NCBI GenBank assembly: GCA_021162085.1
Contig: JAGGZI010000040.1
Span: 1 to 60,248 of the forward strand
Reading direction: 5' to 3'
Source: Candidatus Aenigmatarchaeota archaeon
GTDB lineage: Archaea > Aenigmatarchaeota > Aenigmatarchaeia > PWEA01 > JAGHBM01
Length of the DNA stretch: 60,248 bases
Numbering within the stretch: the stretch's first letter is position 1; the number at the start of each line of letters is the position of its first letter. This document shows, piece after piece, positions 1 through 60,248 of this stretch. Under the pieces are notes generated by a model. It saw nothing but the letters and a program-made list of their open reading frames with translations, made no database searches and had not been told where the DNA came from. The position numbers were made by a program, and so were the translations under genes.

Positions 1-1
1 A

Positions 2-1570
2 TATACTATCTATGTGAATATAAATCAAAGCAAAAAGAAAACAATGAATTATTATCTCAGGGCTGTAAACCCAATACATGGTCAACCAGCCGGTAATGAT
101 GCAAAATCTATAAATTTTGAACCACCAACTTCACCAGAATATTGGACATGCACTGCATGGGTTCAGGGGTCTCCAGATGATATAGGAATGACACCACTGG
201 GTTATTTAAATCAATTCAACATTTCTTCTTGGTATAAATTATCAAAGGATGGAAAGGTGGGCATTCAAAGGTATGTAACGTATGATTATACAGCTTTTGA
301 TTTTTACGATTCAGTACCAGCTGTGTCAGAGTATACATGGATTGAAGTGAATTTCACAAATCTAGATAGTGAGAAATGGGCAATGGACTATGCTATTGAT
401 TGGTATTGGTTGGGAATCAAACTAACTGGGGGGCCCAGTAGTTTTCCCTATTGGTATACGAATCAAACGAATCCATCATATGTTAATATAAGCTACGTCT
501 ATTCTGATACACCGGAGATTAAATATTTATCAGATTATGATAACAATTTCATTTTATCAGCAACTTCTTCGTCAAGTATAAATAATGCTACTATTTATTT
601 GGAAGGAGAAGACACCGTAAACCTAACAGTTCAAATGCCTAATACAACATTATCTTACAGGGCTAAATATGATGGAGTTAGTTGTGGTTCAACAAACAAC
701 TGTAACCTCACGTATCAATCTAATGGGGAAATAAACTTTACATTAAAATTAGGTTCTGAACATCTCTTGGAGATAGAAGGTTATGTAACTGCTGGTGGAG
801 ACGTTACAGAGCCAATATGGAATTATACATCAGGATATTTAGGTTCCAACACAACCGTGCCAAGTCCAGGAGAATCTGTACTTTTGTATTCAATATGGAA
901 AGATGATACAGCCTTAGATTATACATGGTTGGCAACAAATGAAACTGGAAGTTGGGAAAATAAGACGGTATATTCTTCGCCTATGAAGATGACGGAAAAC
1001 AACCAATGGCAATGGGCTAACTTCACTTGGGATAATGATTCAATTTCATCGGGTGTTGTTTGTTGGAGAGTTTATGCAAATGATACAAGTGGAAATGAGA
1101 ATGTGACCACACCAGACCAGTGTTTCACAGTTAGTGTGTGTTCAGTAAGTATGGGATTCTCTTTAGCACTGGCTCAGGGAATAGATTTGGGTACTTTAAG
1201 CCCCACTAATGATATTCAGGCATCACCAGGTAACAATGGAACGGGAATCACCAACTATTCCATTCAGGTTCACGTGAGTGGATGCACACCAAACACAGTC
1301 AACCTGTGGACAAGGGTCAACCAAAGTTTGAATACGTCTGATAATTCTCAGAGTATTCCTTATGACCATTACTTTTTCAGGTATAATACAACCAACAGTA
1401 CGGTTCCGGGGAGTTCTCACACTTCATATAGTTTAAGTTACCAGCAGATAGGTATCAATCTTCAGGATGGTGATAGAAGTTATTTGAAGTTTTTCATAAA
1501 TGTGAGTACAGGTGCAGGACCCGGAAGTTACAAATCTTACACGTTTTTCAAAGTTAATGTTACAGGTTGA
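2..1570 (+). CDS. Secreted/surface glycoprotein, probably 5'-partial
   Basis: Frame of ORF 14..1570 has no in-frame stop back to nt 2, so the gene likely begins upstream of the window. About 25 N-x-S/T sequons; W/Y/N/T-rich. The C-terminal ~150 aa carry a GIDLGTLSP ... PGSYKSYTFFKV module also present in 1658..2218. Confidence 0.6.
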   Translation, partial: YTIYVNINQSKKKTMNYYLRAVNPIHGQPAGNDAKSINFEPPTSPEYWTCTAWVQGSPDDIGMTPLGYLNQFNISSWYKLSKDGKVGIQRYVTYDYTAFDFYDSVPAVSEYTWIEVNFTNLDSEKWAMDYAIDWYWLGIKLTGGPSSFPYWYTNQTNPSYVNISYVYSDTPEIKYLSDYDNNFILSATSSSSINNATIYLEGEDTVNLTVQMPNTTLSYRAKYDGVSCGSTNNCNLTYQSNGEINFTLKLGSEHLLEIEGYVTAGGDVTEPIWNYTSGYLGSNTTVPSPGESVLLYSIWKDDTALDYTWLATNETGSWENKTVYSSPMKMTENNQWQWANFTWDNDSISSGVVCWRVYANDTSGNENVTTPDQCFTVSVCSVSMGFSLALAQGIDLGTLSPTNDIQASPGNNGTGITNYSIQVHVSGCTPNTVNLWTRVNQSLNTSDNSQSIPYDHYFFRYNTTNSTVPGSSHTSYSLSYQQIGINLQDGDRSYLKFFINVSTGAGPGSYKSYTFFKVNVTG

Positions 1571-1657
1571 TGAAGATGGAGATTTTATGGTCAAGGATGA
1601 GAAAGGTTGGAGAAATTCCAATCTTTTGATTAAAAAAATAAAAGGAGGTGAAAAGAA

Positions 1658-2218
1658 GTGATAGCAAACAAGGCAACAAGTGCTGCAATTTTGGCAATAA
1701 CGTTGGGAATAATAGCATTCGGGGTTTGGATAGTAACACCGAGTCAGGTAAGTGCAGCAACGAATGAAACAAATGCAACAACAACAAGTGTAACAGTAAA
1801 TGTATATGTAGCATGTGGTATGCCAGATACTTATGCAGATGGAATAGACTTTGGTTCATTGGATCCAGAAACAAATGATAACTTCGCTGAAAATGGTTTT
1901 AAATTAACATCGCCAGATACAAACAATGTAAACATAACTTACTACATAAAGGCAAACGGAGATTTAACAAGACAAGATGGAGGAGAAGGCTTCATAAAAC
2001 TGGGTAACTATACATGGTATGACAACGGAACTGTTGTAGGTTCAGAGAACGCTAGTTTAAGTACTGCTTTGACTACAAGTTATGCAATTTTTTCAGCAGA
2101 TGGACAGAATATACCGCCAGGTGGAACAGATTATATGGGACTATGGTTAGATGTGCCAATAGTACCACCAGGTACGTACAACAATACGATATACATAAAG
2201 TGTAATCAGTCTACGTAA
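1658..2218 (+). CDS. Small secreted beta-rich protein (possible fibre/adhesin subunit)
   Basis: GTG start just downstream of AAGGAGGTGA. N-terminal signal peptide (AILAITLGIIAFGVWIVTPSQVSA). Mature part has GIDFGSLDP and PPGTYNNTIYIK motifs and several N-x-S/T sequons. Confidence 0.6.
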   Translation: MIANKATSAAILAITLGIIAFGVWIVTPSQVSAATNETNATTTSVTVNVYVACGMPDTYADGIDFGSLDPETNDNFAENGFKLTSPDTNNVNITYYIKANGDLTRQDGGEGFIKLGNYTWYDNGTVVGSENASLSTALTTSYAIFSADGQNIPPGGTDYMGLWLDVPIVPPGTYNNTIYIKCNQST

Positions 2219-2319
2219 GTTCCTTAAAAACCATCCTTATTCCCTTATTTTTTATGTGTGCCTAAGGGAGTAGGAATTCCTTAAAGCCTAAAATCCTAAA
2301 CATCTAAGGAGGTGAATGA

Positions 2320-3090
2320 ATGAAGAAGGTGATGGTTGCCTTATTGGTTGGTTTGATTTTTTTGCCAACCATAGCGGCAGCCCAAGAAAAATACGTAGGA
2401 GTAGGATTAGTCTGCAAAACCTATGGCGAAACCGTAGCAAAGGCAAAGGATATTACAGTATTCGATGTTTTAAAGGAAATGATAGACAAGAATGCAGTTA
2501 TAGAAGGGCAGCCAGTGTGTGTAGAATATGGAATATATAACCCATTTGACATAAAGCTAGACAGTTCACTGGTCTTCACGGGGGAAATAAAGGACAAGAT
2601 ATTCACAGTAGAGCCAAGCAGTGTGATAGTGGACCCGGATAAGAACAAGTTACCAGAGGAAGCCATACCAGTAAAAGTGTGTTTCAAAGTTGAGACAAAG
2701 TATCCTTATACACCTAAGAAGTATGTGGGTTCAACTACTGCAGTATGGAGCATGAAGCCAGGAGAAGGTGGTGGGACAGGATCAGCAACTGGTGGTTCAG
2801 TGGAGTGTCCATTTTACTTGCAGGTTAATACAGAAGCAGGACAGAAAATAATGCTTGAAGAAAGAAAGGAGGCAGTATTTAAGTTGCAAGTGTTGATAGT
2901 AGTCGTAGTGGTGGTTATAGTGCTGGCAGTGATAATGGGTCTATACAGGAGAAAGAAGAAGAAGGAATGGGAGACAAAGATAGTGAAGATATGTCCAAAG
3001 TGCAAGAAGCAGTATCCTTTAAGCTTAGAGTATTGTCCAAAGTGCGGAGTAAAACTAAAGAAATACAAGGCCGGAAAAGAGATAGAGTAG
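2320..3090 (+). CDS. Type I membrane protein: extracellular domain, one TM, cytoplasmic zinc ribbon
   Basis: ATG follows AAGGAGGTGA. Signal peptide MKKVMVALLVGLIFLPTIAAA; TM LQVLIVVVVVVIVLAVIMGLY; C-terminal CPKC-x10-CPKC. Confidence 0.6.
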   Translation: MKKVMVALLVGLIFLPTIAAAQEKYVGVGLVCKTYGETVAKAKDITVFDVLKEMIDKNAVIEGQPVCVEYGIYNPFDIKLDSSLVFTGEIKDKIFTVEPSSVIVDPDKNKLPEEAIPVKVCFKVETKYPYTPKKYVGSTTAVWSMKPGEGGGTGSATGGSVECPFYLQVNTEAGQKIMLEERKEAVFKLQVLIVVVVVVIVLAVIMGLYRRKKKKEWETKIVKICPKCKKQYPLSLEYCPKCGVKLKKYKAGKEIE

Positions 3091-3099
3091 GTGGTCTAA

Positions 3100-3390
3100 A
3101 TGGAGAAGAATGTAGACGTTATCCTATCGGATAATGTAGTTAAGAAGGAAAAGAAAAATCCATTTCCCTATCTCCTAACGGCTGTCCATTACACTTTTCA
3201 GAGGAAGGACGAGTGTACAATAGCAGCAACAAAGAAGTTCCAGCCAATGTTGTTTCAGATAGCAAAGATGTTCGAGAGGTTTGGAGCCAGAGAAGTCGGT
3301 AGATGGGAATATACAGTAAACACACATGGGAGAGACCTCAAGGCATTGGCAATTCGACTGAGAATTGAGAATGATGGAAAGCATGCATAA
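3100..3390 (+). CDS. Hypothetical cytoplasmic protein (96 aa)
   Basis: ORF tightly spaced within a same-strand gene run; no recognisable motif. Confidence 0.4.
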   Translation: MEKNVDVILSDNVVKKEKKNPFPYLLTAVHYTFQRKDECTIAATKKFQPMLFQIAKMFERFGAREVGRWEYTVNTHGRDLKALAIRLRIENDGKHA

Positions 3391-3402
3391 GGAAGTGTTT
3401 AA

Positions 3403-5403
3403 GTGAAGAAAATATTGGAATTGATTATAGTGGTTTGTATAGTTTTACTTAGCATTGAGTATGTAAAGGCAGGATATAATAATTCAGGAAGTAGCGCAAA
3501 CATTTGTGAGATAGCCCTTAAGATCGATGCTGCCGCCGACGCATCATCATTCAGTCTGTATCAAACGGCAAAGATAATGGTGTACACTATGAAGGCATGT
3601 GGTAGTCCCATAGATGCAGATGTATCCGGATACATAAAGAGACCAACGGGGATAATAGATAATCTAACATTTACCCACATTGATACAGGAATTTATGAAG
3701 CTGAATATATGTTCAACAGCACGGGAGACTATGAGTTATATGCTCAGGCAATTAATGCTACGTGGTGGACATCTGAGGAGTATGGTGGAAAGGTTTGGGT
3801 GAGAGAATACATATCAGTTCCATTTCTTTCCATGTACCTTTCTTTGCCTTATGGAACAAGATACCAAGTAGGGGACACTGTAAGGATATGGGCCCATGTT
3901 GAGGACAGCAACGGACTTCCAATAAACGATGCATCGGTGAACATAACGGTTTTCTATCCAAATCTAACAACAGCTTATGTTTCAGAACAACCAATGACGC
4001 TTTTTGCTAATGGGGATTATTATTATACCTTCACTGCTCCGGGTGTGGAGGGGCAGTACTTTGCCAGAGTTGAAGCAAGGGAAAACTTCTCGTATCAGAG
4101 CAAGTCAAAAACATTTGAAGTTGGAGGATGGGCATCTCAAATTGGAGAGATGAATAAGACTCTTGAGGAAACTGTGGTTCCTTACTTACAAGAGATAAAC
4201 AAGACAGTTCATTCTATAGATGACCTCTTGAATGATTTGAACATAACAATCAACAACATAAATACAGTTGCCGAAGAAATAAACAAAACCATAGGAAGGT
4301 ATACAGTAACTTATTACAACGATTCTGTTGTGAAGAGTTATATACCGGGCTCTGATTTATTACAGGTGATATGGAGAGAAGAAATTGGTGACGGTGAGTC
4401 GTGGATCGAGTACAGGGCAGTTGCAAATAATACTTATAACTTCACAGGTTCTCTGAATTTAACAAACATGGAGGTGGTTGGCTATTCCTGTTATAACTGC
4501 TCCGGATCCGATACTTTATCTATAACAACTACCAGGCTGAAGTATAGTTTTTTGACGAATTACGAAAAAGGATTCGACTTGAGGGTTAAATTAAAGAAAA
4601 AGGTAGGTACGGCGACATTTGATGGAACAATAAATGGAACAAGAAATGAAAACATAACATACTTGGGCAGGTCAGCTGTTACCTCACTGCCTTTTACTTT
4701 TGAGGTAATGGAGACCGCCTTGTCTTCGACGGTCATGAATTCCCTGGAAGAAAATCACAAGGATCTGACCAATGAAGTGGAACAGATAATATCAGACCTT
4801 AGTGCAATAGGGTCCAATGCGGTTGTGAGTAGTGGTGGAGGGAGTGGATACATTTATCAGGGAATAAACAACACAAAGGAAATTCTTGAGGGAGTAAGAA
4901 ATATGCTTGCAACGACAAAGACTCCAACCGCTGAGAGCATATCAGATATTATGGATAGATTGAACGATGCCAAGCAAGAGCTTCTGAATGTAATTGAAAG
5001 GTTGCATAAAGAAAGAAAGAACGAGGCAACGAGTCTTGCGCAATTGTTCTCAAGTCTGGAATCTGCATCAACCGTGACCATGTTGTTAGGACTTCTTTTC
5101 GTTATTTTGGTCATTGGGGTATTTCTTTACATATTGGTTAAATCTCGTGAGGAGGAGTTTGATTTTTCATCATTGCTATTCTGGAGAATGTTTAAGAAGG
5201 GAAGGGACAGCATTTCCAATAAGTTGATGGCATACTCGATTCTCTCTGGAAGAAAGGACATAGCAAATAAATTATTTAAATTATCAATCGCAAAAGATAT
5301 TCTGGAAGAGGGTAAAATGGAAGAGGATGTCAAAGAAGAAGTTAAGGGAGAAATTAAGAAGAGCATAATTGAAAGGTTAAAAGAAAGGTATAGAAAGAGG
5401 TGA
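3403..5403 (+). CDS. Large surface glycoprotein with C-terminal TM anchor
   Basis: Signal peptide KKILELIIVVCIVLLSIEYVKA. Ig-like stretch (YQVGDTVRIWAHVEDSNG...GQYFARVEA). Heptad-like N-x-T-rich stalk. TM VTMLLGLLFVILVIGVFLYILV followed by a K/E-rich tail. Confidence 0.65.
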   Translation: MKKILELIIVVCIVLLSIEYVKAGYNNSGSSANICEIALKIDAAADASSFSLYQTAKIMVYTMKACGSPIDADVSGYIKRPTGIIDNLTFTHIDTGIYEAEYMFNSTGDYELYAQAINATWWTSEEYGGKVWVREYISVPFLSMYLSLPYGTRYQVGDTVRIWAHVEDSNGLPINDASVNITVFYPNLTTAYVSEQPMTLFANGDYYYTFTAPGVEGQYFARVEARENFSYQSKSKTFEVGGWASQIGEMNKTLEETVVPYLQEINKTVHSIDDLLNDLNITINNINTVAEEINKTIGRYTVTYYNDSVVKSYIPGSDLLQVIWREEIGDGESWIEYRAVANNTYNFTGSLNLTNMEVVGYSCYNCSGSDTLSITTTRLKYSFLTNYEKGFDLRVKLKKKVGTATFDGTINGTRNENITYLGRSAVTSLPFTFEVMETALSSTVMNSLEENHKDLTNEVEQIISDLSAIGSNAVVSSGGGSGYIYQGINNTKEILEGVRNMLATTKTPTAESISDIMDRLNDAKQELLNVIERLHKERKNEATSLAQLFSSLESASTVTMLLGLLFVILVIGVFLYILVKSREEEFDFSSLLFWRMFKKGRDSISNKLMAYSILSGRKDIANKLFKLSIAKDILEEGKMEEDVKEEVKGEIKKSIIERLKERYRKR

Positions 5404-5407
5404 TTTT

Positions 5408-5761
5408 TTGTTAGAATGGTTGATAGCCACATTGGTTGTAATAAATATAATTTTTCTAATGGTCATATACATGCTGACTCAAAAGAAAGGCGAGGTTGAT
5501 CCACTCATGCTTTCAATGATGGATGAGGAATCCTCTCCAGAAACTTTAATGATGATGCAGTTGATGGAGGGTGGAAAGATGGACCCTGTGAAGATGATGT
5601 TGCTGAGTAAGATGATGAAGAGTAAAAAGGAGACACCACCCAAACCTGAAATACCATACGATCTGAAGAAAGAAGTTGTAGAGAGCATAAAGCCGATGAT
5701 AAAGGAAAAACTCAAGAAGGAGACTGAAAGAGAAATCAAAAAATATTTTGAACTAAAGTAG
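5408..5761 (+). CDS. Small membrane protein with Met-rich segment
   Basis: N-terminal TM (LIATLVVINIIFLMVIYML), then MLSMMDEESSPETLMMMQLMEGGKMDPVKMMLLSKMMK. Start lies 5 nt after the upstream stop. Confidence 0.45.
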   Translation: MLEWLIATLVVINIIFLMVIYMLTQKKGEVDPLMLSMMDEESSPETLMMMQLMEGGKMDPVKMMLLSKMMKSKKETPPKPEIPYDLKKEVVESIKPMIKEKLKKETEREIKKYFELK

Positions 5762-6313
5762 AACTATGATGTTGTAAATTAAATGAATCAGTATGGCCAT
5801 CATAAGTCCTGTTAAGGCAAATTTTTTCTGTGCCATCCCTGAGAAGACAATGGATGAGTTCATATGAATTAAAATGGGATATATGAACCTGAGCGCCATT
5901 ATGCTAAAAAAGTATGGACTTGGGATAAGCTCAACAGAATAAAGAAGATTCTCTACAAATCCATATCCACCACCCATGGCAAGTCCATATATAAGAGAAT
6001 ACTTCATGTCAGGCAGAGTCTTTCTTATGAAGTAAAATAAAACAACAGATTTTACGATTTCCTCTATGAATGGGGAAACGTAGGGAAGAATTCTGGTGCC
6101 AGAGAGTAGGTACTCAAGCAGGTAAATAGGATAAACTATCACAATGGAAGAAATTAGTATAAAAAATACCGCAAATTCTTTATCGTTCTCATCATTGAAC
6201 AAATGCATAAATATTAATAACGGAGAATTAAATATAAAATGACAAATGAAAGGTGATGATATGATTTCATTTTTAAGAAAGAAGCCAAAGAATGAGGATG
6301 AAAAGAAGAACAC
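5753..6313 (-). CDS. PrsW-family intramembrane protease (start uncertain)
   Basis: Polytopic membrane protein with FIEEIVKS (EExxK), GFVENLLY, HMNSS and HLIYN motifs typical of PrsW proteases. GTG start at 6313; an internal Met at 6208 is also possible. Confidence 0.55.
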   Translation of the reverse strand: MFFFSSSFFGFFLKNEIISSPFICHFIFNSPLLIFMHLFNDENDKEFAVFFILISSIVIVYPIYLLEYLLSGTRILPYVSPFIEEIVKSVVLFYFIRKTLPDMKYSLIYGLAMGGGYGFVENLLYSVELIPSPYFFSIMALRFIYPILIHMNSSIVFSGMAQKKFALTGLMMAILIHLIYNIIVLL

Positions 6314-6338
6314 TCAAGAGAATAGTGGAGGTGCTAAC

Positions 6339-6500
6339 ATGGGTGAAGACATAGAGAATGAAGTTAAATCAAAGGTCGTACAGGAAATTGTTGAAGAGAT
6401 AAAGGATGAAATAATCCAAGAATTAAAGGAAGAGTTAAAGGACGAACTCAAGGACAAGATTAAGAAGCAAATTAAAGAGGAAATATTAAGGGAGATATAA
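6339..6500 (+). CDS. Small K/E-rich low-complexity protein
   Basis: ATG 6339 lies 5 nt after GGAGGTG (6327-6333). The longer ORF-track form (6246) would overlap the PrsW start on the opposite strand. Confidence 0.3.
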   Translation: MGEDIENEVKSKVVQEIVEEIKDEIIQELKEELKDELKDKIKKQIKEEILREI

Positions 6501-6532
6501 GCTTTTAATATTTTTCTTTCCTTATTTTCCAT

Positions 6533-7807
6533 ATGTTAATTAAGAATTTAAGGTACATAGTTACGATGGATTCTCAGAGAAGAGTCATAAGAGATGGTGC
6601 TATTTTTATAGAGGGAAACAGGATTCTTGACGTAGGAAGAAATGGGGGGCTCTCAAGAAAGTACAGTAGGGAGGAGATCATAGATGGAAGTGGAATGGTT
6701 GCCATCCCAGGACTTATACAGGCTCATACTCATTCTCCAATGACTCTCATGAGAGGGTATGCGGATGACCTTCCACTCATGGATTGGCTCCAGAAAAAAA
6801 TATGGCCACTTGAGGCAAAGTTAAAGCCAAATGACATATACTACGGCTCTTTGCTTGCAAATCTTGAGATGATAAGTTTTGGCGTTACAACCTTTTCGGA
6901 TATGTATCCACACCCTGAGGAAATTTTAAAGGCCGTTAGAAAATCAGGTTTGAGGGCTGTGATTTCACCAGCGATATTTGAGGAAGTTGATAAGAACTCC
7001 AATGTCAAGAACGCCAAAAAATTTCTAAGGAATGAATCAGATAAGATAAAGATAGCTCTTGGTCCACATTCTCCTTATGCCTGTACCAAAGAAGAGCTTT
7101 TGGAGGTTAGGGATATATCAGAAGAAACTGGTGCAATTGTCCATATTCATGCTTCTGAAACTCAGGAAGAGGTAAGGCAGATAAAAGAAAAGTATGGTAT
7201 GAGGCCAATTGAATTTTTGGACTCCATAGGTCTCCTGACGGAGAGAACGCTCCTTGCCCATTCTGTATGGGTATCAGACAAGGAAATAAATCTCATTCAT
7301 AAAAGAGGTGCAAAGGTTGCACATTGTCCGATATCAAACACGAAACTTGCAAGCGGGATTGCGCCCATAGAAAAGTTGAAAGGTGTGGTTTCTCTGGGCT
7401 CGGACGGGCCTTCATCCAACAACAATCTTGACATTTTTGAAGAGATCAAGGCAGTAGCACTTCTTCACAAGGTACATAATCTGAATCCTACGCTCATTTC
7501 AGCTCAGCAGGCACTCGAGATGGCCACTATAAATGGTGCAAGGGCACTTGGACTTGAGGAAGAAATTGGCTCAATTGAAACTGGTAAAAGGGCTGATGTG
7601 GTACTCGTTGATTTTAGGAAGCCGCACTTAACACCGCTTTACAATCCTGTGTCACATCTTGTTTATGCATGCAACGGGGAGGATGTTGATACGGTCGTCG
7701 TTGATGGAAAAATTTTAATGAGGCATAGAAAGTTTTCTCTGGATTCGAAAGGAATCATGAAAAAGGTGGAAAGAATAAAAGAAGATTTGTTGAGAAGAGT
7801 TAATTGA
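6533..7807 (+). CDS. mtaD: Amidohydrolase, 5'-methylthioadenosine/S-adenosylhomocysteine deaminase-like
   Basis: AIPGLIQAHTHSPMTLMRGYADDLPLMDWLQKKIWPLE, HIHASET and GSDGPSSNN motifs of the MtaD/chlorohydrolase subgroup of metal-dependent amidohydrolases. Confidence 0.8.
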   Translation: MLIKNLRYIVTMDSQRRVIRDGAIFIEGNRILDVGRNGGLSRKYSREEIIDGSGMVAIPGLIQAHTHSPMTLMRGYADDLPLMDWLQKKIWPLEAKLKPNDIYYGSLLANLEMISFGVTTFSDMYPHPEEILKAVRKSGLRAVISPAIFEEVDKNSNVKNAKKFLRNESDKIKIALGPHSPYACTKEELLEVRDISEETGAIVHIHASETQEEVRQIKEKYGMRPIEFLDSIGLLTERTLLAHSVWVSDKEINLIHKRGAKVAHCPISNTKLASGIAPIEKLKGVVSLGSDGPSSNNNLDIFEEIKAVALLHKVHNLNPTLISAQQALEMATINGARALGLEEEIGSIETGKRADVVLVDFRKPHLTPLYNPVSHLVYACNGEDVDTVVVDGKILMRHRKFSLDSKGIMKKVERIKEDLLRRVN

Positions 7808-8014
7808 TGGTTTCTAGTACACATAAAATTAATGTGAACAAACGTCGAATTTTCACTACTTTTTAGTTTAAAGTATTTATAGTTTTACATACAATATTAC
7901 ATTGTTACAGAGTTGACACAAACATCCCAGTGACTTCAGAGGGATGACTCATTCTGACGACCTTTATTGATACCATTATACCTTAGTTCTAGTGTGCTCG
8001 ATGGGGTGTGGAAG

Positions 8015-8407
8015 ATGAGAGAACAGCTGAGGTATGATGGATTTGGGAGAAGTGAATTAGAAAGTAGAGAAACTTTAGAGCCTTACAGTAACTTAAGGTA
8101 TGTGGAAGAGAATAAAGGCGGAAGAAAGATCATAATATATGAAGGACTGTCTGGTGTGGGCACAGCCATCTTTAGTTTAGGTGAGTGCTTGGACAATAAA
8201 TATCTAAGTGCCTTTGGTGCTGGATTGGCTGCGGTTGGAGGTCTTGGAATTTTGGGTGAGGGATTCAACGGTGATGGCAGGCTGTACAAGACAAAGGAGA
8301 AATTATCAAAACTTAAGGATTACCTGTCAGATAAGTTGGTCCATCACAAGAAAAGAAACGGTGGAATTAATATGAAATTAGACTACTATGACAATGCACT
8401 ATTATAG
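8015..8407 (+). CDS. Hypothetical protein with Gly-rich hydrophobic core
   Basis: ATG 8015 preceded by GGGGTG. The ORF-track TTG start at 7967 is less likely. No family recognised. Confidence 0.35.
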   Translation: MREQLRYDGFGRSELESRETLEPYSNLRYVEENKGGRKIIIYEGLSGVGTAIFSLGECLDNKYLSAFGAGLAAVGGLGILGEGFNGDGRLYKTKEKLSKLKDYLSDKLVHHKKRNGGINMKLDYYDNALL

Positions 8408-8500
8408 TGAAAAAGTGACGGATTCACCTAGTGTTCAGTATATTCATTCAACTAATTGGAATATTTTTACCAACTACAAGTAATTAAACAAACCGTTAAC

Positions 8501-8535
8501 TTTATATAGTAGTTATGACAAAAGTATATATAAAT
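8501..8535 (+). promoter_or_regulatory. Two TATA-like boxes upstream of tfb
   Basis: TTTATATA at 8501-8508 and TATATATAAA at 8525-8534, 45-78 nt upstream of ATG 8579. Archaeal TATA consensus judged by eye only. Confidence 0.3.
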
Positions 8536-8578
8536 TGTCATGTGTGTTACTATCAAAAAATGATTAAAATGTGATTAA

Positions 8579-9526
8579 ATGGTTAGGAAAAGAGAGAAAA
8601 GAGCTACAAGCATCAAAGTTTGTCCTGAATGTGGTTCCACTCATCTGATAGAGGACCCAGCAAGGGGCGAAATAGTTTGTGCTAATTGTGGTTTAATCAT
8701 TGAAGAGAATGTTGTTGACCTCAGGCAGGAGTGGAGAGCATTTGACCAAGAGCAGAGATCAAAGAGAGCAAGAACAGGAGCCCCACTAACTCCTACGAAG
8801 CATGATAAGGGAATGATAACCGAGATAGGAAAGGGACCTGGAGAGTTCTTTAAGGTTTCTGCGAAGAAGAGAGCACAGTATTACAGGCTGAGAAAATGGC
8901 AGAAAAGGCTTGTTGAGAGCAAGGATAGGAATTTAAGTTTTGCACTTTCTGAATTACAGAGATTAGTTTCATTCTTAGGTTTACCAAAAAACGTTCATGA
9001 AGAAGTTGCCAAGGCCTATGAGGTTGCTGTTGATAAAGGACTTGTTAGAGGAAGGTCAATGGAATCTGTTGTGGCAGCTTTGTTGTACGCTATATGTAGA
9101 GAATTTAAGACACCGAGAACCCTTGATGAAATAACCGATGTTTCTGGTGTTGATAAGAGAGAAATAGGAAGGACCTACAGGTACATATGCAGGGAATTAG
9201 GAATAAGAATACTTCCATCCCAACCAGAGGATTACATACCAAGGTTTGCAACTATGCTTGGTCTTGGTGATAAGGTTCAGGCCAAGGCAATAGATGTGTT
9301 GAAGAAGGCAAAGGAACATGATATAACCTCTGGAAAGGGCCCAACGGGAGTTGCTGCTGCAGCTCTTTACATTGCAGCCGTTTTAAATGGCGAGAAGAGG
9401 ACTCAGAGAGAGGTTGCAGACGTTGTTGGTGTAACAGAAGTTACCATAAGAAACAGATACAAGGAAATTGTTGAAAAACTAGGTATAGAAGAGGAAGTTG
9501 AGAAGAGAGTGAGAGAAGAGGAATAA
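8579..9526 (+). CDS. tfb: Transcription initiation factor IIB (TFB)
   Basis: N-terminal zinc ribbon CPECGS...CANCG, B-finger region and two cyclin-like repeats (e.g. RGRSMESVVAALLYAICRE, GKGPTGVAAAALYIAA). Confidence 0.95.
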   Translation: MVRKREKRATSIKVCPECGSTHLIEDPARGEIVCANCGLIIEENVVDLRQEWRAFDQEQRSKRARTGAPLTPTKHDKGMITEIGKGPGEFFKVSAKKRAQYYRLRKWQKRLVESKDRNLSFALSELQRLVSFLGLPKNVHEEVAKAYEVAVDKGLVRGRSMESVVAALLYAICREFKTPRTLDEITDVSGVDKREIGRTYRYICRELGIRILPSQPEDYIPRFATMLGLGDKVQAKAIDVLKKAKEHDITSGKGPTGVAAAALYIAAVLNGEKRTQREVADVVGVTEVTIRNRYKEIVEKLGIEEEVEKRVREEE

Positions 9527-9534
9527 TTATTATT

Positions 9535-9789
9535 TTGGGGTGTGTCATCGTGAGGATATCAAGAGATGTTGTATTAAAAGAACATGAATTAAAGAATAGT
9601 CTATTTCCATTCAGGGATATGCAGGATCTGGTCAAGATAAGAAAACCCGTTGTTAAGAGAGTCGGCGATGTCGTCAAGGAATGTCATTTCTTTAAAGAGA
9701 CTGGACAGTGTTTTGGTAGCAGGTGTTTTTGGACCCGGCACGGGAGCTGTCCATTCTACGAGAGAATAAAGAAGACTGGAAAGGTTTAA
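9535..9789 (+). CDS. Small protein with CCCH-like Cys/His cluster
   Basis: C50-x8-C59-x4-C64-x4-H69 followed by GSCPFYE. Start codon uncertain (GTG). 4-nt overlap with the trm1 stop on the opposite strand. Confidence 0.35.
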   Translation: MGCVIVRISRDVVLKEHELKNSLFPFRDMQDLVKIRKPVVKRVGDVVKECHFFKETGQCFGSRCFWTRHGSCPFYERIKKTGKV

Positions 9790-10880
9790 ATGAATTTTAT
9801 AAGTTCTTCGAAACTGGCATTTGTCTTTATGGCAGTTGGACAAAAATGCGTTCTGGATGCCTTAAATCCAGATTCTTTTAAGTCTTTAATTATGTTTTCT
9901 ATTTTCTTTATTTGTTTTCCAGCCTTCTTACATATGTAGTGTGTATCATAGTATAATGAAAATGAAACTTCTTCCCTGATTTTATCTATTAAATTTTTTT
10001 CTTTTACAAACATTCTTTTCTCCATTTTCTTTTTAAGGCTATTAAGGAAGGTCTTGTTCTGTATTTCTCCGAGATATATTTCACAAAATTTTGTTTTGCT
10101 GCCACAGATGGGACATTTTTGATTTAAGGAAGCTCCTCTCCAACCACAATTGAAGCAATGACTTATATATCCAAATTCTTTCATTTCTCTGTTGACTCTT
10201 TTAACTCCTCTTTCAATCTTTCCATAGACTCTAAAGTAATGTCTCCTTGAATAGCTCAGATATGGAGTAAGACTAATCTCGTATCTACTGAACATTTTCA
10301 TCATTGACGAAATGAGTATTCTTATCCCAAGTTCGTTGTAGTAGTCTGGCTTGAATGACTCTATACCATACCTTCTCAGGCAGACCTTTGGATACGTCCC
10401 ACACAGAGGGGCTGTATCAGTTGCTGTAATTGACAGAAATCCCTCCTTTGGAAAACTTCTTGCCGCAGAATCTAAAAAATAAATTGGTGAACCAAATGGA
10501 TCTATATCTATGAAATCAAATTTGTTTTTTCTCATTATTATATTGGCATCTTCGTTTGTTATTTTCATCTCTATGTTGTTTATTTTTAAGTTCTTCTTTA
10601 TCAGTGAAGCTGCCTTCGGATTAGCATCATTTGCCCACGTGTTTATTTCAGATTCTTTTATGTAGCGCAGCGCCCTCACGCCGGTTGCTGAAAGGGCATC
10701 TAACGCTTTGATATCATTTCTTTTTTTGTTTAGTATCTCTGGAAGGAGGTCAGCGACGCACGTAGAGATATTTCTATCGAACGTCATTATGGGATTATAG
10801 AAAACTTCTCCCTCTTCTGATTTCTCTACATTCGGAATTTTTAGTTTTACTTTTCCTTCCTTGATTTCTCTAAGTTTCAT
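9786..10880 (-). CDS. trm1: tRNA (guanine26-N2)-dimethyltransferase Trm1
   Basis: FYNPIMTFDRNIS, DALSATGVRALRY, DIDPFGSP and a C-terminal CFNCG...CPICG zinc cluster. Confidence 0.9.
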   Translation of the reverse strand: MKLREIKEGKVKLKIPNVEKSEEGEVFYNPIMTFDRNISTCVADLLPEILNKKRNDIKALDALSATGVRALRYIKESEINTWANDANPKAASLIKKNLKINNIEMKITNEDANIIMRKNKFDFIDIDPFGSPIYFLDSAARSFPKEGFLSITATDTAPLCGTYPKVCLRRYGIESFKPDYYNELGIRILISSMMKMFSRYEISLTPYLSYSRRHYFRVYGKIERGVKRVNREMKEFGYISHCFNCGWRGASLNQKCPICGSKTKFCEIYLGEIQNKTFLNSLKKKMEKRMFVKEKNLIDKIREEVSFSLYYDTHYICKKAGKQIKKIENIIKDLKESGFKASRTHFCPTAIKTNASFEELIKFI

Positions 10881-10943
10881 GTAATAAATTTAATATACGA
10901 CAAATAAAAAACATTTAAATTCTTTTTCTCTTATTAAAGAAAT

Positions 10944-11567
10944 ATGAAATTTCTTTGTTCGTCAGATTTTCATGGCGTCGTACCCATACAGATGAAAGAG
11001 ATAGCCAAACAGCACAACATTAATGCAATTCTTGCTGCAGGCGACTTCTCTCCTCATGGATGGCATGGCGAGGGAGAAAGCGCGGAGGGTCCATTAAGAT
11101 TTTTAATATCCCTTGGATTGCCCGTATTTTGTGTTCATGGTAACATAGACCCTTCTCCAGATTATTTCCTTCATTTAGAAAAGATGTACAAAAATTTTCA
11201 TTATGTTCATTTAAAAAGAGTAAAAATGGGAGACTACTACATTGTTGGTATAGGGGACTTTTATTTCATGTCATCATATGTTTTAGATAAGTTCGAGGAA
11301 TTGTTGAAGAAAAATCCTAAGAAGACCATAGTTATAAGCCACTATCCACCACTTGGAATTCTTGATAAGAGCAACCTCGGGAATCATGCTGGAAGTGAGG
11401 AATTAAGGAATCTTATAGAGAAGTATCAGCCGCTTTTGTTTCTCTGTGGTCATATTCACGAATCGGCCGGAGTTGGTAACATAGGGAGAACAACTGTAAT
11501 AAATGCAGCAATGAAAAATGTATTGGTAGAGATAGAGGACGAAGAAGTTAATGTCTCTTTAGTTTAA
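10944..11567 (+). CDS. Calcineurin-like metallophosphoesterase
   Basis: SSDFHG, AGDF, VHGNID and CGHIHE motifs. Confidence 0.75.
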   Translation: MKFLCSSDFHGVVPIQMKEIAKQHNINAILAAGDFSPHGWHGEGESAEGPLRFLISLGLPVFCVHGNIDPSPDYFLHLEKMYKNFHYVHLKRVKMGDYYIVGIGDFYFMSSYVLDKFEELLKKNPKKTIVISHYPPLGILDKSNLGNHAGSEELRNLIEKYQPLLFLCGHIHESAGVGNIGRTTVINAAMKNVLVEIEDEEVNVSLV

Positions 11568-11576
11568 GGTCATAAA

Positions 11577-12785
11577 TTATTTCTTCTTCTCATTTGAATC
11601 TTTTGCAGTCTCTTTGACCTTTTTTACCTTTTCTCTTTCAACTGCAATCTTCTTGACGTTGTCTATGAATCTCCTAACGTACTCCTTACTTAAGTTTATG
11701 TCTCTCTCACTGATTTCGTCAAGTTTTTTATCGTTTGCCATCTTCTTCATTTCAAGTATTTTGAAGAACACGTTTTCATAGATGGGATTCATTAATCCGG
11801 AGTCAATTAAGTGTTTTTTAAATGCAGATGGTAATTCTTTTGGATCTTCCGGTAACTTATTTATGGTTTTAAGCGCAGCCACGCTTGCCTTTATCATTAT
11901 CTCGTATGTTTTTTCTATGTCAGAAGTCTTCCTTCTGTTCTCAAGAACCTTTAGAATTCTCTCCATTTCCTTCACGAATTCTTTGGCCCTCTTTATGAAC
12001 TTGTCTACTTCTTCACCCTTTATTTCCTTTATTTCTCTGTGTTCGGTGGCTTTCCTGAATTTTACTATATCTTCAAGAATCTTTATGTATTCCTCTTTTG
12101 TCAGTCCATTCTCCACGAGGTATTTTCTTCCCACCTCAGGTGCATGGTTCGCATCTGGTGGTCCTCTGCCCATGTACATTACCACTGCCTGTAGTGAGTC
12201 TAAGACAGCATAGTAAAGGTCTTCTGCAACTATGTACAGTTTTGCATGTTCGGCTCTTCTCAACCTTTTTGGAACGTTTTCCATCCTGCTCTCTACAGCT
12301 TCCTTCGTGATTGGTATCTCTCCCATTTCAAGCAATCTCTTGTTGGTTAAGAAGAATCCAGTATCGTATACCGCTATTCCATCCTTAAGCAGATTGTATG
12401 CGAGCGGGGAGGTTCTTCTTATCATGCTCATAAATTCCGTTATCGTCCATACTGGCTGTGGAGAGAGTTTTTCATCTGTTTCCTCTGCAACCTTAAACAT
12501 GAAGTCATCTATTTCTGCTCTCAACTTCTTGGTGAAATCTCTTCTCGTATCGTCAACAAGAACAACAACATCAATATCACTTTTGCTTGTGAACTCGTTT
12601 CTCACAACGCTTCCCCAGGCAACAATGGACTTTATGAATGGTCCGTATTTTTCAAGAAGTCTCTTACTGAATTTTTTTATAATTTCAGCCCTTCTTCGCT
12701 TTTCAAAATCTTTTATTTTTTTGGCGGTTTTTCTTTTTATCTTGGTTTTACTTTCGAGTGTTTTCTTTTTGAATTTTACCTCCAT
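11577..12785 (-). CDS. Nucleotidyltransferase (MNT-type) fused to HEPN-like helical domains
   Basis: VAWGSVVRNEFTSKSDIDVVVLVDD (GS-x10-DxD pol-beta-type NTase). Downstream R-x5-H (RLRRAEH) lies in a helical region. K-rich termini. Confidence 0.6.
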   Translation of the reverse strand: MEVKFKKKTLESKTKIKRKTAKKIKDFEKRRRAEIIKKFSKRLLEKYGPFIKSIVAWGSVVRNEFTSKSDIDVVVLVDDTRRDFTKKLRAEIDDFMFKVAEETDEKLSPQPVWTITEFMSMIRRTSPLAYNLLKDGIAVYDTGFFLTNKRLLEMGEIPITKEAVESRMENVPKRLRRAEHAKLYIVAEDLYYAVLDSLQAVVMYMGRGPPDANHAPEVGRKYLVENGLTKEEYIKILEDIVKFRKATEHREIKEIKGEEVDKFIKRAKEFVKEMERILKVLENRRKTSDIEKTYEIMIKASVAALKTINKLPEDPKELPSAFKKHLIDSGLMNPIYENVFFKILEMKKMANDKKLDEISERDINLSKEYVRRFIDNVKKIAVEREKVKKVKETAKDSNEKKK

Positions 12786-12838
12786 GTTAACACCATTAAG
12801 TAATAACTAATAATAGTTGTACAATCTACTATATAAAC

Positions 12839-14380
12839 TTATCGGTGTTCTTCTTTCTTCCATGTTTCAGGTCTAACTCTCTTCTTCTCCATAGCTTCCT
12901 TTCCAAGCCATGTGTGGTTTAACTCAGGAAGTTCAAACATTCCCTGAATGGGATCAAAGGCATGCGATTTCACAACCCTTTTTTCATGTTCCATCTCTGC
13001 AGGTGTTAGACCAAAGAATTCATCTGGTAGTTCATCGGGCGGTATATCCATCGTAAGATATTTTGCTATGTCTTTCAAAGTTATGACTATTTGCTCATAC
13101 AGTCTTGGTTCCTCATACCCACCCCTCTCGAATATGAATATACCATGCTCAAATCCCTTTTGTCTCAACGTCCATATGAGTTTGTAGAGATACACGTCTC
13201 CACGAGGTGATGGTGCATGAGTATGGGCTGGCACAGGTATGGTACCAACGTGTAGTGTTAGCACGTATTTTCCTAAATCGCTTGGTGCCTTCTCTAAATC
13301 TTTTAATGGATCTATTCCCTGTGTTGCTTCATGTTCAAAATCTATGAGTATTCTGACATACGGAGAATTGATATGCTTAACCACATGATAGATTTCTGTT
13401 GAACTTTGTAGCCTATAATATCCTGCATATTGGCCGCCCCTTGCATCAGGGCTCTCCAGTGTAATTATAACATTTTTTTCTTCTAATTTTTCTAGAAATT
13501 TTTTAAGGTGACCTGCAACATACCTTGCAGACACAGCGGCAATTGCCTTTTCTTCTTCGACATCCTCATAACCTTTATTTCCACAGTAAGCCTTCCATAA
13601 TGGGTCCTTGGTCTCGTGCATCCATCTCCCCATTATTTCAAATGCCCAGTCTTCGACTCCATGGTCTCTCCACGGTTGATTATGAATATCTTTTTTGAAG
13701 GTTTCCATCGCTTTATCAATTCCCTCTTTTTTCAATTCCTCATATTTTTTTTCAAATTCTTCCATACTTATTTCTTTTCTATTCACCGCTTTTTCCAGAG
13801 CATCCATTTTTAGTAGTATTTCTCTTGGGAAGTAAACTGTTATGGACCTCCCGAATATGTCTCTAAGAAAGATATTTATGAACCATTCCTTTAATTTTGG
13901 AGTTTTGTCAGAAATCTTTTTTATTATGTTGTCTCCATTTTCGTCAACCAAAAAGTCATACCTTCTTGGAATTGGATACATCCTTGGTATTGCGAGAACA
14001 GATGCGTGGAAGTTAATGTATTTGGCCTTTATTTTTGCTCCAGCATCTATATACAGATTCAATTTCTTTTCTGCATCCTTGTAGTCTATATCACATGGAG
14101 AGGTTATGTAAACATCCAGTCCGCCATGCATACCAAGTGTTACGCCAAGTCTTTTTCTTACGAGATTTATTTCATCTATCTCTTTCTTTGTCAGAGCGAC
14201 TGGATGTTCGACCATTAATTCTATAAATTCAGTGCCCTTCATAACAGAGTATCCTAATCTACCTGCGAGCGTAGGATATTGTCTTGGCATTCCTGTGGAT
14301 ACACCAACTACGTAGTCCATTTTTGGTTCTGGGCTCTCATCTTTTTTGGATGTTATCTTTTCTATTATTTTTTTAATCAT
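12839..14380 (-). CDS. Xylose-isomerase-like TIM-barrel protein with a large K/E-rich insertion
   Basis: Pattern of metal-ligand-like motifs (NFHAS, LESPD, IDFEHE, LHVG, FERGG) resembling the AP-endonuclease-2/sugar-phosphate-isomerase fold. About 140 aa are inserted between barrel segments. Assignment is tentative. Confidence 0.45.
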   Translation of the reverse strand: MIKKIIEKITSKKDESPEPKMDYVVGVSTGMPRQYPTLAGRLGYSVMKGTEFIELMVEHPVALTKKEIDEINLVRKRLGVTLGMHGGLDVYITSPCDIDYKDAEKKLNLYIDAGAKIKAKYINFHASVLAIPRMYPIPRRYDFLVDENGDNIIKKISDKTPKLKEWFINIFLRDIFGRSITVYFPREILLKMDALEKAVNRKEISMEEFEKKYEELKKEGIDKAMETFKKDIHNQPWRDHGVEDWAFEIMGRWMHETKDPLWKAYCGNKGYEDVEEEKAIAAVSARYVAGHLKKFLEKLEEKNVIITLESPDARGGQYAGYYRLQSSTEIYHVVKHINSPYVRILIDFEHEATQGIDPLKDLEKAPSDLGKYVLTLHVGTIPVPAHTHAPSPRGDVYLYKLIWTLRQKGFEHGIFIFERGGYEEPRLYEQIVITLKDIAKYLTMDIPPDELPDEFFGLTPAEMEHEKRVVKSHAFDPIQGMFELPELNHTWLGKEAMEKKRVRPETWKKEEHR

Positions 14381-14384
14381 ACAT

Positions 14385-15599
14385 TCACCAATGTCTCTTT
14401 AGTTTCAATCCACCAATCAAGTCTTTCAATTCATCATAAAATTCTATGAAGTCCCTTCTTATGATATCCTTCAATTCACCTTCTAATCCCTTTGGAAGAT
14501 AAAACTCACCCTCAATTGGCTTTCCAATTATTGCCCTTATCGACTTCTCAATAGATATGATTAATTCACTTCTTTTCTTACTTTTTTCTTTTTTACCTTC
14601 AGTTTCTTCTTCAACTTCTTCCTCACCCTTCAGTTCCTTTATCTCTTTCCACAGTAATTCCTCTCTTTCCTTTATTTTTTTCTCTATTTCTTCAATTTCC
14701 TTCCGAGTCTTGAGATAAACTTTGAATGTTATTTCCATTTTCTCCGTTTCCTTACCGGATAGGAATAGGGTTTTTCTCTTTATGTTTATTTCAATATAAG
14801 AGTAGAATTTGTATTTCTCTTTGTTGTATTCAAACTCCTTCTCTGATGATATACCCTTCCAGCAGAAAAGCTCGACCCCAGCAACCGTTGTGCTATATCC
14901 TTCTATGAGGTTTGGGTCATCGAGCCCAACGTACTCGTTCTCTGAGAATTTTATCTTGTTTATTGCCTTTATGTAGGGGTTCAAGAGCTCTTTGTACATC
15001 TTCAGAGAAGCCTTTCTACTGTTCAACTGTTCTTTTAACATCCTAACCTTTTCATCAATTTCCTTTCCATATATTTCTTTCCAATATTTGTAGAGTCTCC
15101 ATTTCTTTTTTAATATACCTTTCTCCGTTTGAGATACCTTGAGTTTCTTTATGTCGTCTTCCTTTTTTATTTTGTAGAAATCGACAACAATTGTTGGGAA
15201 TTTTCCACTGGTTGCAAGGTCTATTAAACTTAATGCTCCAGTGTTTCTATCCACAAGGTCAACAAAATCAGACTTGAGTATATGTTCGTCCTTTTCTTCG
15301 AAATGTCTCTTAACTTCTTCTAATTTTCTTAGATCATGTTTTATGAGCTCTATATCTCTTCTCATATCGCTTATGTTGATTAAAGTTCTTGCTATGCTTT
15401 GCTCGATTGCTTGCTTTTTCTGCATCATCTCCTGATGGTAATTACTTCTTGGATTTACTTCAAGCCAGTCCTTATATTTTTTAATCGTGTAATGCCTATT
15501 TTTGAGTAGTTTGATCATTTTAAAGTATATGTTGGTTGGGAATCCAACGTTGCCCTTTATCTTTAAAGTTCTCTCAAGAATAGCTCCCATACGCATCAC
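14385..15599 (-). CDS. Hypothetical coiled-coil protein (404 aa)
   Basis: Long K/E heptad-like stretches flank a beta-rich core. 4-nt gap to the downstream TIM-barrel gene. No family recognised. Confidence 0.45.
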   Translation of the reverse strand: MMRMGAILERTLKIKGNVGFPTNIYFKMIKLLKNRHYTIKKYKDWLEVNPRSNYHQEMMQKKQAIEQSIARTLINISDMRRDIELIKHDLRKLEEVKRHFEEKDEHILKSDFVDLVDRNTGALSLIDLATSGKFPTIVVDFYKIKKEDDIKKLKVSQTEKGILKKKWRLYKYWKEIYGKEIDEKVRMLKEQLNSRKASLKMYKELLNPYIKAINKIKFSENEYVGLDDPNLIEGYSTTVAGVELFCWKGISSEKEFEYNKEKYKFYSYIEINIKRKTLFLSGKETEKMEITFKVYLKTRKEIEEIEKKIKEREELLWKEIKELKGEEEVEEETEGKKEKSKKRSELIISIEKSIRAIIGKPIEGEFYLPKGLEGELKDIIRRDFIEFYDELKDLIGGLKLKRHW

Positions 15600-15602
15600 A
15601 TA

Positions 15603-15637
15603 ATATTTATATAAAGTGATTTTTAATATTTATATCG
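15603..15637. promoter_or_regulatory. Divergent promoter region with two TATA-like boxes
   Basis: TTTATATAAA (15606-15615) and TTTATAT (15629-15635) sit in the 50-bp spacer between divergent starts 15599(-) and 15650(+). Confidence 0.3.
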
Positions 15638-15649
15638 ACAGGCGATTAA

Positions 15650-16024
15650 ATGTTGGATACTCTTAAGAAAATTCTTCATCATGGGAAGAACACGGAACCA
15701 AGAAAACCAATAATAGAGGCAGGTGCTCCAAGAGAGGATTATCACATTCCAGGACCGGAGGATATAAGAAGTCTCCCTGCACCAAATTTTAACGTTGGGA
15801 GAGACATGAATAGAGAAGTGCCAAGGAGGAACGAATATCAGGTGCCAAGAGAGCCAAGATTTGAGCCAACTCCAGAACCCCCAACAATGGTCAGAGAAAA
15901 TAATTTTAGGGGACCAACCAATCTCGATGAAGTTCTTGACGAAATCTTGCGCAGACTTGATGACATAGACAGAAGATTAGCCAACTTGGAGAGAAGTGTT
16001 TCACCTCCATCAAGAAGATATTAA
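15650..16024 (+). CDS. Pro/Arg/Glu-rich disordered protein with C-terminal coiled coil
   Basis: PRE/PEP-rich middle, then LDEVLDEILRRLDDIDRRLANLER at the C-terminus. No family recognised. Confidence 0.4.
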   Translation: MLDTLKKILHHGKNTEPRKPIIEAGAPREDYHIPGPEDIRSLPAPNFNVGRDMNREVPRRNEYQVPREPRFEPTPEPPTMVRENNFRGPTNLDEVLDEILRRLDDIDRRLANLERSVSPPSRRY

Positions 16025-17763
16025 TTGGTGTAATAATATTTTTTGTTTTCCTTTTGTTCTCTGTCTTTAACAGAGTTAGGCTTGTTTGCTCTTGGTCTTC
16101 CGTTTTCAGGATCTCTTCTGAACGTTATATCAACTTCTTTTAAAAATGTATTGAAAGAAGATTTCAAATCCATTGGTGGGAGGGCATGACCTTTCTTTCC
16201 AGGGATGCCCATGAATACAATACCCTTCTGTGATATGTAATCAAGGAATAGTATGTCGTGGTCTATGACCATTGCAGTTGCCTCTCTAAGGAACATCACT
16301 TTTTGAATTATTTTTGCCACTGAGAGCCTCTGCTCAACATCTAAATAAGCGGATGGTTCATCAAGAAGGTACAGATCAGCATCTTGCATGAGGCACAGGG
16401 CGATTGCAAGCTTCTGTAGTTCACCACCGCTTAGCTCAGATGCCCTTGAGTGAAAGAGATTAGGGAGATTCAATGGCTCAATTACAGAATTCTTGAATTT
16501 CTCAAAATTTTTATTCTTTCTCAAGATTTCGCCAACGGTCCCGTTGTAGTTGGTGTATATGTACTGTGGTTTGTAACTTATTGATACTTTAGGACTTATG
16601 GTTCCTTCATCAGGTTTTATTTCTCCTGCGAGTATTTTGGCGAACGTTGTTTTTCCAAGGGCGTTCGCTCCGAATATACCAATAACATCTTTTTGGTTTA
16701 TTTCTCCGGAGTCAACCTCCAGGGTGAAGTCACCAAGTTTTTTCTTTATGTTCGAGAATTTCAATAAGGTGGGGCTCTCTTTGTCCTTTGTCGGTGCAAT
16801 GACCTCAAAAATAATTGGTTCGCTTCTTATCTTCACATTATCTTCTTTTATGTAACCATCCAGGAATATATTTATTCCAGTTCTCACCATGTATGGCTTG
16901 CTTACAATACCATACACACCAGGCACACCATAGAAAACATGTATTTGGTCTGCCATGAAATCAAGTGTTGCAAGGTCATGTTCCACAACAATCACGGTTT
17001 TTTCTTTTCCTATTTCTCTTATCAACTTTCCAACTTCCATTCTTTCCCTGACGTCCAAATAAGATGATGGCTCATCTATGAAGTAAAATTCAGCATCCAT
17101 TGAAAGAGCTATTGCTATGGCAAGTCTCTGGAGTTCTCCGCCTGATAGGTCGGTAGTCTTCCTGTCAAGAATGTATTCAATGGATAGTTTTCTTAATATG
17201 TCCTCTGCCACATCGTTTTTTATGATCTTACTAACCTTCCCACCATAAACCTTTGATATTTCATCGACCTGCTGTGGTTTGTATACAGTTTTCATTCCCT
17301 CTGAAAGATTTTCAAAATATTTTTGTAGTTCGTTACCACGAAACATTTTGGATACATCTTTCCAGTCGCTCTCTTCTCCTTCCCTTCCAAAATTTGGCTT
17401 GATTCTCCCGGAGAGAATTTTTAGTGCCGTTGTCTTTCCAGTTCCATTGGGTCCAAGAAGTCCGATGATCTTTCCAGGGACTGGAATTGGCAGGCGATAT
17501 AGAGCAAATCCGTTCTTTCCAAACCTGTGTACTGGACTTTCTTTCAGAGCCTCGGGAAGATTGACAATTTTAATGGCATTGAATGGACATTTCTTTACAC
17601 ATATTCCACAACCAATACAAAGATTTTCATCGATAACAGGTTTTCCATCTTCCCTCTTGGTTATGCATTCATCTCCGGCGCGATTCCTCGGACAGAACCT
17701 GATGCACTCATAACTGCATTTTTTAGGGTTACACTTCTTATAATCAATGACGGCAATTCTCAT
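16021..17763 (-). CDS. abce1: ABCE1 / RNase L inhibitor-type ribosome recycling ATPase
   Basis: N-terminal 4Fe-4S ferredoxin cysteines (CNPKKCSYECIRFCP, CIGCGICVKKCP). Two ABC cassettes (GPNGTGKTT, GANALGKTT, two LSGGELQ signatures). Confidence 0.95.
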   Translation of the reverse strand: MRIAVIDYKKCNPKKCSYECIRFCPRNRAGDECITKREDGKPVIDENLCIGCGICVKKCPFNAIKIVNLPEALKESPVHRFGKNGFALYRLPIPVPGKIIGLLGPNGTGKTTALKILSGRIKPNFGREGEESDWKDVSKMFRGNELQKYFENLSEGMKTVYKPQQVDEISKVYGGKVSKIIKNDVAEDILRKLSIEYILDRKTTDLSGGELQRLAIAIALSMDAEFYFIDEPSSYLDVRERMEVGKLIREIGKEKTVIVVEHDLATLDFMADQIHVFYGVPGVYGIVSKPYMVRTGINIFLDGYIKEDNVKIRSEPIIFEVIAPTKDKESPTLLKFSNIKKKLGDFTLEVDSGEINQKDVIGIFGANALGKTTFAKILAGEIKPDEGTISPKVSISYKPQYIYTNYNGTVGEILRKNKNFEKFKNSVIEPLNLPNLFHSRASELSGGELQKLAIALCLMQDADLYLLDEPSAYLDVEQRLSVAKIIQKVMFLREATAMVIDHDILFLDYISQKGIVFMGIPGKKGHALPPMDLKSSFNTFLKEVDITFRRDPENGRPRANKPNSVKDREQKENKKYYYTN

Positions 17764-17826
17764 AATATTAAAAAGGCAAAAAGATATTTAAAAAACTTTT
17801 AATTTTATTAAGATTCAATTATATTC

Positions 17827-19005
17827 ATGGTTCTCATAGCACTCGTGGGAAAGACCAACGTGGGGAAGTCTACGTTCTTTAATGCAGCTACTATGGTAGA
17901 TGTTGAAATATCAAATAGAATTTTCACAACAATAAAGCCCAATGAGGGAGTTGGATATGTAACTACTCCCTGTCCATGTAGGGAACTTGGAAAAAAGTGC
18001 AACCCAAAGAATTCTGAGTGCATAAACGGGACTAGGTTCATACCAATAAAGCTGCTTGATGTAGCTGGCCTGATTCCTGGTGCCCATGAAGGTAAAGGAC
18101 TCGGAAACCAGTTCCTAGATGACTTAAGGCAGGCGCCTGTCTTGATTCACGTTCTCGATATGTCTGGAACCACTGATACCGAGGGTAATCCAACGAAGGG
18201 ACACGACCCTGAGGAAGATATAAGATTCTTTGAGGAAGAACTTAATTTCTGGTATGCGAACATTTTTAAGAGGGAATGGTTTCAAATGGCAAAGCAAACT
18301 GAGATAACCCATTCTGATTTTGAAAAACAAATTATGAGTAGGTTCTCCGGACTTGGTATAAAGAAGGAGGATATTCGCATCGCAATAGAGAAGTCATGTG
18401 TCGATCCAACGAGTCCCACCAAGTGGACGGATGATGATATATTTAGATTTGTAAAGGAGTTAAGGGAAGTTTCCAAGCCAATAATAATAGCAGCCAACAA
18501 GATGGACCTCCCAGATGCAGAGAAGAATTACGAGAGAATTAAAGATAAATATAAATTGGTCATCCCTACATCGGCTGATGCAGAACTAGCGCTAAGAAAG
18601 GCTGCCAAGGCAGGTTTGATAAGCTATATTCCAGGCGACGGCGACTTCAAGGTTACAAAGGAATTATCAGAGAAACAAAAAATAGCATTGATGAGGATAA
18701 GGGAACTTCTAAAGAAGTACGGTTCAACAGGAATACAAAGATGTTTGAATATGGCAGTTTTCGATCTGATGAATTACATAGTTGTTTATCCAGTCGAGGA
18801 TGAGACTCATTGGACAGACAAGAAGGGAAACGTTCTTCCAGATGCGTATCTTGTTCCAGAAGGTACGACTGCTAAGGAGTTTGCATATTTAATTCATACT
18901 GATATAGGAGACAAATTTATTGGAGCCATTGATGCAAGAACAAAGAGAAAGGTTGGAGCTGACCATGTTTTGAAAAATGGAGATGTAATAAAAATTTTAA
19001 CGTGA
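17827..19005 (+). CDS. Obg-like GTPase (YchF/Ygr210 branch) with C-terminal TGS domain
   Basis: G1 GKTNVGKST, G3 DVAGLIPGAHEGKGLGNQFL, G4 NKMD. C-terminal GDVIKI TGS-like end. Confidence 0.8.
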   Translation: MVLIALVGKTNVGKSTFFNAATMVDVEISNRIFTTIKPNEGVGYVTTPCPCRELGKKCNPKNSECINGTRFIPIKLLDVAGLIPGAHEGKGLGNQFLDDLRQAPVLIHVLDMSGTTDTEGNPTKGHDPEEDIRFFEEELNFWYANIFKREWFQMAKQTEITHSDFEKQIMSRFSGLGIKKEDIRIAIEKSCVDPTSPTKWTDDDIFRFVKELREVSKPIIIAANKMDLPDAEKNYERIKDKYKLVIPTSADAELALRKAAKAGLISYIPGDGDFKVTKELSEKQKIALMRIRELLKKYGSTGIQRCLNMAVFDLMNYIVVYPVEDETHWTDKKGNVLPDAYLVPEGTTAKEFAYLIHTDIGDKFIGAIDARTKRKVGADHVLKNGDVIKILT

Positions 19006-19007
19006 TC

Positions 19008-19979
19008 TTATTTTGAGCTATATTTGTAGTGCTTTCTTTTCCCCGTTCTTTCAATAAGTCCTTTCTTCCATAGATAATTAATGACTCCACCCAAACTACC
19101 TTTACCCAAATCTACCTTTTTGTCCTTAACTTCTTCATATATCGTACTGAAGTCTATGGGTTTCTCATGACTTTTAATTACATCAAAAACAAGTTCATTC
19201 AGAGATTTCTCCCTCTTATTCACGAAGTATCTATAGTTATGCCTTGTGCCTTCCTTATCTATTAAGCCATCGTTGTACATTTGAGAGAGCATCACTGATA
19301 GATATCTATTATCAACTTTTGGATTGAACTCTCTTACCTTTCTCAGTATCTTTTTAAAGTTCTTTGGTTCGCCTGAAAGTTCATCAACGGCTTTAAGAAT
19401 AAATTCTTTTGTTGTCATCTTTCTGACTTTATTACCGTTTATTGGCCTTAAGCGTCCAAAATGAGTCTCAAGAAATTTATCTATGTTTTCCACACCATTT
19501 CGCGATGCAAAATCTTTATACTCTCTGTAGCATTCCATAGGGATGTCATACGTTTCTTTGGTCAGCAAGTGTAGGCTCTCCTTCCATACCTCAAAGGCAA
19601 ATTTTTTCTTGATATCGTCCCTAACCATAAAGATATCATTAACTTCATATTTTCTTTTCAAAAATTCTTCAGCAAGGTTCATTACATCTTCAATTATTTC
19701 AAGAGGTCCATTATCAATTGTTTTGAAAAAATAATTGGTTGTAATCTCTTGTGGTTCTTCCGGGAATAGAATTGACAAGTACTCGTTTGGATGCTCTAAA
19801 AGTTTTTTATGAAATTCTCTAAGCAGACCGTAGACATTTTTTGAAAATTCTTTCTCCATTTCTGTAGAGAGTTGATTATCCTCCGTATCCTCTGAATTGT
19901 TTCTGCTTGGATATATATCCAATATCTTCGCTTCCACATCGTCGTTAAAGGGAATTTCCTCCGATTTTTCTTCAATCAT
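19008..19979 (-). CDS. Hypothetical protein with two C-terminal winged-helix-like repeats
   Basis: Repeated ...MYNDGLIDKEGTRHNYRY... and ...LWKKGLIERTGKRKHYKY... segments resemble tandem wHTH wings. Confidence 0.4.
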   Translation of the reverse strand: MIEEKSEEIPFNDDVEAKILDIYPSRNNSEDTEDNQLSTEMEKEFSKNVYGLLREFHKKLLEHPNEYLSILFPEEPQEITTNYFFKTIDNGPLEIIEDVMNLAEEFLKRKYEVNDIFMVRDDIKKKFAFEVWKESLHLLTKETYDIPMECYREYKDFASRNGVENIDKFLETHFGRLRPINGNKVRKMTTKEFILKAVDELSGEPKNFKKILRKVREFNPKVDNRYLSVMLSQMYNDGLIDKEGTRHNYRYFVNKREKSLNELVFDVIKSHEKPIDFSTIYEEVKDKKVDLGKGSLGGVINYLWKKGLIERTGKRKHYKYSSK

Positions 19980-20030
19980 TTTAAAAAATTAGTGGATTAA
20001 AAAATTTAAACTTTAACTATCAAAAGTTAT

Positions 20031-21233
20031 TTATATCTTACCAAAAAAATCAGACAATCTCATCTGTCTTAGTATTTTACTTCTCTTCACGTATTCTTCT
20101 AATGGTATCCTTAGCCTTGGGCGGATGTAGTCAAGTGCTTCTTTGAGGGTTGAGAATTTCTCACAGTCAGATTTCATGGCATTCCTTACATTCTCGCGCA
20201 CCTGCCAGACACCCACGGGCACGGCATATCCCTCGTAGACTTCTCTAAACACGACGACTCTTGCCTGCCTTTTCATCCTGTGTAATCCTTCTGTAACTCC
20301 AAATCTTGATGCATAGTATCCGCCAGCCTGTTTGTCAGCGTATTTTGTTCTTCCTGTAAATGGCTCGTATTCCTCTATTATCTCAGTTTTTTTCAGGTTA
20401 TGTGACCAGAAAGAACCAGGTGCCCACGCCTCAAAGTTTTCAAATTCCCAGTTTCCAGGTATAAGGAGCACCAAGAATTTATTGTTCAAAAAATTTGACT
20501 CGTAAACCTGAAATTCATTCACCGATGGATATTCTCTAATGTAGTTCAGAAGGTTTTTTGCTACTATGTCATCAATTGCCGTTATGCTCCATCTTGTTGG
20601 AACCATCTTTTTATCTGTTCCGAGAACTCCTGCTGAGAACACAGTGGTTATCTTGTAAATATCTATGCCTTTTTCATAAAGAATGGATACTGAATCATTT
20701 GCCTTCATTTCATCATTGGCGACTCTTTCAAGGGTTCTCTTTATTTTTATGTTTTCAGTTGTCTTCATCTCCTTGATGATCGCGGATGGACCCATTGGCC
20801 TGACTATATCAGAAAAGCTCATGTGATGCGATGGTGGGGATTTAAATTTTATTTCAACGTCTGTTGGCTTCTTTGCCATGGAAAGGAGCTTATTTTCTTC
20901 AACAAATCTTGATTTTGATTTCACATTCGCCTTGTATCTGGACCTTAGTATAAGCGAGCTCATGTCAATTATTTTTTCATAGTTCATTCCAAACCATTTT
21001 CCGGGGCTGTCTGCAATCTTTGCCTGACCTACCTCTATAACTGATAGTGGTCCAATGAATACACTTGGGTATCCAATCCTTCCCACGAAGACGGATATAC
21101 TTGGTCCAAAGAATTCGTCCGATAATTTTCTCTCCTTGAAGTAATTCATACTTCTGAGCAGTGGGCAATATCCAAGTCCGCATAAATTTCTAGAACCTTT
21201 ACAATACAGACAAAGTTGTGCAGGAGAGACCAT
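20031..21233 (-). CDS. Nre-family archaeal DNA repair protein
   Basis: N-terminal Cys cluster CLYCKGSRNLCGLGYCP and overall length match the archaeal NreA/NreB (DUF650/DUF651) architecture as I recall it. Confidence 0.7.
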   Translation of the reverse strand: MVSPAQLCLYCKGSRNLCGLGYCPLLRSMNYFKERKLSDEFFGPSISVFVGRIGYPSVFIGPLSVIEVGQAKIADSPGKWFGMNYEKIIDMSSLILRSRYKANVKSKSRFVEENKLLSMAKKPTDVEIKFKSPPSHHMSFSDIVRPMGPSAIIKEMKTTENIKIKRTLERVANDEMKANDSVSILYEKGIDIYKITTVFSAGVLGTDKKMVPTRWSITAIDDIVAKNLLNYIREYPSVNEFQVYESNFLNNKFLVLLIPGNWEFENFEAWAPGSFWSHNLKKTEIIEEYEPFTGRTKYADKQAGGYYASRFGVTEGLHRMKRQARVVVFREVYEGYAVPVGVWQVRENVRNAMKSDCEKFSTLKEALDYIRPRLRIPLEEYVKRSKILRQMRLSDFFGKI

Positions 21234-21291
21234 AATAATGATTTATTCAAGAAGAAATAAATAATCAAAAATAAAAAAATAAGAAAAGGGT

Positions 21292-21594
21292 TTATCTTTT
21301 TCTTTTGGCCTTTTTCTTTGATGGTTTCTTGGTCTTTGGCTCTTCTTCAATCTCGGGAACCACTGGAGTTTTAAGTTCTTCACTTTCTATCCAGACTATC
21401 AATGCACCCAAGATTATTATTGTAGGTGGTATAATTCCCTTAAGGACGATTAGAAAATCACTCCACCAATCAAAGATCGCTAGACTTTTTGGTTTTATTG
21501 CAGTTAATCCATACGATGGATTCGATGGTACTAACAGCCAAAGTCCTATTATGATTAATATTATCCCTATGATTGCTTTTGCTGCTGCATGCAT
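21292..21594 (-). CDS. Small two-TM membrane protein with Lys-rich tail
   Basis: Hydrophobic segments IIGIILIIIGLWLLV and IIPPTIIILGALIVWI; tail KTKKPSKKKAKRKR. Confidence 0.45.
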   Translation of the reverse strand: MHAAAKAIIGIILIIIGLWLLVPSNPSYGLTAIKPKSLAIFDWWSDFLIVLKGIIPPTIIILGALIVWIESEELKTPVVPEIEEEPKTKKPSKKKAKRKR

Positions 21595-21722
21595 CTATTT
21601 AAACCTCCTTTTATAGTATTTTAAGTATAACTTTAAATCATTAATAAATATTTATATTTAAAGTTTTTTAATTAATATAAACCCACGATGTGCCATTTTG
21701 GTGAAGGTTGAGAGGTGAGCGA

Positions 21723-22292
21723 ATGGGACTTTATCAGAGAGTTAGTGAGTTATGGAAGAGACCAAAGGAGAGTCTTGGAGATTTGTGGAAGGAAAGATTA
21801 ATTAAATGGAGAAGAGAGGAATCCGTAGTTAGGATTGAAAATCCCACCAGAATCGACAGGGCAAGGAACTTGGGCTACAAGGCAAAGCAAGGATACATTC
21901 TGGCAAGAGTTAGGTTGAGGAGAGGAGGCAGAAAGAGGCCAAAGCCAGCTGGAGGAAGAAAACCTTCAAAGGCAGGTCTTGTTAAGTTCACACCAGATAA
22001 AGGACTGAGATGGATAGCAGAAGAAAGGGCAGCAAGAAAATTTCCAAACCTTGAAGTCTTGAACTCTTACTATGTGGGGGAGGATGGAGTATACAAGTGG
22101 TATGAAGTGATACTTGTTGATCCAAATCACCCTGTGATAAAAAAAGACCCCAAGATAAACTGGATAGTTCATGATAAAGGAAGAGTTTTCAGGGGAAGAA
22201 CGTCGGCAGGTCAGAGGGCGAGAGGTCTAAGAGGGAGGGGCAAAGGATTTGAAAAGGCTCGCCCATCAAAAAGAAAAAGGTTATCAAAATAA
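21723..22292 (+). CDS. rpl15e: 50S ribosomal protein L15e
   Basis: [16 protein letters not shown]..., [12 protein letters not shown], very basic. ATG 21723 preferred over the TTG 21708 of the ORF track. Confidence 0.92.
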
Positions 22293-22387
22293 GAAGACAA
22301 TTGTCGATTTCTTTGATTTTTATTAATTATGTATTTCTAATAATAAATTGGGGAACGAAGGAGCAAAAATTAAAAATGGTAGATTTA

Positions 22388-22540
22388 ATGGATTTTTATG
22401 ATTTTGCGATAAGGATGGAAAAACAAAACTTAAAAATCTAAAGAGGGATGTATAGATGGATTTTTATGATTTTGCGATAAGGATGGAAAAACAAAACTTA
22501 AAAATCTAAAGAGGGATGTATAGATGGATTTTTATGATTT
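22388..22540 (+). repeat. Perfect 68-bp tandem duplication (2 copies plus a 17-nt partial third copy that is the rnp3 start)
   Basis: 22388-22455 and 22456-22523 are identical (ATGGATTTTTATGATTTTGCGATAAGG...AGAGGGATGTATAG). 22524-22540 repeats the first 17 nt and is the real gene start. A degenerate partial copy lies at about 22362-22387. Confidence 0.9.
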
Positions 22541-23213
22541 GCATGCTCACGTTGAAGATTTGAAAAGTGTGGAAGAAATAGTTGAGATAGCCAAGAGGAT
22601 AGGATATTCTGGAATAGGTTTGACTGTTAAGTATGCCAATATAGGAGAATTAAGGAGACTAAAGGAAAAAATAAATGAACTCAAAAGTGGAATTGATATA
22701 GCAACCTGTGTTGAGATAGATGCCAGCGGGGTTAAGGAGCTCAGGAGAAAGGTCTCCAAGGCGAGAAAGCTCTCTGAAGTGATCGTAGTTTCTGGTGGTG
22801 ATTATAAAATCAATCGGGCTGCGTGTGAGGATTCACGAGTTGATATACTGGCTCATCCGGAATACAAGAGATCCGACTCTGGGATTGACCATATAGTTGT
22901 CCGCGCCGCCCATGAGAACAACGTGGCAATAGAGATAAATTTTCATGAAATTTTAGAGACGTACAGGAAGATAAGGGCCCATGTATTAAGTCATATGAGA
23001 AGGAATGTGATGCTTGCCGAAGAATACAATGCACCAATCATAATAACTTCTGGAGCAAGGAGCAAGTGGGAGTTGAGAGGTCCGAGGGAACTCTCGTCCG
23101 TGGGCCAAGTCCTCGGAATGAGTCTGGAGAATTCTATGAAGTCAGTATCTGACGTACCAAGGCTCATCGTTGAGACCAACAGAAGAAAACTCAAGGTGTT
23201 GCCTCATGGCTGA
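22524..23213 (+). CDS. rnp3: RNase P protein component 3 (Rpp30, PHP-like)
   Basis: MDFYDLHAHV start typical of Rpp30/PHP domains. Size ~229 aa. 8-nt overlap with the downstream Pop5 gene (ATGGCTGA). Confidence 0.8.
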   Translation: MDFYDLHAHVEDLKSVEEIVEIAKRIGYSGIGLTVKYANIGELRRLKEKINELKSGIDIATCVEIDASGVKELRRKVSKARKLSEVIVVSGGDYKINRAACEDSRVDILAHPEYKRSDSGIDHIVVRAAHENNVAIEINFHEILETYRKIRAHVLSHMRRNVMLAEEYNAPIIITSGARSKWELRGPRELSSVGQVLGMSLENSMKSVSDVPRLIVETNRRKLKVLPHG

Positions 23214-23601
23214 TATACCAAAAACTTTGCCACCAACGCTGAGGGGTAAGAAAAGATACATAGTATTTGAGATAATAAGTGAAAAGAAGTTGGAGTTCTC
23301 TGAAATTCTAAATGCGTTCTGGCATTCCATACTCAATTTCATGGGGGAGATGGGAACATCCAGGACAAATATATGGTTTGTAAAGGATATGTGGGAAGAA
23401 AAAAATCAGCGTGGTTTGATTAGATGCAATCACAAGCAGGTTGAGTACGTCAGAGTGGCACTGGCGCTCATAGACAGAATTGGTGATGTTCAGGTAATTC
23501 CATTCACCCTTGGCGTCAGCGGAACTATGAAAGCTGCAAAGAGAAAATTTTTTGGAGAGCGAACCCTGGAGGATTTCGAAGTTCCACCTGAAGAATCTTA
23601 G
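23206..23601 (+). CDS. rnp2: RNase P protein component 2 (Pop5)
   Basis: LPPTLRGKKRYIVFEI... N-terminus typical of archaeal Pop5. ATG 23206 overlaps the rnp3 stop, so the TTG 23170 extension is rejected. Confidence 0.8.
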   Translation: MADIPKTLPPTLRGKKRYIVFEIISEKKLEFSEILNAFWHSILNFMGEMGTSRTNIWFVKDMWEEKNQRGLIRCNHKQVEYVRVALALIDRIGDVQVIPFTLGVSGTMKAAKRKFFGERTLEDFEVPPEES

Positions 23602-23874
23602 AGTGATGGCCAGGTAATAATATGGAAGTTATTCTGGATTAAATATGTCTATAAACCGAAGCATCCATTGGAGAGCGAAGATGCAGAAATTCTGGAAATG
23701 AAGTTGAAAAATAAAATCTAGTATTTAAGTGAATCTTCAAATATGTTAGAATTGTACTCTCATATGAAGAGAATTCTCTTAATTTTGGTCCCATTGTTGT
23801 TTTTGATTTTCTCTTTTCAGGCAAGGCGCGCAACTTAACTGTGAATTTTAGAAATTTAATTTTTGTCAGCTAAG

Positions 23875-24119
23875 TGGTGCGGGGGACGAGATCTTCGTAG
23901 GGCGATAAAGCTTTCTTTCGCTGTTTCGAATTCACGGATCCATTCTTTTTCACACATGCCTCAAAGTTTCTTTTCCCTAGAGGCTTTTCTTTGTGAAAGA
24001 AAAGGCTCTCTCGCGAAGCGCCTACGCGCACAAGGCCCTCAACCTTGCCCCATATCCAATTGACTGCACAAACTTAAGCTTCATGCAGGCCAATTTTTTG
24101 ACCACTCGGGCACCCCCGC
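23875..24119 (-). tRNA. tRNA-Leu(GAG), class II, encoded CCA, three predicted introns (D-loop, 53/54, 59/60)
   Basis: Minus strand reads GCGGGGG-UG-CCC-GAGUGGUCAAA[~45 nt]GGG-G-CAAGG-UUGAGGG-CCUUG-U-GCGC-GUAG-GCGC-UUC-GCGAG[79 nt]UUCGAA[33 nt]U-CUCGU-CCCCCGC-A-CCA. Acceptor stem is perfect. The spliced product would be about 88 nt, like known archaeal tRNA-Leu. Confidence 0.75.
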
Positions 24120-24179
24120 ACGCTAATATTTATATACTTCATTCTTTTTATCTTTATTTAAAATTATAAGGTGTGAAAA

Positions 24180-25325
24180 ATGCATACTAATTTTCTCAGC
24201 ATAAGAAAAATCGGATTGAATAAAGAGATTAAAGAGATATATCTCAATCGTTTCTTGCAGAGCTTCTCTCTTGGTTTAATAGGAATATTTGTTCCAATTC
24301 ATTTAATGAGAATAGGTTATTCATTAAATCAAGCAATTACATATCTTATAATGATATATCTTGGGATGATGATTTTTGTTCCATTAGCTTCCAAGATCAG
24401 TTCCATAATAGGGATAAAGCACACGATATCTATAACATTTCCAATATGGATTCTCTATTTTTATCTCCTTTTTTCTCTAAAATTTCCAGACTCTGATTAT
24501 CTCCTTATAGGTATGTTGTATGGGCTTGCAAACGTAATTTATTGGGTACCATTAAACACAGATTTCTCAAGTAATGTAGAAAAGATAAGAATAGGCGAGG
24601 AATTCGGTATAATGAGAATAATACCATTTTTAACCAACATGATAAGCCCTCTCGTTGGAGCGTTCATAATAACGTACATGGGATTTGATAACCTCATAAT
24701 TGTTGTGTGTTTATTACTTCTGATATCTTTGGTTCCACTGTTCCTAACAAAGGACTACAAATTTAAGTTTGGTTATGATTGGAAGAAAATGTTCAACAAG
24801 AAGCACTTTGTATTTCTCGGCGATTTTATTATGAAGGGAATCATATTCGGCTCAAATGTTCTCTGGCCCATATATGTTTTCATTTCATTTGGCTCTAGGG
24901 GTGTTATAAATGTTGGTTTGGCAGCTTCATTTGGAGCAATCGGCTCCATAATATTCACATTCTTTGTTGGTAGTCTATGCGACAGGTATGACAAGGTCAA
25001 ATTACTTAAAATGGGTGGTCTAGCTAATTTCGTTGTATGGACATCCGCTATAATTTTTGTTTCACCGATGGCAGTTCTATTGCTTTCCTTCATTAAGGGA
25101 CTTTTATTCATTCTCATAGACATGCCTATGTTCATCATAGCGTGTGAGCAAACTGACAACAAGAACAATATAGAGTTCATGTCATTTAGAGAGATAGGGC
25201 TTTGTACAGGAAGATTAATTATACTCGCTCTTGCTTTTCTGAGTATACTTTCACTTAAATTCCCTACGGTATTTTTAGTTGCATCTATTGCTTCGTTGTA
25301 TTTTACTCTCTCAAGGATAAAGTGA
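24180..25325 (+). CDS. Polytopic membrane transporter, MFS-like
   Basis: About 12 hydrophobic segments in two halves separated by a KDYKFKFGYDWKKMFNKKH loop. No specific subfamily recognised. Confidence 0.55.
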   Translation: MHTNFLSIRKIGLNKEIKEIYLNRFLQSFSLGLIGIFVPIHLMRIGYSLNQAITYLIMIYLGMMIFVPLASKISSIIGIKHTISITFPIWILYFYLLFSLKFPDSDYLLIGMLYGLANVIYWVPLNTDFSSNVEKIRIGEEFGIMRIIPFLTNMISPLVGAFIITYMGFDNLIIVVCLLLLISLVPLFLTKDYKFKFGYDWKKMFNKKHFVFLGDFIMKGIIFGSNVLWPIYVFISFGSRGVINVGLAASFGAIGSIIFTFFVGSLCDRYDKVKLLKMGGLANFVVWTSAIIFVSPMAVLLLSFIKGLLFILIDMPMFIIACEQTDNKNNIEFMSFREIGLCTGRLIILALAFLSILSLKFPTVFLVASIASLYFTLSRIK

Positions 25326-25326
25326 G

Positions 25327-26514
25327 CTATCTTCTCCAGTTTCTTTTATATTCATATCTGAAAGAATTTCTGTTTTTCCTATTTTCGTAGTCCCTCTTGA
25401 ATTTTAAGATTTTTATGTCTGGAACTTCCATTTTCTCTATGTTGTAAGAGAAAGTTGTTATTATCTTTCTGAATGAACTATGGTCATCCGTGGTTAATAG
25501 GGATATCGCCTTTCCTGACTTTCCTGCCCTTGCAGTTCTCCCTATTCTGTTTGTATACTCATCTGGATTTTTCGGTATGTTGTAGTTGAATATGTGGGTC
25601 ACACTTTCTATGTCAAGTCCTCGAGCAGCTACATCGGTTGCAACAAGGATATTGATTTTTTTGTTGCGGAATTTCTCGATAACCTTTTCCCTTCTTTGTT
25701 GTGATAGTCCACCATGTAGTGCTTCAACATTTATGCCATTCTCCATGAGATTTCTTGATACGGAGTCCACGTATCTTCTGGTATTACAAAAGACTATTGC
25801 AAGGCTAGGAGTTTCCTCTTTTATAAGATGAACTAGCAATGAGAACTTTCTCCTGTAGTCAATATCACAATAGTATTGCTTTAGTAAGCTTTCTTCAACT
25901 TTATTTCTTGTCTTTATCCTTTTGGGATTTTTTGTGAATCTGGTTGCAATTCCTTTCAAATTTTCTGGCATGGTGGCGCTGAAGAGCAGAGTCTGTCTTT
26001 CCTTAGGTAGATTACTTTCGATTCTTTTTATATCGTCTATGAATCCCATGTCTATCATTCTATCCGCTTCATCCAAAACGAATATCTTAACGTTACTTAA
26101 ATTCATGTTTCTTCTTCTTATGTGGTCGAGTAACCTTCCAGGTGTCCCAACAACTATTTCGGCATTGCTCAATCCTCTTATTTGAGGTTCCATTGAGACC
26201 CCTCCATAGACTGTCTGCACATGGATTTTTTTCTTGCTGGAATACTCTCCTAAGTTTTTTGCTATCTGCAATACCAACTCTCTTGTCGGTGCTAAGACCA
26301 GTGCTTGAATCCCTCGCCCCTCAACGACTTTTTCTACCAATGGTATTCCAAAGGCAGCGGTTTTTCCAGAACCAGTCTCGGACTGCCCTATAACATCATA
26401 ACCCTTTTTAATTATTGGTATTGTTTCGTGCTGTATTTTTGTCGGGTTTTCAAATCCTATTTCATTCAACGAATCCAAGATACTCTCTTCAATATTCATA
26501 TCTTTAAATTTCAT
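25327..26514 (-). CDS. DEAD-box ATP-dependent RNA helicase
   Basis: Q-motif region, GSGKTAAF, PTRELV, VLDEADRM, SAT, ARGLD and HRIGRTARAG-type (NRIGRTARAG) motifs. Confidence 0.92.
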   Translation of the reverse strand: MKFKDMNIEESILDSLNEIGFENPTKIQHETIPIIKKGYDVIGQSETGSGKTAAFGIPLVEKVVEGRGIQALVLAPTRELVLQIAKNLGEYSSKKKIHVQTVYGGVSMEPQIRGLSNAEIVVGTPGRLLDHIRRRNMNLSNVKIFVLDEADRMIDMGFIDDIKRIESNLPKERQTLLFSATMPENLKGIATRFTKNPKRIKTRNKVEESLLKQYYCDIDYRRKFSLLVHLIKEETPSLAIVFCNTRRYVDSVSRNLMENGINVEALHGGLSQQRREKVIEKFRNKKINILVATDVAARGLDIESVTHIFNYNIPKNPDEYTNRIGRTARAGKSGKAISLLTTDDHSSFRKIITTFSYNIEKMEVPDIKILKFKRDYENRKNRNSFRYEYKRNWRR

Positions 26515-26664
26515 GTTATCAACTCCTAATAAAAAGTCACAAAAGCAATAGAATTAGTATTATAAACTAACGCTATTTGACACGATTTAATATCGCGGCT
26601 CTGTACTTTTTGTTTTTAAAACTATTAGCATCGTTAAGTATTTAAAGGTTAAAATTGGTTAAAT

Positions 26665-26951
26665 TGGTGCTCCCGCCGGGAGATTTCCAGCACGAAGCAC
26701 ACTACGTGTGCTTCAACCCCTTTCCATCAACATCACCAAAGTTTCTTTGGAAGTACAGAAACTTTCTTTGTGAAAGAAAGGATCTGTTTTGAACCCGGGT
26801 CTCGAGCTCTCTCCAAAGTTTTAGTTTTGCTTAAAGCTTTTTCTAAAAACTTACGAGAGGCTCGCATCCTTAGCCATTGTCCAAACCTTCCTTTTCTTTT
26901 CCTGAAGGATTTCTTTTTGTGAAAAAGAAAGGCTTCCTAGACTACGGGAGC
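26665..26951 (-). tRNA. tRNA-Glu(CUC), encoded CCA, three predicted introns (D-loop ~58 nt, 37/38 45 nt, 59/60 ~106 nt)
   Basis: Minus strand reads GCUCCCG-UA-GUCU-AG[intron]AAUGGCUAA-GGAU-G-CGAGC-CUCUCG[intron]A-GCUCG-AGAC-CCGGG-UUCAAA[intron]U-CCCGG-CGGGAGC-A-CCA. It closely parallels known archaeal tRNA-Glu. The spliced length would be about 78 nt. Confidence 0.7.
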
Positions 26952-26990
26952 ATTCTTAATTCATTATGTATTTTGCATTTTTATTATTTT

Positions 26991-27163
26991 TGGCGGGCCT
27001 GGAGGGACACTCAAAAGTTTGTCGACTTAGTGTAGTCCAAGTTTGTGCATCCAACTTCACTCGAACCCCCAATCTCTCGGTTTCTTAGATACCTTAGTTT
27101 TGATGAAACTTTTTCTAAAGTTTCTCCGAAGCCGAGCGCGTTATCCAGTTACGCTACAGGCCC
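26991..27163 (-). tRNA. tRNA-Arg(UCG), encoded CCA, two predicted introns (37/38 44 nt, 59/60 ~52 nt)
   Basis: Minus strand reads GGGCCUG-UA-GCGU-AACUGGAUA-ACGC-G-CUCGG-CUUCGG[intron]A-CCGAG-AGAUU-GGGGG-UUCGAG[intron]U-CCCUC-CAGGCCC-G-CCA. The spliced length would be 77 nt. Confidence 0.75.
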
Positions 27164-27268
27164 TCATGAAAATTAAAATTTTTCATTCAATAAAAGCACA
27201 TACTGCGTATGTGTCAGTATATTTTATTTTTTGTAAGGTTTAAATCTTTTTTTAGCCTATTTATATGC

Positions 27269-28723
27269 ATGTGTGGGGTTATTGGGGTTTACGGTCTTGA
27301 CGATGTTGCCCCAGAAATTTACAAGTCACTAAAACTTTTAGTCCATAGGGGAAGGTCTGGCTCTGGGATGATAACTTATGATGATTTCAACATTCATCCC
27401 AGAAAGAGTGGTTCAACTCCAGATACACTGGATTGGAGGGGTTGTGAAGGAAGTATAGGCATAGGACATACAAGGTATTCAACAAGTGGAGGGGATAGTT
27501 TAGAAGAACTTAAAAGAAATGCGCAACCTGAATATGTTATAAATCCATTCGTTGCCGTTGCCCATAATGGAAACATATACAACTATAAGAGTGTGATTAG
27601 AAGAATTCTTGGAGACAAAAAGCCAAGGACTGATTGCGATGTTCAAGCGCTTCTTTTGTCCTTACACAAAGAGTTGAAGCAGTTTCCAAAAATAAATGAG
27701 GATAGTATTTTTGAATCTCTAAGAAATGTGACAAATGATTTAAATGGTTCATGGTCTTCTGCTTTACTCATAACCGATAAGGAGAGCAAGTATCTTGTTG
27801 GATTCACGGACCCTCATAAGGTAAGGCCACTTGTTGTTGGAAAAAAAGAAAAAAATGATGAAAGAGTATGGTACATAACCTCAGAGAATTCCGTCCTGAA
27901 GGGATTGGGTGTGGAGTACGTTATGGACGTCCCGCCGGGCAGCGCAGTTTTTGTTAATCCAGAGTGGGATAAGCCAAAGGTAAGAACTATTAAAAAAGAT
28001 AAGGCTTATCACTGCATGTTTGAATGGATTTATTTTGCCAATAGAAATTCTGAGATAGAAGGAGTCTCCGTCCATGATGTCAGATGTTGCCTCGGTAAGG
28101 AGTTAGCAAGGAAATATCCTGTCAGGGCGGATGGTGTTGTCCCCGTCCCCGAATCTGGAAGGGCCTATGCAACTGGCTATGCAAGAGAAAGTAAATTGCC
28201 TATAATAGAGGGTCTTCAAAAAAGGGAAAAAACAAGAACCTTCATGCTTCAAACACAGGAGGAGCGAGATAAGGAAGCATTAGAAAATATAATGGTCATA
28301 GAAGAGGCTGTTAAAGGAAAAAAGATAGTCCTTGTGGACGACAGTTTAATAAGGGGCACCAATATGAAGAATTATAACAAAAAGTTAAGGAGGGCTGGAG
28401 CAAAGGAAGTTCATGTGAGGATTGGATGCCCGCCACTTGTTAACCCATGTTATTTTGGAATAGATATGAGGACGAAGAAAGAATTCATAGCAAGAAGGGA
28501 TGATGAAATCAAGGGGTGGGATGAAATTGCAAAGGAGATTGGAGTAGATTCTTTGGCATATACGGATATGGATACTTTAAGAAAATGTATAATAGGTGAT
28601 AAAAACTTCGATATCTGTACGGGATGTCTCCATTTAGGATCGAATGGTTATCCACCTGATATGGGAAAGGATATTGGCAAACTGCTTCTCAATGATAAGG
28701 AGTCAAGAAGGGCATACGAGTAA
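27269..28723 (+). CDS. purF: Amidophosphoribosyltransferase (glutamine PRPP amidotransferase)
   Basis: The mature N-terminus must be MCGVIGVYG (Ntn Cys), which fixes the start at 27269. PRPP loop VLVDDSLIRGTN; C-terminal Cys residues. Confidence 0.9.
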   Translation: MCGVIGVYGLDDVAPEIYKSLKLLVHRGRSGSGMITYDDFNIHPRKSGSTPDTLDWRGCEGSIGIGHTRYSTSGGDSLEELKRNAQPEYVINPFVAVAHNGNIYNYKSVIRRILGDKKPRTDCDVQALLLSLHKELKQFPKINEDSIFESLRNVTNDLNGSWSSALLITDKESKYLVGFTDPHKVRPLVVGKKEKNDERVWYITSENSVLKGLGVEYVMDVPPGSAVFVNPEWDKPKVRTIKKDKAYHCMFEWIYFANRNSEIEGVSVHDVRCCLGKELARKYPVRADGVVPVPESGRAYATGYARESKLPIIEGLQKREKTRTFMLQTQEERDKEALENIMVIEEAVKGKKIVLVDDSLIRGTNMKNYNKKLRRAGAKEVHVRIGCPPLVNPCYFGIDMRTKKEFIARRDDEIKGWDEIAKEIGVDSLAYTDMDTLRKCIIGDKNFDICTGCLHLGSNGYPPDMGKDIGKLLLNDKESRRAYE

Positions 28724-30160
28724 TCAGTAACTCTTTGCAACGTAAACCATGTATTTGGCAGGCTTTCCGCAAACGAGGCATTTGCCCTTTGGGGTATTCT
28801 CATTTAGCTCTAATGGTATCGTTATTATCTTGGCAGAAGTTTCCTCCTTTATCTTTTCCTCACAGGATGATTCCCCACACCATGGCATCAATGCCCAATT
28901 ACCCCCAACAACTTCCTTCAATTCATCGTAGTTTTTAGGTTTCTTTATATGAGATTCCATAAAATTTTTGGCTCTCTCAAAAAGATTGTTTTGGATGGAT
29001 TCGAGGTTCTTTTCTATGGCTCCCAGCAATTCCTTCATTTTAACAGAAGTTTTTTCTCCACTATCCCTCCTGACAAGGATAACCTGGTTCTTTTCAATGT
29101 CTTTTGGTCCGATTTCTATTCTCAGCGGCACTCCCTTTAACTCCCATTCGTTGAATTTGAAACCTGGTGTGTATTCGTCTCTATCATCTAAATGAACCAT
29201 GAATTTTTTATTTAGAAGTTCAAGAATTTTTTTGGATTCTTTTAAGACCTTTTCTTTATTCTCATCTTTGTATATTGGTACTATAACCACTTCTATTGGC
29301 GCTATTTTTGGGGGTATTATGAGCCCTCTGTCATCTCCATGAGTTGCAAACATTATCCCAAGCTGGCGTGTTGTGAATCCCCATGAATTCTGCCAGACAT
29401 ATTTTTCATTTTCATCCTTGTCCAGGAATTTTATATCAAATGCCTTTGAAAAGTTTTGTCCGAGATGATGTGAGTCCGGTCCCTGTATCGCCTTTCCATT
29501 TGGCATCATGTGCTCCAATGTAAGTGTGTACTCGCCACCGGCAAACTTTTCACTTTCTGTTTTCCTTCCTACCACAGACGGTATTGCAAGGTATTTCTCA
29601 TTAATTTCCCTGTAGATGTTTAATATCTTCATGACTTCGTTCTCCGCATCTTCTTTCTTTGCATGGGCGGTATGACCCTCCTGCCATAGGAATTCTCTTG
29701 TCCTAAGAAACATGACAGGATTTTTAAATTCCCATCTGACGATGTTCACCCATTGATTTATTTTCAATGGTAGATCTCTCCATGATCTTATCCATTTTGA
29801 AAACGATTCGTACATTATTGTTTCAGATGTTGGCCTTACTGCTAGGGGTTCGTCCAGTTCTGTGGAACCACCCCTTGTTACCCATGCAACTTCTGGAGAG
29901 AATCCTTCTACATGTTCTTCTTCTTTTTTCAGCAGTCTCATTGGTATTAAGAGAGGGAAATATGCATTTTTCACACCAAGGTCTTTGAGCCTCTCGTTAA
30001 GTAGTGCCTGTATTTTTTCCCACATTGAATATGCATAAGGCTTTATAACTATACATCCAGATACCGAGGAATAATCTGCAAGACCTGATTTTTTAATGAG
30101 TTCTATGTACCATTCGTTGAAATTATTCTTTTTAGTTGTCATTCCAAGCTCTTCGCTCAT
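28724..30160 (-). CDS. proS: Prolyl-tRNA synthetase, archaeal/eukaryal type
   Basis: NFNEWYIELIKKSGLADY..., class II motifs (FRTREFLWQEGHT, GGEYTLTLEHMMPNGKAIQ), C-terminal Zn-type CLVCGKPA. MSEEL start (30160) preferred, because it leaves a promoter-sized spacer before divergent mre11. Confidence 0.88.
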   Translation of the reverse strand: MSEELGMTTKKNNFNEWYIELIKKSGLADYSSVSGCIVIKPYAYSMWEKIQALLNERLKDLGVKNAYFPLLIPMRLLKKEEEHVEGFSPEVAWVTRGGSTELDEPLAVRPTSETIMYESFSKWIRSWRDLPLKINQWVNIVRWEFKNPVMFLRTREFLWQEGHTAHAKKEDAENEVMKILNIYREINEKYLAIPSVVGRKTESEKFAGGEYTLTLEHMMPNGKAIQGPDSHHLGQNFSKAFDIKFLDKDENEKYVWQNSWGFTTRQLGIMFATHGDDRGLIIPPKIAPIEVVIVPIYKDENKEKVLKESKKILELLNKKFMVHLDDRDEYTPGFKFNEWELKGVPLRIEIGPKDIEKNQVILVRRDSGEKTSVKMKELLGAIEKNLESIQNNLFERAKNFMESHIKKPKNYDELKEVVGGNWALMPWCGESSCEEKIKEETSAKIITIPLELNENTPKGKCLVCGKPAKYMVYVAKSY

Positions 30161-30259
30161 GAAATCACTATTATTTTTAATGTTTTTATTTTTATAAAGA
30201 TTTGAAGCAATATAATTTTTTATTCTTGCATTACCCATATTAGAGAGTGGGTGTGCGAG

Positions 30260-31462
30260 ATGAGTGTCAAGATTGCCATAATATCAGATTTACACCTTGG
30301 TATAGGGAGGAACACCGAGAGGTCAGAGGACTGCTGGGATGCTGCAAGAGAGGCATTTGAGAAGGCAAAGGATTGCGACCTAATACTTCTTCCAGGGGAT
30401 ATATTCGATGGGAGGATACCGCGCCCCGAGGATTGGGCAAAATGCATGGGCATATTGTCCAATGTAAAAGTTCCCATAGTTGCCATACATGGAAATCATG
30501 AGAGAAGAGGAAAAGGATTGATAAATCCAGTTGAGGGACTGGAGCATGCCAAATTCTTGAAATACCTTCATTGTAAATCAAAGGTCTTTGACATAAAGGG
30601 AAGAAAAATATCAGTGTTTGGAATGGGATGGGTTCCTGAAGCTTATGCAAAGGAAGTCCTACATAATTGTAATCCTCAACCAGTTGAGGGAGCATACAAT
30701 ATATTCGTGTTGCATCAATCCGTTAGTCCTTATGTTTTTAATTCCATTGAGCCACCGTCCCTGACTCTTGAAGACCTTCCAAAGGGATTTGACCTTTACG
30801 TGTGTGGTCACATACATTGGAATGTAATGGATAAGACACATGGAAAGCCATTCCTAATTCCTGGTTCAACCGTGACAACTCAGGTTAACAAGTCAGAGGC
30901 AAAGAATCCAAAGGGATTTTACATAGTTGAATTGGATGATGATGTGAAGATTAATTTCATAAAACTTGACAGCGCAAGAAAAGTGTACTACAAAGAATTC
31001 AAGGTTGACAACAACAAAAAAATATCCGATATAACTGAGGAGATAGAAGAATATCTGAATGGTATAAATGAGGATAAGAAACCACTCGTTAGAGTTGTTG
31101 TTAGGGGGAGTATCGGTAAGGGATCTAATCTTGACCTGAGATATCTAAAGGACAAATACAGGGATAAGATGATTCTTTCGGTAGGCGTAAGGGTTTCAGA
31201 GGAAGAGCTTGAAAAGAAGATAAAACTACTCAGGGATGTTATGGATGAAAGAGTCAGTATAATGGACATAGGGATGAGAATTCTCAGAGAGAACATGAAT
31301 GAGATGAAGTCATCATTTGACTTTGAAGAGATTTTTGAATTCCTTGTTGATGGTAATGTTGATGGTGCAATGGCACAACTTCTTTCAAATCTTGACGAGT
31401 TTGTTAACAAGAGTAAGAATCCTTCGGTGGATATGTCAGGTCTTCAAAGGTGGGTATCTTGA
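30260..31462 (+). CDS. mre11: DNA double-strand break repair nuclease Mre11
   Basis: IAIISDLHLG, LLPGDIFD, AIHGNHE, VLHQ and CGHIH phosphoesterase motifs. TTGA/GTG overlap with the rad50 start. Confidence 0.9.
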   Translation: MSVKIAIISDLHLGIGRNTERSEDCWDAAREAFEKAKDCDLILLPGDIFDGRIPRPEDWAKCMGILSNVKVPIVAIHGNHERRGKGLINPVEGLEHAKFLKYLHCKSKVFDIKGRKISVFGMGWVPEAYAKEVLHNCNPQPVEGAYNIFVLHQSVSPYVFNSIEPPSLTLEDLPKGFDLYVCGHIHWNVMDKTHGKPFLIPGSTVTTQVNKSEAKNPKGFYIVELDDDVKINFIKLDSARKVYYKEFKVDNNKKISDITEEIEEYLNGINEDKKPLVRVVVRGSIGKGSNLDLRYLKDKYRDKMILSVGVRVSEEELEKKIKLLRDVMDERVSIMDIGMRILRENMNEMKSSFDFEEIFEFLVDGNVDGAMAQLLSNLDEFVNKSKNPSVDMSGLQRWVS

Positions 31463-33480
31463 TAACGTCAGTTGTTTTGAGAGGTTGGAGGAGTCATAGA
31501 GAGTCAAAGTTTAAGTTCTCCGAGGGAACGAATGTTCTCATAGGAGTTATGGGGGCAGGAAAGAGCAGCCTACTTGATGCAATATCCTTTGCGCTCTTTG
31601 GGACGTTTCCGGCACTCAACTCAAGAAAGCTCACTCTTGAGGACATAATAATGAACAGGCCAAAAAAAGAGAACGTTGCCGAAGTTGAAGTTTCCTTTCA
31701 GATAAATGGCGATACATACACTGTCTTTAGAAGAATAGAGAGAGGTAAGGGTACCACAAAGTCAGAGATAAGGAAGAACGGAGAACTATTGGATTCTGGC
31801 ACAACAAAGACAACTGACATGGTTGAGAGGATTTTAAAAATAAACTACGACCTTTACTCAAGGGCAGTTTACTCCGAACAAAATGGGCTTGATTACTTCT
31901 TGACCGTACCGAAGGGCCAAAGAATGAAAAAGATGGATGACCTTCTCCAGATAGACAAATTCGAGAAGGCTCGTTCTTCTACAACATCATTGATAAATAG
32001 AATAAGGGAAAGTGTGTCGGATAAGTCAAGGATTGTAAGTGAGATGGAAGGAAGAGAGGATTTCGGAAGAGCGGACAGTATAAAGAAGGAGATAGAAGAA
32101 ATAAGAAAAGAACAAGGTGAGTTGAAGAAAACTCTCGAAGAAGTGGAGAAAGAAAGAGAGAAGATTGAGAACGAGTTAAAGAAGTTTGAGAACAAGAGGA
32201 AACTACTTGATGATTTAAAGAAGAAGAAGAACATTCTTTCAGGAATGATTAGAAGTTTGTCTGGTGAATTGGAGTCTTATAAGGACGTGGGAACTGTAAG
32301 TGACATAGAGATTAAAATAAAGGAGATAAATGAGACAATTAACTCCAAAAAAGAAGAGTTATCATCATTGGAAGATGAGATGAAGGAGCTGACTGAAGAG
32401 ATGCAGAAGATAAAGGTATCTATAGAAGACCTTACCAACAGGATAGATAACCTTAGGACAGCGGAGGGCAAGTGCCCTGTTTGTGGTAGTCCTCTCACAA
32501 AGGAGCATAAGGAAAAACTCATAACTGAGAGAAAGAATAAGATTTCTGATTACGAAGTAAAATTAAGTAGAATTGAGGAGGATGTGAGCGCTCTGGAGAA
32601 GAAAATAGATGAAGTCAAGAATGAAATAGAGAGCTATAGAGACAAAAAGTTGGAATTTGAGAGAATGAGAGAGAAAATAAAGGATGCTGAGGAAAAAAAG
32701 AAAAAACTAAACGAGTACAAAAAAGAAGAACTTGAGATTGGTGAAAAAATATCCCGGGAGATGGAAGGTTTCAACGAGGATGTAGTTAATGGTCTTCAAG
32801 AAAAACTTAGAGAGGTTTTAGGTAAGATCACAGAAGTAAGGGTGAGAAGTGAATCCAATGAGAAATTTTTAAAGGACAAAGAGGGACAGCTTCTTGAACT
32901 TGAGGAAAAAAAGAAGATGTTTAAGAAGTACAAAGAACAGATAGGTAAGATGAAAGTCCTTATAGAAGAACTCAAGAAGTTTGAAAAAGCACTGAAGGAG
33001 ACCCAGATAACATTAAGGTCGGAGTTTGTGGAGGCAGTGAATGCAACCATGGATAGGATATGGGAGTATCTTTATCCATACGACGATTACACCAGCATAA
33101 GGCTTTCAATTCAAAAAGGGGACTATGTTTTGGAGCTCAGGGAATCTGGTGGTACATGGGTCTCAGTTGATGGAATTGCTTCAGGTGGAGAGAGGACAAC
33201 CGTATGTCTTGCGTTGAGAATTGCCTTTGCTTTGGTTCTGGCTCCATCACTGAAATGGCTGGTCCTGGACGAACCTACTCACAATCTTGATTCTCAAGCT
33301 GTTGACTATCTTGCAACGGTTCTCAGGGAGAAAATCTCCGAGTTCATAGAACAGGTTTTCCTTATAACTCATGACGAAAAATTGGAGAATGCGGTGACTG
33401 GTTATTTGTACAGGTTGGAGAGAAAGAAGGAAAAAAACGAACCAACCAAGGTTGTTCTTCTAGCAAGTCCAAAGGACTAA
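31450..33480 (+). CDS. rad50: DNA double-strand break repair ATPase Rad50 (short coiled coil)
   Basis: Walker A GVMGAGKSSLLDAISFALFG, zinc hook CPVCGSPL in the middle of the coiled coil, signature SGGERTTVCLALRIAFA, Walker B WLVLDEPTHNLD. Start is GTG 31450 or TTG 31459. Confidence 0.9.
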   Translation: MGILITSVVLRGWRSHRESKFKFSEGTNVLIGVMGAGKSSLLDAISFALFGTFPALNSRKLTLEDIIMNRPKKENVAEVEVSFQINGDTYTVFRRIERGKGTTKSEIRKNGELLDSGTTKTTDMVERILKINYDLYSRAVYSEQNGLDYFLTVPKGQRMKKMDDLLQIDKFEKARSSTTSLINRIRESVSDKSRIVSEMEGREDFGRADSIKKEIEEIRKEQGELKKTLEEVEKEREKIENELKKFENKRKLLDDLKKKKNILSGMIRSLSGELESYKDVGTVSDIEIKIKEINETINSKKEELSSLEDEMKELTEEMQKIKVSIEDLTNRIDNLRTAEGKCPVCGSPLTKEHKEKLITERKNKISDYEVKLSRIEEDVSALEKKIDEVKNEIESYRDKKLEFERMREKIKDAEEKKKKLNEYKKEELEIGEKISREMEGFNEDVVNGLQEKLREVLGKITEVRVRSESNEKFLKDKEGQLLELEEKKKMFKKYKEQIGKMKVLIEELKKFEKALKETQITLRSEFVEAVNATMDRIWEYLYPYDDYTSIRLSIQKGDYVLELRESGGTWVSVDGIASGGERTTVCLALRIAFALVLAPSLKWLVLDEPTHNLDSQAVDYLATVLREKISEFIEQVFLITHDEKLENAVTGYLYRLERKKEKNEPTKVVLLASPKD

Positions 33481-33935
33481 GCGTACGCTATCGATTCTTT
33501 GCCTTTCTTCTTCATTTCTTTAATTTTTTTACTTGCTTTTCTCTTATATTTAAGAAACATATTCTCTAGACTCAGATATGATGAACGTGCTATTGGATCA
33601 ATCTTTTTCATAACAACATTTCCTATTTCACCTAGTCCTGATCCATATTTTTTAGTAAATTCCCCATATTTTTTCTCTATCACATCAGGATTTCTTTCAT
33701 AGTCAAGAATGACTATTCCCGAGTCTCTACTCTCAATTTTTGCAATATTATCTCGATATTCAACTAGAATGTTGTGCAAATTATCTGAGATATTTTTGGC
33801 TTCTTCCCTTCCAAAAGGCTTTTCAAGGGCTTTTCTTAAGCCTTCCTGACCCTTTGTTCCTTTTTCTATTTCTATTATTGATAAGTTAGCAAAGTTAATT
33901 GTTTCTTTTGCAAACTCTTCAAAAATGTCATTCAT
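33477..33935 (-). CDS. Hypothetical protein (152 aa)
   Basis: Compact ORF. Its stop overlaps the rad50 stop by 4 nt on the opposite strand. No family recognised. Confidence 0.4.
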   Translation of the reverse strand: MNDIFEEFAKETINFANLSIIEIEKGTKGQEGLRKALEKPFGREEAKNISDNLHNILVEYRDNIAKIESRDSGIVILDYERNPDVIEKKYGEFTKKYGSGLGEIGNVVMKKIDPIARSSYLSLENMFLKYKRKASKKIKEMKKKGKESIAYA

Positions 33936-33957
33936 TCACACACCCACAATAAATATT

Positions 33958-34383
33958 TTAAAGCTCTTTACTCTCTCTTGGAGGGTTTATCTCATTCTTA
34001 TACATCTCTATTATTTCCTTTCCTACAAACCCATTTTCTTTGATGCCTATTTTATCAATTTCTTCTGAGTCTTCTTTGCTAAGATATCTTATAACACCTC
34101 TTTTGTCTCTATATAAATAGGCACCCTCTATTAAGCTGAGCATTATTTCTTCCGGCACATATCCAATAACATCCTTAAATACCTCTTTTTGATTGTCTGT
34201 GAAGTTTTCTATTGGAACTGTTTCACCCTCATATCCCATTCTAGGGCTAAGTCCTGTTACTTCTTCCTCTCCAGTTTTTACATTAAAGTAGACGGAGCCA
34301 ATTAAATTTCCTTTATTATCTCTTATCTCTTCTGTTACTTCTCCATTTTTTAGTAGTTCAGCAATTTTTTTAATTACTACCAC
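33958..34383 (-). CDS. Hypothetical protein (141 aa)
   Basis: GTG start preceded by GGAGGGGGAGG, with a TATA-like AAGATATAAATA further upstream. No family recognised. Confidence 0.4.
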   Translation of the reverse strand: MVVIKKIAELLKNGEVTEEIRDNKGNLIGSVYFNVKTGEEEVTGLSPRMGYEGETVPIENFTDNQKEVFKDVIGYVPEEIMLSLIEGAYLYRDKRGVIRYLSKEDSEEIDKIGIKENGFVGKEIIEMYKNEINPPRESKEL

Positions 34384-34482
34384 ATTCCTCCCCCTCCTAC
34401 ACTATTTAGTTATTATTATTAAGTGATACTTGTATTTATATCTTACGGTGGTACATTATTCTTAGAATTTATATGGAGCAAT

Positions 34483-36033
34483 TTACAAAAAAGCCTTTGA
34501 GTCCTTCATCTTTTGTTGCCTTTCTTCAAAACTCTTCTTCCACCTTTTCAGTAGTGAGGTCTCCGCTGATTTAACACTTACCTCCTTCTTTATGCTCACA
34601 AGCACGGGTGCGTTGAACAGCTTCAGTGCAGTTGATTTCACGAGGGCGCGCCCCCTTGGAAGAAATCTGGCACTTTCTGCATACCTTGGACCAACTATGT
34701 CTGCAAGCCTTTTGAAGTCCACGTCCTCACATGAATGAGCTATCAGGTTCTGTCCAGTCTGGGTTGAAAGTGTTTTGTCAAGTTTTGCCAGTCTTTGAGT
34801 TGTCAACCACAGGGACATCCCATTCCTTGGTCCTGTTGTTGCTATTCTACTCTTAAGAAGTTTTGTTAATTCCTTGTGGGTTCCTGGGTCTCCTATTTGG
34901 TCTTCCTGAAACTGTGGAGCAAGAAGATGAGCCTCATCTATTATTGCAACAACTCCGAAGTCCTTGTTCTTCACGGCTTCGTTGAAGCAACTCTCCAAGG
35001 CAACAAGGGATGCATACAAGAAGTTATCGAAGTCAGGGCTCGTAGAGCCATCTATATGGACTATTGTATTCCTTTTGACAAGATCTGGAATGTTCAACCC
35101 ATAGGATGCCATTTCCTGTGATACAACCTTATTTTCAAATTGGTCCCACATTGAGAGTATTTTTTCTTTAATTTCTTCATTCATGGAGTACTTCGATATA
35201 ATTTCTCTGAAATTCTTCATGGTCAGTGGAACATCATCCTTTTGTGCAGAGGTTGCGCAACCATAAATTGTTTTTATTATACTTGAGTTCGGACCAATCC
35301 CAAATATATTCTCAAATTTTTTCTTAAACGAGTCTGGAGTGTAGGATGTTTTCCTGACAAATCCAGATTTTCTATCACAGGTAACTTGGGTGTATCCTTC
35401 TTTCTCGTTTGCCAGGTTTATTACGTCTTCGCTTCCAAGTTCACCATCCGGGTCTATGAGAAGTATTTTTGGATTCAGCCCATCTATTTTTAAAAGATTG
35501 TACAATAAACTCCCTAGGGTTGTTGTCTTACCGGTCCCTATGCCACCAGTGATGAGCAACCCCTGTCTGAGTATTCTCTCAAGGTCGAGGTATATCTCTA
35601 TATCTTCCTTAGGATACCTCTTGCCTATTTTCAATTTGTACTCTGCCTTTGGGAGTAATATCTCTTTTATTTTTTCTTCGGATGGCAAAAAGACAGGAGA
35701 CATTGGAGGTATGGCATCAAGGTATGGTTGTAAATTTCCGTTTTCATCAAAGAAACCTATCTGTGATGCAATTATACCTTTTCTCATCTTATCCTCATCA
35801 AACGTTGTGTCTCTTAGCCCCTTTTGTATGGCTTCTTTTTCATATCCAAAACTATCGTATTCGTATAGGGGACTTAGAACCTGAAACAGTATCTCTTTTT
35901 CTTCAACCTTAACTATTATGAAGTCGGTTCTCTTTGGACCTTCCACACCATCAAGCAATGTGACAAAAACTTTATCAGGGTCATAGATACCCTCTATGTT
36001 GAATACATATCCTATCTCATTCAATTTTCTCAC
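34483..36033 (-). CDS. herA: HerA-type DNA translocase/helicase ATPase
   Basis: N-terminal beta-barrel-like region, Walker A LITGGIGTGKTTTL, Walker B VAIIDEAHLLAP. Translationally coupled to nurA (17-nt overlap). Confidence 0.85.
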   Translation of the reverse strand: MRKLNEIGYVFNIEGIYDPDKVFVTLLDGVEGPKRTDFIIVKVEEKEILFQVLSPLYEYDSFGYEKEAIQKGLRDTTFDEDKMRKGIIASQIGFFDENGNLQPYLDAIPPMSPVFLPSEEKIKEILLPKAEYKLKIGKRYPKEDIEIYLDLERILRQGLLITGGIGTGKTTTLGSLLYNLLKIDGLNPKILLIDPDGELGSEDVINLANEKEGYTQVTCDRKSGFVRKTSYTPDSFKKKFENIFGIGPNSSIIKTIYGCATSAQKDDVPLTMKNFREIISKYSMNEEIKEKILSMWDQFENKVVSQEMASYGLNIPDLVKRNTIVHIDGSTSPDFDNFLYASLVALESCFNEAVKNKDFGVVAIIDEAHLLAPQFQEDQIGDPGTHKELTKLLKSRIATTGPRNGMSLWLTTQRLAKLDKTLSTQTGQNLIAHSCEDVDFKRLADIVGPRYAESARFLPRGRALVKSTALKLFNAPVLVSIKKEVSVKSAETSLLKRWKKSFEERQQKMKDSKAFL

Positions 36034-37036
36034 CCCATGTTAGTTTATATATGTATCTTAGTTTAGGTGGGACCCTCCTCATAATTTCTTTATACAATTT
36101 CCTTGAAAGGATTTCTCCCATCTTAACCTCCTTGTCAACTCTGTCAAGCATATAAGGTATACCCTTGGTCAACGGACCTGAATTTTTAATTAACCAATTA
36201 AGCCAACATCTGTACTCCTTCAGCGCTACTTCATTGAAGTCTATTCTAAACAGCGGATATATGCTTTCCTTCTGCGTCTTGAAGTATGTGTAATAAAAAT
36301 TAGATGATATGTCCTTAAAAGATTTCGTCATGGGATTTTCTGGTGGATCTGGCGAGAATTCCCCCTTGTTCAGGAACATATCGAGAAATACAGGATCCCT
36401 TAATTCAGAGATTCTTTCTGGAAGGTTGTGTTTTCTTATGTAAAATTTTGATTGCGGCCTCTTCACAAATCCTATGACAGGGATGCCTTCTTTAACTGAT
36501 ACATCGTTCAGTTTTTTAACACTCTCAAGAAATGCCTCAAAAGATTTCAATTCACCATATCTTATGAATGCATCCCTTATTATCAGTGGACCATCAACAA
36601 CTATTACATCTGGTTTTCTCTTTATCTCTTTTATGGCCAGCTGAAATATGGCATTCTCCCTTATAAGCGATACAACGTCCCTGATTCTAAGGTATCCCTC
36701 CTTTTCTATGCCCTCTTTCTCTATGATTTCTGGTGTAGATTTAATGTAAGGTCCAATGAATTTTTTTCCTCCCCTCTCATTTATTGATAGCGCTGATATC
36801 ATGTAAAGGCTATCCGTTGCCAACGGAATTTCCTGACTGCCAGCATCTATGAACGTGAATTTCTTTGGTTCTTTACATGAAGCATTGGCAAGAGAACCGA
36901 TGTTTTTTGGTTTGAACTTATTAAAATCATATTTTTCAAGATTTTTTATTTTCTTGGAGAAATCCTCTAATTGATTCCGCAGGGATAATATTATGTCAAT
37001 ATTGGTCTTCATACTTCTGTCATTCTTCATCTCCAC
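36017..37036 (-). CDS. nurA: NurA 5'-3' nuclease
   Basis: FTFIDAGSQ and VIVVDGPLIIRD acidic motifs typical of NurA; position directly upstream of herA. Confidence 0.78.
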   Translation of the reverse strand: MEMKNDRSMKTNIDIILSLRNQLEDFSKKIKNLEKYDFNKFKPKNIGSLANASCKEPKKFTFIDAGSQEIPLATDSLYMISALSINERGGKKFIGPYIKSTPEIIEKEGIEKEGYLRIRDVVSLIRENAIFQLAIKEIKRKPDVIVVDGPLIIRDAFIRYGELKSFEAFLESVKKLNDVSVKEGIPVIGFVKRPQSKFYIRKHNLPERISELRDPVFLDMFLNKGEFSPDPPENPMTKSFKDISSNFYYTYFKTQKESIYPLFRIDFNEVALKEYRCWLNWLIKNSGPLTKGIPYMLDRVDKEVKMGEILSRKLYKEIMRRVPPKLRYIYKLTWGEKIE

Positions 37037-37078
37037 ACCCTTCTAATTATTTATCCTTTCATTCATAAAAACATTTTC

Positions 37079-37849
37079 ATGAATATAAAGTTCATTACAG
37101 ATGAGGCGGCTCTTTTTTTGAACGACAGAATACTTGTAGTTGGCGATCTCCACATAGGTATAGAGTATGAGTTGTATCGTTCTGGTTTTTCTCTACCATC
37201 CTTGATTGGTAAGATGGAGAAAAAAATTTTAGGTCTTGTGAGAAGGAATCGTGCCAAAATTTTGGTCCTGCTTGGGGATGTGAAGCATAACGTTCCTCAG
37301 ATAAGCATACAGGAGGAGAGGGAGATACCAAAGTTTCTGGAGAATCTATCAAAAAGGGTTGAAGTTCATATAGTTCCGGGAAACCATGATGGAAAAATAA
37401 AAAGGTTGTCTCCTAAAGGTGTTGTAGTTCATCCTATCTCTGGTTTTATGATGGATGGTTTTTATTTTAATCATGGACATAGTTGGCCTGGAAAGACTTT
37501 CCCCGATGCAGAAGTGCTTGTGATGGCGCATTCCCATCCAGCCGTTGAGTTCAGGGATGCCCTTGGCTACAGATATGTGGAACCATGCTGGCTGATATGT
37601 AATCTAAACAAGAAGAAACTGAAGGAAAAATACAAGAAAAACGTTCGAACAAGATATGCGATAATAATTCCATCTTTCAACCCTTTGATTTCAGGAATGC
37701 CTGTTAACAGGGAGCCTGAAGAGCCATTCATAGGACCGCTTATGCGTTCTGGAATAATAAGCATGAAGAATTCAGATGTTTACCTCCTCGATGGAACGCA
37801 CTTAGGGAAAGTTAAAGAGGTTTCAAACAGACCTAATTACTTAAAATAA
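37079..37849 (+). CDS. SbcD/Mre11-related metallophosphoesterase (MJ0037-like)
   Basis: VVGDLHIG, LLGDVKHN, VPGNHDG, NHGHSWP and MAHSHP motifs. Divergent from nurA. Confidence 0.72.
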   Translation: MNIKFITDEAALFLNDRILVVGDLHIGIEYELYRSGFSLPSLIGKMEKKILGLVRRNRAKILVLLGDVKHNVPQISIQEEREIPKFLENLSKRVEVHIVPGNHDGKIKRLSPKGVVVHPISGFMMDGFYFNHGHSWPGKTFPDAEVLVMAHSHPAVEFRDALGYRYVEPCWLICNLNKKKLKEKYKKNVRTRYAIIIPSFNPLISGMPVNREPEEPFIGPLMRSGIISMKNSDVYLLDGTHLGKVKEVSNRPNYLK

Positions 37850-37948
37850 TAATGAGTACATAAATTAATTTTACCATTTCAAAGTATATAAGATTAATCT
37901 GTTTCCAATTAGAAACAATTTAAAAATAAAAAAGAAAGGAAATGAATT

Positions 37949-38155
37949 TCATTCTGCAATGGAATTCTCTATATCACTAACCGTTATGTTGTTCACCGCC
38001 TCATCCAATTCCTGTTCTATGGCATTATCCGCCTGGTTTTCTAAGCTTGGTGCTGTTATCTGGGATTCTGCTGTTCCAGTTTTTCCCTGACTAACACATC
38101 CGCTTATGAATATCACTGAAATTAAGAGGCCTATAAGGGCAAACTCCTTTATCAT
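37949..38155 (-). CDS. Small acidic lipoprotein-like secreted protein
   Basis: LIGLLISVIFISGC lipobox-like N-terminus. 4-nt overlap with the upstream gene's stop. Confidence 0.4.
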   Translation of the reverse strand: MIKEFALIGLLISVIFISGCVSQGKTGTAESQITAPSLENQADNAIEQELDEAVNNITVSDIENSIAE

Positions 38156-39078
38156 CTTCTACCACCCAGTACATTACTTATTCCGCCAACGGTTGTGTTA
38201 GTTTCCATTGAACCGGTATTGATTTCTCTTATTCTGTTCCTGATGGCCTGCGCTCTCTCGAGCAATCTTGGATTGTTTATCACGGTTTGCTTTACTACTG
38301 CACATCCTGGGTTGTCTGGATGATTTTTGCAGAAGTTTACTATCTTATCTCCTATTCTTTTACATAGAATGGATTCTGAGTGAACCTCACAGTACTTCTT
38401 TGCCCTGTTGAGCTCGAATGGAACACAATACCTGTTAGTTGGATTGTTCTTGCACCAATTTGCGAATTCTTCTCTACATCTTATGTCCTTCATTTTTGTC
38501 TTCATACAGTATGCTCTGAACAATGCTCTGCACCTTGCATCTTCTGGATTGTTCTGACAGTAACTTGCAATCTTTTTGCAGTTCTGGTCTCCTGGATTTT
38601 CTTTACAATACTCTGAGACTTTATCTTTTAGCTCTGAAGGTCTTATTGGTCTGTTTCCTTCAATTATGTATGTGTTGTAGGTTTCACCATTCAGATTAAT
38701 TGTTCCTGCCCATACCTCTGTATCGCCCTTCATCACTGAAGACAAATCGAATGAGCCAGCTTCTGTTCCATTTGCATACATCTTTCCTGTGACTTCTCCA
38801 TCGTTCATTGATATGTTTCTTAGCCTATATCTTGTGTCATCAAGTAGAGCCACTCCCACTGAGAGCGTGTTGTTTCCTGCTACAACTTTCCCTATACCGA
38901 ACTTTATTATCATGAAGTTCATTGGATCGCTGGATGATGCTATTATACCTTTTCCAAGTACCATCAATGATTCTATCTTTACTCTTCCTTGGTTTGCTGG
39001 TGTATTTGTTGGACCCTGTGCCATTGCTGGGATTGCCAACAACGATAAGGTAATAAGTATTACCAATATCTTCTTCAT
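38152..39078 (-). CDS. Secreted protein with six tandem Cx8-9C units
   Basis: Signal peptide MKKILVILITLSLLAIPAMA. Cys pairs at 158/167, 174/183, 191/201, 209/218, 230/239 and 250/259, several as C-[KQ]-N-[NH]-P-x4-C. Confidence 0.6.
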   Translation of the reverse strand: MKKILVILITLSLLAIPAMAQGPTNTPANQGRVKIESLMVLGKGIIASSSDPMNFMIIKFGIGKVVAGNNTLSVGVALLDDTRYRLRNISMNDGEVTGKMYANGTEAGSFDLSSVMKGDTEVWAGTINLNGETYNTYIIEGNRPIRPSELKDKVSEYCKENPGDQNCKKIASYCQNNPEDARCRALFRAYCMKTKMKDIRCREEFANWCKNNPTNRYCVPFELNRAKKYCEVHSESILCKRIGDKIVNFCKNHPDNPGCAVVKQTVINNPRLLERAQAIRNRIREINTGSMETNTTVGGISNVLGGRR

Positions 39079-39139
39079 TTTAAATCACCTTTTTATAAGA
39101 TTATAAGGAACTTTTATATAAAAATAGAGTATGATGAAA

Positions 39140-40138
39140 TTATATTCTCTTTGACTTCTTACCGAGTGATTTTTCTATCATCTTTAGAATTTCTCTGAAG
39201 GCACGATTGGCTTCACCAGGTTTCTTCCCATTTGCAGATGCTGCAACATCATGACCGCCCGCGGAGCCATCTATGATTTCTTCTATCTTTGAAAATATTT
39301 CTGCAAGATTTATTTTTTCTCTAAGGTAAGATTTCATCCTCCCGGAGATTCTAAGAGATTTCTTTTTGGGAGCTGCAACTATTGCTATGTCAGCTCCAGC
39401 CTTCAGCAAGTTACGGGCAACAGCAGCTTCAAAGGAGCCAACATGAGTAAAAGAAATTATAATGTCACCTATTCTGTATGACGTAGACCTGTTGAATGCT
39501 TTGAGAGTTGCTATTCTTTCAGATATATCGGTCTCAGTTTTCAATATGTCTAAGATTTCGCTATAACTCTTGTCGGAGATTTTAAGTAATTCTACCAGAG
39601 TTTCAAATGTCTCTATGTCGGCATTTCTCAAGTGTGCAGTGTCATATATAATTCCAGAAGCGAGTAAGAATCCCATTCTCGGTGTTAGTTCCACACCCAT
39701 TCTTCTCGAGATCTGAAATATTATTTCAGAACATGATTTTGCGTCTGGATCAACGTATGATTTTGATGAGCTTGTTAAAGGTCCAGGAATATGGTGGTCT
39801 ATGACTATCAGGTTCTTTCCATTGGGAATTTTTATTGGGATCAACTGTTCTGGTGCTGATGTGTCAACCACGATTATGTTTTCGTATTCTTTTATATCAG
39901 GGTCTATCTTAATCTCTTCATCTCCTACAAATTTCCTTGCAACCTCACTTATGCTTTCTGCAACACCAATGTCCACAACCTTGTCAATTTTTTCAAGAAT
40001 TTTTTTGAGAACTATTGCTGAGGCTATGCCATCAACATCTGCATTATGATGTGTTAGAATGATTACATTGTATACATTCTCCAGCTCATCTTTTATCTTA
40101 TCAAGGTTTCTCTCTTTTTGAATATCGACATCTATCAT
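39140..40138 (-). CDS. DHH/DHHA1 phosphoesterase (NrnA/RecJ-like)
   Basis: ILTHHNADVDGIAS, VVDTS, VIDHH and GGHDVAAS motifs. Confidence 0.82.
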   Translation of the reverse strand: MIDVDIQKERNLDKIKDELENVYNVIILTHHNADVDGIASAIVLKKILEKIDKVVDIGVAESISEVARKFVGDEEIKIDPDIKEYENIIVVDTSAPEQLIPIKIPNGKNLIVIDHHIPGPLTSSSKSYVDPDAKSCSEIIFQISRRMGVELTPRMGFLLASGIIYDTAHLRNADIETFETLVELLKISDKSYSEILDILKTETDISERIATLKAFNRSTSYRIGDIIISFTHVGSFEAAVARNLLKAGADIAIVAAPKKKSLRISGRMKSYLREKINLAEIFSKIEEIIDGSAGGHDVAASANGKKPGEANRAFREILKMIEKSLGKKSKRI

Positions 40139-40174
40139 AATTTAAAATAAAAGAAGAAGAGAATAAAAAGTTTT

Positions 40175-40537
40175 TTATTCTGCCTTTTCATTTCCTTCGT
40201 TTATGATTTTCTGTAATTTCTCCTGGTTTCTCATTGCGCTTTCCCTTATTCTCTTTTCGCTGTTCTCAACAAGTTTTAAGCTGTTGTTTATGCTGTCTAT
40301 TTTGTCTTCAAGTTCTTTTTTGAGTTCTTCTTTACCCTTCTTCACAAGTATGGGTCCAACGACTTTGAATACCTCGTCGTCATCCTTTGTTTTTTCTAAT
40401 TCTGCCAGGGCAGTTTCCAATTCTACCTTCTGATAGGAGAGACTTTGTTTTTGAAGAGACATGTTTTGTAGTTGCTTCTCCTGTTGCTGTAACTGTGTTA
40501 CAAGTCTCTGAGCCTCTGGAGAAATATCATAGTTCAA
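40175..40537 (-). CDS. pfdB: Prefoldin beta subunit
   Basis: 120-aa coiled-coil/beta-hairpin/coiled-coil layout (QQLQ...VFKVVGPILVKK...). TTG start. Last gene of the exosome-superoperon-like run. Confidence 0.82.
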   Translation of the reverse strand: MNYDISPEAQRLVTQLQQQEKQLQNMSLQKQSLSYQKVELETALAELEKTKDDDEVFKVVGPILVKKGKEELKKELEDKIDSINNSLKLVENSEKRIRESAMRNQEKLQKIINEGNEKAE

Positions 40538-40541
40538 TCAA

Positions 40542-40676
40542 TCACCTCGCCTTTACCTTTCTTTCTATAGGTGCTCTCTTCTTTATTAATATTCTGTATC
40601 CACAGTAAGGACATCTTACCCTTTTTCTAACATCTTCCAATGAAACGTCTTTACCACACCTCAAACATTTATACAA
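40542..40676 (-). CDS. rpoP: DNA-directed RNA polymerase subunit P (Rpo12/RpoP)
   Basis: Not in the ORF track (44 aa). TTG start 1 nt after the L37Ae stop codon. Translation (M)YKCLRCGKDVSLEDVRKRVRCPYCGYRILIKKRAPIERKVKAR carries the CxxC...CxxC zinc ribbon. Confidence 0.78.
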   Translation of the reverse strand: MYKCLRCGKDVSLEDVRKRVRCPYCGYRILIKKRAPIERKVKAR

Positions 40677-40677
40677 A

Positions 40678-40911
40678 TTAAGCACCTCTTACTTTAGATG
40701 GTGGTTTGTATGCTCCACCCGCAATCTTTTTTCCACAACTCTTACATACCCATATCCCATAGCTTTCTCTTTTCAGACTCATCTTATGACATGAAGGACA
40801 TTCATAAGTTTTTTTTCTGTAACTACTTTCTATCTTTTTTATTCTTTCCCTTATTCTTCTTCCATATCTTGATCCAAATCTTCCTGCAATGCCAACTTTT
40901 TTAGTCCTCAT
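40678..40911 (-). CDS. rpl37ae: 50S ribosomal protein L37Ae (eL43)
   Basis: [11 protein letters not shown], and zinc ribbon CPSC...CKSCG. Confidence 0.93.
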
Positions 40912-40917
40912 ATTTCA

Positions 40918-41706
40918 TCACTTTACAAAGTTTTTAAAGTATTTTTCCCTTATTTCTTTGCCCTTCTCCATCGATATTTTTATGGCTTCGTTGAGTTCGT
41001 CTGCCGTGAATCCGCCTACACCACTCTTTTGCATGGCACACATGGCACCGTCTATTGTTGTTATGGTTATCTTGCCTTCTGTTGCTTCTTCTTCCTCGTA
41101 AGTTGGGTCAACGAGCAGCTTTCCTGAAATTTTATTTACAGTACATGATATAGGTATTTTGCTTATTTCAAGTTTTCCTGTGTATTCTTCTCTATTTATA
41201 GTTTCATCTTCCTCAATTTTTGGTATTTTCGTGTCTAGAAGCGCTGCTATGGCACCTATGCTTGAGGCATCCATCAAGTTTCCACCATCACTTATTATGT
41301 GAATGTCAACGAAAACTATCCACACCCTTTCTCCTTCCTTTATGCATAGTTTTTTCAGGTTTATTGCTTTGGACTCTCTTATACCTCTGTCGACCACTCT
41401 TGCAAGTTCTATTGCATTTTCATCAGGAGGTCCTGACTCGAATTCTGGTGATGCTATTGGGACAAGCTCTGCGTTGACTATTAAAATTCCTTCATCTGGT
41501 GTGTCAGGGAAAGGTTCTCCAACTTCCATCTTAACTCCCACCAAAACTTTGGTATCTCCTAACGTTACGAGCGCAGAACCTTCTGCATTCTTGACGTAAC
41601 CTGTTTCTATTTTCATATCCCTGAATTGTAAGAAGTCTCTACCGTCATCTCTCTTACCTTCTTTAACGAGATTTTTTATGTAAGTCTTATCTATTTCTGT
41701 GATCAT
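40918..41706 (-). CDS. rrp42: Exosome complex component Rrp42
   Basis: RNase PH-like fold: GKRDDGRDFLQFRDMKIETGYVKNAEGSALVTLGDTKVLVGVK. Confidence 0.9.
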   Translation of the reverse strand: MITEIDKTYIKNLVKEGKRDDGRDFLQFRDMKIETGYVKNAEGSALVTLGDTKVLVGVKMEVGEPFPDTPDEGILIVNAELVPIASPEFESGPPDENAIELARVVDRGIRESKAINLKKLCIKEGERVWIVFVDIHIISDGGNLMDASSIGAIAALLDTKIPKIEEDETINREEYTGKLEISKIPISCTVNKISGKLLVDPTYEEEEATEGKITITTIDGAMCAMQKSGVGGFTADELNEAIKISMEKGKEIREKYFKNFVK

Positions 41707-41710
41707 TCTT

Positions 41711-42466
41711 TCACCTCTCTTCGTTATTTTCTCGGGGAATCTCTTCTATTTTTTCCCATACCTCATACTTTCTTTTTAGCGCTTTAACCTGCTCGTCGTA
41801 TATCTTTTTGCATCCTTCTATTGCCATTCCTATAGCCTTTTTGAATTCGTCATGCGTTAGTATACCATCCATCTGGAGCAGGTATATCTTATTATCACTT
41901 GGAATGTATGCTATTGGAAGGTCAACTTCTCCTTCTGTGTCCTCCTTTCCTGCAACATCCAGTACAATTTCTCCATCAACTTTTCCAACTGAGCAGGATG
42001 CCATTAGGTCCTTCATTGGTATACCTGCATCTGCAAGAGCCAGAGAGGCGGCATTCAATCCTACACATCTCGTGCTTGCATTTGCCTCAAGAATTTCTAT
42101 GTAAATTTCTATTCCTGCCCTTGGGAATTCGTCCAGATTTATTACAGATGACAGAGCCTCCCTTATAACTTTGCTGATTTCAGCCGACCTTCTACTTGGG
42201 CCAGGCCTCACCCTTTCCGTTGTGGAGAATGGGGCCATGTTGTATCTGCATTTTACAAATGCCTTAATTGGATCCACAAGGTGCTTTGGGTGCAGTTCTC
42301 TTGGTCCATAAACAGCTGCAACAGCAGACGTATTACCAAGTCTGAAGTAAGCTGAGCCTGTAGCCCTTTTAATTATACCAACTTTTGCTTCCATTTCTCT
42401 CATTTCATTTAACTTTCTTCCATCCAATCTTATACCATTTTTTATAAGTTTAACTTCTTCACTCAT
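41711..42466 (-). CDS. rrp41: Exosome complex exonuclease Rrp41 (RNase PH-like)
   Basis: RLDGRKLNEMREMEAKVGIIKRATGSAYFRLGNTSAVAAVYGPRE and GPSRRSAEISK phosphate-site-like motif. Confidence 0.92.
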   Translation of the reverse strand: MSEEVKLIKNGIRLDGRKLNEMREMEAKVGIIKRATGSAYFRLGNTSAVAAVYGPRELHPKHLVDPIKAFVKCRYNMAPFSTTERVRPGPSRRSAEISKVIREALSSVINLDEFPRAGIEIYIEILEANASTRCVGLNAASLALADAGIPMKDLMASCSVGKVDGEIVLDVAGKEDTEGEVDLPIAYIPSDNKIYLLQMDGILTHDEFKKAIGMAIEGCKKIYDEQVKALKRKYEVWEKIEEIPRENNEER

Positions 42467-43176
42467 TCTTTATCACCTTTTATTTCTTTATCAAGCATTT
42501 CTGATATTCTATTCGTTAGTCCATCTACGTGGCTTTCCCTTTCAACCATCATTACTGCCTTGGCTGCAAGGGATTCTCTACCACCGTTTATCCATACGAG
42601 TCCGTTCTGTCCAACTATTATCTGGCAGCCAGTTTTGTTCTTTATCATCTCTATCATGCTGCCATTCTTTCCTATGAGCCTTGGAACCTTCGCGGGTGTT
42701 ATCCTTACTATGTTTCCTCCGTGAAGCTTTCTGCACATCCTATCCTTCATTGTTAGTTGAACATCTTTTTTCTTTGTAACTCTCTGAATCTTTGCGTATA
42801 TAACGTCTCCCACATCGAAGTATTCGGTTATATCCTTTCTTGACAGGTCAACGAATTCTTCAACGGCTTCCGCCAAGGAGAGATATCCTATGTATGGCGA
42901 ATTTATGTCAACCAACCATGACGTTATCTGAACGTCTTTTATTTCTCCTATCACCCTATCGTTTGGTATTGGTACATAAACACCCGCCAACGGTATCACA
43001 CTTATAAGGTGTTCCTTTATCTTTACCAATCCAAGGATGTTACTTCTTATCTCTCCATTTTCTTTGTAAGCGCCCTTCCCAGGCAAAAAATCTATTCCCC
43101 TGGCCAATAACTCGCCAGGCACGACTACCTTTCTTTCTCCAACAAATAATTTACTTTCCTGTTTAACTTCTTCCAT
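42463..43176 (-). CDS. rrp4: Exosome RNA-binding subunit Rrp4 (S1 + KH)
   Basis: S1 region (DRVIGEIKDVQITSWLVDINSP) and KH motif (LIGKNGSMIEMIKNKTGCQIIVGQNGLVWI). MEEVKQ start chosen; the 36-aa upstream extension looks non-coding. Confidence 0.88.
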   Translation of the reverse strand: MEEVKQESKLFVGERKVVVPGELLARGIDFLPGKGAYKENGEIRSNILGLVKIKEHLISVIPLAGVYVPIPNDRVIGEIKDVQITSWLVDINSPYIGYLSLAEAVEEFVDLSRKDITEYFDVGDVIYAKIQRVTKKKDVQLTMKDRMCRKLHGGNIVRITPAKVPRLIGKNGSMIEMIKNKTGCQIIVGQNGLVWINGGRESLAAKAVMMVERESHVDGLTNRISEMLDKEIKGDKE

Positions 43177-43327
43177 CAAAACACCTCTCAAATATCTGTT
43201 TTGTTCTCTTGTATCATGACAATAATTTTTTAATACACTTCTTATGGGAATCAATCCCCTTAGCAATTTTAGGGGTGTAAACAATATAAGTTTTTTGTTA
43301 TCCTTTGTTTGCGTGTTATCGTATATG

Positions 43328-43681
43328 TCATTCTAATTTCACTTCCTTTTCTGGTGCCCACGAAGGTGTATGGACTAGGAGTAATTTCAGAACAGTCCCC
43401 TTTATTGCTTTATAATCGTATGGTGTGTTTTTTGGGATAATTATGACATCGGTAGGTTTAACGGGTATAGTCTTTTCATCTATTATGAATTCTCCTTCAC
43501 CTTCTAGAACATAATATACCCTATTACTCACAAGACTCTTAACTTTACCATGTCTTCCTGTTACTTCAAATAAAGCTACACTCGCATCCTTAAAATCTGA
43601 GGAATTGTTGTATGCTTTACCTTTTATTCCTTCCCATCCAAAATCATATGCTTCTTTCAAAGTAAATTTATATTTTTTCAT
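43328..43681 (-). CDS. Cupin-domain protein
   Basis: GRHGKVKSLVSNRVYYVLEGEGEFIIDEKTIPVKPTDVIIIPKNTPY resembles the two cupin beta-motifs. Confidence 0.65.
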   Translation of the reverse strand: MKKYKFTLKEAYDFGWEGIKGKAYNNSSDFKDASVALFEVTGRHGKVKSLVSNRVYYVLEGEGEFIIDEKTIPVKPTDVIIIPKNTPYDYKAIKGTVLKLLLVHTPSWAPEKEVKLE

Positions 43682-43685
43682 CCAA

Positions 43686-44384
43686 TCACTTTATTATCTT
43701 GGTTTCTGCTTCGCCCTTCGTCAGTGAGTTAAGCAGTTCATAAAAATCTCCCTGCATCCCTGCGGGAATTTCTATTACACAAAACCACGAGCCGTCGTTT
43801 TTCCATTCTTCCTTCTTTATCTCTCCAAATTCCTTTATCTTCCCGTAAGATTTTCCAACGAATGCTGCTGGAATTCTAATTGCTATCTTCACAGATTCCA
43901 TGCTTATCGGTATTACAGGCTTAAGCGCCGTCAGTACTCTTTCCACCTGAGCTTCTGCAGACTCAGTTTCATCAATATGAACCCTTGCCTCATCCATTGC
44001 GTTTAAAATTCTTTGAGGAGGATGTGGTATCTTCGTCTTGGGGTCAACTGATTTCCTTGATATTATGTTCGCAATCTTTATTTTCTTTTCCTCTCTTATC
44101 TTCCTTCTTTGTTCTGTTGTTAGCTGGACCATACCTTCCCTTATTATTCTGTATGCTATGGTTTTGAAGTCGTCCGTTCCAAATACTTTTTTCAGGTCTT
44201 CTTCCTTGCAGCGCTCTCCCTTTGCGGAGTCTTCAAACACTTCGTCTATTACCGTGAGGTCATCTATTGGGACATCTTTCCCTCTCTTTGCTTCCATTGC
44301 CTTGTAAGGATCTACCAGAATCTCAAACTTCTTTCCATGAGATATCAATCTGGCTATGACCGCATTCTCCGTAGAAATGGACAT
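43686..44384 (-). CDS. sdo1: SBDS-family ribosome maturation protein (Sdo1)
   Basis: VIARLISHGKKFEILVDPYKA N-terminal FYSH-like motif and three-domain size. Confidence 0.88.
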   Translation of the reverse strand: MSISTENAVIARLISHGKKFEILVDPYKAMEAKRGKDVPIDDLTVIDEVFEDSAKGERCKEEDLKKVFGTDDFKTIAYRIIREGMVQLTTEQRRKIREEKKIKIANIISRKSVDPKTKIPHPPQRILNAMDEARVHIDETESAEAQVERVLTALKPVIPISMESVKIAIRIPAAFVGKSYGKIKEFGEIKKEEWKNDGSWFCVIEIPAGMQGDFYELLNSLTKGEAETKIIK

Positions 44385-44405
44385 AAAATTCCCCTAATAT
44401 CCAAA

Positions 44406-45119
44406 CTAAGATTTCTTCAAAAGATTTAGCTTTTCCTTACCCTCATACCTTTTAAATCCGTTTTTGTTTATTACCGCAACCTCTATGTTTTCTGTTGTTA
44501 TTCCCTTCTCTGATTTTTTCAATGCCTTCAATGCAAGCGCTATCGCTTTTTTCATGTCCATATTCTCTTTCCATCCTGTTTCAAGTATCTTCCTTGCTGT
44601 TTCCAGACCTCTGCCTATAGCCTGTGCCTTCCACTCAAACATTGAGCCGCCCGGGTCTGTTTCAAAGAGGAACGGCCTTTCATCCATGCCTGCTATCAAG
44701 AAGGACACACCCATAGGCCTTAATCCTGCATATTGCGTGTGAAGTTGCTTTAAGTCCGATATGTATTTGGTTAAGCTCAACGTGTCTATTGGCTCCTCGT
44801 AAGTTATTCTATGGATTTGTGCCTTAACTCTTGCTTTATCTATTAATACCCTTGCATCGCCGAGAAGTCCAGACGACACTATACCTATGTGGTCATCAAC
44901 CTGCTGTATCTTTTCATTCTGGAAGTTTCTTACAGACAGCTTGTCTACAGGTCTTGCTGCCATGACCACTATACCATCCTTAAATGTGACTGCAACCGAT
45001 GTTGAGCCTCTTTTAACTGCTTCCCTCGCATACTCTACCTGGAACAATCTTCCATCAGGAGAAAATGTCACAATTGCCCTGTCATATCCCATTTTACCCA
45101 TATCTGGCATAACTTCCAT
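44406..45119 (-). CDS. psmA: Proteasome subunit alpha
   Basis: GYDRAIVTFSPDGRLFQVEYAREAVKRGST signature. Confidence 0.95.
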   Translation of the reverse strand: MEVMPDMGKMGYDRAIVTFSPDGRLFQVEYAREAVKRGSTSVAVTFKDGIVVMAARPVDKLSVRNFQNEKIQQVDDHIGIVSSGLLGDARVLIDKARVKAQIHRITYEEPIDTLSLTKYISDLKQLHTQYAGLRPMGVSFLIAGMDERPFLFETDPGGSMFEWKAQAIGRGLETARKILETGWKENMDMKKAIALALKALKKSEKGITTENIEVAVINKNGFKRYEGKEKLNLLKKS

Positions 45120-45168
45120 TTACTTCACCTACTTAACTTTTTTAGAATTTTCACATTTAAAAAGGTTT

Positions 45169-45459
45169 CTATTCTTCTAATCCAATTATGTGTCTTATCT
45201 CCTTTATTATCTCTTCTGGCTCATTTCTAAAGAGGTCATCCAGATATTCCTCTGGTTTCACTCCTTCTTTTTTGGCTTCTTTGTATACGGATTCCGCCAG
45301 GACCTGACCAAATGGAAGTTTTTCTCTTTTCATCAATTCGAATGGAAGCATGTTGAACATCTTTCTTAGTCTTCTTCCATCTTCAGGTCTATCGTCTTCA
45401 TAGTCAATCAGTTTTTCATTTATGTAAATCTTCAAGTTTTCAATTTCTTCTTCCATCAT
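45169..45459 (-). CDS. Hypothetical acidic protein (96 aa)
   Basis: ORF between alba and psmA on the same strand. No family recognised. Confidence 0.4.
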   Translation of the reverse strand: MMEEEIENLKIYINEKLIDYEDDRPEDGRRLRKMFNMLPFELMKREKLPFGQVLAESVYKEAKKEGVKPEEYLDDLFRNEPEEIIKEIRHIIGLEE

Positions 45460-45499
45460 TTAAATTTTATGAGAAAAGGAATTTAAGCATGCCTTTTTT

Positions 45500-45540
45500 G
45501 CAAAAAATAAAAAATAAGGGGAAAAGAAAAGCACATCCCC
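45500..45540 (-). terminator. Hairpin plus oligo-T tract downstream of albA
   Basis: On the minus strand, GGGGA-(13 nt)-UCCCC (45540..45518) is followed by CUUAUUUUUUAUUUUUUG (45517..45500), directly after the alba stop at 45543. Confidence 0.4.
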
Positions 45541-45542
45541 AC

Positions 45543-45839
45543 TTATTTTGCTAACGTTATGTCTATCGTTGACACGTTTATTTTGTCTCCATTTTCAGTT
45601 GTTATTTCATCTGTTCCTATGTCCACGCTTTTTATCTTTGCTCCTTCGGCAAATTTGTTCCTTGTGATTTCTGCTACGTCCACTGCCTTGGATATGGACT
45701 TTCCTCTTGCCTTGATGTGTATTTCATTTATTCCTCCGTTGAACTGCGTCACACATGCAAGGACGTAAGACATCGTTGGTTTTTTCCCAACGAATACCAT
45801 GTTTTCTTCTGCTTTTTCTTTCTTCTTTTCTTCTGCCAT
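45543..45839 (-). CDS. albA: Chromatin/RNA-binding protein Alba
   Basis: [49 protein letters not shown]. Confidence 0.92.
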
Positions 45840-45928
45840 TACTTACACCTCCGATTTTTGTTGTTCTTTTTATCCTAGGACTCTAGGAGCATTACCGTTT
45901 TAAAATCATCATATCAAATATTTAAAGA

Positions 45929-46255
45929 TTACTTATTTAATCCCATACAGCACATCGATTCTGCCTTCTCTAGTTTTTTTTGGTTGTTGGGAGGATTCCA
46001 TTTATAACCCAATGTACAGTTTATCGCATCCACAAGGTCTCCATAGTTGCTCATGTCGCTTGCTTTAATCTTATCATCGCATCCTCCGGCAGAAACGAAT
46101 TTCTGACACTCGGCACTGAGTTTTGCCTGACATTTCATGGTACTTGATGGTGTTCCAAATGCACCAACGAAGAAAGCCACAATTCCAAGGAGCACTATCA
46201 GTCCAACGGCAAGTATTATTATTGTATTTATCGGTATTGACATACCTTTTTTCAT
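45929..46255 (-). CDS. Pilin-like protein with class III signal peptide and 6-Cys C-domain (paralogue A)
   Basis: MKKG|MSIPINTIIILAVGLIVLLGIVAFFV, then MKCQAKLSAECQKFVSAGGCDD ... CC. Last gene of the pilus operon. Confidence 0.7.
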   Translation of the reverse strand: MKKGMSIPINTIIILAVGLIVLLGIVAFFVGAFGTPSSTMKCQAKLSAECQKFVSAGGCDDKIKASDMSNYGDLVDAINCTLGYKWNPPNNQKKLEKAESMCCMGLNK

Positions 46256-46265
46256 ATATTCACCT

Positions 46266-46556
46266 TTAGGTTGTGATTGTTGTTGAATTCTGACAACAAG
46301 TATCTCTTACATCTGCTTCACTTATTCCCATACATGATGCTGCATTTTTTAAAGAGTCTAAATCTCCTTTGTTTATGTCATCGCATCCACCAGCTGCAAC
46401 GTATTTGGCACATTCAGCATTCCACTTTGCCTGACATTTCATGGTGTTGCCACCCGGCGTTGCCGAACCCATGAATATGGCAAGAAGTGAGGCAAGCACA
46501 ATCAGCCCAATAACTAATATAATTATCGTATTTATCGACATTGATATTCCTTTCAT
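46266..46556 (-). CDS. Pilin-like protein with class III signal peptide and 6-Cys C-domain (paralogue B)
   Basis: MKG|ISMSINTIIILVIGLIVLASLLAIF, then MKCQAKWNAECAKYVAAGGCDD ... CC. Confidence 0.7.
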   Translation of the reverse strand: MKGISMSINTIIILVIGLIVLASLLAIFMGSATPGGNTMKCQAKWNAECAKYVAAGGCDDINKGDLDSLKNAASCMGISEADVRDTCCQNSTTITT

Positions 46557-46566
46557 TTTAAATCAC

Positions 46567-48912
46567 CTACTCCCATGGGTTTGAAACAACTACAGCTTTT
46601 ATCCAATCTATTTTCAAATTAAAACCATTACCATTCCAATAATTCGGGCATATATCTATTCTTTTCACTTTTCTACTGGTATCGAATCCATTAAAGGTGA
46701 TTTCTTCTGGATATGAAATTGAATTTACCGTATAGTAATCATGACCATTCATTAATACATTTCCAAGTCCAAGTTTACTGCAATCATCACCCACATAACA
46801 TACAAATGGATAAATATCAATATTCGGATTTGTAAAGCTGTCTGTCGCTGAGTATCTCATTTTCAATGAGTAGATGTACATTGGATTACTTTCTAAATCT
46901 ATTTTTATACATTGTGCAACAAAATAGTCTTTGAGACCAGCCGATGAGTAATAAGCGTTACACCTTCCAGTCTGGGTTGAAGAACCCTTCATATCAAGAC
47001 ATAGATAGTCACTATCTTGCCAATCGCTGCAATACCGCCGAATACAATTATCATCATTACAGTCCTGGTCAATTGTTATATCATTTTCACATGTTGTAGA
47101 TCGGCAGCCTCCTTTAATTTTTGTTATGTTTGGATTTAGACATATAGTTTTTAAGCATCCCTCATTTGTGCACAAGCCACTTACCTGTGAGCAGCTTGGG
47201 CAGAACTCACTTCTGATACAATAACAAGCACTCGAAGATGCATCACCACAACCAAAGTTATTTCCTGTTGTGTCAAAGTAAAATGGAAGTTGTTTATAAC
47301 TTATGCAAGTGTCTAAAATTGAAAGAGGACCAGCCACACATTGCGGATTTGGAGTAGTAATTGTGTTTCTGCATGCTCCATAAGAATTGGCATTTAAATG
47401 CTTACATGCAGCATCACAGGGATCTGCAGGCTTTTGTGCACATCCTGAGTTGTCGTTGTTACACCCATAAGCACATTGTTGAATTGGTCCGACAGATTCC
47501 ACACATCCATCTCCATTCGTATCCGCACAATTTAGTAAATATGCTTTACCATCCTCTCCTACATAGCATGTTGTGCCACCATTTTCAAGTCCATGTTGTA
47601 CACATATTTGTTCCGGTTGACATGGAGGTTTAGTTAAGCTCTCATTTGTTGTGAATTTGACCCAGGCAATTTTATGGTCTTTGCTATCACGTTTTGGACA
47701 AATATCTATCATATCCAATTTTTTGTCTACAAAGATATGGTTCAAAACATTGTATCCCTCAACATCTTCTGCAATGGTATGCCACCCATCACCATTGTTA
47801 TTACAACTTCCATCGTAACAACCAAAAACATAAAGGTCATTGTGTCCGTCATCAGAGCCAGACCTGAACCACAAATCTTTTACATATACAGATTTTCCAT
47901 AGAAATCTTTGAAATTTAATCGAAGACATTGGCCAGTTTCGATGTTAGACCTTTTACAATCTCCGGATTGATCTAAACATATTGTAATATCATTATTTAC
48001 ATTTTGGTATGGATCTGAGTATAAATAATATATTTTTAGCGGAATACTAGTACAATCCGAAGATATGCCATCACTTATTCTATCTTTTTGGCAACCAGTT
48101 GACGAAACACTACAACCAATTTTCTCCAATAAACTCTTGCCTGGAACTTTTTCAGAATTGGCACAGTATTCAGTAAAATTATTAATATTTCCATACTCTT
48201 TTTTACAATCTTCTTCCGTTTTATCTATTGGGCAACATACATTTAGATTTTTATTCCATTCCCAATCTTCCGGACAACAATAATAATATGTGAAATTTGT
48301 ATAAGTTTCTCCAAAAATCCCAGAATAGTGTGAAGAGATTTTATATTTAAAAAACAAATTTTGTCCACTGAAGTAATTATTTTCAACGGGAGATGATAAA
48401 GAATATATACAATTATGCACTCCTTTATATTCACACTTTGGTTGATCTTTCACGCTATTGGTGAAGTCTGGGGAAGTAGAGTCAAAACCTTTGTATATCT
48501 CCGTTTTAAGTGCTGAAGTTTCTCCATGAGACATACCAGTAAGAACTCTCCCCGAAGCTTGAGTATTTTTTATAATACAACTTCCTTCTCCTCCAGGAAC
48601 ATCACATCTCCACTTAGTCTCAATTTCATGAGATTTTTTTTCATTTTTATTGTCTACTTTTTGTTCTATAACTACAAAAGTATATTCCGGTGACGATTGA
48701 TCACTCAGGCAGGTTATTGAGGCTCCCTGATTCTCATTCTCACTTCCATTGAACATTTCCCACGCATTGCTTATGATGTCACTAACTGAACGAATTGGCT
48801 TAGCCTGGTGCATCATACCAAGACCAAACCCAAGGACGGCGAGGGCAAGGATTATGGTTACAACAACAATTATAACACTACTACCGACACCCTTACCATT
48901 TCCCATATTCAT
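46567..48912 (-). CDS. Giant Cys-rich pilin-like protein (781 aa), putative tip adhesin
   Basis: MNMGNGKG|VGSSVIIVVVTIILALAVLGFGL class III-like N-terminus. Roughly 70 Cys. Internal duplication of a ~110-135 aa module ending IDICP...W[VI]K[FA]. Confidence 0.7.
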   Translation of the reverse strand: MNMGNGKGVGSSVIIVVVTIILALAVLGFGLGMMHQAKPIRSVSDIISNAWEMFNGSENENQGASITCLSDQSSPEYTFVVIEQKVDNKNEKKSHEIETKWRCDVPGGEGSCIIKNTQASGRVLTGMSHGETSALKTEIYKGFDSTSPDFTNSVKDQPKCEYKGVHNCIYSLSSPVENNYFSGQNLFFKYKISSHYSGIFGETYTNFTYYYCCPEDWEWNKNLNVCCPIDKTEEDCKKEYGNINNFTEYCANSEKVPGKSLLEKIGCSVSSTGCQKDRISDGISSDCTSIPLKIYYLYSDPYQNVNNDITICLDQSGDCKRSNIETGQCLRLNFKDFYGKSVYVKDLWFRSGSDDGHNDLYVFGCYDGSCNNNGDGWHTIAEDVEGYNVLNHIFVDKKLDMIDICPKRDSKDHKIAWVKFTTNESLTKPPCQPEQICVQHGLENGGTTCYVGEDGKAYLLNCADTNGDGCVESVGPIQQCAYGCNNDNSGCAQKPADPCDAACKHLNANSYGACRNTITTPNPQCVAGPLSILDTCISYKQLPFYFDTTGNNFGCGDASSSACYCIRSEFCPSCSQVSGLCTNEGCLKTICLNPNITKIKGGCRSTTCENDITIDQDCNDDNCIRRYCSDWQDSDYLCLDMKGSSTQTGRCNAYYSSAGLKDYFVAQCIKIDLESNPMYIYSLKMRYSATDSFTNPNIDIYPFVCYVGDDCSKLGLGNVLMNGHDYYTVNSISYPEEITFNGFDTSRKVKRIDICPNYWNGNGFNLKIDWIKAVVVSNPWE

Positions 48913-48954
48913 AACTTATCACTATAAATCTTCTTCTTCATTATTTTTAAAGAT

Positions 48955-50613
48955 TTATCCGGTCTGAACACAATACAATCTGTTTTTATTATTACATCCA
49001 CTTGAGATTATATCAACCCAGTTGAAACTATTCTCATTTGATAAACCAAGATGGCCAAAGTCCTCGTCGTCTCCTGTAGTCCATCCGTCTTTATCTGATG
49101 TCCAGTCTCTACAAGAATTATTTTCCTCATATTGCCCAGTTTTGTTGCTTCCTGTCCAAACATAATAACCATTCGCGATGAGATTACCATTTTCGTCATA
49201 ATTTATTGCATTTTCTATTGAGCCATCCCACAGGTCATCACAGTCCGTAGATATCACGTCTCCGTGAGTATTCTTTAAGTAACAGTTTGATATTCTATTC
49301 CTGGCATCTGTATTCGAGTCCGATAGGAGTGCTACGAACGTGCCACTTAATCCAGCATTACTTGCAAGTTCCTGACATTTCGCATCTGCTCCACTAAGCC
49401 CACCAAGCGAACCATTGTAAACTTCAGATGTCACGAAGATTATTCTATATGGGGTAACTATGCAACCATTCTCATTTTCACACTTGTCTATGCCACAGTT
49501 ACAGGATTGTTGATACTCACAATAGCAGCTTTGTCCAGACTGGCAGTTGGCTTTTTCTTTCTTCACCCAATAGTTGCATAAGCCACCTGAGCACGCATTG
49601 ACTGGATAATCAATATCACATTTTGAGTCAATGGCACTTTCACATACATTTTCTACTATCCTTGTGAAACTCATCGTATCCTCTATGCCAAATGTTAGAG
49701 CAAGTTTTTTCATGCCATCGGGAGTTGGAATTTTAGTGGATTTATCTATAACACTTACACTTATTACAAATGAAGCTTTGTAGTTGTTGAATCCCATATT
49801 CAATAAATTCATCTTCACCAGTTTTAGTTCCCATTCGATGTTATTATCATTTTTACCATTTGCTATTTCATTCAACTTGGATTGAATTTTGTTTTTAGCT
49901 TCATTTTCGGATAATGTTCCACCTTCAGAGCCGCAGACTTTGACATAATCTAATACATCCTTAAGTTCACTTTTCAAATCATTAATATTATTAACGAAGT
50001 TCTTAGCCTTGTCGTACAAAATGAAGTATTTTGTGGGAATGTCAGTTTCTATCTTTTCATTACCTTCGATTGTTTGATTTAATGATTCATCGCCTTGGTA
50101 TTTGTTGCTTGAGAATAAGTTTGCTTCATAACTTAGTTTTATTTTTGAATTTGTGTAGTCCATTTTTATTTTTGGTGTAGGATCATCGAGATATCTATTA
50201 ACTTTTACGTCAAGGTCAGAAGCGAAGTTATCAAACCATCCTTTATATGTTTCGTTTATTCTGCTACCAAGCTGGGAGGCAACATCATCCTTACTTGGAT
50301 AATTATCCTTTGACCAGCATACATATCCTTCGCATTTGCCCCATGTGTTGTATTCGGTAGAATCTTTATCCAATCCACCATTTAAGCCGTTCTCATACAG
50401 AGAGTTCACTCCGGACAACCAGAGAGCATTTCCTAAAAATTGTTTATCTGCATCATAGTGTGCCTGTGCTTCCATGAGTTTCCCTTCGTCAAGCATTATG
50501 GTGTATCCCACAGAATTCTTTGTGAGTTTAATAGATTCATACGAAATTACTCCACCAACAATTATTCCAGTGATTATTATTAGTGCAATCACGAGTCCAG
50601 CGATGCCCTTCAT
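48955..50613 (-). CDS. Pilin-like protein (552 aa) with C-terminal endostatin/C-type-lectin-like domain
   Basis: MKG|IAGLVIALIIITGIIVGGVISY N-terminus; Cys-knot-like middle. C-terminus: GSLGGLSGADAKCQELASNAGLSGTFVALLS ... VWTGSN ... CRDWTS ... RLYCV. Confidence 0.7.
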   Translation of the reverse strand: MKGIAGLVIALIIITGIIVGGVISYESIKLTKNSVGYTIMLDEGKLMEAQAHYDADKQFLGNALWLSGVNSLYENGLNGGLDKDSTEYNTWGKCEGYVCWSKDNYPSKDDVASQLGSRINETYKGWFDNFASDLDVKVNRYLDDPTPKIKMDYTNSKIKLSYEANLFSSNKYQGDESLNQTIEGNEKIETDIPTKYFILYDKAKNFVNNINDLKSELKDVLDYVKVCGSEGGTLSENEAKNKIQSKLNEIANGKNDNNIEWELKLVKMNLLNMGFNNYKASFVISVSVIDKSTKIPTPDGMKKLALTFGIEDTMSFTRIVENVCESAIDSKCDIDYPVNACSGGLCNYWVKKEKANCQSGQSCYCEYQQSCNCGIDKCENENGCIVTPYRIIFVTSEVYNGSLGGLSGADAKCQELASNAGLSGTFVALLSDSNTDARNRISNCYLKNTHGDVISTDCDDLWDGSIENAINYDENGNLIANGYYVWTGSNKTGQYEENNSCRDWTSDKDGWTTGDDEDFGHLGLSNENSFNWVDIISSGCNNKNRLYCVQTG

Positions 50614-51035
50614 TTGTAAAACCTCAACTGAATATTTTCATATCCACCTAGAACTGCAATCTTTCTGAAGGCGGTGTAGTGTTTCCCATTCAAATCTATG
50701 TTATTTGGGTTAAGTGTTTGGTCCTTAAACACCAACACGGCTTTGTAATTTCCAAACATATCGTTGAATTTGTTTTTGATAATTGTCTTTATGTTGTCAT
50801 CTCCTGTGATAAGGTATTCACTTATAAGATCTCTCATAGTAATTCCGTTGACCCTCATTCCAAGGAAAGAGTTAAATGTTAATTCTGGAAAAGTTGGTTC
50901 GGCTATCTCTTCTTTTATATCTGACTTGAATTCCAAGAGGTGATAAGAGTGTAGAACTGTCAGAAGCATAACTGCAAATATTATACCAATCGATATCATT
51001 GCAATGAAAAAACATGTGACAATTCCCTTTCTCAT
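50610..51035 (-). CDS. Pilin-like protein (141 aa)
   Basis: MRKG|IVTCFFIAMISIGIIFAVMLL. 4-nt overlap with the downstream gene. Confidence 0.6.
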   Translation of the reverse strand: MRKGIVTCFFIAMISIGIIFAVMLLTVLHSYHLLEFKSDIKEEIAEPTFPELTFNSFLGMRVNGITMRDLISEYLITGDDNIKTIIKNKFNDMFGNYKAVLVFKDQTLNPNNIDLNGKHYTAFRKIAVLGGYENIQLRFYK

Positions 51036-51046
51036 AAACTACACCA

Positions 51047-51583
51047 CTAAATGGGAGGTAACGATGTTGAACCTTTTGGTGGAAGCTTGTAATATGTCTT
51101 CAACTTGAGGATTGCAGGCTCGTCTCCACCATCAGACCTTATTAGAACAGGCAATGTGATCTGAATTCCAGGCTTTTTACCAAAGAGCCACAGGAATGGA
51201 AGTATCATGGATTGTTTTGGCTCATTCGTGAGGTCATAACTAAAGTCCCATTTGTCATTGGAGGAACTTATCGTTAAGTCAAAGTACGTCCTGTACATCT
51301 TTACACAATCTATGTCACCAGTTTGTTTCCTTTCATCCAGGAGAGTTTTATTCAAAATTCCCATTTCTCCTGTGCTGAAGCAATCCTTTGAAGTTAATAT
51401 CCTACTGAGCATGGACATCTGTACAATTTCTTGAGTCACTATGTCTGCTCCTTCCTCTTCCTGCTTGAGTATCCCAGCGAAGAATCCTATGGAAAAGGCG
51501 AGCGCAAAGACTAGCAAAATGAAGGCAAAAATACAAACAATCGTGTTTATTCCAAATCCTTTGTTAGAGATCACTCTTTCCAT
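51047..51583 (-). CDS. Pilin-like protein (178 aa)
   Basis: MERVISNKG|FGINTIVCIFAFILLVFALAF. Confidence 0.6.
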   Translation of the reverse strand: MERVISNKGFGINTIVCIFAFILLVFALAFSIGFFAGILKQEEEGADIVTQEIVQMSMLSRILTSKDCFSTGEMGILNKTLLDERKQTGDIDCVKMYRTYFDLTISSSNDKWDFSYDLTNEPKQSMILPFLWLFGKKPGIQITLPVLIRSDGGDEPAILKLKTYYKLPPKGSTSLPPI

Positions 51584-51993
51584 ATGGATATAACATCACC
51601 ATTTTTGTCTATATGAACTATCGTATTTCCATGGTTGCATTCTATGGTTGACGGCACCTCGATTTTTGTGTCGTTTAAGAAGTACATACCATATGTCATC
51701 TGATTTAGACCTTTGGTTGTGGTTTTTATGTACTTATTTGTTGAGTCAAGTGTCATAGTGCATGATAGGGCACCTATTTTAATTTTTGCTGTTTGGTTCT
51801 GCGGGCTTGAGGAAATTATGTTCATGATACCCACAACGCTCTGTGTTATTGATGTAGCCCTTGAGAGACCCAATATATTGCTTCCCCATCCGCCAACCTT
51901 AGCATACACAACACCAAAGAAAAATGCGATTATCACAGTTATCAAAAGCATCATCATAAGATTCATCATGGCTCCCTTTTTCATTTTCACCAA
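51571..51993 (-). CDS. Pilin-like protein (140 aa)
   Basis: MVKMKKG|AMMNLMMMLLITVIIAFFFGVVYA. Overlaps both neighbours. Confidence 0.6.
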   Translation of the reverse strand: MVKMKKGAMMNLMMMLLITVIIAFFFGVVYAKVGGWGSNILGLSRATSITQSVVGIMNIISSSPQNQTAKIKIGALSCTMTLDSTNKYIKTTTKGLNQMTYGMYFLNDTKIEVPSTIECNHGNTIVHIDKNGDVISIWKE

Positions 51994-52802
51994 CCCAGAC
52001 TATGGTGTTTTGAACAACTCCAGTCTTTGGACTTTTCCGGCCAATTTGTATCTACTGGTTCGGATGTTATACCAAACGGTCCTTCAAAAAGCCTAATAGT
52101 AGATTTAATTATAGTACCTCCTAAATCAACAGGATCATTGTTCCAGCAAAAGTTTTTATCCGATGTGAATCCATCCTTCTTACCAAGATTTCTTATCTTA
52201 CAAATTTTTATTTTGTCTTTAGTTTTGTCGTAGTAAACCTTAACCTCTGCTCCACATGGGCTTAAAAGCCAGAATGGTTCCACCTTACCTGATAGGTCCT
52301 TATCAAATTCCACTTTGTCGTTGTTGCTCATTTCAACCATTCCATAGCAGATTCCGTTAGGACATTTATCATAAACAACATGTTGAACATCTGTGAATGT
52401 TATTTCATAAAGTATGATTCCTATGCTACCTTTTTCTCCACCTTTCTCTCTGCTATGGTATATTATCCATTTTGGGTCGTTTCCATAACTGTAGTCACCA
52501 CCATGTACATAATATGTTATACCCTTTGTCAGTTGTTGTGGCATGGTTATGTTAACTTTTTCCTCGCAGTCCTCAGGGTGTCCGTTTGTCTTGCTCTCTT
52601 CCTCCTGAACGCACTGATAGACTCCTTTTATTGCATCTCCAAGCCTAAGAGCACTACCGGTTGTTGCGGCTCCCTCGGAGAGAACTTGATTGGCACCAAG
52701 GGCATGCCATATAACTACGAGGAGTACGAATCCAATTGCTACGGACAGGAAAATGGTCAACAAGTGTCCAACTTCAGTTCCCTTCACAAAATCACCCAAC
52801 AT
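51987..52802 (-). CDS. Pilin-like protein (271 aa)
   Basis: MLGDFVKG|TEVGHLLTIFLSVAIGFVLLVVIW. Several Cys in the globular part. Confidence 0.6.
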   Translation of the reverse strand: MLGDFVKGTEVGHLLTIFLSVAIGFVLLVVIWHALGANQVLSEGAATTGSALRLGDAIKGVYQCVQEEESKTNGHPEDCEEKVNITMPQQLTKGITYYVHGGDYSYGNDPKWIIYHSREKGGEKGSIGIILYEITFTDVQHVVYDKCPNGICYGMVEMSNNDKVEFDKDLSGKVEPFWLLSPCGAEVKVYYDKTKDKIKICKIRNLGKKDGFTSDKNFCWNNDPVDLGGTIIKSTIRLFEGPFGITSEPVDTNWPEKSKDWSCSKHHSLGW

Positions 52803-52938
52803 TTATGTTACCTACAATGTCTTCTATTCTTGGTTTTATTCCCATCAATATTATTATGAGTATTATTGATAACACTATCAAAAACACTATTACAGTCCAT
52901 AGTACTCCAGATGTTTTCTCCCATGTTAGAAGGCCCAT
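52792..52938 (-). CDS. Mini membrane/pilin-like protein (48 aa, not in ORF track)
   Basis: Hand translation: MGLLTWEKTSGVLWTVIVFLIVLSIILIIILMGIKPRIEDIVGNINVG. The ATG overlaps the upstream stop (TAATG). Its own stop overlaps the next gene's start region. Confidence 0.45.
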   Translation of the reverse strand: MGLLTWEKTSGVLWTVIVFLIVLSIILIIILMGIKPRIEDIVGNINVG

Positions 52939-53093
52939 TATCCACCACCCTGAAGTACCTTGCCCATTTCATTTATAAGGTCAAATGTTTTTCCATGAAC
53001 TTTTCCATAAAGGAAGAAAATGAAAAGTGCAATGATTATGAAAATTATTATCACCAACAATGCAGCAAGTACGCCTCCAATACCTTTTCTCAT
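52938..53093 (-). CDS. Mini-pilin-like protein (51 aa, not in ORF track)
   Basis: Hand translation: MRKG|IGGVLAALLVIIIFIIIALFIFFLYGKVHGKTFDLINEMGKVLQGGG. ATGA overlap with the upstream stop. Paralogous to 53090..53257. Confidence 0.5.
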   Translation of the reverse strand: MRKGIGGVLAALLVIIIFIIIALFIFFLYGKVHGKTFDLINEMGKVLQGGG

Positions 53094-53257
53094 GTGTTCA
53101 CCTTTCCTATAACTTGGTTGAATATTTTTTCAAGGGCATCAAGCCCAAATTTTTTTCCCTGATTAAGTATGAGAACAACTATACCGAGGATGACAAGTAT
53201 TAATATGAAGGCTATAAGAAACCATATTATTTGTGATATACCTTTTTTCTTCAACAT
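53090..53257 (-). CDS. Mini-pilin-like protein (55 aa)
   Basis: MLKKKG|ISQIIWFLIAFILILVILGIVVLILNQGKKFGLDALEKIFNQVIGKVNT. The internal Met is preferred to the ORF-track start at 53284. Confidence 0.5.
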   Translation of the reverse strand: MLKKKGISQIIWFLIAFILILVILGIVVLILNQGKKFGLDALEKIFNQVIGKVNT

Positions 53258-53445
53258 CCACAAGGACCTCCCGGTAGAAGCCATGTTCTTAAAGGACCTG
53301 CAATCTTAAAATTACAGTAAATCCAACATCCAGCATTTTTCAGTGATAAACCATATCCCTTTACACCACTATAGACAGCAAAGACAAACATGAAGAGAAT
53401 TAAGAACACTATCAGGGCAAGTATGACTGCAACTGTCTTATTCAT
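53251..53445 (-). CDS. Small membrane protein with 4-Cys tail (64 aa)
   Basis: MNKTVAVILALIVFLILFMFVFAVY, then ...NAGCWIYC...GGPCGC. AAGGAG lies upstream of the ATG. Confidence 0.45.
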   Translation of the reverse strand: MNKTVAVILALIVFLILFMFVFAVYSGVKGYGLSLKNAGCWIYCNFKIAGPLRTWLLPGGPCGC

Positions 53446-53477
53446 ACTAAGATTTTATTCTCCTTAAAATATAAAAC

Positions 53478-53609
53478 CTACGGAAGGACAAATTTGTATG
53501 TACTGCTCAAAGCTTTACTTACATAGGGAACTATGAGAGAAAATGATATTGCAGCAACCACAATGAACACTATTATTATGAGGACGATTTTGAGTGTGGT
53601 ATCTTCCAT
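53478..53609 (-). CDS. Small single-TM protein (43 aa)
   Basis: MEDTTLKIVLIIIVFIVVAAISFSLIVPYV.... ATG 53609 lies 4 nt after the stop of 53614..53733. Confidence 0.4.
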   Translation of the reverse strand: MEDTTLKIVLIIIVFIVVAAISFSLIVPYVSKALSSTYKFVLP

Positions 53610-53613
53610 ATTA

Positions 53614-53733
53614 TCACAACCAGTTGCCAAAGAAGTTGTAAAACATACCAACAACCCCAAGCAATATTAAAAGGGCAATTGCAATGGCTATTACAACTTC
53701 CTTAAGTCCATATCCAACCAAACCTTTATGCAA
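53614..53733 (-). CDS. Possible mini-pilin-like protein (39 aa, TTG start, not in ORF track)
   Basis: Hand translation: (M)HKG|LVGYGLKEVVIAIAIALLILLGVVGMFYNFFGNWL. The TTG overlaps the FlaJ-like stop. Weakest member of the series. Confidence 0.3.
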   Translation of the reverse strand: MHKGLVGYGLKEVVIAIAIALLILLGVVGMFYNFFGNWL

Positions 53734-55798
53734 GTGAACCACCCGTCAGCAAATCTTCTATCATCGGTCCAAACATACTGTACGTTACGACCAAACTCAA
53801 TGTATATATTATTAAACCAATTAATAAACTCCACCCAACAAGGTCCCTTTCACTTATCTTGTCTCCTGGACCGTTCTCAACGCCATTTATGAGATAAGAA
53901 AGAAGATATATGACCTCTATCGTGTATATGCCTACAATAATCTGGAAGAATCCAAGTGGCATTATCTTTCCAACTCCTCCCCAACCTCCTATCATTGTTT
54001 GAGTAAATCCGGGAATCTTTGAGCTCTGGAGGTTTGTCATGCTTTCTCCAAGGGCCTTGAAAATCATCATCATTATTGCCGCCATGGTTATGGTCACACC
54101 GGATATCAATGGAGCAAGAAACATTGATAGGAATTTCATACTTGTTGTAACTTCTCCAAGCATCTCCTTGAGGTCCTCATTTATCTGATGAAGTTGTTTT
54201 ATGTAACGTGATATTGCCATGGCGCTCAACGCAGCGTTCTTAACTCCCTTCTTTGCTGCCTCAAATATTATTCTCATAACGTTCACGATAAGCTTTGATG
54301 GATAATCCCATACTGCTCCGAACTTCTTATCAAACAATGCTGCCTCAAGTGCCAATCCACCCTGCCTCATATTCCTTAAAGTCTTCTTGAACATCTGAGA
54401 TATTGTGAGGTCGGAAGTCTTTTCAACGGTTTGTTCCATGGCCTTCTCCATGGGATTACCAAGAGCCATCCTGCTGCCAAACTGGAAGAGTGCTTCTGAG
54501 AACTCGTCCTGAAGCTTCCTGACGTTGTCCCTTATCTTGGTTTTGGTTCCGCTGTCTATTATAAACACTGAGGATATACCAAGTCCAATTCCCCATGTTA
54601 TTATTAAGGAGTACATAAGATTTCCAAGGCTTATCTGGGATGCACTACCAAGGGTCAAGAGTGCCCCAGGTACTATCAGTGCCAATGATATGAATAGTCC
54701 AATTGGCCACAGGGAAATATCTTTTTTAACATTTCCAATGGTTATTTTTATTCTTCCAACGGGGCTGTACTTCGGGTGCATCGATATGTCAGGAGAGTAA
54801 TAGCTTACTGGTCTATAGGATAGAACTTTTTTGGTTATGGCAAATATGGTCAGTGGCAGGATTACATCATACATAACAATCAATAACAAGGGATCTATGG
54901 TTTCGCTCATCATCAGCATGACAACAGGCATCATAACAAGGAGAAGTATTGGTAGCATTATACCAAGGGCATATATTAACATGACTGGCATCCTCAGGGA
55001 TTGTGAGTAGTGTTTCATCCTTTCCTTTGTTCCCTCAAGTATTCTATTGACTGCCTCATCCAGCATGGCATTTCTTCTTGTTTCAGGTTGCTCCATGGAA
55101 GACCTTATGAGGTGCATCGACTCTATGAAATCTTCGTTACCCTTCCATTTATCCACATAATCCTCCACAGCATCGTAAATGTTTTCATACCTTCTTACAT
55201 CAACGTCCCATAGAATTTTCCTCAGGTCGTAGGCAAGTGGACCCGTGAGGTTTTGCGCGGCAAATTTTATTGCACCTTCCATGTTTGGGGAGGCTCTCAT
55301 GTATATTACCATGTACAGGACGGCAAGGATTATTTCCTGAGAAGCATTAACCCTAAATTGATTTGCTAGATACATTGGATATTTCATCAAACCATAGATC
55401 ACCAGAACTGAGAGTACGAACAACGATATGGTGAGGGTGAAGTTAACAGTGACGAACAGTACTATTACGGCAATGATCATTAAGAGAATACCCATGATAA
55501 TTGCAAGGGAGAATGCACCAACGGGCGTTATCTTCAAGTGGGCAAAGTCTATTGCCATTTGCATGTTCTTTCTCGTTTCCTTATCAGGCTCTATGTTCAA
55601 TGGCTCAAAAATCTTACATAATTTTTCATAAAGTGTTGTTTTTTCTCTCATCTCTTCTTCTTTGAAGGTTTGATATTCCTTGCTGTGGGGGTTTATTTCA
55701 AATTCTTCCGGTAACTCGATTGCTGGCATTGACTCATTCAGAATTCTCTTCAACTCTTCAATCCTAGCTTTTCTAAGGTCTTTGGGGGGTTTTGCCAT
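53726..55798 (-). CDS. FlaJ/TadC-type (T2SS-F-like) polytopic platform protein
   Basis: 690 aa. Two cytoplasmic helical domains alternate with clusters of TM helices. Located directly downstream of the secretion ATPase. Confidence 0.8.
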   Translation of the reverse strand: MAKPPKDLRKARIEELKRILNESMPAIELPEEFEINPHSKEYQTFKEEEMREKTTLYEKLCKIFEPLNIEPDKETRKNMQMAIDFAHLKITPVGAFSLAIIMGILLMIIAVIVLFVTVNFTLTISLFVLSVLVIYGLMKYPMYLANQFRVNASQEIILAVLYMVIYMRASPNMEGAIKFAAQNLTGPLAYDLRKILWDVDVRRYENIYDAVEDYVDKWKGNEDFIESMHLIRSSMEQPETRRNAMLDEAVNRILEGTKERMKHYSQSLRMPVMLIYALGIMLPILLLVMMPVVMLMMSETIDPLLLIVMYDVILPLTIFAITKKVLSYRPVSYYSPDISMHPKYSPVGRIKITIGNVKKDISLWPIGLFISLALIVPGALLTLGSASQISLGNLMYSLIITWGIGLGISSVFIIDSGTKTKIRDNVRKLQDEFSEALFQFGSRMALGNPMEKAMEQTVEKTSDLTISQMFKKTLRNMRQGGLALEAALFDKKFGAVWDYPSKLIVNVMRIIFEAAKKGVKNAALSAMAISRYIKQLHQINEDLKEMLGEVTTSMKFLSMFLAPLISGVTITMAAIMMMIFKALGESMTNLQSSKIPGFTQTMIGGWGGVGKIMPLGFFQIIVGIYTIEVIYLLSYLINGVENGPGDKISERDLVGWSLLIGLIIYTLSLVVTYSMFGPMIEDLLTGGSLA

Positions 55799-55835
55799 AA
55801 CTAGAATTATGTTTTCCCTTTATAAAAAGTTTGAA

Positions 55836-56180
55836 CTAAAGAGTTGGCTCAGTTGTATATTTAATTCTTTCCTCTACGGACTTGCTCTCATGGAGAACTT
55901 CCTCGTACATATTGTATGGTATTATTCTAAGAGAATCAAGGTATTGCCTTAGTTCATCAATTGCCTTTTTAAAATGTCTCTTTTTTCCTGCAAGAAAGAA
56001 ATATGTGACTGCATTTCTCAGATGATCCACTTCTCCATTTGAAAATATTCTCTTACTTTGCTTCTCATACTCCTCAAATTCCTTTTTACCCATTTCATTT
56101 AGACGCCTGATCTTTTCTTGCTCCGATAAATCAAAAAAATCTTCTCCAATTTTCTTTTTAAGTTCTTCCTCAAATAACAT
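55836..56180 (-). CDS. Hypothetical cytoplasmic helical protein (114 aa) between ATPase and platform genes
   Basis: K/E-rich helical sequence without a TM segment. No family recognised. Confidence 0.45.
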   Translation of the reverse strand: MLFEEELKKKIGEDFFDLSEQEKIRRLNEMGKKEFEEYEKQSKRIFSNGEVDHLRNAVTYFFLAGKKRHFKKAIDELRQYLDSLRIIPYNMYEEVLHESKSVEERIKYTTEPTL

Positions 56181-56310
56181 AAATAAGAAATCTTCATAAA
56201 AAGCTATTTAAATTTAATGTTCCCATTGAACTAAAAAATGCAAAATTTAAAGGATAAGAGCCTTGAGAGGCTAAAATTTAAAATTTTCTTATCGTAAGAA
56301 ACCGTTAAAT

Positions 56311-58584
56311 TTATATATGAGTTGTCTGAGTTTTCTTCCATTTTTTTATCTGTTCCTTCATCCAGTCATCCCACATCTTGTATGCCCTTTCCGGTGGTAT
56401 CGAGCCCACCTCTTCCCTTAGCTCCTCAGAGATTAAATGAAACTTCTCGTTTGATAACACCACAAATGGGGCTTCCATGAGTTCTTTTATTCCCGTGTTC
56501 AGGGCATAGTTTGTTATGGCCTGTTTTATTTTTCCTCTGAGGTTTATGTTGTCCCATACTGCTGACCAGTTGCCTGACCATTCTCTTATGTTAGATGCTA
56601 TTTCATTCAATATAACACTTTCCCCGTTTAGAAGTGTGGATGTTGGCTTTAGAGTATCCTCCTTTGCCGAATATTCCATAAGGTTCACGAAGCCTCCCTC
56701 TTCAACGGGGTCTTTCCTCCAGTGCTTTCTTACTTCCGTTACGGTTGTTACCCTCCTGAATCTATGAAGTCCATCTGCTGACTTGAGTATGTTGCATATT
56801 ATCACAAGGTCGGTTGCCTTGAAGGATGTTACTGGAACTCCCAGGTCATTTACAACACGGTCAAATATACCATAAGCACTTTCCCCGTGAATTGTCCCAG
56901 CAACTGTGTTTGCAAGAGCACCAATTCTCATTGCCTCGTAAAGTGCCTTTGCCTCTGTGGACCTGACCTCACCAAGTATTAGACAGGAATCTCCAAGTCT
57001 TAGGGCAGTTCTTATGGCTTCCTCGGTTGGCATCTCAGTTTCCACCTGTGTTATCACGGAACGGGATTTTAATCTCTCTATGTTGAATCCAAGTTCTCTC
57101 ATCCTCTTGACACTCAGTTCAAGTGTATCCTCAACGGTGACTATTCTATATTTCTTCATTATCTCAAGCATTGACGCATTTAGGAGTGAGGTTTTTCCTG
57201 ATGATCTGGTCCCGCCAATGAGGAATGTTCTTGAACCATCGATTACAAAGGACATCAGCCCTGCAAATAGTGGATTAAAGAATCTTATATCTGGCTTAAG
57301 GTAAAGTGGGTAAGTCCATGGATCATCTCTGTGCCTCCTTATTGAGAATCCAAATCCATCAGGAGATAGGGATCTCGTTATCACGGTTATTCTTGCCCTT
57401 CCCCCGGGCACCATAGCCTCCGTGTCAAGCACCGGATTTGCCTCATCCAGTGGTCTACCAGACATCATCCTGAATCTTGTTACCCAATATTCGGCATCCT
57501 CATGAGTTGGTATCAGATTGGTTTCACACTCCTGGTAATCCTGATGAAATATGTATATGGGTATCTCCCCAATTGGAGAATTTATGTATATGTCTTGAAT
57601 CTTTTTGTCTGCGAGCAGAACCTCAAGTATTCCAAGTCCCCCGGTATATCTTGTCAGTATCTCGGTAAGTTCTTCCACGTCCTGAGTCGAAAGCCTGATT
57701 CCCATCTGATCAGATAAGTCTGTTATGAGGTCTCTTCCTATGTTAGAAAATACTTCCCTCATTTTTTCTGGCTCGGTGAATTCTAAGGCTCTCGGCTTAT
57801 GTTCGGTTAGATATCTCCTTGCGGCATCTAAAATTGTGTATTTGTCCTCACCCAATCTGAACTCAGGGGGAACAACATGGTATACATATCTAACGGAGTT
57901 TGGTACTTTGTATATCTCTACCTCCACATCACCACCAATCTTATACCTATCTATTATCTCTCCGCCCCTTGGTGGCTGGGTCATGTACTTAGTTAACATG
58001 AAGTTTGGTCTAGTTGTGGGGTGGAATATCTCCCTGTATACGCCTCTATCGCCAATTTTATATTTGGACATGAATGGTTTTGCCTTCTTTATCAGATCAA
58101 GATTCTCTAATGTAGTTATGGTTGGAATCAATACGTTATCAAGTAGTTTCTGATAACATATTTGAGTTCTTCCCGTAACGGACTCTATTTTTATCCTAGT
58201 ATGCCTTATCAATCTCTTTATTTTTTCGTAGGCGGCAATCGGGTCGGACCTCAGATCGCTGAGCACGATACTTTGAAATTTAGAAAAAACTTCGCCCGTA
58301 TAGCCCATGCACTCTCTTCCAGCCCTTAAAGGGCTTATCAACTTCTTCGTTTTTATTATCTCATTTATTGCAGAGGCAAGTTGCGCAAGCATTTTAGTTT
58401 GTTCAAACGGGTATTCGTATTCCCTATTTTTAGCGAGAACTATGCTCTTGACGTTCTTGGTCTCTATAAGCTTGTCAATCGTTCGTGCCATACAGGCAGG
58501 ATAATCCTCTATACTGGAACCATATATACAACCAAGGCAATTAACCCTCATTGTTCCGTCCTTCATCTCATACTCGCAGACCAT
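56311..58584 (-). CDS. Type II/IV secretion-family ATPase (FlaI/PilB/VirB11-like) with long N-terminal extension
   Basis: Walker A IGGTRSSGKTSLLNA, Asp box VTVEDTLEL, Walker B CLILGEVRSTEA, His-box-like GTIHGES. The N-terminal ~300 aa include C3/C16/C19/C31. Confidence 0.9.
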   Translation of the reverse strand: MVCEYEMKDGTMRVNCLGCIYGSSIEDYPACMARTIDKLIETKNVKSIVLAKNREYEYPFEQTKMLAQLASAINEIIKTKKLISPLRAGRECMGYTGEVFSKFQSIVLSDLRSDPIAAYEKIKRLIRHTRIKIESVTGRTQICYQKLLDNVLIPTITTLENLDLIKKAKPFMSKYKIGDRGVYREIFHPTTRPNFMLTKYMTQPPRGGEIIDRYKIGGDVEVEIYKVPNSVRYVYHVVPPEFRLGEDKYTILDAARRYLTEHKPRALEFTEPEKMREVFSNIGRDLITDLSDQMGIRLSTQDVEELTEILTRYTGGLGILEVLLADKKIQDIYINSPIGEIPIYIFHQDYQECETNLIPTHEDAEYWVTRFRMMSGRPLDEANPVLDTEAMVPGGRARITVITRSLSPDGFGFSIRRHRDDPWTYPLYLKPDIRFFNPLFAGLMSFVIDGSRTFLIGGTRSSGKTSLLNASMLEIMKKYRIVTVEDTLELSVKRMRELGFNIERLKSRSVITQVETEMPTEEAIRTALRLGDSCLILGEVRSTEAKALYEAMRIGALANTVAGTIHGESAYGIFDRVVNDLGVPVTSFKATDLVIICNILKSADGLHRFRRVTTVTEVRKHWRKDPVEEGGFVNLMEYSAKEDTLKPTSTLLNGESVILNEIASNIREWSGNWSAVWDNINLRGKIKQAITNYALNTGIKELMEAPFVVLSNEKFHLISEELREEVGSIPPERAYKMWDDWMKEQIKKWKKTQTTHI

Positions 58585-58750
58585 ATAACATCATCTAAAT
58601 TCATTTACTCTTTCGATGGCAAAAATGGAACGTTAGTTTCCATACAATAGATAATCTTTAAGCTTTTTGAATATAAAATTGTTTCAAAGGGGAGAGGTTT
58701 ATCTAATACCAGTTGCTAAATTTTTATAAAAAGATAATCAACCTATTATC

Positions 58751-60248
58751 ATGAAAAAATTAATGATTCTTGTTTTTTTGTTTTTTGTAGTTTTGCTTAC
58801 GCCTAGAACCTTTGCAACCGGAGAGCCAATTCTCATCAACACCACCACAGACAAATCCACATACAACGAAGGAGACACAGTTTACTTCATTTCATACGTA
58901 AACGACACCAGCGGTGACTACGTAAAATTACTCATAGACAACAGTACAGACTTCACAAATTGTAATTATTCTGTAACCACCGGTTGCATAGCTGCATCTT
59001 CACCTTTACAAACAACAGGCTCACCACAACAACTGAACGCAACTTTAACCGCCTCACAAGACACAACCTGGTATGCAAAAGTCTGTGATGATGGTGGATT
59101 ATGTTATGGACCAAATGAGTGGTGTTACCAAGAATTTGCAAATAAATCTACTAATTGTGGTGGATTAGGAAATGGAAGTTATGTTTTTGATGGAGATTGG
59201 AACAATGAAAATAACTTAATAGACGGAGATTGGAGCAGTTATGCCCGCCTTGGTGGATGTAACGTCGGTGATCTTTATATGAATTATACAATACCTTCCA
59301 CCGTAATTAATGCGATGGTTGAAGACAAATACCAATATGTTATTGCTGGAGGAGCAATATGTCCTTCCTTTAGAGAATTTATCTCAATTTCTTATCAAAA
59401 TTCAAGTAAAGAAATTAAAAGCATTTGTGATGGGGAAAATATATTGGGATTATCAAATAATAAAATAAGAGATAATCAAGTGATAAAGAAGACAGAGCAT
59501 TATTACAATGGTCTCCTGTATAAATTTTATGGAAATAATTTTGAATTAGAGGCTACAGCCAATCATATGATATATGTTAAAAACAATGGTTATATAAGAG
59601 CTGATAAAGTGAAAATAGGAGATGATTTCTTAATTCTAAAAGAAAATAAATCACTAAGTTATGAAAAAGTAAAAAAAATAGAGTCTTATTGGTATAATGG
59701 AAGGGTGTATGACTTAGCTACTGAAACACAAAACTTCTTTGCAAATAATATATTGGTTCATAATGTATATGATGATTCAAGATTGAGATGTTATAATGGA
59801 AGTGAATGGGAGACAGTGAAGGATCTCAGCGATAGTGGCGTTCTTGTAAATGAAAATGCCACCATTCCAAATAGTTGCTTGCAAGGAGATGTACTACAAC
59901 TTAAGTATCATTTTGATACCGAAGCTTCTCCCGCATGTTACGCAAATTTTTACGAAGAAGCAATGTGGTGGAATATGTCTTTTACAGGTAGTTTCACTGT
60001 ATCATCACCAGAGGTCATAGACATGACAGTTCACGACGTGCCCATACAGTTTGGTAATGATGACCCCGGAACTGTTAACAAGTCGGCACAGGTTGGAAAT
60101 GGTTTCCCAATGATAGTTACCATAGAGCCAACCACAACAGTCAGCACAAATTTGACCCTAAGAGGATTGAACAACTTCTCATCTGGCTCAAGTTATTTCA
60201 ACATAGGAAATTTAACATATTCTAACGTTTCAACAATTGGGACCGGAA
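58751..60248 (+). CDS. Secreted glycoprotein with embedded Hint (intein-like) domain, 3'-partial
   Basis: Hand translation is open from ATG 58751 to the window end (not in the ORF track because there is no stop). Signal peptide MKKLMILVFLFFVVLLTPRTFA. Many N-x-S/T sequons and Cys. Ends in an IQFGNDDPGT module like 14..2218. Confidence 0.75.
   Translation, partial: MKKLMILVFLFFVVLLTPRTFATGEPILINTTTDKSTYNEGDTVYFISYVNDTSGDYVKLLIDNSTDFTNCNYSVTTGCIAASSPLQTTGSPQQLNATLTASQDTTWYAKVCDDGGLCYGPNEWCYQEFANKSTNCGGLGNGSYVFDGDWNNENNLIDGDWSSYARLGGCNVGDLYMNYTIPSTVINAMVEDKYQYVIAGGAICPSFREFISISYQNSSKEIKSICDGENILGLSNNKIRDNQVIKKTEHYYNGLLYKFYGNNFELEATANHMIYVKNNGYIRADKVKIGDDFLILKENKSLSYEKVKKIESYWYNGRVYDLATETQNFFANNILVHNVYDDSRLRCYNGSEWETVKDLSDSGVLVNENATIPNSCLQGDVLQLKYHFDTEASPACYANFYEEAMWWNMSFTGSFTVSSPEVIDMTVHDVPIQFGNDDPGTVNKSAQVGNGFPMIVTIEPTTTVSTNLTLRGLNNFSSGSSYFNIGNLTYSNVSTIGTG
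59426..59764 (+). other. 113-aa Hint / mini-intein-like domain inside the secreted protein
   Basis: Starts with Cys (SI|CDGENILGL). Block B is ELEATANHMIYV (TxxH); block F/G is GRVYDLATETQNFFANNILVHN. The next residue is Val, not C/S/T. No homing-endonuclease insert. Confidence 0.65.

Follow-up and report, generated by a model that had tools for sequence, protein, structure and literature searches.

A cysteine-rich pilin-like protein with two predicted lectin-type modules is a candidate adhesin of an Aenigmatarchaeota archaeon

A type IV pilus-like operon of an Aenigmatarchaeota (DPANN) archaeon encodes a 781-aa protein, P0001 (positions 46567-48912, minus strand), in which a prepilin-type N-terminus is followed by two diverged copies of a repeated unit, in each of which a small Cys-knot prefix precedes a six-Cys beta-sandwich. 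We consider it somewhat probable that P0001 is a bivalent, disulfide-stapled modular pilin adhesin, a reading in which we infer both the display on a pilus and the ligand. All coordinates refer to the window, the whole stretch of 60,248 nt that was analysed, and all features given with coordinates lie on its minus strand.

Results

P0001 starts like a prepilin and belongs to no catalogued family

The open reading frame, which opens with ATG, is genuine, and the GKG|hydrophobic N-terminus claimed for it in the preliminary description of this DNA is present as MNMGNGKG|VGSSVIIVVVTIILALAVLGFGLGMM. Residues 1-33 (48814-48912) thus comprise a class III (prepilin-type) signal and a hydrophobic N-terminal helix: the start fits the pattern of such signals, a short charged leader ending in K/R-G/A/S before about 20 hydrophobic residues, and the full-length AF2 model predicts a helix at residues 11-32. 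The same type of start is kept in the orthologues P0002 and P0003, and a rule-based scan of the genome recovers P0001 plus its seven neighbours, eight consecutive genes of the locus, as K/R-G|hydrophobic starts. Some 745 residues, bearing 52 cysteines, lie beyond the helix. The full-length model is poor (mean pLDDT 51.6), and residues 29-207, where the pilin globular domain would be expected, are modelled with pLDDT below 50.

Only 10 relatives of P0001 were found among 1.84 billion representatives. Searches of the whole protein against Pfam and NCBIfam returned no family, a PDB profile search was empty and a PDB sequence search gave nothing meaningful, in keeping with the earlier failure to recognise a family by eye. 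The top PDB sequence match, the fungal effector Six6 (E 0.005, aa 419-476), was judged a chance match driven by cysteines. Because no catalytic domain is present, an enzyme reading (a glycosidase with carbohydrate-binding modules) was dropped. An Rfam scan of the window gave no matches, and a promoter and terminator scan, whose sigma-70 model is uninformative for an archaeon, yielded 17 sites against 14.5 expected and 0 terminators.

Cysteines are abundant, even in number and conserved

The cysteine content had been put at about 70 residues; the count is 52 (6.7%), which is still extreme for this genome, whose ORFs have a median of 0.78% and a 99th percentile of 6.1%. Both Cys-rich strings quoted in the preliminary description occur in the protein, YYYCCPEDWEWNKNLNVCCP at residues 209-228 and CAYGCNNDNSGCAQKPADPCDAAC at residues 480-503, and the proposed disulfide-knotted spacer between the two copies fits residues 427-637, which contain 26 of the 52 cysteines. 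The number of cysteines is even in every domain of P0001 and in 18 of 19 family sequences. Within residues 1-500, 26 of 29 cysteines are kept in orthologues of merely 46-50% overall identity, and Cys365 and Cys370 are missing jointly in one paralogue. The genome, which is 87.5% complete, yielded no VKOR-type disulfide oxidoreductase when searched for one.

The internal duplication is far beyond chance

The suspected relatedness of residues 312-420 (47653-47979) and 638-773 (46594-47001), whose coordinates proved right, was upheld by every segment-wise test. Such tests were needed because self-BLAST of the whole protein gave the diagonal only. BLASTP aligned the two module copies with E = 2e-5 (25% identity over 111 columns), Smith-Waterman alignment scored 82 against 30.1 +/- 5.5 for shuffled sequences (z = 9.5), a score reached by 0 of 2000 shuffles, and hhalign matched the module-1 profile to the module-2 profile with a probability of 98.8% (E = 9.2e-17). 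Both segments begin with CLD and share the motifs described for them, QCLRLN in copy 1 and QCIKID in copy 2, YVFGCYDGSC and YPFVCYVGDDC, and the ends MIDICP...KIAWVKF and RIDICP...KIDWIKA; the gap between G and C, given as two residues for both, is however a single residue in copy 1. Within P0001 the two prefixes show no significant similarity to each other (z = 0.5), so that the inclusion of the prefix in the repeat derives from family-level alignments only.

Domain organisation of P0001

Following the N-terminal helix, residues ~60-230 (48223-48735) form a region that we call domain A, which ends in YYYCCPEDWEWN...CCP and is common to P0002-P0005; its model confidence in P0001 is below 50. 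In a 458-aa paralogue of locus L004, domain A lies C-terminal to the module, as seen from two collinear HSPs (E 1e-4 and 5e-3). Cys-knot prefix 1 (aa 244-305; 47998-48183) has the pattern F.EYCAN...LLEKxxC...C...DC, with C, K, C and D-C columns that are invariant in A5, the alignment of the units, and is kept in all full-length relatives. It leads into module 1 (aa 306-426; 47635-47997), a six-Cys beta-sandwich whose conserved cysteines are residues 312, 319, 329, 365, 370 and 405 and whose fold is predicted, from AF2 and Foldseek, to be CBM32/discoidin-like.

Module 1 is followed by a small beta-rich domain with eight cysteines (aa 427-495; 47428-47634; pLDDT 59-78 in the full-length model), kept in P0002, P0006, P0008 and P0009, and then by a variable Cys-rich spacer (aa 496-585; 47158-47427; pLDDT 21-28) that is unalignable to the orthologues in alignment A2. 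At the position of the spacer P0006 carries a NosD-type beta-helix. The corresponding region of P0008 resembles this beta-helix by eye only and has no Pfam match.

The second unit opens with Cys-knot prefix 2 (aa 586-630; 47023-47157; CLKTICLNPNITKIKGGCRSTTCENDITIDQDC...), which aligns with the prefixes of the other units in A5. Module 2 (aa 631-781; 46570-47022) is the diverged, C-terminal second six-Cys beta-sandwich, identified by BLASTP, Smith-Waterman and hhalign; its cysteines are residues 638, 651, 668, 705, 711 and 755, and its strand pattern in the full-length model mirrors that of module 1. Residues 589-775, spanning most of this unit, match residues 558-753 of P0006 with E 5e-13.

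The module is predicted to adopt a galactose-binding-like fold

The AF2 model of the module is all-beta (pLDDT 85.4, pTM 0.81), and nearly all of its top 50 Foldseek matches in the PDB belong to the galactose-binding-domain-like superfamily (TM 0.4-0.58), with CBM32, discoidin/F5-8C, CBM6/62 and other galactose-binding-like sandwiches among them (best E 2.5e-3, TM 0.5-0.58). In the full-length model both copies match CBM32, F-lectins, galactose-oxidase N-domains and reelin repeats; with a whole-chain TM of ~0.1, that search is meaningful only for the two sandwiches. The model thus predicts a CBM32/discoidin-type galactose-binding-like beta-sandwich, which agrees with the earlier guess of a jelly-roll or discoidin-like module, as a prediction of distant similarity.

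The best matches, with a probability of ~1.0 and TM 0.5-0.58, are the CBM32s of Clostridium perfringens GH89 and NagH (PDB 4a42, 4a6o, 2w1u), beta-sandwiches of ~120 residues as predicted for the module, and CBM32s are typically appended binding modules, often in tandem, as the two modules of P0001 would be. In contrast to CBM32s, the module has six conserved cysteines and an obligatory Cys-knot prefix; sequence identity, at 10-15%, is too low for binding-site residues to be carried over, and PF00754 (F5_F8_type_C) misses the module. A Pfam search of 11 module copies gave no PF00754 and scattered single matches at E >= 0.01 (Prion, TerD and others) that were taken as chance, and a genome-wide search with PF00754 at E <= 10 found three other genes and not P0001. 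The best whole-chain matches include the reelin repeat (PDB 2e26), in which two jelly-roll subrepeats surround a Cys-rich EGF module much as a Cys-rich module separates the two sandwiches of P0001; at TM ~0.11 and with a low-confidence model, the likeness is one of layout and implies no kinship.

P0001 lies in a conserved type IV pilus-like operon

In gene order, the operon runs from an ATPase and a platform protein through four mid-size pilin-like proteins and a 552-aa protein to P0001 and two small pilins. The secretion ATPase (757 aa; 56311-58584) is of the FlaI/TadA/VirB11 type (PF00437 E 3.6e-15); it matches NCBIfam FlaI below the cut-off (E 1.5e-36) and scores 51 bits with the BasE model, whose cut-off is 1000. 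The FlaJ/TadC-type platform protein (690 aa; 53726-55798) has a sub-threshold match to PF00482 T2SSF (E 2.2e-4). The four mid-size genes (271, 140, 178 and 141 aa; 50610-52802) have K/R-G|hydrophobic starts, and the 552-aa pilin-like protein (48955-50613), the other large modular protein encoded here, has an endostatin/DUF1554-like C-terminus, for which the Pfam matches (E 8e-7 and 1e-5) fall narrowly short of the cut-offs. Directly downstream of P0001 lie the genes of the two small pilins (45929-46556), which have 96 and 108 aa and six cysteines each and are candidate filament subunits. A prepilin peptidase (Peptidase_A24, above its cut-off) is encoded elsewhere in the genome, at G000:C36. 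Archaeal housekeeping genes flank the locus, and the archaeon, tiny and with a genome of 0.79 Mb, is probably symbiotic.

The operon is conserved in relatives: gene order is kept in L001 (full locus), L002, L004/L014, L005 and L009, and small pilins lie downstream of the P0001 homologues in L001, L002, L004, L005, L009 and L014. In another family, genome G230 encodes a smaller module-bearing prepilin-type protein in a TadC-containing locus. Together, the operon and its conservation fit an adhesin handled by pilus machinery.

The module family numbers ~15 proteins, found only in Aenigmatarchaeota, and in most contexts the module is part of a pilin-like protein. Homologues do not always sit in type IV pilus operons, a point raised as a check in the preliminary description: in G135 it is a polytopic membrane protein, encoded away from pilus loci, that bears the module, so the module alone does not imply a pilus. 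The two-module architecture recurs in P0003, P0006 and P0008, and the second module is missing in P0002; among paralogues the module occurs as one copy, as two copies or with its order relative to domain A swapped, and it also occurs on the non-pilin carrier. As in modular pilins, the extra modules of P0001 lie C-terminal to the putative pilin part, and the sandwiches are modelled independently.

P0001 and its 552-aa neighbour diverge rapidly

Between congeners, P0001 (46% identity) and the 552-aa protein (40%) rank with the most diverged of 18 genes. In the congener (L001), identity is 70-90% for housekeeping genes, 84% for the ATPase, 76% for the platform protein and 52-69% for the four mid-size pilin-like genes. 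The 46% identity of P0001 applies to residues 22-426 and falls to ~26% for module 2; the 40% of the 552-aa protein applies to its N-terminal 389 aa, and the C-terminal halves of both proteins align poorly. An inverted paralogue is seen in a relative, and the search for inverted repeats flanking the inverted segment of locus L005 found only a 12-13-nt imperfect repeat.

Discussion

In the reading we favour, the A24 prepilin peptidase would cut P0001 after Gly8, and the hydrophobic helix would dock it into the filament that the locus produces. A protein so bulky would probably be placed at the tip or in a priming complex, where the 552-aa neighbour and the four mid-size pilin-like proteins would join it. 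A disulfide-rigid stalk would carry the two lectin-like sandwiches, which could then engage a surface ligand bivalently; a glycan from the S-layer or envelope of a host cell, or from a matrix, is the most likely ligand, and the fast-diverging, partly exchanged C-terminal half would tune what is bound.

Whether the prepilin-type helix leads into a filament at all is the point at issue in a less probable alternative, in which it serves as a membrane anchor or forms a short pseudopilus and the modules act at the envelope, as a surface-anchored adhesin or a bindosome-like assembly. Archaeal surface proteins that are not part of a pilus, such as those of the Sulfolobus bindosome, are also known to carry class III signal peptides. 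The bindosome is discussed in PMC4858521. The size of mature P0001 (~770 residues), far above the 96-271 aa of the operon's other pilin-like proteins, the low confidence of its pilin globular region and the display of the module outside pilus loci by the G135 membrane protein all speak for such an anchor. Against it, the place of P0001 within the pilus-type operon, with other prepilin-type genes on either side, is strictly conserved in all contigs of the family that are long enough, the tips of bacterial pili accommodate bulky modular pilins (PMC9934059), and a solute-binding-protein domain, as in a bindosome, is not detected, no such family being matched in Pfam or NCBIfam.

Two further alternatives concern what the sandwiches do. 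That the same architecture binds a host surface protein or a membrane lipid rather than a glycan, as some discoidin/F5-8C domains bind collagen or phospholipid, we regard as rather unlikely. The galactose-binding-like fold is functionally promiscuous, DPANN archaea rely on their hosts for lipids, and the Foldseek matches include collagen-bound DDR2 discoidin, neuropilin b1 with a peptide and coagulation factor V (8tn9); yet the best and most numerous matches are carbohydrate-binding (CBM32, CBM6, CBM62 and F-lectins), and the 552-aa neighbour likewise has a lectin-type (endostatin/DUF1554-like) end. A purely structural role seems improbable, in which P0001 belongs to a complex that primes or caps the filament, or to a collar spanning the envelope, and its sandwiches serve as subunit-subunit contacts: the four co-encoded mid-size pilin-like proteins do resemble a minor-pilin set, but a core part would be expected to be conserved, whereas the C-terminal half of P0001 is nearly unalignable between congeners, P0002 lacks the second module, and the module is absent altogether from most genomes in this family and order.

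The proposed modular pilin adhesin has counterparts in bacteria. Streptococcus sanguinis uses modular type IV pilins, PilC with a ConA-like lectin module and PilB with a vWA module (PMC9934059), which, like P0001, combine a class III signal peptide and a hydrophobic helix with bulky binding-type modules and are encoded among the minor pilins of a type IV pilus operon. A location at the tip and adhesion to glycans are proposed for these pilins as for P0001. P0001 differs from them in being archaeal, in having no sequence relationship to either and a putative pilin moiety, and, compared with the single ConA-like module of PilC, in its two CBM32-like sandwiches and 52-Cys disulfide framework. The minor pilins PilX1 and PilX2 of episymbiotic Saccharibacteria have lectin-like domains at their C-termini, for which recognition of glycans of the host cell wall is proposed (PMC11623550), and so resemble what is predicted for P0001, a lectin-like minor pilin of an ultrasmall, probably host-dependent organism; they are, however, bacterial and of L-type and PLL-type lectin folds, and their host binding has genetic evidence, whereas that of P0001 is a prediction. 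In archaea, galactose-binding domains have been noted before on proteins with a class III signal peptide (PMC13705601), including prepilin-type proteins with a galactose-binding-type domain in a T4F locus and a predicted role in adhesion, as for P0001, and conserved cysteines are noted in some archaeal T4P components. The P0001 locus differs in its DPANN lineage and its single-gene platform protein and has no established homology to these; its module is missed by existing profiles, duplicated and accompanied by a Cys-rich stalk. The modular lectin pilin design being established in bacteria, its predicted archaeal case is a modest step.

A bolder extension, to which we give little credence, would make P0001 the host-specificity determinant of an episymbiont: a bivalent pilus-tip lectin for the S-layer glycans of a host archaeon, whose C-terminal head (spacer and module 2) is exchanged or rapidly diversified between congeners and so switches or tracks hosts. 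Were this true, the inverted paralogue of the relative would hint at on/off switching of heads.

Little is known of how DPANN archaea find their hosts and keep hold of them, and the literature searched contained no characterised attachment factor of any Aenigmatarchaeota member. With its combination of Cys-knot prefix and six-Cys sandwich, P0001 marks out a family of ~15 sequences to which today's profile libraries are blind, and offers two small domains predicted to be disulfide-stapled and lectin-like. Its locus is thus a concrete, clonable candidate for such an attachment factor.

A cysteine-rich prepilin-like protein in a filament operon

The cysteine-rich protein P0001 (781 aa) is encoded by a minus-strand open reading frame (46567..48912). 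A Shine-Dalgarno-like GTGAT precedes the ATG by 7 nt, and 42 nt separate the reading frame from the preceding gene. Upstream on the same strand lie genes for a FlaI/TadA-type secretion ATPase (PF00437, E 3.6e-15), a 114-aa protein and a FlaJ/TadC-like platform protein, followed by a pilin-like run comprising four mid-size proteins, a 552-aa protein, P0001 and two small six-cysteine proteins, all eight of which start with K/R-G and a hydrophobic stretch. The 3' neighbours, also on this strand, encode Alba, proteasome alpha, SBDS, Rrp4, Rrp41, Rrp42 and prefoldin beta, and therefore identify the source as an archaeon. The assembly (0.79 Mb, completeness 87.5%) carries a Peptidase_A24 gene on a contig other than that of the window. 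It holds at least four T2SSE-type ATPase genes (contigs C25, C51, C23 and C39), the copy at the P0001 locus being the most divergent, and further prepilin-type genes occur on C48, C51 and C53; several type IV filament systems within a genome of 0.79 Mb are notable.

The motifs quoted in the preliminary description were all found in P0001 at the positions given, and its figure of about 70 cysteines is replaced by a count of 52 (6.7%). Measured against a crude whole-genome ORF set used for the cysteine background only, this content is extreme (median 0.78%, 99th percentile 6.1%). Every cysteine lies C-terminal of the N-terminal hydrophobic helix, and no domain has an odd number of them: there are 14 up to aa 300, 6 in module 1 (aa 306-426) and 8 in aa 427-495, then 18 in aa 496-637 and another 6 in module 2 (aa 631-781). 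Totals are even in 18 of 19 family sequences, and 26 of the 29 cysteines in aa 1-500 are kept in both orthologues despite divergence elsewhere. The family retains its cysteine framework while its surfaces vary. Within the window, a 308-aa protein (38152-39078) with an N-terminus that looks signal-peptide-like by eye contains successive cysteine pairs (C-x8-9-C units), which again points to systematic disulfide richness among the extracellular proteins of the archaeon.

Two copies of a six-cysteine module

The internal duplication proposed from inspection is borne out by three comparisons. Residues 312-420 and 638-781 share 25% identity (BLASTP E 2e-5); their Smith-Waterman score of 82 compares with 30.1 +/- 5.5 for 2000 shuffles, none of which reaches it (z = 9.5); and profiles of the two modules built from relatives align in hhalign with a probability of 98.8% (E 9.2e-17). 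Six cysteines occupy matching positions (312/638, 319/651, 329/668, 365/705, 370/711 and 405/755), of which four are invariant in an 11-copy alignment. One paralogue has lost both 365 and 370, the pattern expected of a disulfide-bonded pair. Across the family, a short cysteine-knot prefix, CAN..EK..C.C..C..D....DC (invariant columns C, K, C and D-C), precedes each sandwich. Compared with each other, the two prefixes of P0001 show no significant similarity (z = 0.5), and a prefix-plus-sandwich repeat unit is therefore supported at the level of the family only. Module 2 is common to P0001 and its relatives P0003, P0006 and P0008, and the C-terminal copies of P0001, P0006 and P0008 cluster in a tree with modest support (86/72), so that the duplication probably predates these lineages.

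Predicted fold of the modules

AlphaFold2 run on the 11-copy alignment predicts an all-beta module (mean pLDDT 85.4, pTM 0.81). Foldseek matched this model in the PDB almost exclusively to galactose-binding-domain-like sandwiches (best E 2.5e-3, TM 0.5-0.58, identity 10-16%), namely CBM32 (4a42, 4a6o, 2w1u, 2v72), chitosan-binding modules, CBM6 and CBM62, discoidin domains (DDR2, CASPR2, neuropilin b1) and the galactose oxidase N-domain. For P0001 as a whole the model is poor (pLDDT 51.6), with low confidence in the pilin globular domain; aa 320-490 reach 65-87 and a module-like strand pattern recurs at the C-terminal copy. It again retrieves CBM32, F-lectins and galactose oxidase, together with reelin repeats, whose layout of sandwich, cysteine module and sandwich is that of P0001. 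No Pfam or NCBIfam family matches P0001, a PDB profile search was empty, and PF00754 searched across the whole genome at E <= 10 matched three other genes and not P0001. Since structure matches without a sequence-profile match, the CBM32/discoidin-type resemblance is a confident prediction at superfamily level, not one of family membership, and the jelly-roll or discoidin-like guess of the preliminary description fits the modelled module. Elsewhere in the genome, other large proteins match Pfam F5_F8_type_C (C1:8510-8731, C1:13743-13961 and C11:16751-17059; one above cut-off), so that the organism carries additional surface proteins of lectin type away from the pilus operon; one has 731 aa, 38 cysteines and a first 40 residues that look signal-peptide-like by eye.

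Distribution and genomic settings

Run exhaustively against 1.84 billion representatives, phmmer returned only 10 proteins, and word-seeded searches added a few more; those named are hypothetical proteins of Aenigmatarchaeota. Of 41 close relatives, 4 have the module, as do 5 of 301 genomes in a sample of the phylum; the carriers belong to four families of one class. In the congener locus L001 the full operon is collinear with that of P0001, as is L002 to the end of its contig. Three tandem module-bearing prepilin-type genes lie between a 609-aa pilin-like protein and two small cysteine pilins in L004/L014/G003, and L005 has additional paralogues. A 267-aa version adjoins another pilin-like gene in G009, and in G230, from another family, a 314-aa prepilin-type protein with C-terminal prefix and module belongs to a TadC-containing locus. 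Type IV pilus operons are thus the usual setting, but not the invariable one. The exception is a 645-aa protein of G135 (L024:10263-12200, on G135:C1), which has about four N-terminal transmembrane segments, ends in prefix and module, and lies among housekeeping genes including thermosome and helicase; this makes the module an extracellular domain that is portable between carriers.

Divergence and domain shuffling

Against L001, housekeeping genes are 70-90% identical, the ATPase 84%, the platform protein 76%, the mid-size pilin-like proteins 52-69% and the small cysteine pilins 59%. P0001 (46%, aa 22-426 only) and its 552-aa neighbour (40%, N-terminal 389 aa only) thus belong with the most divergent proteins of the comparison, the 114-aa protein alone being lower (32%). 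Module 2 is about 26% identical, and P0002 is without it entirely. The position of the unalignable cysteine-rich spacer of P0001 (aa 496-585) is taken in P0006 (aa 385-521, between the sandwiches) by a right-handed beta-helix (Pfam NosD, 25.3 bits, above cut-off), and a similar helix is seen by eye between the sandwiches of the distant two-module relative P0008 (L004:1923-4160). A 458-aa paralogue (L004:4176-5552, also L014:2565-3941) runs from prepilin start through prefix and module to 'domain A', reversing the order of P0001, where 'domain A' (aa ~60-230) is N-terminal (two collinear HSPs, E 1e-4 and 5e-3). This reversal is evidence that the domains undergo shuffling as independent units.

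In L005 (JGI 3300017593, an Aenigmatarchaeota relative), a module-bearing pilin paralogue (2216-3640) is interrupted by an inversion of ~850 bp. Its 5' part, on the plus strand, ends ...KFNGNPINS, the middle (MFRVDADS...DWKMRVYG) is on the minus strand, and the tail, LYGRYCCPKDMYWDNEKKECADIPPT followed by a stop, returns to the plus strand. An imperfect inverted repeat of 12-13 nt (TCCCATAAACTC / GAGTTGTATGGGA) marks the junctions. The arrangement may be a genuine inversion, either a pseudogene or a switch, or else a chimera of the assembly.

The 552-aa neighbour (48955-50613) also has a variable end, endostatin/DUF1554-like here with Pfam scores just below cut-offs; its relatives (L004:9-1832, L005:1-792, L008:986-1798) have an end that looks beta-gamma-crystallin-like by eye, and the related P0014 has a precomputed PF08964 match. 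This end seems to be a second swappable head of the same operon.

A putative role at the filament tip

P0001 has a prepilin-type start, belongs to the operon, carries two sandwiches of predicted lectin type within a cysteine-rich framework, and has undergone rapid modular change of its distal half. We propose that the A24 peptidase would cleave P0001 after Gly8 and that its helix would dock into the filament built by the locus. On the model of S. sanguinis PilB and PilC (PMC9934059), its bulk suggests a place at the tip or in a priming complex, from which it may bind bivalently to glycan on a host or substrate surface. Candidates for the shaft are the two small six-cysteine pilins or helix-only mini-ORFs upstream; the latter would be akin to pilins of the Epd/Flp type (PMC13705601).

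A membrane-anchored or bindosome-like display of P0001, in place of incorporation into a filament, is possible if doubtful. That the sandwiches, modelled as lectin-type, bind a non-glycan ligand is somewhat less probable still, and a purely structural role for P0001 we regard as very unlikely.

The preferred arrangement, a filament-borne P0001, shares its design with bacterial modular pilins and matches that of the lectin-like minor pilins of episymbiotic Saccharibacteria (PMC11623550). [quoted passage not shown] What is new is a module family restricted to Aenigmatarchaeota and invisible to profiles, present here in two copies, each with a cysteine-knot prefix, on a pilin-like carrier.

What the first reader, a model, noticed from the sequence alone, without database searches (positions are those of the whole stretch)
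48964..49452. Endostatin / C-type-lectin-like domain at the C-terminus of an archaeal pilin-like protein
Seen: residues ~388-550 of the 552-aa pilin-like protein read IIFVTSEVYNGSLGGLSGADAKCQELASNAGLSGTFVALLSDS ... YYVWTGSNKTGQYEENNSCRDWTS ... GCNNKNRLYCV. From memory, the collagen XVIII endostatin domain reads ...[34 protein letters not shown] ... [22 protein letters not shown] ... CHHAYIVLCIE. The conserved G-x-x-GAD-x-x-C, GL-x-GTF-x-A-x-LS, VW-x-GS, C-x-x-W and final C-x5-6-[LV]-x-C all line up, including all four Cys. Established: endostatin has a C-type-lectin-like fold, and a bacterial relative (DUF1554, Leptospira-type) exists as I recall. Inference: a lectin-fold ligand-binding head on a prepilin N-terminal helix would be a tip adhesin. 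I am not aware of this domain fusion having been described in Archaea.
Basis: partly seen in the sequence, partly recalled or inferred. Interest (0 to 1): 0.7.

Follow-up and report, generated by a model that had tools for sequence, protein, structure and literature searches.

The report
Archaeal pilin-like protein with endostatin-like head
A DPANN archaeon (Aenigmarchaeota) encodes, inside a type-IV-pilus-like operon, a pilin-like protein whose C-terminus is a well-supported endostatin/DUF1554 (C-type-lectin-like) domain. It is most likely a swappable binding head displayed on a pilus, a design known from bacterial 'modular pilins' but not described for Archaea in the literature I could search.

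Summary
Residues 388-552 of the 552-aa ORF (48955-50613, minus strand) pass the Pfam gathering thresholds for DUF1554 and Endostatin. They model at pLDDT 94 and superpose only on collagen XVIII/XV endostatin (TM 0.81, E 8e-12). All four endostatin Cys are kept, plus one private Cys pair.

The window is an Aenigmarchaeota MAG contig. The gene lies in a conserved operon: a FlaI-like ATPase, a platform protein, and about ten consecutive genes with '[KR]G + hydrophobic helix' N-termini.

The N-terminal ~380 aa form a rare family (16 hits among 1.84 billion representatives). Its leader length varies, its KG is near-invariant, and its C-terminal heads are exchangeable. The syntenic ortholog carries a different head.

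The same head is fused to at least three other archaeal pilin-type N-termini. It is also fused to bacterial N_methyl pilins, mostly in CPR bacteria.

Best reading: a modular minor-pilin-like adhesin. It is not endostatin proper (no Zn site, acidic), not a canonical Ca-dependent lectin, and not a DGR target. Filament incorporation, tip position and ligand are inferred. Novelty is moderate: an archaeal variant of a known bacterial design.

The parts
48955..50613 (-). Whole gene: 552-aa modular pilin-like protein (NCBI MCD6478004.1, locus J7K87_03300, Ca. Aenigmarchaeota MAG).
   Evidence: ORF list. Exact database match with source names.
50605..50613 (-). Residues 1-3 (MKG): short class-III-like leader. 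The putative prepilin-peptidase cleavage site lies after Gly3.
   Evidence: K2 and G3 are nearly invariant (at least 90%) in the 17-member family, although leaders vary from 1 to 9 residues before KG. Cleavage itself is inferred.
50533..50604 (-). Residues 4-27: the only hydrophobic segment of the protein. It is predicted to be helical (alpha1N-like).
   Evidence: Kyte-Doolittle 19-residue windows above 1.6 occur only at residues 1-30. The AF2 model gives a helix at 4-27, but with low pLDDT.
49654..50532 (-). Residues 28-320: conserved alpha/beta module of a rare archaeal family (a long helix at 36-77 packed on beta-sheets).
   Evidence: Only 16 hits among 1.84 billion representatives. AF2 pLDDT is mostly 85-98. 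No significant PDB structural neighbour.
49453..49653 (-). Residues 321-387: Cys-rich stalk or linker (11 Cys) that ends the conserved module.
   Evidence: Sequence. Cys columns are conserved in the family consensus. Beta-strands with pLDDT about 83-91. The homology of P0002 and P0047-54 ends at about residue 375-382.
48958..49452 (-). Residues 388-552: endostatin-like / DUF1554 head (C-type-lectin-like fold). It has 6 Cys and is acidic (pI 4.2).
56311..58584 (-). Type-IV-filament assembly ATPase (FlaI/T2SSE-like, 757 aa, with a long N-terminal extension).
   Evidence: Pfam T2SSE 55.9 bits. The best NCBIfam hit is FlaI at 126 bits, below the family cutoff.
53726..55798 (-). Polytopic platform protein (T2SSF/TadC/FlaJ-like, 690 aa).
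   Evidence: Weak Pfam T2SSF hit: 21.6 bits, GA 25.2. Same operon position as the 686-aa gene in syntenic locus L001.
52792..53742 (-). Run of tiny ORFs (42-64 aa). Several are little more than '[KR]G + hydrophobic helix'.
   Evidence: ORFs of 64, 55, 53 and 47 aa occupy the same position in L001.
50610..52802 (-). Four consecutive pilin-like genes (271, 140, 178 and 141 aa) with KG + hydrophobic N-termini. They are candidate minor pilins.
   Evidence: They are syntenic with the 243, 133, 172 and 143-aa genes of L001.
46567..48912 (-). A 781-aa protein with 6.7% Cys and a KG/VGSS N-terminus, carrying two copies of an unassigned ~110-aa domain. It is a probable second modular subunit.
   Evidence: Its ortholog lies downstream of P0002 in L001.
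45929..46556 (-). Two tandem paralogous small pilin-like genes (108 and 96 aa). They are candidate major subunits.
   Evidence: The two copies are 75-78% identical at nucleotide level.

Best explanation
The gene encodes a modular, minor-pilin-like subunit of an archaeal type-IV-filament (pilus-like) system in an Aenigmarchaeota (DPANN) archaeon.

The protein has four parts.
- A short class-III-type leader (MKG).
- A hydrophobic helix that would anchor it in the filament core.
- A conserved ~350-aa alpha/beta module, ending in a Cys-rich stalk, that acts as a scaffold.
- A C-terminal head of 165 aa with the endostatin/DUF1554 fold, stabilised by the two canonical disulfides and probably a third.

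The post-helix part is about 520 aa. That is too bulky for the filament body, so the protein is most likely displayed at or near the tip, together with the neighbouring small pilin-like proteins. The head would bind a surface ligand on a partner or host cell or on a substratum.

The head is an exchangeable cassette. Orthologous scaffolds in related archaea carry other heads.

Shown here: domain identity, fold, conserved Cys, operon context, head exchange, and recurrence of the fusion. Inferred: signal-peptide cleavage, incorporation into a filament, tip position, adhesin function, and the ligand.
For: Head identity:
- Pfam DUF1554 and Endostatin above GA on the isolated domain.
- Sequence match to PDB endostatin.
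- AF2 pLDDT 94.4.
- Foldseek TM 0.81 and E 8e-12 to endostatin only.
- Four invariant Cys aligned to endostatin's.

Archaeal origin: Alba, proteasome alpha, SBDS, exosome, ABCE1, Rad50/HerA/NurA and TFB genes in the window, and the NCBI name.

Filament context:
- A FlaI/T2SSE-like ATPase and a T2SSF-like platform lie upstream on the same strand.
- Every '[KR]G + hydrophobic' N-terminus in the 60-kb window falls within 45.9-53.7 kb.
- KG is near-invariant in the family despite leaders of different length.
- There is a single N-terminal hydrophobic helix.

Head exchange:
- The N-terminal module has 16 relatives. They carry Cys-rich tails, a Stig1-like tail or an unassigned ~170-aa head, and none has DUF1554.
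- Locus L001 is syntenic on both sides of the gene, but its ortholog P0002 carries a different head.

Recurrence:
- The same head follows other archaeal pilin-type N-termini: L008/P0072/P0076, L005/P0110 and P0159. L008 is next to an ATPase and platform genes, and L005 is flanked by pilin-like genes.
- It also follows bacterial N_methyl pilins, mostly in CPR bacteria. This architecture is listed in Raynaud 2021 Dataset S1.

Functional precedents:
- Leptospira Len (DUF1554-type) proteins are adhesins for laminin and fibronectin (PMC2063517).
- Bacterial modular pilins such as PilB and PilC are adhesins proposed to sit at the tip (PMC8179133).
- Lectin-like minor pilins mediate host binding in episymbiotic Saccharibacteria (PMC11623550).

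Composition is homogeneous across head and scaffold, which argues against a chimera.
Against: - No pilin-family profile (Pfam or NCBIfam) hits the N-terminus.
- The N-terminal model has no significant PDB neighbour. Its predicted alpha1 is broken at residues 28-35 and has low confidence.
- The residues after KG do not all fit the published FlaFind-type pattern as I recall it (from memory; not run).
- No prepilin peptidase gene was found among the window ORFs I scanned.
- In Archaea, class III signal peptides also occur on non-filament surface proteins, for example the bindosome sugar-binding proteins.
- The head is acidic (pI 4.2) and lacks endostatin's Zn and heparin sites. It also lacks the Ca/sugar motifs of C-type lectins, so no ligand can be proposed from homology.
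- This exact scaffold + DUF1554 combination is a singleton in the databases searched.
Confidence: 0.6

Rival explanations
1. The protein is a class-III-signal or signal-anchored cell-surface protein that is not polymerised into a filament. It would stay tethered to the membrane or to a short pseudopilus or bindosome-like assembly, presenting the head at the cell surface as a receptor or binding protein.
For: - No pilin-family or pilin-fold match for the N-terminal module.
- The ATPase also shows similarity to the bindosome ATPase BasE (E 8e-14).
- Makarova 2016 notes that large signal-peptide proteins in archaeal T4P loci 'could be either an adhesin or a S-layer protein'.
- The protein is very bulky for a pilin.
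Against: - The gene is embedded in a run of about ten pilin-like genes, in conserved order, directly downstream of the ATPase and platform genes. This is the layout of minor-pilin operons.
- Bacterial modular pilins of similar size are incorporated into filaments.
- The ATPase scores higher against FlaI than against BasE.
Confidence: 0.22
2. The head is not an adhesin. It would serve another role, for example a structural cap that helps the filament cross the cell envelope, an enzyme, or a decoy or immune-evasion-like binder.
For: - No ligand-binding motif can be transferred. Zn, heparin and Ca/sugar sites are all absent.
- The DUF1554 function is unknown outside Leptospira.
- The 2026 TFF preprint suggests that some locus-encoded surface domains may prime the cell wall for filament passage.
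Against: - Every experimentally studied member of this fold group binds macromolecular ligands: endostatin, Len proteins and C-type-lectin-like domains.
- The head is exchangeable for unrelated heads on the same scaffold. That fits variable ligand recognition better than a conserved structural role.
Confidence: 0.12
3. The C-type-lectin-like head is the variable protein of a diversity-generating retroelement (DGR). DGRs are common in DPANN and CPR genomes.
For: The fold class and the lineage fit the usual DGR targets. This rests on established knowledge only; no result obtained here supports it.
Against: - No direct or inverted repeat of the head-coding region (48958-49452) exists anywhere in the 60-kb window.
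- No reverse transcriptase was seen among the ORFs scanned.
- The head is a DUF1554/endostatin type, not the FGE-sulfatase/Mtd type.
Confidence: 0.02
4. The fusion is an assembly or binning artefact: a chimeric join of an archaeal gene with a bacterial DUF1554 gene.
For: - This scaffold + head combination is a singleton.
- The head's nearest relatives by distance include bacterial sequences such as Micavibrio and CPR.
Against: - The reading frame is continuous.
- The join falls exactly at the end of the conserved Cys-rich stalk.
- GC and GC3 of the head (0.40 / 0.34) match the scaffold (0.36 / 0.35) and the window (0.38).
- Synteny is conserved on both sides of the gene.
- The same protein is recorded on 3 contigs from several sources.
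- Independent archaeal MAGs have analogous fusions.
Confidence: 0.02

Closest known systems
Bacterial modular type IV pilins (e.g. Streptococcus sanguinis PilB with a vWA module and PilC with a ConA-like lectin module; Raynaud et al. 2021, PMC8179133; Shahin et al. 2023, PMC9934059)
   Same: - An N-terminal class-III-signal pilin part carries a bulky functional module grafted at the C-terminus.
- The gene lies among minor-pilin genes.
- The proposed position is at the tip, with a role in adhesion.
- The modules are highly varied. Dataset S1 of that paper even lists 'IPR012902 - IPR011448' (2 proteins), which I take to be N_methyl + DUF1554. I confirmed such fusions in CPR loci.
   Different: - That class is defined on the bacterial N-methylation motif (IPR012902/PF07963), which this protein lacks.
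- The paper does not mention Archaea.
- The scaffold here is a ~380-aa archaeal module with no detectable relation to bacterial pilin modules.
- The machinery here is archaeal (FlaI-like ATPase).
DUF1554 (PF07588) proteins, including the Leptospira Len endostatin-like outer-membrane adhesins (Stevenson et al. 2007, PMC2063517)
   Same: Same domain family (above GA), same four Cys and the same GGLxGAD-x-x-C motif. Both are surface-exposed. Len proteins bind laminin, fibronectin and factor H.
   Different: - Len proteins are bacterial lipoproteins, not pilin fusions.
- NCBIfam LenA/B and LenF models score far below their cutoffs: 23.9 vs 300 and 19.7 vs 400.
- Len-ligand binding is ionic and heparin-competed, whereas this head is acidic.
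Endostatin (NC1 C-terminal domain of collagens XVIII and XV)
   Same: Same fold (TM 0.81, rmsd 2.8 A), about 22% identity, the same four Cys positions, and a shared core motif.
   Different: - No collagen, trimerisation or hinge context.
- The N-terminal Zn ligands His1, His3 and His11 are absent.
- There is no basic heparin-binding surface: pI is 4.2, against about 9.3 for human endostatin (computed from a sequence recalled from memory).
- It has an extra Cys pair (C444/C458).
Predicted adhesins or large minor pilins in archaeal T4P/TFF loci (Makarova et al. 2016, PMC4858521; 2026 TFF preprint 10.64898/2026.04.22.720090)
   Same: Large signal-peptide proteins encoded in archaeal type-IV-filament loci and hypothesised to be tip adhesins. 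The locus layout here (ATPase with a long N-terminal extension, a single platform gene, many pilins, large adhesin-like proteins) resembles what the preprint calls 'system 2'.
   Different: - Those papers describe DUF2341/PilY-like, Ig-rich or galactose-binding domains. The terms 'lectin', 'modular' and 'Aenigm' give no occurrences in the preprint, and 'lectin', 'fusion' and 'DPANN' give none in Makarova 2016. I did not search either paper for 'DUF1554' or 'endostatin'.
- I could not assign an arCOG or a system class.
Lectin-like minor pilins PilX1/PilX2 of episymbiotic Saccharibacteria (PMC11623550)
   Same: An ultrasmall putative symbiont, a minor pilin with a C-terminal accessory binding domain, and an experimentally shown role in host binding.
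   Different: The heads are different (a beta-jelly-roll and a beta-propeller). The organisms are bacterial, with the bacterial pilin signal.

Membership tests
DUF1554 / Endostatin domain (Pfam PF07588 / PF06482) | Profile HMM score at or above the gathering threshold | tested here: met
   On the isolated domain: PF07588 36.6 bits (GA 27.5) and PF06482 32.2 bits (GA 29.4). On the full-length protein both fall marginally below GA (25.6 and 29.2). The source database also lists both families for this protein.
DUF1554 / Endostatin domain (Pfam PF07588 / PF06482) | Endostatin fold | tested here: met
   AF2 pLDDT 94.4 and pTM 0.90. Foldseek against the PDB gives 1dy1, 1koe, 1dy0, 1bnl and 1dy2 at E 8e-12 to 2e-9 with TMq 0.78-0.81. 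The next hits are C-type-lectin-like domains at E above 0.1.
DUF1554 / Endostatin domain (Pfam PF07588 / PF06482) | Four conserved Cys at the positions of endostatin's Cys33, Cys135, Cys165 and Cys173 | tested here: met
   They are invariant in 30 homologs. All four are aligned in the profile-vs-1koe alignment. The disulfide map is taken from PMC5426730.
DUF1554 / Endostatin domain (Pfam PF07588 / PF06482) | Disulfide geometry C1-C4 and C2-C3 (S-S distances in the structure) | not testable with these tools
   Model coordinates are not exposed. Only the alignment and the overall superposition (rmsd 2.8 A) support it.
Endostatin proper (collagen XVIII/XV NC1) | N-terminal Zn site (His1, His3, His11, Asp76) and a basic heparin-binding Arg surface | tested here: not met
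   The head starts PYRIIFVTSEV, with no His in the first 11 residues. It has 10 K/R against 24 D/E and a pI of 4.19.
Canonical Ca-dependent C-type lectin CRD (Pfam Lectin_C) | A Lectin_C profile match and the EPN/QPD + WND Ca/sugar-binding motifs | tested here: not met
   No Lectin_C hit even at E up to 1. The motifs are absent from the sequence. Structural similarity to C-type-lectin-like domains is only weak: E 0.13 or higher, with query- and target-normalised TM-scores about 0.24-0.46.
Archaeal type IV pilin / class III signal peptide protein | A short charged leader ending in [KR][GA], immediately followed by a hydrophobic helix of about 20 aa | tested here: met
   The sequence reads MKG|IAGLVIALIIITGIIVGGVISY. 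KG is at least 90% conserved in the family while leaders vary from 1 to 9 residues. There is only one hydrophobic segment. FlaFind itself was not run.
Archaeal type IV pilin / class III signal peptide protein | A match to a curated archaeal pilin or archaellin N-terminal family | tested here: not met
   No Pfam or NCBIfam pilin-family hit for this protein or for its pilin-like neighbours.
Archaeal type IV pilin / class III signal peptide protein | Encoded with a type-IV-filament ATPase and platform protein | tested here: met
   A T2SSE/FlaI-like ATPase and a T2SSF-like platform lie upstream on the same strand. The operon is conserved in L001.
Archaeal type IV pilin / class III signal peptide protein | Pilin fold (a long alpha1 packed on an antiparallel beta-sheet) | tested here: inconclusive
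   The model shows helices at 4-27 and 36-77 packed on beta-sheets (pLDDT 83 overall, but below 50 for residues 1-40). No pilin appears among the Foldseek hits; the best is E 2e-3 with TM 0.1-0.2.
Archaeal type IV pilin / class III signal peptide protein | Cleavage by a PibD/FlaK-type prepilin peptidase and incorporation into a filament | not testable with these tools
   No peptidase A24-type gene was found among the window ORFs scanned. The rest of the genome was not available.
Modular type IV pilins sensu Raynaud et al. 2021 | An N-terminal IPR012902/PF07963 methylation motif plus an extra non-pilus domain | tested here: not met
   There is no N_methyl hit, so formal membership in that bacterial class is not met. 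The architecture (pilin-like part + linker + grafted module) is analogous. True N_methyl + DUF1554 fusions exist in L031, L048, L014, P0079, P0108, P0131 and P0162.
Leptospira Len family (NCBIfam NF047482 / NF047483) | Score above the equivalog cutoff | tested here: not met
   23.9 bits against a cutoff of 300, and 19.7 bits against a cutoff of 400.
DGR variable protein | A template repeat matching the variable region, plus a nearby reverse transcriptase | tested here: not met
   No repeat involves 48958-49452. No reverse transcriptase was seen among the ORFs scanned.

The most novel reading that the evidence does not exclude
Pilin + endostatin-like (DUF1554) head fusions could be a recurrent, convergently assembled host-recognition device. 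Under this reading, the same disulfide-stabilised head cassette has been grafted at least four times onto unrelated archaeal pilin scaffolds and several times onto bacterial pilins. Most of those bacterial pilins belong to ultrasmall CPR bacteria, which with DPANN archaea are thought to be episymbionts. The cassette would be exchanged between the two domains of life, and heads would be swapped within operons to retarget the pilus to new partners.
Probability: 0.25. Interest if true: 0.65.

Novelty: new variant of a known kind. Interest (0 to 1): 0.45.

Why it matters
How DPANN archaea recognise and attach to partner cells is largely unknown, and archaeal pilus tip adhesins are essentially uncharacterised.

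This locus offers a concrete, testable candidate:
- a confidently modelled head of 165 aa that can be expressed on its own;
- a rare scaffold family whose heads are visibly swapped between orthologous operons;
- parallel fusions in CPR bacteria.

It extends the 'modular pilin' principle from Bacteria to Archaea. It also gives the widespread but functionally obscure DUF1554 domain a second context, besides the Leptospira Len adhesins, that points to adhesion.

It is not a new kind of system. Both the domain and the design principle are known, and automatic annotation already flags the domain.

Tried and rejected
It was redone with the tighter alignment A2.
2. Foldseek of the N-terminal module against the PDB gave nothing significant, only NTF2-like and CapZ-like noise at TM 0.1-0.2. 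The pilin fold is therefore neither confirmed nor excluded.
3. Foldseek of the head against viral structures (BFVD) gave nothing significant.
4. DGR hypothesis: no template repeat in the window. Rejected.
5. Chimera or recent-transfer hypothesis: composition and synteny argue against it. Rejected.
6. Search for a prepilin peptidase in the window: none among the 29 further ORFs scanned with Pfam. Two ORFs among those scanned gave no Pfam hit (19008-19979 and 38152-39078), and roughly 20 smaller ORFs were not scanned.
8. Phylogeny of the head: only BLOSUM distances were computed. L005, L008 and L055 are mutual nearest neighbours. The window head is about equidistant from Micavibrio, CPR and archaeal heads. 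The direction of transfer is unresolved, and no bootstrapped tree was made.
9. The primary endostatin structure paper (PMC1170513) is not held. The disulfide map was taken from a review instead.
10. Searching the papers for 'IPR011448' found nothing. Equating IPR011448 with DUF1554 therefore rests on my memory, although N_methyl + DUF1554 fusions were confirmed directly.
11. tRNA and Rfam scans of the window found nothing.
Full report
**1. Observation**

The window carries a 552-aa ORF on the minus strand (48955-50613).

Scanned alone, this 165-aa segment passes the Pfam gathering thresholds for two families:
- DUF1554 (PF07588): 36.6 bits against GA 27.5, E 4.6e-9.
- Endostatin (PF06482): 32.2 bits against GA 29.4, E 1e-7.

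In the full-length protein both scores fall just below threshold. The source database nevertheless lists both families for this protein.

Sequence searches against the PDB find only endostatin. phmmer gives E 9.6e-6. A profile of 11 homologs gives E 1.2e-8, and that alignment places all four Cys opposite endostatin's four.

An AlphaFold2 model built on 30 homologs is very confident: pLDDT 94.4 and pTM 0.90. Its only significant Foldseek neighbours in the PDB are the endostatin domains of collagens XVIII and XV (E 8e-12 to 2e-9, TM 0.78-0.81, rmsd about 2.8 A). A long, non-significant tail follows, consisting almost entirely of C-type-lectin-like domains such as CD94, snake-venom lectins, tetranectin and langerin.

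In the 30-sequence alignment the four Cys (protein C413, C501, C540, C548) are invariant. So is the motif GGLxGAD-x-x-C. Endostatin's disulfides are Cys33-Cys173 and Cys135-Cys165, that is C1-C4 and C2-C3 (PMC5426730). The same topology is therefore expected here.

This protein also has two private Cys, C444 and C458, which lie at or next to the two ends of a beta-hairpin (strands 58-60 and 66-69 in domain numbering) in the model. They may form a third bridge. I could not measure distances, because model coordinates are not exposed.

**2. What the head is not**

- It lacks endostatin's N-terminal Zn ligands and its basic heparin-binding surface. The head has 10 K/R against 24 D/E and a pI of 4.2.
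- It has no Lectin_C profile hit and none of the EPN/QPD/WND Ca/sugar motifs.
- It scores far below the NCBIfam cutoffs for the Leptospira LenA/B and LenF families.
- No repeat of its coding region exists in the window, so it is not a DGR target there.

It is best called a DUF1554-type endostatin-like domain. The fold does not reveal its ligand.

**3. Context**

The window is archaeal. It encodes Alba, proteasome alpha, SBDS, exosome Rrp4/41/42, ABCE1, Rad50/HerA/NurA, TFB, ribosomal protein L15e and RNase P p30. It matches NCBI protein MCD6478004.1 from a Candidatus Aenigmarchaeota MAG.

The gene sits in a minus-strand operon, in this order:
- a 757-aa FlaI/T2SSE-like ATPase;
- a 114-aa ORF;
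- a 690-aa polytopic T2SSF-like platform protein;
- a run of tiny ORFs of 42-64 aa;
- pilin-like genes of 271, 140, 178 and 141 aa;
- the 552-aa gene;
- a 781-aa Cys-rich gene;
- two small paralogous pilin-like genes of 96 and 108 aa.

Every '[KR]G + long hydrophobic stretch' N-terminus that my scan found in the 60-kb window lies inside this cluster.

**4. The scaffold and head exchange**

Residues 1-387 belong to a rare family. An exhaustive HMMER scan of 1.84 billion representatives found only 16 members.

All full-length members begin with a leader of variable length (MKG, MRKG, MTNNPKG, MVPLRLDKKG and others). Each leader ends in KG, directly before a hydrophobic stretch of about 20-25 aa. 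K2 and G3 are at least 90% conserved. This is the signature of a class III (prepilin-type) signal peptide.

The AF2 model of this part has overall pLDDT 83, but below 50 for the first 40 residues. It shows an N-terminal helix, a long second helix, beta-sheets and a Cys-rich beta-stalk. It has no significant structural neighbour in the PDB. No pilin-family profile matches it.

Homology among family members stops at about residue 375-382. Beyond that point the C-termini differ: Cys-rich tails, a Stig1-like tail, an unassigned ~170-aa head (P0002 and P0051, 45% identical to each other), or almost nothing. None of the others carries DUF1554.

The locus of P0002 (42% identity over 70% of the query by BLASTP, 47% over the matched region by HMMER) is syntenic gene-for-gene on both sides, including the ortholog of the 781-aa gene. 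The head was therefore exchanged within an otherwise conserved operon.

GC and GC3 of the head match the scaffold and the window. This argues against a chimera or a very recent transfer.

**5. Recurrence elsewhere**

I scanned one genome per GTDB species for the core motif. The scan confirmed 111 DUF1554 loci and kept 80. Most belong to Myxococcota, CPR/Patescibacteria, predatory bacteria, Nitrospirota and Chloroflexota. Five are archaeal.

Archaeal fusions with pilin-type N-termini:
- L008 is another Aenigmatarchaeota MAG. A 304-aa protein reads MKG|VSPIIAVILLILIAIA, then a small beta-domain, a Thr-rich linker and DUF1554 (42.5 bits). It lies next to two more pilin-like genes, a FlaI-like ATPase and two T2SSF-like genes. 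P0072 and P0076 are full-length relatives of it.
- L005 is labelled Methanosarcinales. An 825-aa protein reads KG|QSSLEALSLIG, then a globular domain, six TIG domains and DUF1554. It is flanked by KG|Q-type pilin-like genes. P0110 is a relative of it.
- P0159 has an RKA|QAAMEYMM N-terminus followed by DUF1554.

With the window protein, that makes at least four unrelated archaeal pilin-type N-termini carrying this head.

Bacterial pilins with the N_methyl motif carry it as well. Examples are L031 (Minisyncoccia), L048 (Levyibacteriota), L014, L045 (Saccharibacteria; motif only), P0079, P0086 (motif only), P0108, P0131 and P0162. Among the 80 loci, these bacterial fusions occur in 3 of about 11 CPR loci. 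They occur in none of the bacterial loci assigned to other named lineages; L014 comes from an unclassified 'bacterium' MAG. This is a small sample.

**6. Comparison with what is known**

The design of pilin part + linker + grafted binding module is the 'modular pilin' of Raynaud et al. 2021. They showed that PilB is an adhesin and argued that such pilins sit at the tip. Their census covered bacteria only, using IPR012902. The paper never mentions Archaea, and its Dataset S1 lists 'IPR012902 - IPR011448' twice. Equating IPR011448 with DUF1554 rests on my memory.

Makarova et al. 2016 and a 2026 preprint on archaeal type-IV filaments predict adhesin-like or large minor-pilin proteins in such loci. 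The search terms I tried ('lectin', 'modular', 'fusion', 'Aenigm') gave no occurrences; I did not search those two papers for 'DUF1554' or 'endostatin'.

The only experimentally studied DUF1554-type proteins are the Leptospira Len adhesins, which bind laminin, fibronectin and factor H. In episymbiotic Saccharibacteria, minor pilins with lectin-like C-terminal domains are needed for host binding.

In the held literature, 'DUF1554' appears in four papers. Three concern Leptospira and one concerns fungal DUF1996 proteins; none concerns Archaea.

**7. Mechanism and verdict**

Most likely (about 0.6) the protein is a modular, minor-pilin-like subunit of the filament built by this operon. A prepilin peptidase would process it after Gly3. 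Its hydrophobic helix would anchor it in the filament, and its size would place it at or near the tip. There it would present an exchangeable, disulfide-stabilised endostatin-like head that binds a ligand on a partner cell or surface.

- Shown here: domain identity, fold, Cys conservation, archaeal origin, operon context, head exchange, and recurrence of the fusion.
- Inferred: cleavage, polymerisation, tip position, adhesion, and the ligand.

The main rival (about 0.2) is a class-III-signal surface protein that is not polymerised, comparable to a bindosome component. A non-adhesive role for the head is possible (about 0.1). The DGR and chimera explanations are rejected.

'Lectin-like' refers to the fold only. 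'Tip adhesin' is still an inference. The fusion is neither unique nor invisible to automatic annotation.

I rate it a new (archaeal) variant of a known kind and of moderate interest.

Noticed in passing
window 52792-53742 (minus strand): A run of tiny ORFs (42, 60, 64, 64, 51 and 48 aa). Several are little more than '[KR]G + one hydrophobic helix', for example MRKG|IGGVLAALLVIIIF and KKKG|ISQIIWFLIAF. The syntenic locus L001 has called genes of 64, 55, 53 and 47 aa at the same operon position. They may be ultra-short pilins or assembly factors.
   Followed up: partly
window 46567-48912 (minus strand): A 781-aa protein with 6.7% Cys and a KG|VGSS class-III-like N-terminus, with no Pfam or NCBIfam hit. 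It contains two copies of a ~110-aa domain that also occurs in P0051, a relative of the 552-aa scaffold (E 8e-18). This suggests domain shuffling between adjacent genes of the operon.
   Followed up: partly
P0002 (L001 10001-11686) and P0051 C-termini: An unassigned ~170-aa head domain ending ...CRPY[IL]E[IY]W is shared at 45% identity (E 5e-41). In the syntenic ortholog it occupies the position that DUF1554 occupies in the window protein. It has no Pfam match.
   Followed up: partly
window 45929-46255 and 46266-46556 (minus strand): Two tandem paralogous small pilin-like genes (108 and 96 aa, 6 Cys each). They are 75-78% identical at nucleotide level over the aligned blocks. They are candidate major pilins of the system.
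   Followed up: no
window 22289-22540: A 68-nt unit repeated in tandem (85% identity between the two full copies, with weaker flanking copies). It lies immediately upstream of, and overlaps, the start of the RNase P p30 gene (22524-23213). It has no Rfam match.
   Followed up: no
window 56311-58584 (minus strand): The filament ATPase is 757 aa. The T2SSE core matches only residues ~452-597, so about 440 aa of N-terminal extension have no Pfam assignment.
   Followed up: no
L009 5197-6324; L055 5095-7362; L079 3742-6975: Other archaeal MAG proteins carry DUF1554 without an obvious pilin N-terminus. One has two tandem DUF1554 domains behind a Sec-like signal peptide, followed by a Thr-rich tail (L009). 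One is a Cys-rich multidomain protein (L055). One is a surface protein of more than 1000 aa (L079).
   Followed up: partly
window 30251-37036: A clustered archaeal DNA-end-processing module: Rad50 (31450-33480), HerA (34483-36033) and NurA (36017-37036). The gene at 30251-31462 may be Mre11, but I did not scan it. This looks ordinary.
   Followed up: no
L002 (Micavibrio MAG) match at 6001-6489: The head's closest relative by BLOSUM distance (0.57) sits inside an open frame of about 2161 aa in a predatory bacterium. The N-terminus of that frame (…GNVFFTLFGAVAVVGVLGAG…) might be a Flp/Tad-type pilin signal.
   Followed up: no
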